The notes: a model not told the origin generated them from the sequence alone. Counted from the first letter of the stretch, positions 1 to 24,000 are shown. The stretch is DNA of 24,000 bases from Comamonadaceae bacterium (GCA_947372745.1 CANBUY010000003.1:1-24000); one strand, 5' to 3'. Translations and numbers: made by a program.

Positions 1-716
1 GCGGCACCGGCCTTGTGTTGGGCGACACCGTCAGCTACACCCAAACCAGCGCCAACTTTGCGGACAAAAACGCAGGCCTTGGCAAAACCGTCACCGTCAG
101 CGGCATTCGCCTAAGCGGGCTTGATGGTGCCAACTACAAAGCCAACACCACTACAACCACCACCGCCAGCATCACGCCCAAGGCCATCACTGTCACCGCA
201 ATGGGCATCAACAAAGTTTATGACGCCAGCCTCAATGATGCAGTCACCCTGAAAGCCACCGGCGTGATCAGCGGCGATGTGTTTGGATTGAGCAGCGCTG
301 CGGTATTTGCCGACAAAAACGTCGGTGAATCGAAGCCGGTGACTGTCAGCGGGATCACGCTAACCGGCCTGAATGCAGGGAGCAATCCGATGAACTACAT
401 CATCCGCAACCCCATCACCAACAATAACTCCACCTCAACCACTGCCACCATCACACCCAAAGTAATCGTGGTCACCGCTGCGGGTATCAACAAAGTTTAT
501 GACGGCACGCTCAATGACGAGGTGACTTTGAAAAGCACGGGTCTCATTGAAGGCGATGTGGTGACGCTCACCAAAACGAGTGCGCTCTTTGCGACCACGA
601 CGGTGGGCACGGGCAAAGCAGTCAGTGTCAAAGGCATTGCAATAGAAGGCGCCGATGCGGGTAACTACAAGGCCAACACCACGGCGACGACTTCGGCATC
701 TATCACCGCGCCTTAA
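1..716 (+). CDS. 3' end of a large repeat-rich exoprotein/adhesin (YDG-motif repeats; putative TpsA / filamentous-haemagglutinin-like passenger); 5' end lies outside the window
   Basis: This frame is open from the window edge (codons from nt 3) to TAA 714-716, so the GTG at 15 is only the first start-like codon. The translation shows tandem units with ITPK-x-I-x-VTA-x-GINKVYD(A/G)(S/T)LND-x-VTLK-x-TG-x-I-x-GDV, then FADKN-x-G-x-x-K-x-VTVSGI-x-L-x-G and NYKANTT. It is Thr/Asn/Gly/Val-rich with no Cys, as in secreted beta-rich adhesins. A ShlB/FhaC-type transporter is encoded downstream at 3964. Confidence 0.6.
   Translation, partial: GTGLVLGDTVSYTQTSANFADKNAGLGKTVTVSGIRLSGLDGANYKANTTTTTTASITPKAITVTAMGINKVYDASLNDAVTLKATGVISGDVFGLSSAAVFADKNVGESKPVTVSGITLTGLNAGSNPMNYIIRNPITNNNSTSTTATITPKVIVVTAAGINKVYDGTLNDEVTLKSTGLIEGDVVTLTKTSALFATTTVGTGKAVSVKGIAIEGADAGNYKANTTATTSASITAP
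171..713 (+). repeat. Two tandem ~93-aa (about 279-bp) coding repeats (YDG-type adhesin repeat units) inside the exoprotein gene
   Basis: The ITPK motif recurs at aa 53 and 146 of the listed ORF, and ITAP at 230. GINKVYD(A/G)(S/T)LND recurs at aa 64-75 and 157-168. The DNA stretch atcaacaaagtttatgacg occurs at about 208 and about 487. Confidence 0.6.
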
Positions 717-736
717 ATCTTAGATTAACAAACAGG

Positions 737-820
737 TAAACATAACCTTCAAACCAAACCATTTCAAAACACTTCAAATACCAAAATCAACTTCATAAAT
801 CAAACCACTAAATATTCATC
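737..820 (+). promoter_or_regulatory. G-free, C/A-rich 84-nt leader/promoter region upstream of the first curlin gene, with no Shine-Dalgarno sequence
   Basis: I found no G between G736 and the ATG at 821. TTCAAA occurs at 748, 763 and 773, and TTCATAAA at 792. The stretch is strikingly AT-rich compared with flanking DNA. The exact promoter could not be called. Confidence 0.3.
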
Positions 821-1285
821 ATGAACTATAAATTTAAATCCCTCTTCATTGCCTCTATCTTGGCTCTGGCAACTACGCACTCATTTGCACAGACTGCACC
901 TGCAGTTGGCACCACACTCGGCGACCTTCAAAGTGCAACAACGTTCGATCAAGCCGGGATGGATACAGCTATTCGGGACTCTGTTGGAGAACTCTCTTTA
1001 AATTACGCAGGAGCCTTAACAGGAGGCGTGCCAACACTAACAAAAAGTGCTGCTGTGATCTTGCAAGTATCCGATACCAGCTTCGCATTTATTGAACAAG
1101 TAGCCATCTTAGCTACGGACCTTAATTACGCTGTAATTGATCAAACGGCCGCGGATAACAATGCTTATATCTTGCAGACGGGTTCTCAAAATTATGCTTC
1201 AATTGTTCAAGGTGGTATTGCTCCATCGGTGGCATATATATCTCAAAATGGAGCTACCAATAGAGCCATCATCAATCAAAAGTAA
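821..1285 (+). CDS. Curlin subunit (CsgA/CsgB family), 154 aa, secreted
   Basis: The N-terminal signal peptide is MNYKFKSLFIASILALATTHSFA-Q. The C-terminal half carries curlin repeats of the form Q-x-G-x-x-N-x-A-x-x-x-Q, for example AYILQTGSQNYASIVQ and AYISQNGATNRAIINQ. It lies directly upstream of csgE-csgF-csgG. Confidence 0.8.
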   Translation: MNYKFKSLFIASILALATTHSFAQTAPAVGTTLGDLQSATTFDQAGMDTAIRDSVGELSLNYAGALTGGVPTLTKSAAVILQVSDTSFAFIEQVAILATDLNYAVIDQTAADNNAYILQTGSQNYASIVQGGIAPSVAYISQNGATNRAIINQK

Positions 1286-1300
1286 AACTTGACCCCAAGA

Positions 1301-1374
1301 AAAGAACAGGAATAAACCCCTACCTCCTTGCCTGAAATACGGGGCAATAGTTGAAACTGGGGTGTTCTTTTTTT
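1301..1374 (+). terminator. Possible leaky intrinsic terminator/attenuator between the curlin gene and csgE
   Basis: AAAGAACA (1301-1308) and CCCC (1317-1320) can pair with the contiguous GGGGTGTTCTTT (1359-1370), which is followed by a T7 run (1368-1374). The loop is long and the stem interrupted, so this is not a canonical terminator. Confidence 0.2.
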
Positions 1375-1380
1375 ATCGCC

Positions 1381-1812
1381 ATGATTACCCAAAGATTATT
1401 CCTTTCGGCACTTGCTTTTGCGGCGAGTGGGCTGGTTTGCGTGTATGCGCAATCCCTCCCGCAAGATAATGCAAAAAATAACGACAACGGCATTAGCGGC
1501 CTGATTGTCAACATGACGCGCACGCCTGACGGGCTTGATTTTTACCGCAGCTTTCTGGAGTTTTGGCGTGAAAAGCCGGACAGCGAAAGGTACTCGCTGG
1601 AGATTGGCGAGCGTTCGTCCAAGCGTTTGGGAAACCAGGTGTGGGTGATGTATGGTCAAAAACGAGTATTTACAGCCAACTTACCCTTCAAACTAGACAA
1701 GATCCGAGCCGTTAGTGAGCAGGCAGCCGACACCACGCACGAGGCCTTGATTGCCATGGCGCTGCAGCTAGACGCCCCGCGCGACCCCGACATCGCCGGC
1801 GATGAACTCTGA
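1381..1812 (+). CDS. csgE: Curli production assembly/transport component CsgE
   Basis: GLIVNMTRTPDGLDFYRSFLEFWRE ... IGERSSKRLGNQVWVMYGQKRVF ... PDIAGDEL aligns by eye with E. coli CsgE ([24 protein letters not shown] ... [21 protein letters not shown] ... DLAHDEF). The ATG at 1381 gives a clean signal peptide, MITQRLFLSALAFAASGLVCVYA-Q. The track's TTG at 1351 is an alternative start. Confidence 0.85.
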   Translation: MITQRLFLSALAFAASGLVCVYAQSLPQDNAKNNDNGISGLIVNMTRTPDGLDFYRSFLEFWREKPDSERYSLEIGERSSKRLGNQVWVMYGQKRVFTANLPFKLDKIRAVSEQAADTTHEALIAMALQLDAPRDPDIAGDEL

Positions 1813-1854
1813 GGCCACCCGACGTAACCCATAACTTTTTAAAGAGACTTCTTT

Positions 1855-2301
1855 ATGTTCTATTTAAGGAATAACTTTCGCCCTGCTCTGGTTTGCCCAG
1901 CTATTTTGCTCACGCTAAGCCTTGGCGCAGGTGCCACTGAGATGGTCTACACCCCCATCAACCCCAGCTTTGGCGGCAACCCCAACAATGCACCCGGTTT
2001 GCTTTCTATAGCCCAAGTGCAAAACAGCATGCGGGCGCCGGTCGTTGTCTCTACCGTGGTGCCGCTGACGGCGGTTGAAAAATTCAGCGCCTCACTGAAT
2101 AGTTTGATTTTGAACCGCCTGGCCTCCGAAACCATGGCTACCCTGTTTGGCACCTCCTCCTTGCTTAAAGCGGGCACTTATACGGCGGGCGACTTTACGG
2201 TCACAATTTCGCAGCCGGACAGCAGCAGCAACCTGACCATCGTGACCAGCGACAAGGCTGGAAATTCATCGACTATTGAGATTGCACCAGGTACATTATG
2301 A
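1855..2301 (+). CDS. csgF: Curli assembly component CsgF
   Basis: A signal peptide is followed by YTPINPSFGGNPNNAPGLLSIAQVQNS, matching the E. coli CsgF N-terminus [27 protein letters not shown]. Its stop overlaps the csgG start (ATGA at 2298-2301). Confidence 0.85.
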   Translation: MFYLRNNFRPALVCPAILLTLSLGAGATEMVYTPINPSFGGNPNNAPGLLSIAQVQNSMRAPVVVSTVVPLTAVEKFSASLNSLILNRLASETMATLFGTSSLLKAGTYTAGDFTVTISQPDSSSNLTIVTSDKAGNSSTIEIAPGTL

Positions 2302-3368
2302 GTAGTGCAGACTTCAGCAAGTGCTTGTTGCGAGGGGTTAGCGTGCTGTGCATGGCCGTTTATTTAAGCGCCTGCGGTACAGTGCCTGCCTCCAACGTTA
2401 AATCCAATGCAAAGTTATCCCCGGTCTCGCGCATCACTCTTGATTTAGTCCAGTTGCCCAAGCCTAAAGACAAAATAGCCGTAGCGGTGTACGCCTTTCG
2501 GGACCAAACCGGGCAGTTCAAACCTTCACCTGACAGCTCGTATTCAACCTCTGTCACCCAAGGGGCCGCATCGATGTTGGTCAAGGCCCTCAACGACTCA
2601 GGCTGGTACACACCGGTGGAGCGTGAGGGCTTACAGAACCTGCTGACCGAGCGCAAGATTGTGCGCGCCATTGAGTCCACCACCGAAAAAGGCAAGCCCG
2701 CCATCAACCTGCCCGGCCTGATGCCGGCCAGCCTGATTATTGAAGGCGGTGTGATTGCTTATGAATCCAACGTGCGCACCGGCGGCAAGGGCGCCAACTA
2801 CTTAGGGATTGGTGCCAACGACTCTTACCGTATAGACCAGGTCACCGTCAACCTGCGCATGGTGGATATTCGCAGTGGGCAAGTGCTAGACACCGTGTCG
2901 GTGACCAAAACGATTTACTCCTACCAGTTCAACTCCAGCATTTATGCCTTTGTGTCTTACCAGCGCCTGCTACAAGAAGAAGCGGGTTTTACCACCAATG
3001 AGCCGGCCCAACTGGCGGTGCGCGAAGCCATAGAGTCTGCGGTCATCCACCTCACCGCACAAGGTGTGCGCGACCGGCTGCTTACCCTAGAAAGCGACGA
3101 AGATATCAATGCCCCCGTTATTCAAGCCTACTTAAAAGAGACCCAAGAGAGTGTGCGCGGCGTTCCCACACCTGAGAACGCGCCCAACATTGGGTTTACC
3201 GAACGTTCAGCAAAAAACCAACTCTCAGCCGTGCGCCCGCTCATGCCCCAAGCAGCTGACCCCACCAGCCTGAAGATATCCACCTCGCTCTCTCCGCCAC
3301 CAGAAAAGACCGTTTATGGCGACGACAGTAGTTTTTCAATGAGCGCAACGCAAGAGACATTGCGCTAA
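2298..3368 (+). CDS. csgG: Curli secretion channel lipoprotein CsgG, with a C-terminal extension of roughly 75 aa
   Basis: There is a lipobox, L-S-A-C. Colinear similarity to E. coli CsgG is strong: KIAVAVYAFRDQTGQFKP, GAASMLVKALNDSGWYTPVEREGLQNLLTERKIVRA, IIEGGVIAYESNVRTGGKGANYLGIGA, VTVNLRMVDIRSGQVL and GFTTNEPAQLAVREAIE. The Pro/Ser-rich tail after about aa 280 has no E. coli counterpart. Confidence 0.9.
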   Translation: MSSADFSKCLLRGVSVLCMAVYLSACGTVPASNVKSNAKLSPVSRITLDLVQLPKPKDKIAVAVYAFRDQTGQFKPSPDSSYSTSVTQGAASMLVKALNDSGWYTPVEREGLQNLLTERKIVRAIESTTEKGKPAINLPGLMPASLIIEGGVIAYESNVRTGGKGANYLGIGANDSYRIDQVTVNLRMVDIRSGQVLDTVSVTKTIYSYQFNSSIYAFVSYQRLLQEEAGFTTNEPAQLAVREAIESAVIHLTAQGVRDRLLTLESDEDINAPVIQAYLKETQESVRGVPTPENAPNIGFTERSAKNQLSAVRPLMPQAADPTSLKISTSLSPPPEKTVYGDDSSFSMSATQETLR

Positions 3369-3384
3369 ATAGGTGAATCATTTT

Positions 3385-3960
3385 ATGTTTAATAAAAATT
3401 TCTATCTTTTCCTTTGGGCAGCACTCACCATGCCATCTTTGATGTGCTCTTCAGCGTTTGCTGCAGACATCAATCCTTTTTCAGATTTAACTGCCTTTAA
3501 CTACTTTGTTGACCAGGGGGGTCTAAAGAGCATTGCTCAAATTAACCAAGATGGACCGGATAACTTCAGTGAGATCAATCAAATTTCAGACCCGAGCAGC
3601 GCTTTAGGAAATTTCGCAGAGATCTTTCAAACAGGCAGTTCCAACGAAGCCCATGTAAAGCAAGATGGCCAAATTAACAAAGTGACCATCAATCAAACAG
3701 GTACAGACAACTACGCCATCACAGACCAGGCAGGCACAGCCAACTCTATTGTTTTAACGCAATCGGGCGATGGCAATACCTTTGCAGGCAACCAATACGG
3801 AACTTTTAACAGCATTGAGGTGATCCAGCCGGGGTCGGCACTTTCTACAATCACGATCAATGGCAACCATAATGCAGTTACACTTAATCAAAAGTTTCGC
3901 GGCGAATACAACATCACGCTTACAAGTGACAACATGATCTACACCGTGACCCAGCGCTAA
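3385..3960 (+). CDS. Curlin subunit (CsgA/CsgB family), about 191 aa, with more repeats than the first curlin
   Basis: The signal peptide is MFNKNFYLFLWAALTMPSLMCSSAFA-A. Multiple curlin half-repeats follow: IAQINQDGPDNFSEINQ, AEIFQTGSSNEAHVKQDGQINKVTINQTGTDNYAITDQAGTANSIVLTQSGDGNTFAGNQ. An SD-like AGGTGA (3371-3376) sits 8 nt before ATG 3385. The GTG at 3373 used by the track lies inside that SD and is less likely. Confidence 0.8.
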   Translation: MFNKNFYLFLWAALTMPSLMCSSAFAADINPFSDLTAFNYFVDQGGLKSIAQINQDGPDNFSEINQISDPSSALGNFAEIFQTGSSNEAHVKQDGQINKVTINQTGTDNYAITDQAGTANSIVLTQSGDGNTFAGNQYGTFNSIEVIQPGSALSTITINGNHNAVTLNQKFRGEYNITLTSDNMIYTVTQR

Positions 3961-3963
3961 GCC

Positions 3964-5604
3964 ATGTCACGCCTGCATCCCTACAAAAGTCTTCATCTAC
4001 TTTTTACCCTTCTCTCTACAGCCGCCCTCGCCGCGCCCGATGCGGGGACCTTGCTGCAGCAAATCCCCTCCCCCAATTTGCCAACGCCAGCAACCCCTGC
4101 CCAACCGCGGACAGTGGCGCCCGAAGAGCCCTTGGCACCTCAGGTTTCGGAGCGGTTTTTTGTAAAAACTATTCAGATAGCAGGCAACAAGAAAATATCG
4201 ACGGCCACCCTGCACGCCTTGGTCGCTGATGCTGAGGGAAAAAACCTGACGCTTGAAGAGCTTCAAACCGCAGTTTCCCGAATCAGCGACTACTACCAGC
4301 GCCAAGGCTACCCGCTGGCGCGCGCCATCATTCCGGCGCAAACCATCACGGATGGCTTGGTGAAGGTGCAAATCATTCTGGCTCGCTACGGCGAAATCAA
4401 AGTCAACAACACCAGTGGCGTCAGAGACCGCCTGATAGCCGCGCCACTGGCAGCCCTACAAACAGCACAAGACATAGAACAAGCCCCGCTTGACCGTGCT
4501 TTGTTGCTCATTTCAGACCTGCCTGGCATCTCGCTGAGCTCCAGCTTTACCAAGGGTGAAAGCGTCGACACGTCTGATTTTCAAATCAATGTTGCGGCCT
4601 CACCCCGTGCCTATGGTCAATTAGTGCTTGACGGCTATGGCAGCAGCTATACCGGGCGTGAACGCCTCAGTAGCACAGTGGTGTTCAACGACCCCCTAAA
4701 ACTCAGAAACAGCGACATCCTGAGCGTCAGCGTTTTAAGCTCGGGCCCAGGCATGCGCTACGGGCGCTTGTCTTACGAAGCTTTTTTAACCGGCGATGGG
4801 GTCCGCCTGGGCGGCTCCACGTCATCACTGCAATACCAGGTGCAGGGCAGCTTTGGCACTTCAGGCTCAGAGGGCTCTGCGCAAGTGAGTAGTCTTTGGG
4901 CCAAGCAAACTTTTCTCAGACAGCGCGACTTGAACCTGTATGGCCAACTCCAGTTAGACGCACTCACGCTTGCAGACACCACCTCAGAAGGCATCAACAA
5001 CCGGCGGCTGCAAAACTTCACCGTCACCCTGAATGGGGATGCCAGAGATGTACTGCTGACTGACAGAGAAAATTTCAGCACATGGAACTTGGGTGTCACA
5101 AGGGGGCGTGACTCCCGAGATTCCGAGGGTGAGTTTTTTAGGTTGAATGCCAACCTGAACCGCTTGCAGCGGCTGACAGCAACAGACAGTCTGTATTTCA
5201 ACTACACCCGGCAATGGGCCAACCGCCACCTCGACAGCTCACAACAAATGTCAGTCGCAGGCCCCAACAGCGTGCGCGCCTTTGACACGGGCGTCTCGCC
5301 CAGCGGCGATGGTGCCTCTATGCTCAACGCGGAATACCGGCGTGAACTGGGCACTATCCTGAGTGGCCAACTGACCGGGCTTGTTTTCTATGACAAAGGC
5401 GATGTCACCATCAACAAACATGGATCGGGCGAGAACAACCGTTTTACGCTAAATGGCCCTGGCCTGGGGCTGACCTGGGCAGGTCCTGATTCGTGGAGCG
5501 CCAAAGCTTTTGCGGCAACACCCACCGGAAAGGCAGCCACCGTATCGGGCGCAGGAACAGCAACAGCAACACGGCTATGGATGGAAATAGGTCGGGGGTT
5601 CTGA
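3964..5604 (+). CDS. ShlB/FhaC/HecB-family outer-membrane transporter (TpsB) of a two-partner secretion system
   Basis: A signal peptide (..LLSTAALA-AP) is followed by a POTRA-like segment, FFVKTIQIAGNKKISTATLHALV...LTLEELQTAVSRISDYYQRQGYPLARAIIPAQTITDGLVKVQIILARYGEI. A long beta-barrel-type region contains the family motif NSVRAFD (SVRG[FY]-like) and ends in an aromatic residue (..GRGF). The start lies 3 nt after the curlin stop. Confidence 0.8.
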   Translation: MSRLHPYKSLHLLFTLLSTAALAAPDAGTLLQQIPSPNLPTPATPAQPRTVAPEEPLAPQVSERFFVKTIQIAGNKKISTATLHALVADAEGKNLTLEELQTAVSRISDYYQRQGYPLARAIIPAQTITDGLVKVQIILARYGEIKVNNTSGVRDRLIAAPLAALQTAQDIEQAPLDRALLLISDLPGISLSSSFTKGESVDTSDFQINVAASPRAYGQLVLDGYGSSYTGRERLSSTVVFNDPLKLRNSDILSVSVLSSGPGMRYGRLSYEAFLTGDGVRLGGSTSSLQYQVQGSFGTSGSEGSAQVSSLWAKQTFLRQRDLNLYGQLQLDALTLADTTSEGINNRRLQNFTVTLNGDARDVLLTDRENFSTWNLGVTRGRDSRDSEGEFFRLNANLNRLQRLTATDSLYFNYTRQWANRHLDSSQQMSVAGPNSVRAFDTGVSPSGDGASMLNAEYRRELGTILSGQLTGLVFYDKGDVTINKHGSGENNRFTLNGPGLGLTWAGPDSWSAKAFAATPTGKAATVSGAGTATATRLWMEIGRGF

Positions 5605-5723
5605 CGCTATTTTCTGCTCGCCGAAATAGAACCTAAAAAAAGGGTTTTATCCAGCTTTAAATAAAATCACCTTGCCAGATGATGGGACTATGAACCCTAT
5701 CCCTCATCTCGGCTTTTTTGGAA

Positions 5724-5750
5724 CTATTGCATGCACAAGCCATGCAATAG
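5724..5750. promoter_or_regulatory. Perfect 10-bp inverted repeat (CTATTGCATG-N7-CATGCAATAG) in the 309-bp region upstream of the chemosensory operon; candidate operator or RNA hairpin
   Basis: Read directly from the sequence: arm 1 is 5724-5733, the loop is 5734-5740, and arm 2 is 5741-5750. A second, weaker IR, TTTGCAA-N7-TTGCAAA, lies at 5835-5855. Confidence 0.25.
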
Positions 5751-5913
5751 CCCGCCAAGCCTTGGTCAATGGAATACCAGGTTTGCGCTCTCCCACTGAC
5801 GGCTGCCTATTTTTGCTCAGCTTAAGTCCCTGCATTTGCAAAGCAACGTTGCAAACAACCCCGCAATCAAAACTCTTGAGCAAGATTGTCTCACCCACCA
5901 AAAGGAGCCCCAA

Positions 5914-7833
5914 ATGGCATTGATGAAGAAGTCTTCCAGCATGACAACACCCCTCTCGACAGAGGGTGCAAAGGCATCTTCTGCCTCAACGCGAGATGCA
6001 GAGGCACAGCGCAAAAAAGCGCGAACACTGGCCAAGCAGCAGCAAGCGGCAGAACGCATTGCTGCGGCGACAGCCCAACTCTCCTCCGGCATTGACAGCG
6101 CCTCCGCTGCTGCGGAGCAGATGAAGCGGGCTTCGGACCAAATCGCCACGGGTGCTGAGGAGGCTTCTGGCGCAGCACAGGTCTCACTGGCTGCTCTTAA
6201 AAATGTAGAGGGAGCGATTGCCCGTCAATTGCAAAATGCAGACATCAGCCAGACCAAGGCAGAAGCCACTCAAACGCTGGTCGCCCAAATCAGTGGCGAA
6301 GTCGCTACGTTGGTGGAAAACGTCAGTATTGCCGCCGAACGCCAGGGCGCGTCGGTCACCATGGTGATTGAACTGGAAAAACAAGCCGCCAACATTGGCG
6401 ATATCGTCAAAGCCGTCGCGCGCATTGCTGATCAAACCAATTTATTGGCCTTGAACGCCGCCATCGAAGCGGCGCGGGCCGGACAACATGGCAAGGGCTT
6501 TGCAGTGGTCGCCGATGAAGTCCGGACCTTGGCGGAAACATCCGAGAAAAGCGCCAAACAAATCCAAGACCTGGTTGGACAAATTCAGCAAGAAGTCAAA
6601 GTGATCGCTGAAGGCATGGGAACTTCTGTCGAGCGTGTTTTAAACGAGGTGGAGAATGGGAAAAAAATCACTCTGCAACTGGAGCAAATTCGAGTTGACG
6701 CGATTGAAATCGTACGGGGCGTGCGTGAAATTGCAGTAGGTGCCCAGCAGTCCACCAATGCGGCCAAACAGGCACTGCGCGGTTCAGAAGATATCGCTGC
6801 GGCCGCTGAAGAGCAGTCTGCGGCCGCTGAAGAATCCGCCAAAACCGTGGCACAACAAAGCCAGGCACTCGCAGAGAGCATGCAAGGCTCGCAAAGCTTG
6901 GCTGAGTTGTCAGAAGACCTGAAGAACTCCACCGATGTCGCCAAAAGCGCCGAAGAAGTGGCCTCGGCCGCTGAGCAGTTGTCGTCTGCCGTGCAGGAAA
7001 TCACACGCTCCGGCGCCCAAATCATGGCCGCTTTGGACCAAATTCTTAAAGGCGCGCAAGTGCAGTCTGCGGGCACTGAAGAAGTGGCAGCCGCCATTTC
7101 CCAGATCGAAAAGGGCACTGAAGTTGCCCAAAAACTTGGCAAGACCAGTGGCGAAAAAGTCACCGCCATCAAGAGTTTGCTAGACATCAACAAGATCAGC
7201 ATCGACAGCTTGGTCACCGGCATTTCATCGTCAGTGGATGCCTCACGCGACAGTCTAAAACAGATCAAAGAGCTTGAACTGGTGTCGCGCCGTATTGACA
7301 AAATTGTTGATGCCATCACCACCGTCTCCATTCAAACCAATATGCTGGCCGTGAATGGCTCGATTGAAGCCGCCCGTGCCGGTGAATTCGGCAAGGGTTT
7401 TGTGGTGGTCGCCACCGACATTCGCAACTTGGCCCACGATTCGGCTGAAAATGCCGACCGCATCAAAGACTTGGTGCGCTCGGTGCAAGACCAAATCGGC
7501 ATTGTCGGACGTGACCTCAATGAGATCATGGCCACTGCATCGGCAGCCGCTGAAAAGGCCAAATCGATTACTTCCAGTCTGATCGCCATTGAAACTGACA
7601 TTGGTGCGGTGGACGTGGGCACCCGCGAAATTTTGACGGCAGCCAACGAGATTGCTGGCGCTATTACCCAAGTTAAAGCGGGTGTGGACCAAATCTCTGC
7701 CGCTGCCCAGCAGGCCGATAAAGCGGCCAACGAAGCCGCCACAGTCGCCAAGCAGCAGTCACAAGCCTCGGAGCAGTTATCGGCCGCGGTTGAGGAAATC
7801 GCCTCGCTCGCTGACGAACTTCAAAGCGCATGA
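5914..7833 (+). CDS. Soluble methyl-accepting chemotaxis protein with two tandem signalling (MA) hairpin domains (DosM-like)
   Basis: I saw no hydrophobic TM segment. There are two conserved hairpin tips: ADQTNLLALNAAIEAARAGQHGKGFAVVADEVRTLAE (nt about 6427-6540) and SIQTNMLAVNGSIEAARAGEFGKGFVVVATDIRNLAH (nt about 7330-7435), about 300 aa apart. The rest is Ala/Glu/Gln-rich and coiled-coil-like. ATG 5914 is preceded by GGAG at 5904-5907. The track's TTG at 5836 has no RBS. Confidence 0.85.
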   Translation: MALMKKSSSMTTPLSTEGAKASSASTRDAEAQRKKARTLAKQQQAAERIAAATAQLSSGIDSASAAAEQMKRASDQIATGAEEASGAAQVSLAALKNVEGAIARQLQNADISQTKAEATQTLVAQISGEVATLVENVSIAAERQGASVTMVIELEKQAANIGDIVKAVARIADQTNLLALNAAIEAARAGQHGKGFAVVADEVRTLAETSEKSAKQIQDLVGQIQQEVKVIAEGMGTSVERVLNEVENGKKITLQLEQIRVDAIEIVRGVREIAVGAQQSTNAAKQALRGSEDIAAAAEEQSAAAEESAKTVAQQSQALAESMQGSQSLAELSEDLKNSTDVAKSAEEVASAAEQLSSAVQEITRSGAQIMAALDQILKGAQVQSAGTEEVAAAISQIEKGTEVAQKLGKTSGEKVTAIKSLLDINKISIDSLVTGISSSVDASRDSLKQIKELELVSRRIDKIVDAITTVSIQTNMLAVNGSIEAARAGEFGKGFVVVATDIRNLAHDSAENADRIKDLVRSVQDQIGIVGRDLNEIMATASAAAEKAKSITSSLIAIETDIGAVDVGTREILTAANEIAGAITQVKAGVDQISAAAQQADKAANEAATVAKQQSQASEQLSAAVEEIASLADELQSA

Positions 7834-7863
7834 TGCGCCAGTCCATGCACTTAGGAGAACGCT

Positions 7864-9447
7864 ATGACTACTGAAGCTCTGACAAGCTTGCAAGATTCGG
7901 CGCTTGACGCTGATACCACTGCGCGTGAGGCGGTGTCCGACATTCGCCAGTTTGTGACGTTTATCGTGGGCACTGAAGTGTTCGCGGTCGACATGGCCCC
8001 GGTGCAAGAGATCATCCGGGTCCCAGACGTCGTGAGGGTGCCCCTGGCCCCGCGTACGCTGGACGGACTGGCCAATCTGCGCGGCAAGGTGCTACCCATC
8101 GTCAGCTTGCGCCGCATATTCGGGTTTGATGAACGCGCTTATGACGATGCCACCCGCGCCGTTGTCATCGACCAAGGGCAGCCCCTGGGCTTCGTGGTGG
8201 ACCGAGTGGTGAGTGTGGTCAGCGTTGACCCGAAGCAAATCGAAGGTGCTGGCGCCATCAGCGCCACGGTCAATACGGATCTGGTCTCCGGCCTGCTCAA
8301 GGATGTAGGTGGCTACCCCATGATCATGGTGCTCGACTTCGGCAAACTTATCGCTGCCGAATTTGCGGGTGCACTGGCTTCAGCAGTTCAACACCATGCG
8401 GGATCCACATCAGATGCTGATCATTTGAAGCAAACTGAGGAACTCAAAGCCAGCGATGAATTGCACCTAGTGAGCTTTGAGGTGGCGCATCAGGAGTACG
8501 CCATCGTGATCGACGATGTGCAGGAAATTGTGCAGGTCCCTGAGTTGATCGTGCAAGTGCCGCACTCTGAGTCACATGTGCTGGGGGTCATGACCTTGCG
8601 CAACCGCTTGCTGCCACTGGTTTCTTTGCGTCGCATGTTTGGCCTGTCCAACCGTGCGGCCGATGAGAACAGCCGCATCGTGGTGGTGTCTCTGGGCGGC
8701 GCATCGGTAGGCGTGGTGATGGACAGCGTCAACGAGGTGTTGCGTGTAGCGCGCACTGATGTGGACGCCATGCCCGTGCTGCTGGCCAAAGAAGGGGACT
8801 TGTCTGAAATTTCGCAAATTTGTCGTCTCGACGGTGGAAAGCGATTGGTTTCAATTTTGTCGGTGGGCAATATGTTTCGCCACGCAGCCATCAAGGCTGC
8901 TTTAACTAGCGTGGACACCATGAACGATAAGCAAACCCAAAACACCTCAAGCGCCCAGGATGACGACAGGAGCGATGACGAGGAGCAAGTCGTTGTTTTC
9001 TTGTTGGGCAAAGAAGAGTTTGGCGTACCCATTGACAGCGTTCAAGAGATTGTGCGCGTCGCGGAGCAGCTGACTCATGTGCCCAAGGCACCGCCCGCCG
9101 TAGAAGGCGTGATTAATCTGCGGGGTGCGGTGTTGCCAGTGATGGACTTGCGTCGTCGCTTGGGTCTGACCCAGGTAGAACGAAGTGACCAGCAACGCAT
9201 CATGGTGTTTTTGGTGGATGGGGTGCGCACCGGCTTTATTGTGGACTCGGTGGTTGAAGTGCTGAAAATTCACAAGTCAACCATTGAGCCAGCGCCACGC
9301 TTGTCGGGTGAGCAAAACAAGTTACTGGCACGCATGGCGAACATTGAGAAGCAAAAACGCATGGTGCAACTGATTGAGCCGCGTCACCTGATCGAGCAGC
9401 AAGAGCGCGAAGACCTGGCCCAACTCGCGCAACACGCCAACGCTTAA
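7864..9447 (+). CDS. Scaffold protein with three tandem CheW domains
   Basis: Three copies of the CheW signature are present: FVTFIVGTEVFAVDMAPVQEIIRVP...LANLRGKVLPIVSLRRIFG, LVSFEVAHQEYAIVIDDVQEIVQVP...VMTLRNRLLPLVSLRRMFG, and VVVFLLGKEEFGVPIDSVQEIVRVA...VINLRGAVLPVMDLRRRLG. AGGAG at 7853-7857 precedes the ATG. Confidence 0.9.
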   Translation: MTTEALTSLQDSALDADTTAREAVSDIRQFVTFIVGTEVFAVDMAPVQEIIRVPDVVRVPLAPRTLDGLANLRGKVLPIVSLRRIFGFDERAYDDATRAVVIDQGQPLGFVVDRVVSVVSVDPKQIEGAGAISATVNTDLVSGLLKDVGGYPMIMVLDFGKLIAAEFAGALASAVQHHAGSTSDADHLKQTEELKASDELHLVSFEVAHQEYAIVIDDVQEIVQVPELIVQVPHSESHVLGVMTLRNRLLPLVSLRRMFGLSNRAADENSRIVVVSLGGASVGVVMDSVNEVLRVARTDVDAMPVLLAKEGDLSEISQICRLDGGKRLVSILSVGNMFRHAAIKAALTSVDTMNDKQTQNTSSAQDDDRSDDEEQVVVFLLGKEEFGVPIDSVQEIVRVAEQLTHVPKAPPAVEGVINLRGAVLPVMDLRRRLGLTQVERSDQQRIMVFLVDGVRTGFIVDSVVEVLKIHKSTIEPAPRLSGEQNKLLARMANIEKQKRMVQLIEPRHLIEQQEREDLAQLAQHANA

Positions 9448-9464
9448 AGACAAGACTGCGGACG

Positions 9465-10550
9465 ATGATCAAGCTGCTAATCGTTGATGACTCTGCGTTG
9501 ATGCGCCGACAGCTGTCGGCCATGTTCGACGCAGAGCCTGATTTTGAGATTCGTCTGGCGCGCAACGGGCGGGAGGCCGTGGAGGAAAACCGCACATTCA
9601 TGCCCGATGTTGTCACCCTGGACATCAATATGCCAGAGATGGACGGCCTGACCGCGCTGTCCCTCATCATGGGAGACCGACCAGTGCCGGTGGTGATGAT
9701 CTCATCGCTGACGGAGAAAGGGGCTTTGGCCACCTTTGAGGCCTTGAATCTGGGTGCCGTTGATTACGTGGTCAAACCAGGGGGCACCATCTCACTGGCC
9801 ATCGACACCATTCGGGCCACCGTGGTCAGCAAAGTGCGCACGGCGGCCAAAGCGCGGCTGAAAGCTTTTCGCCCAGCGGCGGTATCAAGCCCTGTGCCAC
9901 CGGTCGTCCGGCAGGTGGCGTCACCCACTACTGTGGCTGACACGAGTAGTGCGATGTCCAGTAAAGGCACGGGGCGCGAAGGTATCGTTTTGATCGGCGT
10001 CTCCACAGGCGGTCCCCGCACGCTGGAGTTGATATTGCCCAACCTACCGGCTCGATTTCCTTGGCCCATACTGGTCGCCCAACACATGCCGGCGAGCTTT
10101 ACACAGTCATTTGCACAGCGTATGAATGGCATGTGCGCTATGGAAGTGGTCGAGGCCAACCGTCCCATGACGCTTGAGGCCGGCACCATCTACATTGCCA
10201 AAGGCGGTGCCGATATGCAGGTGGTGCGGCGCGCAGGCAAGCTTAATGTGATCGCCAAGCCAGAAAGTGCAGACTTTTTGTGGCATCCGTCCGTTGAGCT
10301 ATTGGGGCAGTCGGTGCTTGAACATGTGCCCTGTTCCAACGTACTGGGCATCATGCTCACGGGCATGGGCAACGATGGGGCCGATGCCTTCACCGCCATC
10401 AAAAAAAGAGGCGGCCGCACCATAGCCGAATCTGAAGAGTCTTGTGTTGTGTTTGGCATGCCCTCCGAGCTGATCAGCCGGGGCGGCGCCACAGTGACCT
10501 TGCACGCAGAAAAAATTGCAGCCCAAGTCAAAACCTGGCTTGACTGCTGA
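9465..10550 (+). CDS. cheB: Protein-glutamate methylesterase/glutaminase CheB (REC + CheB catalytic domain)
   Basis: The N-terminal receiver is MIKLLIVDDSALMRR...DVVTLDINMPEMDGL...VVKP. The C-terminal methylesterase carries GVSTGGP, HMP and MLTGMGNDGA motifs. Confidence 0.9.
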   Translation: MIKLLIVDDSALMRRQLSAMFDAEPDFEIRLARNGREAVEENRTFMPDVVTLDINMPEMDGLTALSLIMGDRPVPVVMISSLTEKGALATFEALNLGAVDYVVKPGGTISLAIDTIRATVVSKVRTAAKARLKAFRPAAVSSPVPPVVRQVASPTTVADTSSAMSSKGTGREGIVLIGVSTGGPRTLELILPNLPARFPWPILVAQHMPASFTQSFAQRMNGMCAMEVVEANRPMTLEAGTIYIAKGGADMQVVRRAGKLNVIAKPESADFLWHPSVELLGQSVLEHVPCSNVLGIMLTGMGNDGADAFTAIKKRGGRTIAESEESCVVFGMPSELISRGGATVTLHAEKIAAQVKTWLDC

Positions 10551-10562
10551 AAAAGGAAAAAT

Positions 10563-11186
10563 ATGGCCTTCATTAAAAAAAATACCTCACCCTCTCGCGA
10601 CGTTGAAGAGCGCGTGCTTGTGCGCGACTGCGCGGGTTTGATTGAACAGTTGACCGACGCTGACCCGGCCATTCGGCGCTGGGCTGCACGCGATTTATTG
10701 AGCTATCCAGAAGCAACTGCCGCATTGGTCGCACGCATTCAAGCCGAAGGAGAACTCTCGGTGCGAGAGGTGATACTGACCACCCTGACCCGTCTCGGCG
10801 GCCCGATTGCAGTGGCCGGCTTGGTGGAGTGCTTGCGCAGCGAAGACGCCCAAGTGCGCAACGAAGCCATCATGGCCATGAAGGCGCTGCCCGACGAGGT
10901 AGCGCCCATCATGGGCGGCTTACTCCTGGATACCGATCCGGACGTGCGCATCATGGCGGTGAATATTCTTGAATCCTTGCGGCATCCCAAAGTAGAAGAA
11001 TGGCTGATAGCCGTCATTGACCGAGACCAGGTGGTCAACGTCTGCGGCACAGCCGTTGATTTGCTGGGGGAATTGGGCTCACCCGATTCGCATGAAGCCC
11101 TCGAACGCCTGAAGCTTCGGTATGCCGACGAGCCCTACATTCAGTTTGCCGCTGAACTGGCGTTGAAACGCACGGCAAAGGCATAA
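10563..11186 (+). CDS. HEAT-repeat (PBS-lyase-type) protein embedded between cheB and cheR
   Basis: Repeated helical units carry D-x-x-VR signatures: DPAIRRWAARDLL, EDAQVRNEAIMAMKAL, DPDVRIMAVNILESL and VNVCGTAVDLLGELG. An AGGA RBS lies at 10553-10556. Confidence 0.7.
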   Translation: MAFIKKNTSPSRDVEERVLVRDCAGLIEQLTDADPAIRRWAARDLLSYPEATAALVARIQAEGELSVREVILTTLTRLGGPIAVAGLVECLRSEDAQVRNEAIMAMKALPDEVAPIMGGLLLDTDPDVRIMAVNILESLRHPKVEEWLIAVIDRDQVVNVCGTAVDLLGELGSPDSHEALERLKLRYADEPYIQFAAELALKRTAKA

Positions 11187-11193
11187 AATTATT

Positions 11194-12036
11194 ATGGCAA
11201 AAATCATCATTAGCGAAGATGACTTCCTGAAGTTTCAGGAGTACTTTTACCGCAAGACGGGCATTCAGTTTGAGCACTCCAAACGCTACTTTGTTGACAA
11301 GCGCTTGGTAGAGCGTATTGAGGCCACCGGCAACGACAGCTTTCGGAGCTACTTTGCAATGCTCAGATTCCAGGCGTCAGGCACCGAGTTGCAGGCCTTG
11401 GTCAATTCGATGACCATCAATGAGACCTACTTTTTTCGGGAAGAGTACCAGTTTCATTGCTTGGTCAATTCCATCCTGCCAGAGATTGTGGCCAACAAGA
11501 AAAACGGCGATCCGATTCGCATCTGGGTCATCCCCTCTTCGTCGGGCGAAGAGCCTTACTCTATTGCCATGTGCTTGCTTGAGCGCTGGCCCGGCATCCA
11601 CAAGTGGGATGTAGAGATTATTTCCTCGGACATTGACACCAAAATTCTGGCACAAGCCCGCGCGGGTTTGTACTCAGAGCGTTCGGTCAAGCATGTTCCT
11701 CGGGCCTACATGTTGAAATACTTTCAACAAACGCCGCAGGGCTACCAACTCAACGAAGATTTGCGCAGTGCCGTTGAATTTACACACATCAACCTGATGG
11801 AGGCCTCCGAAGTGCGGCCCTACCGGAACTTTGATGTTATTTTTTGTCGCAACTTGCTCATCTACTTTGATGATGTTTCCCGCAAGCAGGCGGCCGAAAC
11901 TTTTTATGACGCCTTGCGTCCCGGTGGCTTCATTTGCCTTGGGCACTCAGAGTCCATGAGCCGTATTTCTGCACTCTACAAGATTCGAAAGTTTCCAGAG
12001 GCGATCGTTTATCAAAAACCTGGGGATGCCAAATGA
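11194..12036 (+). CDS. cheR: Chemotaxis protein methyltransferase CheR
   Basis: The N-terminal helical domain (FQEYFYRKTGIQF) and INETYFFRE are present. The SAM-binding motif is IRIWVIPSSSGEEPYSIAM, with FCRNLLIYFD also present. Confidence 0.9.
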   Translation: MAKIIISEDDFLKFQEYFYRKTGIQFEHSKRYFVDKRLVERIEATGNDSFRSYFAMLRFQASGTELQALVNSMTINETYFFREEYQFHCLVNSILPEIVANKKNGDPIRIWVIPSSSGEEPYSIAMCLLERWPGIHKWDVEIISSDIDTKILAQARAGLYSERSVKHVPRAYMLKYFQQTPQGYQLNEDLRSAVEFTHINLMEASEVRPYRNFDVIFCRNLLIYFDDVSRKQAAETFYDALRPGGFICLGHSESMSRISALYKIRKFPEAIVYQKPGDAK

Positions 12037-12407
12037 AACATATTTTGATTGTGGACGATGCTGCCACCGTGCGCATGTACCACCGCACCATTCTTGAAGC
12101 TGCAGGCTATACAGTCGACGAAGCCATTAACGGCATTGAGGCGCTTGAAAAAGCCCTCAATAAGCACTACGACTTGTACTTGGTGGATGTGAACATGCCT
12201 TTGCTGGATGGTTACTCGTTTGTGCGCGAGTTGCGCGGCCATGCCGACATACCTCAGGCACCCGCCGTGATGATCTCCACGGAGGCCAAGGCCAGCGATC
12301 AAACCAAGGCCTACCAAGCGGGCGCCAATCTCTACATCATCAAGCCTACCCGACCTGATGTCCTACTTAATAATGTTCGACTCCTGCTCGGGGAGAGCGG
12401 CATATGA
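12033..12407 (+). CDS. cheY: CheY-like single-domain response regulator
   Basis: MKHILIVDDAATVRM...DLYLVDVNMPLLDGY...ISTE...YIIKP carries the DD, D, T and K receiver residues. ATG 12033 overlaps the cheR stop (ATGA). The track's longer ORF from 11934 would overlap cheR by about 100 nt and adds non-receiver sequence. Confidence 0.85.
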   Translation: MKHILIVDDAATVRMYHRTILEAAGYTVDEAINGIEALEKALNKHYDLYLVDVNMPLLDGYSFVRELRGHADIPQAPAVMISTEAKASDQTKAYQAGANLYIIKPTRPDVLLNNVRLLLGESGI

Positions 12408-15166
12408 CAGCCTTACTCCAGCAGTTCATTTCTGAAGCAAAGGATTTTTTGGAAGGTATCAGTGAAAAGCTGATGCAACTTGAAAACACGCCCAGCGATG
12501 TGGACATGATGGGAGAACTGTTCCGACTAGTTCATACCCTCAAGGGAAATTGCGGATTGTTTGATTTCCCCGAAATGTCTCGGGTACTCCATGCCGCCGA
12601 AGACCTGATGGTCGTAGTGCGCGACGGGGATATCGCTTACACCCAAGCGTTGGCAGATCGTTTGCTGGACGCCATGGATTTTGTGAGCATGTTGCTCGAT
12701 GAAATTGAAGGCAGCGGAGCCAATAACGCGAGCCATGCGGGGGCTGCTGCAAAATTGGCGCAATCACTGCGCGAATTGATTGTGACCTCCAGCAACGGGG
12801 CCACACCTGACTCTGAGGATTTACCCCAGGCACCGACGAATACCGGCTTCATTCTCAGCCAACTTCCATTGAGCGATGTACCAGAGGCTTTGCGCATGGC
12901 CTGGTACCGCGAGGCCAGTACACAAACGCCTCTGCTGTGGATTACCTACACCCCGGAAGCCGAGTGTTTTTTCAAGGGTGAAGACCCTTTCCACCAAGCG
13001 CGCCAGACGCCAAACCTGGTTTGGCAAAAAGTGTCGGCGACAGAGCCCTGGCCACTCCTTGATCAGCTTGATGCCTACCGGAGCACCTTGTGCTTTCAAA
13101 TGGTGAGCACGGCAACACAGGCCGAACTTGAGGAACATTTTCGCTACGTCCCCGACCAAATCAGCCTGACCGTCATACCGCCCATCATGTGGGCTTTGCC
13201 GGTGGGTGATCAAAATGGGGGCCCGGTTTATGAGGATTTTGTCACTGATGCGCTCGGGCATTTGGTGCGGGGCGACCTGGCGAGCCTGAGCAGGGCCGCA
13301 CGCTCCATGCTGGAGCTTTCAGCCTCAGGGCTGTGGCTGGCCTCGGCTTTGCGCTGGTTGATCCTGATTATCGAGCAGGAACCCAACAACCACGCCTCAT
13401 TGCGCGCAGTGATTGAGTCCTTGCGAAGCTTTACAGCCCCCGTCCTCAATAGCCTGCACGAACTTACAGCAACTGCTGACGCTGACGTTGACGTTGACGA
13501 CCTTGTTGCCCCGGCCAGTACCAGCGCACAGACGGCCCCCATCATCACATCCGCGCCCATCGCCCCGGCCGCCAACCCGGTGGCTGATGCAGTGATCAAC
13601 GCACAGATGGCGGTGCTCAGTTTGTCGGATCAGGCGCATTGGTTGCCTGGGCGACTCAAGTCGGTGGCCAGCACCTTGTCAGCGTGCTACCGCAGTCTTG
13701 GGCGGGACGACCTGATGCCCTCTTTGGAAGCAGCCCTGGCCTTGGCCCTCGAATCTACCAACTCCGCGCCTTTGTTGGCTTGGCTAACGCGGCAAATAGC
13801 GTCAAGCCATGACGTGGATGTCGCTGAATTACCGCAAGCCCTGAGTCCACCACAGACGGCCGCTGTTGATCTGAGCGTCGCAGTGGACACACCGACCCTT
13901 GAGGTCATGCACGAAGAGGCGGTCACTGATCTGACCCCGGTTGTTGACAGTGATATTCGCTTTGGCCGGCGAGCTGAGGATGCGCCCGTCAGCACCAAAA
14001 CACTGAAGGTCGACCAAGAGAAAATTGACCGCCTGATGAACTTGATCGGCGAAATGGTCGTGGCTAAAAACGGCTTGCCTTACCTGGCCAGCCGTGCAGA
14101 GTCTGTGTTTGGGGTGCGTGAATTGTCGCGGGAAATCAAAACCCAATATTCCGTCATCAACCGCATTGCCGAAGAAATGCAAGACGCCATCATGCAGGTT
14201 CGCATGTTGCCGGTGTCATTTGTATTTCAGCGTTTTCCAAGATTGGTCCGCGACATTTCCCGAAAACTTGGCAAAGAGGTGAGCCTAGTGTTGGAGGGCG
14301 AAGACACCGAGGCCGATAAAAATATCATCGAGGCCTTGGCTGACCCCTTAATTCACATTGTTCGCAACAGCCTGGATCATGGCATTGAACAACCGGATGT
14401 TCGCCGTGCGGCGGGCAAGCCTGCTGAGGGAAAATTAATGATTCGCGCCTCTCAAGAGGCCGGCCGGGTCATCATCGACATCAGCGACGACGGCAAGGGA
14501 ATTGACCCCGCCGTGATCAAGCGAAAAGCTTACGACAAAGGCATTATTGACGAAGAGGCACTGGAACGCCTCACCGACCAAGAGGCGGTCAATCTGGTGT
14601 TTGCTGCAGGCTTCTCGACGGTCGATGTGGTGTCAGACCTGTCTGGTCGTGGTGTGGGTATGGATGTGGTTCGCTCGGCCGTAGAGCGGGTCAATGGCAC
14701 CGTCACCTTGCAAAGTACAGCGGGTCAGGGTACGCGTTTGCGACTCTCCTTGCCACTTTCCATGGCGGTCACCAATGTGATGATCATTGAGTCGGATGGG
14801 CAGATTTTTGGCGTGCCGATGGACATGGTCGTGGAGACCGTCAGGATTCCACGCTCGACCATTCACGCCATTAAAAATCACCAAACCGCTGTATTGCGCG
14901 GTCGAATCGTCCCCCTGCGTTCGCTCAATGAACTGCTCGCAACTGACAAGGCACAAGTCTCCAACGAGGAGGATGAGCTCGCCACACTGGTGATACGGAT
15001 GCAGGGCGAGCATGTGGGCATCGTGGTGGATGACTTCCGCGAAGTCGTAGACATCATTCTCAAACCCATGTCGGGAATTTTGGGGGGCTTGCCAGGCTAC
15101 ACCGGCTCGGCCCTTTTGGGCGATGGTTCGGTGCTGATGGTTCTGAATTTGAAGGAGTTGGTGTGA
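12404..15166 (+). CDS. cheA: Chemotaxis histidine kinase CheA (P1 Hpt, unassigned ~400-aa insert, P3, P4, P5)
   Basis: The Hpt motif is FRLVHTLKGNCGLF. The dimerisation region is KVDQEKIDRLMNLIGEMVVAKNGL. The ATPase boxes are HIVRNSLDHGIE, DISDDGKGID, GFST and GRGVGMDVV. The C-terminal CheW-like domain is IIESDGQIFGVPMDMVVETVRI...LRGRIVPLRSL. The start overlaps the cheY stop (ATGA at 12404-12407). Confidence 0.9.
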   Translation: MTALLQQFISEAKDFLEGISEKLMQLENTPSDVDMMGELFRLVHTLKGNCGLFDFPEMSRVLHAAEDLMVVVRDGDIAYTQALADRLLDAMDFVSMLLDEIEGSGANNASHAGAAAKLAQSLRELIVTSSNGATPDSEDLPQAPTNTGFILSQLPLSDVPEALRMAWYREASTQTPLLWITYTPEAECFFKGEDPFHQARQTPNLVWQKVSATEPWPLLDQLDAYRSTLCFQMVSTATQAELEEHFRYVPDQISLTVIPPIMWALPVGDQNGGPVYEDFVTDALGHLVRGDLASLSRAARSMLELSASGLWLASALRWLILIIEQEPNNHASLRAVIESLRSFTAPVLNSLHELTATADADVDVDDLVAPASTSAQTAPIITSAPIAPAANPVADAVINAQMAVLSLSDQAHWLPGRLKSVASTLSACYRSLGRDDLMPSLEAALALALESTNSAPLLAWLTRQIASSHDVDVAELPQALSPPQTAAVDLSVAVDTPTLEVMHEEAVTDLTPVVDSDIRFGRRAEDAPVSTKTLKVDQEKIDRLMNLIGEMVVAKNGLPYLASRAESVFGVRELSREIKTQYSVINRIAEEMQDAIMQVRMLPVSFVFQRFPRLVRDISRKLGKEVSLVLEGEDTEADKNIIEALADPLIHIVRNSLDHGIEQPDVRRAAGKPAEGKLMIRASQEAGRVIIDISDDGKGIDPAVIKRKAYDKGIIDEEALERLTDQEAVNLVFAAGFSTVDVVSDLSGRGVGMDVVRSAVERVNGTVTLQSTAGQGTRLRLSLPLSMAVTNVMIIESDGQIFGVPMDMVVETVRIPRSTIHAIKNHQTAVLRGRIVPLRSLNELLATDKAQVSNEEDELATLVIRMQGEHVGIVVDDFREVVDIILKPMSGILGGLPGYTGSALLGDGSVLMVLNLKELV

Positions 15167-15402
15167 TGGCAATCACGTACAAAAAAAATATGGCCGTGCT
15201 TGAAGGAGCCGTCAGTGTTGAAGACGCTGAAGACTTGCTGGCGTGGCTTCAAAAAACACCGAAAGCTCGGCTTGATTTTTCAGCCTGCACCCATCTTCAC
15301 GCTGCCAATCTACAGGTGCTGATGGCCGCCAGACTCCCTGTGGCTTCTTGGCCACATGACAATGATTTAAAAGCATGGCTGCATTCAGCCTTGCGTAATT
15401 GA
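15166..15402 (+). CDS. Small (78-79 aa) hypothetical protein, possibly a truncated STAS / anti-sigma-antagonist-like fold
   Basis: GAAGGAG at 15151-15157 precedes ATG 15166, which overlaps the cheA stop (TGATG). The pattern VLEGAVSVEDAEDLLAWL...ARLDFSACTHLHAANLQVLMAA resembles STAS-domain cores. This is weak, by-eye evidence only. Confidence 0.45.
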   Translation: MAITYKKNMAVLEGAVSVEDAEDLLAWLQKTPKARLDFSACTHLHAANLQVLMAARLPVASWPHDNDLKAWLHSALRN

Positions 15403-15415
15403 ATAAGGAATAAGC

Positions 15416-15790
15416 ATGGCTAAAACAATTATGGTCGTTGACGATTCAACCACCATGCTGATGAGTTTGAAGAACAGCCTGGAGATCGCAGGCTTCTGCG
15501 TCATAACAGCCAGTGATGGCGCTCTTGCCCTGGAGAAATTGAAAACTGGCCCCAGGCCGGATTTGATCATCACCGACATCAACATGCCCAATATGGGTGG
15601 CATTGAATTCATTGGTAAGGCACGCGCGCTTCCCGGCTTTCGGTTCATCCCGATTTTGGTCCTCACCACCGAGAGTATGCAAGCCAAACGTGATGAGGCT
15701 AAAAAACTGGGGGCTACCGGTTGGTTAGTCAAACCTGTCAGCGGCGCAGATTTAACCAAAATTATTAAACAGGTATTGCCCGGTGCATGA
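15416..15790 (+). CDS. cheY: Second CheY-like single-domain response regulator
   Basis: MAKTIMVVDDSTTMLMSL...DLIITDINMPNMGGIEF...ILVLTTE...GWLVKP is a receiver domain. An AAGGAA RBS lies at 15405-15410. Confidence 0.85.
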   Translation: MAKTIMVVDDSTTMLMSLKNSLEIAGFCVITASDGALALEKLKTGPRPDLIITDINMPNMGGIEFIGKARALPGFRFIPILVLTTESMQAKRDEAKKLGATGWLVKPVSGADLTKIIKQVLPGA

Positions 15791-17010
15791 TGGCTAACTT
15801 CAGCACCACGTCACCGCCCAAGATGGGCATCGCACCCGCTGCAAAATCAAAAATTGGGGCTTCGACACGCGCGAAATTAACTGTGTTCGCCGCACTGTTG
15901 ACGATAGGACTTCTCCGATTTTTTTCTGACGACCTGTTTCAGAGTACCGATGCATGGCTGGCTCGCCCTGGCGATTCTTTATTACTTTTAACAGGCCTCG
16001 CCCTGGCCTGCACGGCATTTTTTATACCTAAAGCGGCAAAGATAGCAACACACGCTAAGCCCTCAGACTCGCTTGATGAGATTTTGAAATCACATCTGGA
16101 TCTGGATGCGGAGATCAGAAATAAACTGATTGAAGTTGTTGCAGATACTGAAAACTCAGCCCTGAAAATCATCGGTGAAGTTCGCCAACTCTATGATTCA
16201 GCCAACACCTTGGTCGTCTACTTGGATGAGTCCCGGGAAACAGCCGATAACTTGGGGCAGGAAATAATCGAGAGCGTCCAGCACCTGAAAAAAGTCGAAG
16301 ATTTTGTAGTTCAACTCCCCGCACAGATGAAGAGCGACTTGGACAACGTCCAAATTATTTCTGAAGAAATCAATGCCTTGGCCGATCTGGTGGGTGCCGT
16401 CAAAGCCATCAGCATGCAGTCGCATTTATTGTCCATTAACGCCGCCATTGAAGGCAGCCGGGCTGGCCCGTCAGGTGCTTCGTTTCGGGTGGTGGCCGGT
16501 GAAATGAGGAAACTCGCCTCTAACTCAAATGAAGTGGCCAACCAGATCAGCCAAGGCTTGCTGCGCGCCAATGCAGTCGTCACTGGCGGAATTGCATCCA
16601 GCATTGCCAAGTCGTCTGAACGCCTGGAAGTGGTGTTGGCCGCTGCTGACTCGATCCATAAATTCCAGGAAAACTTCACCGGCATTACGGATTTTTACAA
16701 GTCTCGCTTTTCAGTGATCACCCAACACAACAACGATCTGGCACTCAACATTGCGGAAGTGTTGGGCCAAATTCAGTACCAGGATGTGGTCAGCCAAAGC
16801 ATCGACCGCATGATGGCCGCCATGAACCAGCGCAATGCCTTGCTGGAAGAAGCCAACACCGAGCTGCATCAGGGCTTTTTTGACCGCTACGCACTGCCCG
16901 TCAAGCTGAACTTCATCATGCAAACCTACCTGATTGAAGAAGAAAAACACAAGCACTCAGCCCGGCACGATGAAGCGGGTGCCCATGAACAAAAGATTGA
17001 ATTATTTTGA
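15787..17010 (+). CDS. Membrane-hairpin methyl-accepting chemotaxis-like protein with a divergent signalling tip
   Basis: Two hydrophobic segments (LTVFAALLTIGLLRFF and LLLLTGLALACTAFFIP) are separated by about 18 aa, so there is no periplasmic sensor domain. The MA-domain tip is AISMQSHLLSINAAIEGSRAGPSGASFRVVAGEMRKLA. The start overlaps the cheY stop (ATGA at 15787-15790). Confidence 0.75.
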   Translation: MMANFSTTSPPKMGIAPAAKSKIGASTRAKLTVFAALLTIGLLRFFSDDLFQSTDAWLARPGDSLLLLTGLALACTAFFIPKAAKIATHAKPSDSLDEILKSHLDLDAEIRNKLIEVVADTENSALKIIGEVRQLYDSANTLVVYLDESRETADNLGQEIIESVQHLKKVEDFVVQLPAQMKSDLDNVQIISEEINALADLVGAVKAISMQSHLLSINAAIEGSRAGPSGASFRVVAGEMRKLASNSNEVANQISQGLLRANAVVTGGIASSIAKSSERLEVVLAAADSIHKFQENFTGITDFYKSRFSVITQHNNDLALNIAEVLGQIQYQDVVSQSIDRMMAAMNQRNALLEEANTELHQGFFDRYALPVKLNFIMQTYLIEEEKHKHSARHDEAGAHEQKIELF

Positions 17011-17035
17011 TACGACTGACTGAAACGGGACTGGC

Positions 17036-17800
17036 ATGACGCATTTACAGGTTATCGCGGTCTGCAACAGAAAAGGGGGCGCTGGAAAGACCACAACGGC
17101 GGTCAATCTGGCGGTCGAACTGGCCGCGCTTGATTTTCGGGTTTTACTGATTGATCTCGACTCACAAGGCCACTGCGCTGTGGGATTAGGCGTCAAAGTG
17201 GCTGATGGCGATGCGACGTCACATGCCATATTTACCAACCCCCTGGCGACCATTTCTGACTCTGCGGTGGAAACGGCTTATGCCCATTTGTATCTATCCC
17301 CGGCTGATCAATTGTTTGAGCACGGCAGTGGTGTGCGCGATGAACTTCGCCTCCACCAAGCCTTGTCAGACCCGGCATTGGTTGCACGATTTGATGTCGT
17401 CATTCTGGACACCCCACCCTCGCTTGATTTTCTGTTGATCAATTCCCTTTGCGCCGCAAAATGGGTGCTGGTTCCTTATGTGCCGCACCCGCTTTCTTAC
17501 GAAGGCATTCGCCAGTTGATGCGGGTCATGTTTCGCGTCATGTCCAAACAAAATCCCGACTTGAAAATTCTGGGTTTTTTGCCCATGACGGCAGCAGCGC
17601 ATATTCGCCAGCACAGAACCGTGACCAGCGACGTCTCCCGGCAATTTGGCGCCCATCGGGTGCTCAGTGGCATTCGCAGCGACATCAAACTGGCCGAGGC
17701 CTTTGCCGTGGGCAAGCCTGTGCGGGCCTACGCCCCCAGCAGTCGGGGTGCGCAAGATTTTGCTGACTTGGGCGTTGCTGTGGCGCAGATGCTGGGTTAA
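17036..17800 (+). CDS. ParA/MinD-family P-loop ATPase (PpfA/ParC-like candidate array-positioning ATPase)
   Basis: The deviant Walker A is VCNRKGGAGKTTTAVNLA, Walker A' is LLIDLDSQG, and Walker B is VVILDTPP. It starts 25 nt downstream of the MCP gene on the same strand. Confidence 0.85.
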   Translation: MTHLQVIAVCNRKGGAGKTTTAVNLAVELAALDFRVLLIDLDSQGHCAVGLGVKVADGDATSHAIFTNPLATISDSAVETAYAHLYLSPADQLFEHGSGVRDELRLHQALSDPALVARFDVVILDTPPSLDFLLINSLCAAKWVLVPYVPHPLSYEGIRQLMRVMFRVMSKQNPDLKILGFLPMTAAAHIRQHRTVTSDVSRQFGAHRVLSGIRSDIKLAEAFAVGKPVRAYAPSSRGAQDFADLGVAVAQMLG

Positions 17801-18546
17801 CGCTCGGCCAACTGCGCCTTGAGTGCGGCATTCTCCAACGTAAGCTCGGTGATCGTTTGCTTGAGCCGCGCAATCACCCCCTCTGGGGACTCGGGCTCGG
17901 TGCGGGCCACTGCCCGTGTTTCACGAACCTGTCGTGCCGCCTGCTGCAGCTCTTTTTTGCCACCCGCTGCAGCCGCCACTTGCGCCTCAAGTGGCAATGA
18001 GGCCACGGTAGCGGCGGCATTGATGGAGATAGCGCCCGATTTGATGGCGGCGACTAACTCGGGCGCCGCAGATTTTTGAATCTTTTCAATCTGGGTGATG
18101 GTGTTGCTGCTGATTCTTGCCGACTTTGCCAGCGCCTCGCGGCTCGTCAACGACTCGGAGACCTGAGGCACTGCGGGCGCATCCTCAGTGGACATCACCG
18201 CCTCATCCCTTGGCACGGATCGGCGCGTATTCAAAATGTCTTTTTTACGCAAGGCCAGCACGCCGCGCTGAAAATCAGACACGCTGCGCCGTCCCAGATG
18301 CTGGTCGATCATCCACAGATGGACGTCGTCCATCGATTTGAAGCTGCTGTTTTGCAAGGTATTGAACGCAATACCGTGTTTTTGGCATATTCCGTAACGG
18401 TTGTGCCCATCGACCAGCACCTCCCCCCAAAGTACCAGGGCATCGCGGCACCCCTCAGTCAGCAGACTGTGTTCCAGCGCAGCGTGTTCTTCCGGGGTCA
18501 GCGGGTCGATATAGGCGAGAAGTTCTTCGTTGACCGTGATATTCAT
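17797..18546 (-). CDS. Orphan ParB/sulfiredoxin-fold N-terminal domain DNA-binding protein
   Basis: LLTEGCRDALVLWGEVLVDGHNRYGICQKHGI resembles the ParB box (DGHHR-like), followed by HLGRRSVSDFQRGVLA. An HTH-like segment, SARISSNTITQIEKIQKSAAPELVAAIKSGAISINAA, and a C-terminal coiled coil follow. The opposite-strand ORFs here translate to low-quality sequence. Confidence 0.65.
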   Translation of the reverse strand: MNITVNEELLAYIDPLTPEEHAALEHSLLTEGCRDALVLWGEVLVDGHNRYGICQKHGIAFNTLQNSSFKSMDDVHLWMIDQHLGRRSVSDFQRGVLALRKKDILNTRRSVPRDEAVMSTEDAPAVPQVSESLTSREALAKSARISSNTITQIEKIQKSAAPELVAAIKSGAISINAAATVASLPLEAQVAAAAGGKKELQQAARQVRETRAVARTEPESPEGVIARLKQTITELTLENAALKAQLAER

Positions 18547-18699
18547 GGGTTGGGGCAGTTTGGTAATGACAGGGGGGCCATTCTAGGAGACCGGGTCACC
18601 TTCCTCTGATTTTGCGCAGAGTGGTGTTGAATCAATTAACTTATGCTGGGCATCCATGATGTCCCACACCTCGTTTTACTTTGTTGCCCCGATCAAAGC

Positions 18700-21186
18700 A
18701 TGAGCGGTCTCACCAGCGCAGAGGCAAGCCAACGTCTTGATCAATATGGGCTAAATGTGCTCAAACAGCCCCTGCAGCGGGCTGTCGTGCTGCAATTTTT
18801 GGCACATTTTCGCAATCCGCTGGTGCTGGTGCTCTTGGCCGCCAGCGGCATCTCGGCGCTCACGGGCGATGTGGCTGGAGCGCTCATCATTGGTTTGATT
18901 GTGGTGATGAGTGTCACGCTGGACTTCGTGCAAGCCTACCGGGCGGGTCGTGCAGCCGAGCAGTTGGCCTTGCAAGTCGCGGTGATGGCCACGGTGCTGC
19001 GTGACGGCACACCCTGCGAACAAGCTGTAAGTGCACTGGTGCCGGGCGATGTGGTGCTGCTGTCGGCGGGCAATCTGATCCCTGCTGATGCTTGGCTTTT
19101 GGAGGCGAATGATTTTTTTGTTAACCAGGCCCAGTTGACCGGGGAGCCCTACCCGGTTGAGAAAAAAGCGCACGCGCCAGCGCCCGAAATAGAGAATAAA
19201 AACGCGCCGGATTTATGGGCACTTGATGCAGAAGACCGCATCTTCATGGGGAGCTCGGTGATCAGCGGTTCCGCAACAGCGCAGATTGGTCGAACCGGTA
19301 GCGAATCGGCCTTTGGCCAAATAGCGCTGAGTTTGGCGGACCAAGTGCCGCCCACGGCGTTTGAGCTGGGCACGCGTCGCTTTGGCATGCTCATCATGCG
19401 CCTGACGCTGCTATTGGTTTTGTTTACGCTTTTGGTCAATGTGGCTTTGCACCGTTCGCTACTGGAGTCGTTTTTATTTGCCGTGGCGCTGGCGGTCGGC
19501 CTGACGCCTGAGCTGCTGCCGATGGTGGTGTCGGTCACGCTCACGCGGGGTGCCTTGCGCATGGCAGTCCTGAAGGTGATCGTCAAGCGCCCCTCGGCCA
19601 TTCAGGACATGGGCGCGATGGATGTGCTGTGCACCGACAAAACCGGCACCCTGACCGAGGCGCGAATCCGCCTTGAACGCCATGTGGATGCTCAAGGGCG
19701 AGACAGCGCCCAGGTGCTGGCCTTGGCCTACCTCAACAGCTATTTTGAAAGCGGCTTGAAGAGCCCGCTGGACGACGCCATTCTGGCGCATGAAGACATT
19801 GACGTCTCTGACTGGCGCAAGGTGGACGAAGTGCCCTTTGACTTTGAACGCAGACGCGTCTCGGTCTTGGTGGAGCGTGCCAGCGCCCGTCGATTGGTGG
19901 TCAAGGGCGCGCCCGAAGATATTTTGCGTTTGTGCACCCGCTACCAAGACCCGGCAGGCGACATTGTTGGGCTAGATGCGACAACGCGCACCACCATCAA
20001 TGCCCTTTTTGATGGTTTGGGCGAAGAGGGCTTTCGGGTGCTGGGCATCGCCTGGCGGGATGTGACCCTTGACCACCCACATGCCGTGGTGTCTGATGAA
20101 ATTGAACTCGTGTTTGCGGGATTTGCCGCCTTTTTGGACCCACCCAAAGCCAGTGCGGGTGACGCCTTGCGCGCCATGGCGAGCAGTGGCGTCGCCGTCA
20201 AAATCGTGACGGGCGACAACGAGCGGGTAACCCGGCATGTTTGCACGCAACTGGGCATCCAGATAGACGGCGTTTTAACAGGCGCTGAGATGAGCGCCAT
20301 GAACGACGATGCGCTACGGGCCCGGGCGGAGCAGGTCAACCTCTTTTGCCGGGTGAACCCTTCGCAGAAGAACCGCATCATCCTGGCCCTCAAGGCGCGC
20401 GGTCATGTGGTGGGGTATCTGGGCGATGGCATCAACGATGCCCCCTCGCTGCATACCGCCGATGTGGGCATTTCGGTGGAGGGGGCCGTGGATGTCGCCA
20501 GACAGGCGGCAGACATGATCCTTTTAGAGCGCGACCTGATGGTGCTGCACCGAGGCATTCTGGAGGGGCGGCGCACCTTTGGCAATGTCATGAAATACAT
20601 CATGATGGCCACCAGCTCCAACTTTGGCAATATGTTCAGCATGGCGGCGGCCACGTTGTTTTTGCCTTTTCTGCCCATGTTGCCTTTGCAAATTTTGCTC
20701 AACAACCTGATGTACGACGTGTCTGAAATTACCCTGCCACTGGACCACGTCGACGCCGAAGACTTGGCGCAGTCCAAACGCTGGGACATGGGGTTTATCC
20801 GCAACTTCATGCTGACCATCGGGCCGATTAGTTCCTTGTTTGATTTTTTAACCTTTTACCTGCTGATGCATTGGTTCAACGCCCAGGAATCGCTGTTTCG
20901 AACCGGCTGGTTTGTCGAGTCGATGGCCACGCAGGTCATGGTGATATTTGTCATCCGTACGCGACGCAACCCCTTGCGCAGCCACCCTCACCTCGGCTTG
21001 GTGTTGACATCATTGGCAGTCGTACTGACGGCCATGCTGTTGCCGTTTACGCCCTTGGCGCCCTACTTGGGTTTTGAGCCACTGCCTGCGAAATTTTTTG
21101 GCTTGCTGTCGGCCCTGCTGGTCGCCTACTTATTGGCCGTTGAAGGAGGTAAACAATGGTTTTACAAACATCTGATGAAGGCCTGA
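18700..21186 (+). CDS. mgtA: Magnesium-translocating P-type ATPase (MgtA/MgtB family)
   Basis: Colinear similarity to E. coli MgtA is extensive: [85 protein letters not shown], and GRRTFGNVMKYIMMATSSNFGNMFS...LPFLPMLPLQILLNNLMYD. The start is uncertain: ATG 18700 (MSGLTSAEA...) or ATG 18643, and neither has a clear SD. Confidence 0.9.
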   Translation: MSGLTSAEASQRLDQYGLNVLKQPLQRAVVLQFLAHFRNPLVLVLLAASGISALTGDVAGALIIGLIVVMSVTLDFVQAYRAGRAAEQLALQVAVMATVLRDGTPCEQAVSALVPGDVVLLSAGNLIPADAWLLEANDFFVNQAQLTGEPYPVEKKAHAPAPEIENKNAPDLWALDAEDRIFMGSSVISGSATAQIGRTGSESAFGQIALSLADQVPPTAFELGTRRFGMLIMRLTLLLVLFTLLVNVALHRSLLESFLFAVALAVGLTPELLPMVVSVTLTRGALRMAVLKVIVKRPSAIQDMGAMDVLCTDKTGTLTEARIRLERHVDAQGRDSAQVLALAYLNSYFESGLKSPLDDAILAHEDIDVSDWRKVDEVPFDFERRRVSVLVERASARRLVVKGAPEDILRLCTRYQDPAGDIVGLDATTRTTINALFDGLGEEGFRVLGIAWRDVTLDHPHAVVSDEIELVFAGFAAFLDPPKASAGDALRAMASSGVAVKIVTGDNERVTRHVCTQLGIQIDGVLTGAEMSAMNDDALRARAEQVNLFCRVNPSQKNRIILALKARGHVVGYLGDGINDAPSLHTADVGISVEGAVDVARQAADMILLERDLMVLHRGILEGRRTFGNVMKYIMMATSSNFGNMFSMAAATLFLPFLPMLPLQILLNNLMYDVSEITLPLDHVDAEDLAQSKRWDMGFIRNFMLTIGPISSLFDFLTFYLLMHWFNAQESLFRTGWFVESMATQVMVIFVIRTRRNPLRSHPHLGLVLTSLAVVLTAMLLPFTPLAPYLGFEPLPAKFFGLLSALLVAYLLAVEGGKQWFYKHLMKA

Positions 21187-23714
21187 CCAGCGCACAGGCG
21201 GCACAACGCCTGCAGGAAGAGGGCCCCAACGCACTGCCGGGCGACCAGCGAGGTCTGTTCAGCACCATCGTCAAAGAGACCTTGCACGAACCGATGTTCA
21301 TGCTGCTGCTGGCCGCAGGAAGTCTCTATCTGGTGCTGGGGGATTTGCAGGAAGGTCTGGTGTTGTTTGGCTTTGTGCTGGTGGTGCTGGCTTTGACGCT
21401 GTATCAGGAAGGTAAAACCGAGCGCGCCATGGCCGCCCTGCGCGACCTCACCAGCCCCCGTGCGTTGGTGCTGCGTGACGGGCAAGCCCTGCGTATTGCC
21501 GGATGCGATGTCGTGGTGGGCGATCTATTGATCTTGTCCGAGGGCGACCGTATTGCGGCCGATGCCGTGCTGCGCACGGGGAGCGGTGTCGCGGTCGATG
21601 AATCCTTGTTGACCGGCGAGGCCGTGCCCGTCACCAAGATCGCGCAAGCGGGTAACTTGGACACAGCGGAAAAGCCACCGCGCCCCGGCGGTGACAACCT
21701 GCCTTTTTTGTACTCAGGCACGCTGCTGGTGAAAGGTCATGGCAGTGCACGCGTCACCGCGACCGGGCCACGCAGTGAAATTGGGCGCATTGGCTCCTCG
21801 CTGGCGTCCTTGAGCACTGAGCGCTCGCCTTTGAAGCAACAAACCGGACGCCTCGTGCGTTTGCTCGCCATTTTTGCTTTTTGCGCCAGCCTGTTCATGG
21901 TGCTGGCTTATGGCCTGATGCGGGATGACTGGATGGGCGCGCTGCTGGCCGGTATTGCCTTGGCCATGACGCTGCTGCCGCAAGAATTTACGGTGGTTTT
22001 GACCGTACTGCCCGCTTTGGGCGCCTGGCGCTTGTCGAAGCAACAGGTGTTGATCAGGCGCATGACCGCGATTGAAACGCTGGGGGCCACGTCGGTTTTG
22101 TGCGTCGACAAGACCGGCACCCTGACCGAAAACCGCATGACCGTGATGCAACTCTATGCCCAAGGGGCCGCCGCGGGCCTGGCGATTGACTACGACCGCA
22201 CCTCGGAACTGCCAGAAGCCTTCCACACCCTGGTCGAATTTTCTATTTTGGCCAGCGTGACCGATCCGTTTGACCCCATGGAAAAAGCCTTCCATCGCCT
22301 GGGCCTTCATTTCTTGGCAGACACAGAACACTTGCACCGCGACTGGACGCTGCTGCAGGAATACGGACTCACCAACGAGCTTCGCGCCATGTCGCACGTC
22401 TGGCGTGCGCAAGTGGGGGATGCCCATGTGGTGGCGGCCAAAGGCGCGCCCGAGGCCATCATTGACCTGTGCCATCTGGATGCCTCAACCCAGGCAGAAA
22501 TTGCCGCCGCCGCAGAGATCATGGCGGCCCGGGGCCTGCGTGTCTTGGGGGTCGCCCAGGCGCGCTTTGAAGGGGACAGTTGGCCGACGCTTGCGCATGA
22601 CTTTGATTTTGAATTTGTGGGTTTACTGGGGCTCGCCGACCCCTTGCGCGCCGAAATACCCCAGGCGGTGGCGCAGTGTTTGCGCGCGGGCATCCGGGTG
22701 GTCATGATCACGGGCGACTACCCGGCCACCGCCCGCGCAATTGCCCAGCAAGCCCAACTGGAGGCCGGCACCTCGGATGGCGTGCTGACCGGCGACGCCA
22801 TGGCGGCCATGAGTGACGCCGAACTGCAAGAAGTCATGAAAACCGCTAGCGTTTGTGCCCGTATTGCCCCTGAGCAAAAACTCCGTATCGTGAAAGCGCT
22901 CCAAGCCAATGGCGAGGTGGTGGCCATGACAGGCGACGGTGTGAACGATGCGCCAGCCCTCAAAGCCGCTCATGTGGGCGTCGCCATGGGCGGGCGTGGC
23001 ACCGATGTGGCGCGAGAAGCCGCCGCCATGGTCTTGCTGGACGACAACTTCACTTCTATCGTGCGGGCGGTCCGTTTGGGGCGCCGCATTTTTGACAACC
23101 TACGCAAGTCCATGTCTTACATTTTGGCCGTGCATGTGCCGATTGCCGGCATGGCTTTGCTGCCGGTGTTGCTGGGCTGGCCGGTCCTGCTGTATCCGCT
23201 GCACATTGCCTTTTTGGAACTGGTGATCGACCCGGCCTGCTCCATCGTCTTTGAAAACGAACCGTCCGAAGCCGATGTCATGCAGCGCCCACCGCGTGAC
23301 ATTCAAGCCCCCTTGTTTGGCGGCATGACGCTCGTCCTGTCCCTCCTGCAAGGCTTGGGCGTGCTGGTGGTGGTGCTGGCCGCTTATGCGCTGAGTGCGG
23401 CTTACTTGAGTGAAAAAGAAGTGCGTGCGTTCACTTTTGCCACCTTGGTGATGGGAAATCTGGCCCTGATTTTCTCCAACCGATCCCGCACTGCCACCTT
23501 GTGGACCACGCTACGCACGCCCAACCGCACCCTCTGGCTGGTGACCGGCGTGACGCTTGGACTCATGAGCCTGGCACTTTATTGGCCATGGATGGCTCGA
23601 CTTTTCTACTTTGAACCGTTGCCCCTTCGCTATCTCCTGATCGCAACAGGCTTGGGGTTGTCGAGTGTGCTTTGGTTCGAGATGATCAAGTTCAGTCGTC
23701 GGCGGACACCGTAA
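21156..23714 (+). CDS. Cation-transporting P-type ATPase, P2 (Ca2+-ATPase-like) subfamily
   Basis: The cation-ATPase N-terminus is [19 protein letters not shown]. Other motifs are [55 protein letters not shown] and C-terminal TM helices. A strong GAAGGAGG SD at 21142-21149 precedes the ATG. The gene overlaps the mgtA 3' end by 31 nt. Confidence 0.85.
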
Positions 23715-24000
23715 CCGGTACCCGCTGGGCGAGGCCGCACATCAACTCATAGCCGACGGTGCCTGCCGCGTGGGCGACCTCGTCGATGGACAGCAGCTCG
23801 CCCTTGGCTGTGGTGCCCCACAACGTCACCTCAGTCCCCAGGGTAGCCTGCGGCACCGGTGAGAGGTCGACAGTGATCATGTCCATGCTGACGCGACCCA
23901 CGGTGCGGGTGCGCACGCCGTTCACCAACACGGGCGTTCCGGTCGGGCAAGAGCGCGGGTAGCCATCGGCATAGCCGCAAGCCACAACGCCGATCCGCAA
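23692..24000 (-). CDS. alr: Alanine racemase, C-terminal part (N-terminus lies beyond the window edge)
   Basis: [15 protein letters not shown]...[23 protein letters not shown]...VTLWG...[25 protein letters not shown] is the conserved Alr/DadX C-terminal beta domain. The ORF is open to the window end. Confidence 0.85.

What the first reader, a model, noticed from the sequence alone, without database searches (positions are those of the whole stretch)
1..5604. Complete curli export module nested between a TpsA-like exoprotein gene and its TpsB transporter
The gene order, read directly, is YDG-repeat exoprotein 3' end, curlin, csgE, csgF, csgG, curlin, then a ShlB/FhaC-type TpsB. All are co-directional, with tiny junctions (an ATGA overlap at 2298 and a 3-nt gap at 3961-3963). 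Two mechanistically unrelated outer-membrane export systems are therefore interleaved in what looks like one transcription unit: two-partner secretion (T5bSS) and curli nucleation-precipitation (T8SS). An established precedent for adhesin machinery inserted between tpsA and tpsB is the Bordetella fhaB-fimBCD-fhaC locus, where fimbrial chaperone-usher genes sit between them and the two adhesins are co-regulated. I know of no description of a curli equivalent. The layout also differs from the enterobacterial divergent csgBAC/csgDEFG layout, and csgD, csgC and csgH are absent from the locus. It suggests co-production of an amyloid fibre and a filamentous adhesin. A more speculative reading is a functional dependency between them.
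Basis: partly seen in the sequence, partly recalled or inferred. Interest (0 to 1): 0.65.

Follow-up and report, generated by a model that had tools for sequence, protein, structure and literature searches.

The report
Curli operon nested inside TPS pair
A lake bacterium has a complete set of curli amyloid-fibre export genes sitting between a giant adhesin gene and the gene for that adhesin's outer-membrane transporter; the layout recurs in three other uncultured relatives and has not been described, which suggests that the fibre and the adhesin are made together.

Summary
Pfam/NCBIfam confirm the co-directional order: YDG-repeat exoprotein 3' end, curlin, CsgE, CsgF, CsgG, curlin, TpsB. The ATGA overlap and the 3-nt junction are as described. 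Independent assemblies from several lakes cover every junction.

The exoprotein is cut by the contig start, so its TPS domain cannot be read here. In two complete orthologous loci (L024, L184) the gene at that position is a full TpsA (ESPR + TPS domain with NPNGI + YDG repeats). In about 35 metagenomic relatives of this TpsB, a TpsA (30 of them with detectable YDG repeats) directly precedes the TpsB with no csg genes. The curli block is therefore a rare insertion into a cognate tpsA-tpsB pair.

CsgG and TpsB trees fit one origin of the nesting (window, L022, L024, L184). More broadly, 13 of 18 evaluable loci in this Burkholderiales curli clade have a TPS system within 10 kb. These fall into at least four architectures and three TpsB lineages. 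None of 68 curli loci outside the clade has one.

The most likely reading is a single adhesion/matrix operon that co-produces an amyloid fibre and a fibrillar adhesin through two independent machines. Co-transcription and any physical dependency are untested. No publication of such a linkage was found. I class it as a new variant of known kinds, of moderate interest.

The parts
1..716 (+). 3' end (237 aa) of a YDG-repeat exoprotein, inferred to be the TpsA partner. It has three YDG stalk domains running to the stop codon. The gene is cut by the contig start.
   Evidence: Pfam YDG 7.9e-41 with 3 stretches. It matches the C-terminal YDG region of the complete TpsA proteins of L024 (50% identity) and L184 (48%). 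There is no barrel and no RTX signal.
717..820 (+). 104-nt A/C-rich, almost G-free intergenic leader before curlin1. This is the only place inside the module where an internal promoter could fit.
   Evidence: Sequence read. It is unstructured (MFE -2.2 kcal/mol). No terminator-like site was found. It is not conserved in L024.
821..1285 (+). curlin1: a small secreted curlin (154 aa) with about 5 Q-x-G-x-x-N-x-A-x3-Q type repeats.
   Evidence: Curlin_rpt 2.5e-07. Repeats listed. Orthologues occur only in the TPS-linked loci L022, L024, L184, L186 and L026.
1351..1812 (+). csgE (periplasmic curli specificity/capping factor).
   Evidence: PF10627 1.8e-18, full-length match.
1855..2301 (+). csgF (surface coupling factor that inserts into the CsgG channel).
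   Evidence: PF10614 2.7e-28. The N-terminal NPSFGGNPNN aligns with the E. coli CsgF constriction segment in PDB 6l7a.
2298..3368 (+). csgG (lipoprotein secretion channel) with an extra C-terminal tail of about 88 aa. Its start overlaps the csgF stop (ATGA).
   Evidence: PF03783 1.5e-69. Residues 16-268 match E. coli CsgG structures at 3e-69, and the tail has no match. Lipobox LSAC is at residues 23-26.
3385..3960 (+). curlin2: a secreted curlin of 191 aa (195 aa from the GTG at 3373) with about 6-7 repeats. It is the closer of the two to CsgB/CsgA.
   Evidence: Curlin_rpt 3.7e-14. NCBIfam CsgB 1.2e-18 and CsgA 7.9e-13. Repeats listed.
3964..5604 (+). tpsB: an Omp85-family two-partner-secretion transporter (two POTRA domains plus a 16-strand barrel). 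It starts 3 nt after the curlin2 stop.
   Evidence: POTRA_2 plus ShlB. AF2 model pLDDT 82. The best structural matches are CdiB 6wim (E 1e-26) and FhaC 4ql0 (E 3e-25).
5591..5650 (+). Terminator-like hairpins at and just after the tpsB stop; the likely 3' end of the unit.
   Evidence: Scan hit at 5591-5605. The AUAGAACCU...GGGUUUUAU hairpin appears in the fold of 5585-5700. A 231-nt gap precedes the next gene.

Best explanation
This is a seven-gene surface-adhesion module: tpsA(YDG)-curlin1-csgE-csgF-csgG-curlin2-tpsB. A complete curli (type VIII) export set was inserted, once in evolution, into the short spacer of a cognate tpsA-tpsB (type Vb) pair. The module has since been inherited or moved as a unit.

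The two machines work independently.
- TpsA is a fibrillar adhesin with an N-terminal TPS domain and a stalk of YDG repeats. It crosses the inner membrane by Sec and is threaded through TpsB.
- The two curlins cross by Sec, are handed by CsgE to the CsgG channel capped by CsgF, and polymerise outside the cell as amyloid.

Because tpsB lies at the 3' end of the curli genes, with overlapping or few-nucleotide junctions, TpsB can only be made when the curli genes are transcribed. Adhesin export and amyloid-fibre production are therefore hard-wired to occur together.

Shown here: gene identities, order, junctions, conservation and phylogeny. Inferred: the window's own TPS domain, co-transcription, co-production and the adhesive role.
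For: - Domain calls for all seven genes.
- Fold-level match of TpsB to CdiB/FhaC, and sequence matches of CsgG and CsgF to solved E. coli structures.
- Junctions of -4, 4-16 and 3 nt from csgF to tpsB. No terminator-like sites or stable hairpins lie between genes; the only one is at the tpsB stop.
- Complete nested loci exist with a full TpsA (ESPR, TPS with NPNGI, YDG): L024 and L184. L022 has the same order at 89% TpsB identity.
- The curlin2-to-tpsB gap is -4 or 14 nt in L024 (depending on the tpsB start codon) and 7 nt in L184.
- Of 62 metagenome loci with relatives of this TpsB, 35 have a TpsA ending within 1.5 kb upstream of it (37 at any distance, 30 of those with detectable YDG repeats), and none has a csg gene. 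The pair is therefore cognate and the curli block is an insertion.
- The nested CsgG proteins form a 99/98 clade together with L186. The four nested TpsB proteins form one clade at 91/63.
- The flanks of the module differ. Window and L022 have an F9 chemosensory cluster. L024 has a histidine kinase and response regulator upstream and type IV pilus genes downstream. L184 has an integrase fragment and pheST. The seven genes therefore travel together.
- Other TpsA ORFs in this genome combine TPS and YDG domains (C198, C9).
- Metatranscriptome contigs at 95-99% identity cover parts of csgG and tpsB.
Against: - The window's own tpsA 5' part is missing. No contig end overlaps C3, and the candidates C198 and C9 are unproven.
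- There are no RNA data across any junction. The metatranscriptome contigs are short, few and could be DNA carry-over.
- The 104-nt leader before curlin1 could hold its own promoter, so tpsA may be a separate transcript.
- In L022 the curlin2-tpsB gap is 127 nt, so tight coupling is not universal.
- All carriers of the nested form are uncultured, so neither fibres nor an adhesin have been observed.
Confidence: 0.7

Rival explanations
1. Physical or functional dependency. The YDG-stalk TpsA would bind, nucleate, cap or anchor the curli fibres, forming a composite amyloid-adhesin organelle. Alternatively the two secretion machines would cooperate, for example the CsgG tail docking with TpsB. Known analogues are CdrA binding Psl and EtpA binding flagellar tips.
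For: - Curli and TPS genes have been brought together repeatedly and apparently independently. 13 of 18 evaluable loci of the Burkholderiales CsgG clade are TPS-linked, against 0 of 68 outside it.
- The linked loci show at least four architectures and three TpsB lineages. The AU test rejects a single TpsB clade for the five curli-fused loci (p = 0.0005).
- The curlin1 family is found only in loci with a YDG-type TPS system, and in five of them it lies next to tpsA or at the head of the operon.
- Precedents of TpsA adhesins that bind another extracellular polymer: CdrA-Psl (PMC2847200) and EtpA-flagella (PMC10284417).
Against: - There is no direct evidence of contact.
- Five clade members with full flanks have curli but no TPS (L182, L183, L185, L187, L190).
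- About 35 relatives have the YDG TPS pair without curli, so neither system needs the other.
- Linkage is equally well explained by co-regulation of matrix genes.
Confidence: 0.12
2. Neutral juxtaposition. The curli operon simply landed between tpsA and tpsB within a variable island of surface-structure genes. The genes would be separately transcribed and the order would carry no selective meaning.
For: - Curli of this type is patchy: 4 of 401 genomes of the family, and absent from two complete same-genus genomes.
- An integrase fragment flanks L184.
- Type IV pilus clusters and other adhesin genes crowd these regions.
- Window and L022 are mosaic across the locus.
Against: - The nested order has been retained while TpsB diverged to 38-40% and CsgG to 62-65% identity.
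- Junctions of a few nt, or a 4-nt overlap (14 nt at an alternative start), into tpsB occur in three of the four nested loci.
- There are no terminators between genes.
- TPS systems of different lineages sit at the same 3' position of sister curli operons (L186 versus the nested loci).
Confidence: 0.13
3. The TpsB serves the curli system rather than the YDG exoprotein, for example by exporting a curlin or assisting CsgG assembly. The exoprotein would use another transporter.
For: - tpsB is coupled to curlin2 by a 3-nt gap.
- The genome has four other TpsB genes.
- In the CsgG clade that holds the nested loci, a tpsB always follows curlin2.
Against: - Neither curlin has a TPS domain.
- Relatives of this TpsB are almost always directly next to a TpsA, usually one with YDG repeats, and have no curli.
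- L024 has no other TpsB within 10 kb for its TpsA.
- Canonical curli needs no Omp85-type partner (established knowledge of the E. coli system).
Confidence: 0.03
4. Assembly or binning artefact: chimeric contig C3 joins unrelated loci.
For: The MAG has 217 contigs and 6.4% estimated contamination. Depth is raised over the repeat region 1-600.
Against: Error-free Logan contigs from other runs span each junction. The same order is found in L022, L024 and L184, which come from unrelated projects.
Confidence: 0.02

Closest known systems
Bordetella pertussis fhaB/fimABCD/fhaC operon
   Same: Biogenesis genes for a second, unrelated adhesive fibre lie between a tpsA adhesin gene and its tpsB. The downstream tpsB is expressed together with the inserted genes (PMC11019879).
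   Different: In Bordetella the inserted system is chaperone-usher fimbriae; here it is curli (type VIII, amyloid). The TpsA here is a YDG-repeat stalk protein rather than FHA. The organisms are environmental and uncultured. Regulation is unknown.
Curli systems: E. coli/Salmonella csgBAC-csgDEFG and the betaproteobacterial csg operons surveyed by Dueholm et al. 2012 (PMC3521004)
   Same: CsgE, CsgF, CsgG and two curlin-repeat subunits are present. CsgG residues 16-268 and the CsgF N-terminal segment match the solved E. coli proteins. Lack of csgC and csgD is typical of Betaproteobacteria.
   Different: All genes lie in one direction in a single block. The subunit genes bracket the machinery genes. 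CsgG has a tail of about 88 aa. The block is embedded in a TPS pair, which that survey does not mention.
Burkholderia bcpAIOB and other TPS operons with extra genes (hmw1ABC, hxuABC, cdiBCAI)
   Same: Accessory genes can sit between or beside tpsA and tpsB, and the tpsA-then-tpsB order occurs (PMC5422565).
   Different: Those extra genes serve the TpsA itself (immunity, glycosylation, haem uptake). Here the extra genes are a self-sufficient second secretion system.
Matrix- or filament-binding TpsA adhesins: P. aeruginosa CdrA and ETEC EtpA
   Same: These are TPS-secreted adhesins that act on another extracellular polymer: Psl polysaccharide (PMC2847200) and flagellar tips (PMC10284417). They are models for how a TpsA could work with curli.
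   Different: There is no genetic nesting with the partner polymer's genes. No binding has been shown here. The passenger architecture differs (beta-helix rather than a YDG stalk).

Membership tests
Curli / type VIII secretion system | CsgG-family outer-membrane lipoprotein channel | tested here: met
   PF03783 1.5e-69. Matches E. coli CsgG structures at 3e-69 over residues 16-268. Lipobox LSAC.
Curli / type VIII secretion system | CsgE and CsgF accessory proteins, with the CsgF N-terminal channel-binding segment | tested here: met
   PF10627 1.8e-18 and PF10614 2.7e-28. NPSFGGNPNN aligns to NPNFGGNPNN of CsgF in 6l7a.
Curli / type VIII secretion system | Secreted subunits built of curlin repeats (major subunit plus nucleator) | tested here: met
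   Curlin_rpt in both ORFs. Repeats listed. CsgB/CsgA NCBIfam hits fall below the equivalog cut-offs. Which of the two is the nucleator is not resolved.
Curli / type VIII secretion system | Formation of extracellular amyloid fibres (Congo red / ThT binding) | not testable with these tools
   Needs expression in a curli-free laboratory strain.
Two-partner secretion (type Vb) | TpsB: Omp85-family 16-strand barrel preceded by two POTRA domains | tested here: met
   POTRA_2 plus ShlB. AF2 model pLDDT 82 with two POTRA-like alpha/beta units and a barrel. Top fold matches are CdiB and FhaC.
Two-partner secretion (type Vb) | Conserved loop-6 (V/I)RG(Y/F) motif of Omp85/TpsB proteins | tested here: inconclusive
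   The sequence is VRAF (V437 and R438 are invariant in 31 relatives). Gly is replaced by Ala; the consequence is unknown. The motif itself is recalled from the literature.
Two-partner secretion (type Vb) | TpsA substrate with an N-terminal TPS domain (NPNG motif) | tested here: inconclusive
   The window's gene lacks its 5' part. Orthologues at the same position in L024 and L184 have ESPR plus TPS, and L024 shows the NPNGI motif. TPS+YDG ORFs exist in this genome on C198 and C9 with NPNGV.
Two-partner secretion (type Vb) | Cognate genes adjacent / in one operon | tested here: met
   Not adjacent here, but in 35 relatives a TpsA (mostly with YDG repeats) ends within 1.5 kb upstream of the orthologous TpsB. 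Nested TpsB and CsgG co-diverge.
fhaB-fim-fhaC-type nested adhesin operon | Genes for a second adhesive fibre located between tpsA and tpsB | tested here: met
   Gene order in the window, L024 and L184.
fhaB-fim-fhaC-type nested adhesin operon | Inserted genes are chaperone-usher fimbrial genes | tested here: not met
   The inserted genes are csgE/F/G plus curlins. This is analogous in layout, not a member of that family.
fhaB-fim-fhaC-type nested adhesin operon | Shown co-transcription / co-regulation | not testable with these tools
   Only spacing and the absence of terminators support it. The metatranscriptome covers no junction.

The most novel reading that the evidence does not exclude
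Curli and two-partner-secretion adhesins would form one composite surface organelle in freshwater and soil Burkholderiales. The YDG-stalk TpsA would bind, cap or anchor the amyloid fibre (or the small curlin1 would act as its adaptor). That would explain why TPS systems of at least three unrelated lineages have been recruited again and again to curli operons. It would be the first functional link between type V and type VIII secretion.
Probability: 0.12. Interest if true: 0.8.

Novelty: new variant of a known kind. Interest (0 to 1): 0.55.

Why it matters
Curli and TPS adhesins are two of the main protein components of Gram-negative biofilm matrices. [quoted passage not shown]

This locus and its relatives show a conserved seven-gene operon-like module in which the TPS transporter gene sits at the end of a curli operon. 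They also show a statistically strong, repeatedly evolved genomic linkage between the two systems in one bacterial clade.

This gives a concrete, testable hypothesis of co-regulated or cooperating amyloid and adhesin production in abundant lake and soil bacteria. One cultured carrier of a related architecture exists (Actimicrobium sp. CCI2.3). The finding also extends the Bordetella fha/fim paradigm to another fibre type, and it widens the known diversity of curli operon structure.

Tried and rejected
- Joining C3 to another contig failed. There are no k-mer overlaps of 21-127 nt, and no blastn hit of the first 720 nt elsewhere in the genome.
- Logan contigs from four lake runs are too fragmented in the repeat region to walk upstream.
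- An exact-protein look-up of curlin1 found only a 1.2-kb contig.
- The genome of L022 has no detectable copy of the YDG 3' end.
- The first metagenome scan with the single TpsB protein found nothing. The second, with a 4-sequence alignment, worked.
- RNA evidence: only one metatranscriptome holds about 9% of the sampled words. Its short contigs cover pieces of csgG and tpsB but no junction.
- I rejected the hypothesis that every locus of the clade is TPS-linked. Five loci with full 10-kb flanks lack TPS.
- I rejected the hypothesis of one common TpsB ancestor for all curli-fused loci. The AU test gives p = 0.0005, and the L186 TpsB belongs to another lineage.
- My first CsgG extraction for L102 was faulty (branch length 10). 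It was corrected.
- The tblastn screen with the window's TpsB missed divergent TpsBs (L028, L033). I replaced it with an HMM screen.
- The same-genus complete genomes have neither the module nor the neighbouring chemosensory cluster, so no empty site could be defined.

Full report
**1. What is in the window**

The first 5.6 kb holds seven co-directional ORFs. Pfam assigns them as follows, and NCBIfam agrees:
- three YDG domains (3-716, open at the 5' end)
- Curlin_rpt (821-1285)
- CsgE (1351-1812)
- CsgF (1855-2301)
- CsgG (2298-3368)
- Curlin_rpt (3373/3385-3960)
- POTRA_2 plus ShlB (3964-5604)

Details of the individual genes:
- CsgG residues 16-268 match the solved E. coli CsgG at 3e-69. 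An 88-residue tail has no counterpart.
- CsgF keeps the NPxFGGNPNN segment that plugs into CsgG in PDB 6l7a.
- Both curlins have signal peptides and 5-7 Q/N-ladder repeats.
- An AlphaFold model of the last ORF (pLDDT 82) is most similar to the TpsB transporters CdiB and FhaC (E 1e-26 and 3e-25).

- ATGA overlap at 2298.
- TAA-GCC-ATG at 3958-3966.
- 4 nt between csgG and the first possible curlin2 start, or 16 nt to the ATG at 3385, which has an AGGTGA Shine-Dalgarno.

No terminator-like site or stable hairpin lies in any internal gap. The only such elements sit at and just after the tpsB stop.

**2. Is it real?**

The window is the first 24 kb of contig C3 of a 217-contig lake-water MAG (86% complete, 6.4% contamination). 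The exoprotein gene is therefore cut by an assembly break.

The order itself is not an artefact:
- Error-free Logan contigs from other lake metagenomes span 673-1861, 1909-3868 and 3320-4026.
- Three unrelated assemblies show the same order (section 4).

**3. Is the upstream protein a TpsA, and is this TpsB its partner?**

The 237 residues visible are YDG repeats up to the stop codon. YDG is a Pfam stalk domain of fibrillar adhesins (PMC9210967). There is no autotransporter barrel.

Within this genome:
- There are four TPS-domain ORFs, and all run off contig ends. Two of them (C198, C9) combine TPS and YDG and have no tpsB upstream.
- Two other contigs (C30, C213) start with a YDG-protein 3' end directly followed by a tpsB.

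Among 62 metagenome loci that encode relatives of the window's TpsB:
- 37 have a TpsA upstream and 35 of these end within 1.5 kb of the TpsB. 30 of the 37 have detectable YDG repeats.
- Seven have the TpsA downstream.
- None has any csg gene.

Contiguous tpsA(YDG)-tpsB is thus the normal state of this TPS lineage, and the curli block is an insertion into it.

I could not join C3 to its 5' part. By similarity to the complete orthologues, C198 is the best candidate: 58% identity to the L024 TpsA over 938 aa and 47% to L184. C9 is second.

**4. Conservation of the nested order**

A scan of one genome per species and context look-ups of CsgG homologues gave three further nested loci.

- L022, a betaproteobacterial lake MAG. 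TpsB is 89% identical. The order is curlin1-csgEFG-curlin2-tpsB, followed by the same chemosensory cluster. The contig is cut at curlin1.
- L024, a Comamonadaceae MAG, complete. It runs: histidine kinase, FixJ/LuxR-type response regulator, TpsA of 1437 aa (ESPR, TPS with NPNGI, six YDG), curlin1, csgE, csgF, csgG, curlin2, TpsB.
- L184 (GCA_040400935.1), complete. TpsA is 1880 aa (ESPR, TPS, Glug, YDG). It is followed by curlin1, csgEFG, curlin2 and TpsB, then an integrase fragment and pheST.

The curlin2-to-tpsB spacing is 3 nt (window), -4 or 14 nt (L024, depending on the tpsB start codon), 7 nt (L184) and 127 nt (L022).

Phylogeny:
- In a CsgG tree the four nested loci plus L186 form a clade (99/98).
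- In a TpsB tree the four nested proteins form one clade (91/63).

The nesting most likely arose once. It persisted while TpsB diverged to about 38-40% identity. The flanking genes differ between the three lineages, so the seven genes behave as one transferable module.

**5. A wider pattern**

I screened 82 curli loci with home-made TpsB and TPS-domain HMMs, made homology checks and ran ten further context look-ups. These show TPS systems within 10 kb of csgG in 13 of 18 loci of one Burkholderiales CsgG clade that have enough flank. None of 68 curli loci outside it has one (Nitrosomonas, Chromobacteriaceae, Alphaproteobacteria, Bacteroidota and others).

Statistics:
- Fisher p = 3e-11, with L031 counted inside the clade.
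- Chance expectation is about 3% per locus.
- These tests ignore shared ancestry.

The linkage takes at least four forms:
- Nested: four loci (window, L022, L024, L184).
- Curli operon, then tpsB, then tpsA(YDG): L186.
- Curli, then tpsA(YDG), an unknown 564-aa gene, then tpsB: L026.
- Curli with a convergent YDG tpsA: L181.
- "Type B": curli, OmpR-type regulator, EpsA-type LuxR regulator (TIGR03020), an unknown secreted protein of about 460-520 aa, tpsB, tpsA. Found in L028 (the isolate Actimicrobium sp. CCI2.3), L025, L033, L102, L189 and L191. L023 and L101 end inside the regulator genes.

The TpsBs of these forms belong to at least three lineages:
- Type B is separated by a branch of about 3 substitutions per site.
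- The L186 TpsB groups with non-curli TpsBs of the family (100/97).
- An AU test rejects one clade for the five curli-fused TpsBs (p = 0.0005).

Linkage is not obligatory. Five clade members with full flanks lack TPS.

**6. Mechanism**

The best-supported reading is co-production by two autonomous machines.
- The YDG-stalk adhesin is exported by Sec and TpsB.
- The curlins are exported by Sec, CsgE and CsgG-CsgF, and polymerise outside the cell.

Placing tpsB behind curlin2 ties adhesin export to curli transcription, much as fhaC is expressed with fimBCD in Bordetella (PMC11019879).

This rests on family membership, spacing and conservation. Transcription has not been observed. The only metatranscriptome signal is a few short contigs on csgG and tpsB at 95-99% identity.

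A physical partnership is compatible with the repeated recruitment but has no direct support. In that reading the TpsA would bind or anchor the curli fibre, as CdrA binds Psl (PMC2847200) or EtpA binds flagellar tips (PMC10284417). I give it about 12%.

**7. Comparison with the literature**

- The absence of csgC/csgD and a non-enterobacterial layout are already described for Betaproteobacteria (PMC3521004), so that part of the finding is ordinary.
- Extra genes inside TPS operons are known: bcpAIOB, hmw1ABC, hxuABC (PMC5422565). So is the fha/fim nesting.
- Full-text searches for curli together with TPS terms found no description of a curli-TPS locus.

I therefore class this as a new variant of known kinds, not a new kind of system.

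**8. Verdict**

- Interest is moderate (0.55). Specialists in secretion and biofilm matrix would find the conserved nesting, and especially the repeated curli-TPS linkage, unexpected and testable. All evidence is genomic, and the carriers of the nested form are uncultured.

Noticed in passing
window 821-4149 versus L022 1-3473: Window and L022 are 96.7% identical in DNA from inside tpsB (4149) through the chemosensory cluster (CheW3 protein 99.8%). csgE-csgG are only 83% identical in DNA. curlin1 is 56% and curlin2 46% identical in protein. There is no DNA similarity at all across the CsgG tail, curlin2 and the tpsB 5' end (3198-4149). The surface-exposed subunits are hypervariable, or have been exchanged by recombination, within a near-identical backbone.
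   Followed up: partly
window 3102-3368; CsgG of L181-L191: CsgG proteins of this clade carry C-terminal tails of very different length (total 326 to 574 aa, against 277 in E. coli). The window's tail has no PDB match and is only about 33-47% identical to that of L022, while the core is 80-93% identical.
   Followed up: partly
L023, L025, L028, L181, L182, L183, L185, L187, L190, L191 (upstream of csgE); L024 13433-15475: Most curli loci of the clade lie directly downstream of a type IV pilus / MSHA-like cluster (MshE-type ATPase, T2SSF, secretin, pseudopilins). Three kinds of surface appendage genes are therefore clustered.
   Followed up: no
L028 12039-15227 and counterparts in L025, L033, L102, L183, L189, L191: There is a conserved trio downstream of the curlin gene: an OmpR-type response regulator, an EpsA-type LuxR regulator (TIGR03020, above cut-off) and a secreted protein of about 460-520 aa with no family match. 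These usually precede tpsB-tpsA. The unknown protein is duplicated in L033.
   Followed up: partly
L026 16884-18578; L164 4797-5717; L176 289-1200: An unannotated gene of about 564 aa with no Pfam/NCBIfam match sits between tpsA and tpsB in several loci. It is a possible new TPS accessory protein.
   Followed up: no
L181 15931-21299: The YDG-TpsA next to this curli locus is followed by large TPR / glycosyltransferase family 41 genes. These recall the HMW1C-type glycosylation of TPS adhesins.
   Followed up: no
window 821-1285 and 3385-3960: The two curlin genes have much lower GC (0.44) and GC3 (0.36 and 0.48) than the flanking genes (GC3 0.61-0.69).
   Followed up: partly
own genome contigs C9, C30, C49, C55, C58, C198, C213, C61: The MAG encodes at least four TpsA genes (all broken at contig ends), five TpsB genes, a 1830-aa YDG protein on C49, and an extra curlin1-like ORF on C61 (10725-11045, 38% identity) away from any csg machinery.
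   Followed up: partly
L184 13928-15113: A DUF3987 gene and a truncated phage-type integrase lie between the nested module and pheST/ihfA-like genes. This suggests the module sits on an integrated element in that genome.
   Followed up: no
window 5836-17800: Directly downstream lies a complete chemosensory cluster: a soluble double-hairpin MCP, a triple CheW, CheB, a HEAT protein, CheR, CheA, CheY, a second MCP and a ParA-like ATPase. It is conserved next to the module in L022 but absent from same-genus complete genomes.
   Followed up: partly

Follow-up and report, generated by a model that had tools for sequence, protein, structure and literature searches.

Gene Content and Class of the Chemosensory Operon

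The window analysed here, a stretch of 24,000 nucleotides from a Comamonadaceae bacterium (GCA_947372745.1 CANBUY010000003.1:1-24000), contains eleven same-strand genes that form a chemosensory operon at 5914-17800 (+), as delimited by ORF calls and Pfam searches. In order, they encode DosM, a triple CheW, CheB, a HEAT-repeat protein, CheR, CheY, CheA, a 78-aa protein, a second CheY, an MCP and ParA, and each named che or par gene gives a strong Pfam match at its coordinates. Read base by base, the junctions are either 4-nt overlaps or gaps of 7-30 nt, with ATGA overlaps at 12033, 12404 and 15787, GTGATG at 15163-15168, and 25 nt on the same strand between the MCP gene and parA. The coordinates, strand and gene order described in an earlier note on this DNA were recovered, as were its stop/start overlaps and very short gaps, and these junctions support a single, tightly packed operon. 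The locus was compared with those of the 80 closest CheA relatives found in one genome scan, none of which is from Vibrio.

The first gene, dosM (5914..7833, +), encodes a soluble receptor with two tandem MCP signalling domains (Pfam MCPsignal in two stretches, E 7e-62), and the NCBIfam MCP models likewise match in two stretches. Its N-terminus runs from 'MALMKK' through a Ser/Thr/Ala linker to a conserved 'QRKKARTLAKQQQAAERIAAAT' segment. DosM is 63% identical, over 100% of the length, to Sphaerotilus WP_149505510.1, which figures as an F9 DosM in a published list, and similarly built loci in Azospirillum, Novosphingobium and Methylobacterium also give matches. The adaptor gene cheW3 (7864..9447, +) follows, with three concatenated CheW domains (Pfam CheW in three stretches, E 8e-97), and then cheB (9465..10550, +; Pfam), whose product joins a receiver domain to a methylesterase. 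The HEAT-repeat protein (10563..11186, +; Pfam HEAT_2, E 1e-24) is kept in all related loci long enough to show it, and RefSeq F9 loci list the same gene as a HEAT repeat protein. The methyltransferase gene cheR (11194..12036, +), the first cheY (12033..12407, +), whose start overlaps the cheR stop in an ATGA, cheA (12404..15166, +) and the second cheY (15416..15790, +) were all assigned by Pfam. CheA, of 920 aa, has an Hpt domain at 4-92 and a dimerisation domain at 532-599, separated by a conserved region of about 430 aa in which many columns are invariant among 16 homologues.

Judged by its genes, the locus is a complete F9-class chemosensory operon. This identity follows from the domain content, the junctions, two architectures described as unique to F9, the V. 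cholerae gene order and the 63% identity of DosM to a listed F9 DosM. The double-MCP-domain receptor and the triple CheW have both been termed unique to F9 in the literature, and both signatures are found here, in the double MCPsignal of DosM and in CheW3. The published order of V. cholerae cluster I (S6 table) is [DosM W3 B. R Y A. Y M], and it is matched by the M-W-B-x-R-Y-A core and the x-Y-M extension of the present operon, with the HEAT-repeat gene as the first 'dot' and the 78-aa gene as the second; the likeness to this cluster, as given in the earlier note, holds against the published order. An extra region in CheA-F9 has been reported by a 2026 preprint, and this feature, lying before the dimerisation domain, is present here as well.

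Cluster I of V. cholerae (VC1394-VC1403, F9), compared through its published order and descriptions, shares with the present operon the same succession from DosM to MCP, the double-signalling-domain receptor, the triple CheW, and a terminal MCP that is membrane-bound and without a sensory domain. The two differ at their ends: the extra PAS receptors VC1404-VC1406 of V. cholerae have no counterpart here, and the present operon terminates in parA, whereas the descriptions of V. cholerae used for the comparison name a ParA for cluster II (ParC) only. The published descriptions of F9 make no mention of ParA.

The 78-aa Protein and the Terminal Receptor

The 78-aa protein (15166..15402, +) is encoded by a small ORF that is a real gene, found in 80/80 related loci; the alignment of these relatives sets its true start at the ATG at 15166. 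Within the motif 'CTHLHxANLQVLMA', Cys41 never varies and His43 and His45 hardly do. An AlphaFold2 model built on a 55-sequence alignment reached a pLDDT of 89.7 (a single-sequence model, with a pLDDT of 58, was too poor), and its best Foldseek matches were RsbV, SpoIIAA-type anti-sigma antagonists, MlaB and SLC26 STAS domains (E 5e-4, TM about 0.6). A minimal STAS fold is predicted from this model. At the sequence level, Pfam STAS_2 scored 18.4 bits, under its cut-off of 29.2, hhalign against the RsbS profile gave no match (probability 0.1%), and neither did a profile search against PDB sequences. When the alignment is read by eye, the position where a phosphorylatable serine would be expected appears to be occupied by Ala or Pro. 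Some NCBIfam metallo-beta-lactamase matches of this ORF were dismissed, being far under the cut-off.

The downstream receptor (MCP; 15787..17010, +; Pfam) consists of a short N-terminal tail, two hydrophobic helices at about residues 31-46 and 64-81, and a cytoplasmic signalling domain, with no sensory domain. This fits VC1394, which has been described as a membrane-bound MCP lacking any sensory domain. The topology is shared by its orthologues, and their N-termini are variable.

Operon Leader and Upstream Neighbours

Upstream of the operon lie genes for a YDG-domain protein, curlin-repeat proteins, CsgE/F/G and a ShlB-type TPS transporter, and no flagellar gene was found in the window. The TPS transporter gene ends in a terminator-like hairpin (5591-5605) and is separated from dosM by a gap of 309 nt; neither feature had been remarked on before. 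The gap (5605..5913, +) is the operon leader and a probable promoter region, 95% identical to its counterpart in the closest relative, L001. The leader matched no Rfam family, the window as a whole yielded no Rfam family and no tRNA, and a promoter/terminator scan gave no excess over shuffled sequence.

The earlier note correctly listed the curli/TPS genes as same-strand neighbours, with no flagellar gene in view, and proposed from this that the output of the system concerns attachment or matrix. Control of curli/adhesin production would agree with the position of the curli and TPS genes directly upstream on the same strand, and with the GGDEF-EAL proteins that follow the F9-ParA unit in some relatives. 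C-di-GMP often controls matrix production. However, the neighbour survey found CsgG, ShlB and curlin homologues beside the operon in only one of the 80 loci, that of L001, the 309-nt gap and its hairpin part the two gene sets, and no GGDEF or EAL gene is present in the window. An output of this kind is very unlikely, and the proposed curli/TPS link does not hold beyond the closest relative.

The ParA ATPase

The last gene of the operon, parA (17036..17800, +), encodes a Soj-type ATPase with a deviant Walker A motif (Pfam AAA_31, E 6e-35), which is also matched by the Pfam families CbiA and ParA. The Walker A sequence is KGGAGKT, comprising Lys13 and Lys18, and both lysines are invariant in 42 orthologues. 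Two basic residues, R214 and K218, are conserved in the same 42 orthologues and align where Soj has RNVR. With its ATPase motifs intact and these basic residues conserved, the protein looks functional, and it may bind DNA.

The nearest solved structure is the Soj of Thermus thermophilus (1wcv, E 2.5e-31). Soj/ParA of this species (PDB 1wcv, 2bek) and the present protein share the deviant Walker A motif and the aligned basic residues. Nevertheless, Soj acts together with Spo0J/ParB and parS in chromosome segregation, whereas the present operon has no cognate ParB.

A convergent ORF at 17797-18546 (-), which was absent from the earlier note, resembles ParB N-terminal domain proteins and overlaps the stop codon of parA. 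Its identity to a plasmid gene of Mitsuaria, annotated as 'plasmid replication/partition related protein', is 69%.

It could be imagined that parA and this ORF are left over from a partition system of plasmid or mobile-element origin that lies next to the che operon by chance, given the plasmid affiliation of the ORF and the way in which the two stop codons overlap. Several facts speak against such an origin, which is extremely improbable. The ORF is present in only 1/80 related loci and absent from the other 79/80, whereas ParA occurs in most of them and co-varies with CheA. The two genes are convergent and not in the order of a parAB operon: a parB immediately downstream in the same operon, as in ParABS systems, was not found, the ParB-like ORF being on the opposite strand. 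Furthermore, the Mitsuaria homologue has no ParA alongside. For these reasons (convergence, occurrence in a single locus, the solitary Mitsuaria homologue) ParA and the ParB-like ORF were rejected as a partition pair.

Linkage of ParA to F9 Loci

The 80 loci, chosen as closest to a single CheA, are not independent samples. A same-strand ParA homologue, 49-96% identical to the ParA described here, lies downstream of CheA in 30 of the 40 that have 10 kb of downstream sequence; with at least 3.5 kb, the count is 48 of 60. ParA and CheA homologues were repeatedly found on equal-sized contigs. Two ParA homologues chosen regardless of context (66-68% identical) also sit in F9 loci. Pairwise ParA and CheA distances are correlated (r = 0.76, a value reached in 0/999 permutations), and this correlation falls inside the range observed between che genes (0.43-0.87).

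The position of ParA varies among these loci. It comes right after an MCP gene in 29 loci and is preceded by a REC gene in 22, while in others it is flanked by the STAS-like gene and CheY/MCP. Of all its neighbours, the F9 core alone is constant.

Two cultured alphaproteobacteria, Methylosinus trichosporium OB3b (plasmid pOB3b_01) and Methylobacterium currus, also have ParA in their annotated F9 loci, where the same core is accompanied by a 'ParA family protein' (RefSeq). The ParA of M. trichosporium OB3b is 48% identical to the present one and that of M. currus 41%. In both, ParA directly follows the 78-aa (STAS-like) gene and stands before, or replaces, the CheY-MCP pair, inside the che run. 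To our knowledge, nothing has been published on the F9-ParA loci of these two organisms.

About a quarter of the related loci are without ParA, and Azospirillum, Eleftheria and Sphaerotilus likewise lack it in their F9 loci. Since ParA is missing from part of the F9 loci, it is dispensable for F9 as such. In published work, ppfA homologues were reported in che operons of 77 out of 206 species; for the F9-bearing species, the supplements of Hamer 2010 do not specify which che operon bears the ParA homologue.

Taken together, the comparative data indicate that ParA is a conserved, co-inherited accessory of this F9 branch. The proposal that had been made for ParA was staked on its co-occurrence with the operon in related genomes, and such co-occurrence is what the 30/40 and 48/60 counts and the two alphaproteobacteria display. 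An operon ending in ParA after an MCP was correctly described; its presentation as an addition peculiar to this operon was not, as ParA is common in this branch.

Proposed Role of ParA and Possible Partners

The role that we favour for ParA, as fairly probable though well short of certain, is a PpfA-like positioning of a cytoplasmic F9 array. Going by the homology with V. cholerae cluster I, a double-layered cytoplasmic array would be assembled from DosM, the triple CheW and CheA; CheB and CheR would adapt it, and the two CheY proteins would be the phosphorylation targets. Following the mechanism established for PpfA of Rhodobacter sphaeroides, ATP-bound ParA dimers would coat the nucleoid and have their ATPase stimulated by some part of the array. 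The resulting ParA gradient could keep the array in place and divide it between the daughter cells.

In R. sphaeroides, PpfA, encoded adjacent to tlpT, partitions the cytoplasmic chemosensory cluster, and the tlpT-ppfA analogy drawn in the earlier note agrees with the published account. CheOp3 of this species and the present operon both carry a ParA-family ATPase gene beside a receptor gene and lack parB, and the CheOp3 system builds a cytoplasmic array. However, CheOp3 is a different chemosensory system, without DosM and without a triple CheW. In addition, TlpT is soluble, whereas the receptor encoded beside ParA in the present operon has a membrane anchor and a basic N-terminus that lacks conservation.

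This Lys/Arg-rich N-terminus had been put forward as a possible ParA partner. The peptide, PPKMGIAPAAKSKIGASTRAK, is restricted to the window and its closest relative, and MCP orthologues located directly before ParA elsewhere have unrelated, mostly non-basic N-termini. As the peptide is not conserved among orthologues, even where ParA is adjacent, it was rejected as the partner, and the activation of ParA probably comes from something other than this MCP tail. The N-terminal 'MALVKK' of DosM was likewise unsupported as a ParA-specific partner because it also occurs in loci without ParA; the 'MAL[VI]KK' N-terminus is conserved with or without ParA, including in Azospirillum. Comparison of the MCP and DosM N-termini revealed no conserved basic N-terminal peptide that tracks ParA.

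Another system for comparison is the ParC/ParP pair of the Vibrio F6 system, where the che cluster encodes ParC, a ParA-like ATPase dedicated to the chemosensory array. After this model, ParA would anchor the array at the cell pole instead of moving it over the nucleoid. Such anchoring requires ParP and a polar anchor, whereas the present operon, all of whose ORFs are accounted for, includes no ParP-like gene, that is, a CheW-like gene with a ParC-binding domain. Moreover, the nearest solved relatives of ParA are DNA-binding Soj proteins, and F9 arrays have been described as purely cytoplasmic. We regard polar anchoring as very improbable.

A further possibility is suggested by the genes downstream of F9 operons in the relatives, which include a REC-only regulator, PAS/RsbU_N histidine kinases, a stressosome-type block and GGDEF-EAL proteins. 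ParA could serve this module and not the array, either by localising or regulating it or as a phosphorylation-controlled output, and in the present window it would then be the sole remnant of the module. The REC-only gene ends a few bases before the ParA start in 22 of the 56 ParA-positive loci, a stressosome-type block and an RsbU_N kinase separate the MCP from the REC-ParA pair in about 9 loci, and the gene after ParA encodes a PAS kinase in about 10 of 36 loci and a GGDEF-EAL protein in several. Nevertheless, the module is absent where ParA comes right after the MCP, in 29 loci as well as in the present window; the ParA of Methylosinus and Methylobacterium sits inside the che run, after the STAS-like gene; and no module gene accompanies ParA as constantly as the F9 core does. 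Service to the module is a rather unlikely role for ParA, and positioning of the array is the reading retained here.

Implications for F9 Systems

The window alone is ordinary, a well-formed F9 operon from an uncultured freshwater betaproteobacterium that the analysis places near Oxalobacteraceae. ParA is frequent in this branch of F9, co-inherited with the operon and present in culturable carriers (Methylosinus trichosporium OB3b, Methylobacter tundripaludum, Thiocystis and Polaromonas), so the placement and inheritance of a membrane-free array are directly testable. Moreover, the REC-only gene, the stressosome block, the kinases, the GGDEF-EAL proteins and the universal STAS-fold protein are candidates for the missing output of F9.

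Read jointly, and only as a tentative and rather unlikely proposal, these features would mean that most non-Vibrio F9 arrays possess a dedicated nucleoid-riding ParA, with which a REC protein of its own is translationally coupled in many lineages. The F9 system would then be a positioned, cytoplasmic, stress-sensing body that feeds a phosphorelay and c-di-GMP signalling, not a flagellar motor. The recurrence of stressosome-type, PAS kinase and GGDEF-EAL neighbours and the predicted STAS-fold protein in every locus form the basis of this proposal. If it is true, the V. cholerae model system would be one that lacks a common component of F9.

Gene Content and Organization of the Operon

The chemosensory region of the window consists of 11 consecutive plus-strand genes (5914 to 17800). 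According to unambiguous Pfam assignments, these encode, in order, a receptor with two MCP signalling domains (DosM), a protein with three CheW domains, CheB, a HEAT-repeat protein, CheR, CheY, a 920-aa CheA, a second CheY (15416–15790), a 407-aa MCP and a ParA-family ATPase, with a small ORF of 78 amino acids (15166–15402) between CheA and the second CheY. Read base by base, the junctions comprise ATGA overlaps at 12033, 12404 and 15787 and a GTGATG at 15163–15168. The remaining intergenic gaps measure 7–30 nt; the MCP gene and parA are 25 nt apart. The gene content, order and junctions described in the earlier note were confirmed in every detail. Since a scan for promoter-like and terminator-like sites gave a count not above that of shuffled sequence, the tight packing is the chief argument for a single operon.

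The nearest named relatives of CheA are found in a freshwater MAG labelled 'uncultured beta proteobacterium' (92%) and in Undibacterium, Janthinobacterium and Actimicrobium (about 70%), so that the DNA most likely stems from an uncultured member of the Burkholderiales close to Oxalobacteraceae. By eye, the second CheY resembles the 'CheY6-like' supplementary set of Hamer et al. 2010, e.g., Rhodospirillum rubrum 83593665.

Membership of the F9 Class

A comparative study, which found full F9 clusters in just 64 of 2,781 species, described two architectures unique to this class: a DosM with two signalling domains and a CheW protein with three CheW domains. For V. cholerae, a supplementary table of that study lists the order DosM W3 B. 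R Y A. Y M. The operon has exactly this published order, as proposed in the earlier note. In a review on V. cholerae, VC1403 is the DosM, VC1402 the triple CheW, VC1397 the CheA and VC1394 the flanking receptor. Along its entire length, the DosM of the window shares 63% identity with Sphaerotilus WP_149505510.1, listed as an F9 DosM in the comparative study. The terminal MCP has a short tail and two hydrophobic helices but no sensory domain, and VC1394 is described alike, as membrane-bound and lacking a sensory domain, the two being compared by description. Finally, CheA contains a conserved stretch of ~430 aa between the Hpt and the dimerisation domain, and an extra region of this kind in CheA-F9 has been noted in a recent preprint. 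On the sequence features compared (architectures, order, DosM homology, MCP topology and CheA region), the operon is assigned to F9, an already known class.

Linkage of ParA to F9 Loci

To survey related loci, 16 CheA homologues were aligned and used in a genome scan in which each species was represented by a single genome and 10 kb of flanking sequence was retained on either side. The scan yielded 80 loci (CheA 53–92% identical) from Burkholderiales, Rhodocyclales, Gallionellaceae, Methylococcales, Chromatiaceae, Geobacterales/Desulfuromonadales and one Holophagaceae MAG; as the nearest relatives of one CheA, many of them on MAG contigs, they are mutually non-independent. Two of these loci, in MAG bins named 'Candidatus Paceibacteria' (L005) and 'Bradyrhizobium sp.' (L009), are Oxalobacteraceae-like and ~68% identical to the window CheA, and their contigs are probably mis-binned.

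All the window proteins were compared with the 80 loci by tblastn, and the core gene order was kept in every locus of sufficient length. A ParA homologue (49–96% identical) lies downstream of CheA on the same strand in 30 of the 40 loci with the full 10 kb, and downstream of CheA in 48 of the 60 with at least 3.5 kb, which bears out the co-occurrence on which the earlier reading of ParA depended. ParA is not universal in F9 loci: it is absent, at the locus though possibly not elsewhere in the genome, from 10 loci having 10 kb downstream, and the F9 loci of Azospirillum brasilense, Eleftheria terrae and Sphaerotilus also lack it.

In the protein database, ParA and CheA homologues repeatedly occur on contigs of equal size, and two ParA homologues chosen regardless of context were both within F9 loci. 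A 'ParA family protein' gene is also annotated within the same gene run on RefSeq plasmids of Methylosinus trichosporium OB3b and Methylobacterium currus, the window ParA being 48% and 41% identical to these proteins, respectively. Pairwise distances of ParA and CheA are correlated (r = 0.76, reached by 0 of 999 permutations), inside the range found between che genes.

Genes around ParA

ParA could instead serve a downstream signalling module. In 22 of the 56 ParA-positive loci, ParA is preceded by a REC-only gene whose end reaches the ParA start or falls a few bases from it (e.g., L044:14995–15369, with ParA at 15366–16136, and L026:15766–16152). These REC-only genes are 53–78% identical to the L026 copy used as query, and that copy shares about 30–37% identity with the CheY2 genes found in the loci. 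Such an arrangement points to translational coupling and possibly to control of ParA by phosphorylation. In addition, a stressosome-type block was found in L007, L008, L009, L014, L025, L026, L031, L042, L050 and L072 (e.g., L026:12061–15752), usually between the terminal MCP and the REC–ParA pair (~9 loci). It comprises RsbR-like (RsbRD_N-STAS) and RsbS-like STAS proteins, two small HATPase_c_2 kinases, a SpoIIE/PP2C phosphatase and an RsbU_N-HisKA-HATPase kinase, and is absent from the window. The gene after ParA encodes a PAS kinase in ~10 of 36 loci; in several, the gene in this place encodes a GGDEF-EAL protein (L026:17074–19350, L085:8779–10191, L087:4379–6187 and L054:15406–17241), its start overlapping the ParA end in some. 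However, 29 loci and the window have ParA without such a module, and the sole constant neighbour of ParA is the F9 core.

A 249-aa orphan ORF resembling the ParB N-terminus, with a 'DGHNRY' motif but no Pfam match, lies convergently on the minus strand (17797–18546), its stop codon overlapping that of ParA; the two were considered as a possible remnant of a parAB partition system. It is 69% identical to a 'plasmid replication/partition related protein' of a Mitsuaria plasmid. This origin was rejected because the Mitsuaria homologue stands alone and the ORF occurs in just one of the 80 loci, the closest relative L001. Beyond it, two tandem P-type cation ATPase genes (18643–21186 and 21156–23714) overlap by 31 nt.

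ParA Function and Candidate Partners

ParA looks functional from its sequence, since all 42 orthologues retain the Walker A lysines and basic residues are conserved at the position of the Soj RNVR segment. Neither the presence of a ParA gene in a che operon nor the positioning of a cytoplasmic array by a ParA protein is new. PpfA, whose gene adjoins tlpT in R. sphaeroides CheOp3, is a chromosome-binding protein that acts through the N-terminus of TlpT to position and segregate the cytoplasmic cluster. In an earlier survey, 77 of 206 species had ppfA homologues in che operons, and partitioning of cytoplasmic clusters was proposed to be common. By analogy, the ParA of the F9 operon would most likely be a PpfA-like, nucleoid-based positioning ATPase, which fits well with an F9 array that is purely cytoplasmic. 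A polar role like that of ParC, the partner of ParP in Vibrio F6 arrays, is unlikely because the operon has no ParP gene.

Partners that activate the ATPase of ParA/MinD proteins typically have a short run of basic residues at the N-terminus. The Lys/Arg-rich tail of the downstream MCP, put forward in the earlier note as a possible ParA partner, was discarded: it occurs only in the window and, already diverged, in the closest relative, and the MCP orthologues directly preceding ParA have unrelated tails, e.g., 'MTSAEIPFPSPGALF' and 'MKIDLNLPGKILD'. The DosM N-terminus would be the better candidate, being strikingly conserved ('MAL[VI]KK', a variable Ser/Thr/Ala linker, then 'QRKKARTLAKQQQAAERIAAAT'). 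Loci that lack ParA, among them that of Azospirillum, show the same degree of conservation, which is therefore not attributable to ParA.

Genes Left Unnamed in the F9 Order

The first unnamed gene encodes the HEAT-repeat protein recognized by Pfam. The second encodes the 78-aa protein, present in all 80 loci, with an invariant Cys41 and nearly invariant His43 and His45 in 'CTHLHxANLQVLMA'. By sequence, it falls below the Pfam cut-off and is unrelated to RsbS profiles. Its structural model (pLDDT 89.7, from an alignment of 55 homologues) best matches RsbV, other anti-sigma-factor antagonists, MlaB and SLC26 STAS domains, and we call it a predicted minimal STAS-fold protein. The position of the STAS phosphorylated serine appears to be Ala or Pro in the alignment, read by eye. 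Speculatively, Cys41, His43 and His45 could form a metal or redox site.

Flanking Genes and Output

The curli-type secretion set upstream (15–5604) comprises a curlin-repeat protein, CsgE, CsgF, CsgG and a second curlin-repeat protein, bordered by a YDG-domain protein fragment and a ShlB-type TPS transporter; one gene run mixing two secretion systems is unusual. Its genes are probably transcribed separately from the chemosensory genes, because a terminator-like hairpin at the end of the transporter gene is followed by a 309-nt gap. Two repeats lie in the leader ahead of dosM: a perfect inverted repeat of 8 bp, ATTGCATG-N7-CATGCAAT (5726–5748), with two substitutions in L001, and a direct repeat, TTGCAA-N8-TTGCAA (5836–5856), which could be putative regulator binding sites.

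These neighbours had been taken as a clue that the system controls curli or adhesin production. The GGDEF-EAL genes of some relatives are at best a distant hint of such an output, and among the 80 loci curli/TPS neighbours recur only in the closest relative, so the clue does not hold.

Implications for F9 Systems

The literature searched on F9 and V. cholerae systems contained no mention of ParA in F9 loci, nor did we find in the literature searched any mention of a STAS fold for the small F9 protein or of recurrent stressosome, kinase and GGDEF-EAL neighbours of F9 loci. The ParA linkage, the predicted STAS fold and the recurrent neighbours are modest additions; since some carriers are in culture, they bring the question of what F9 systems do within easier reach.
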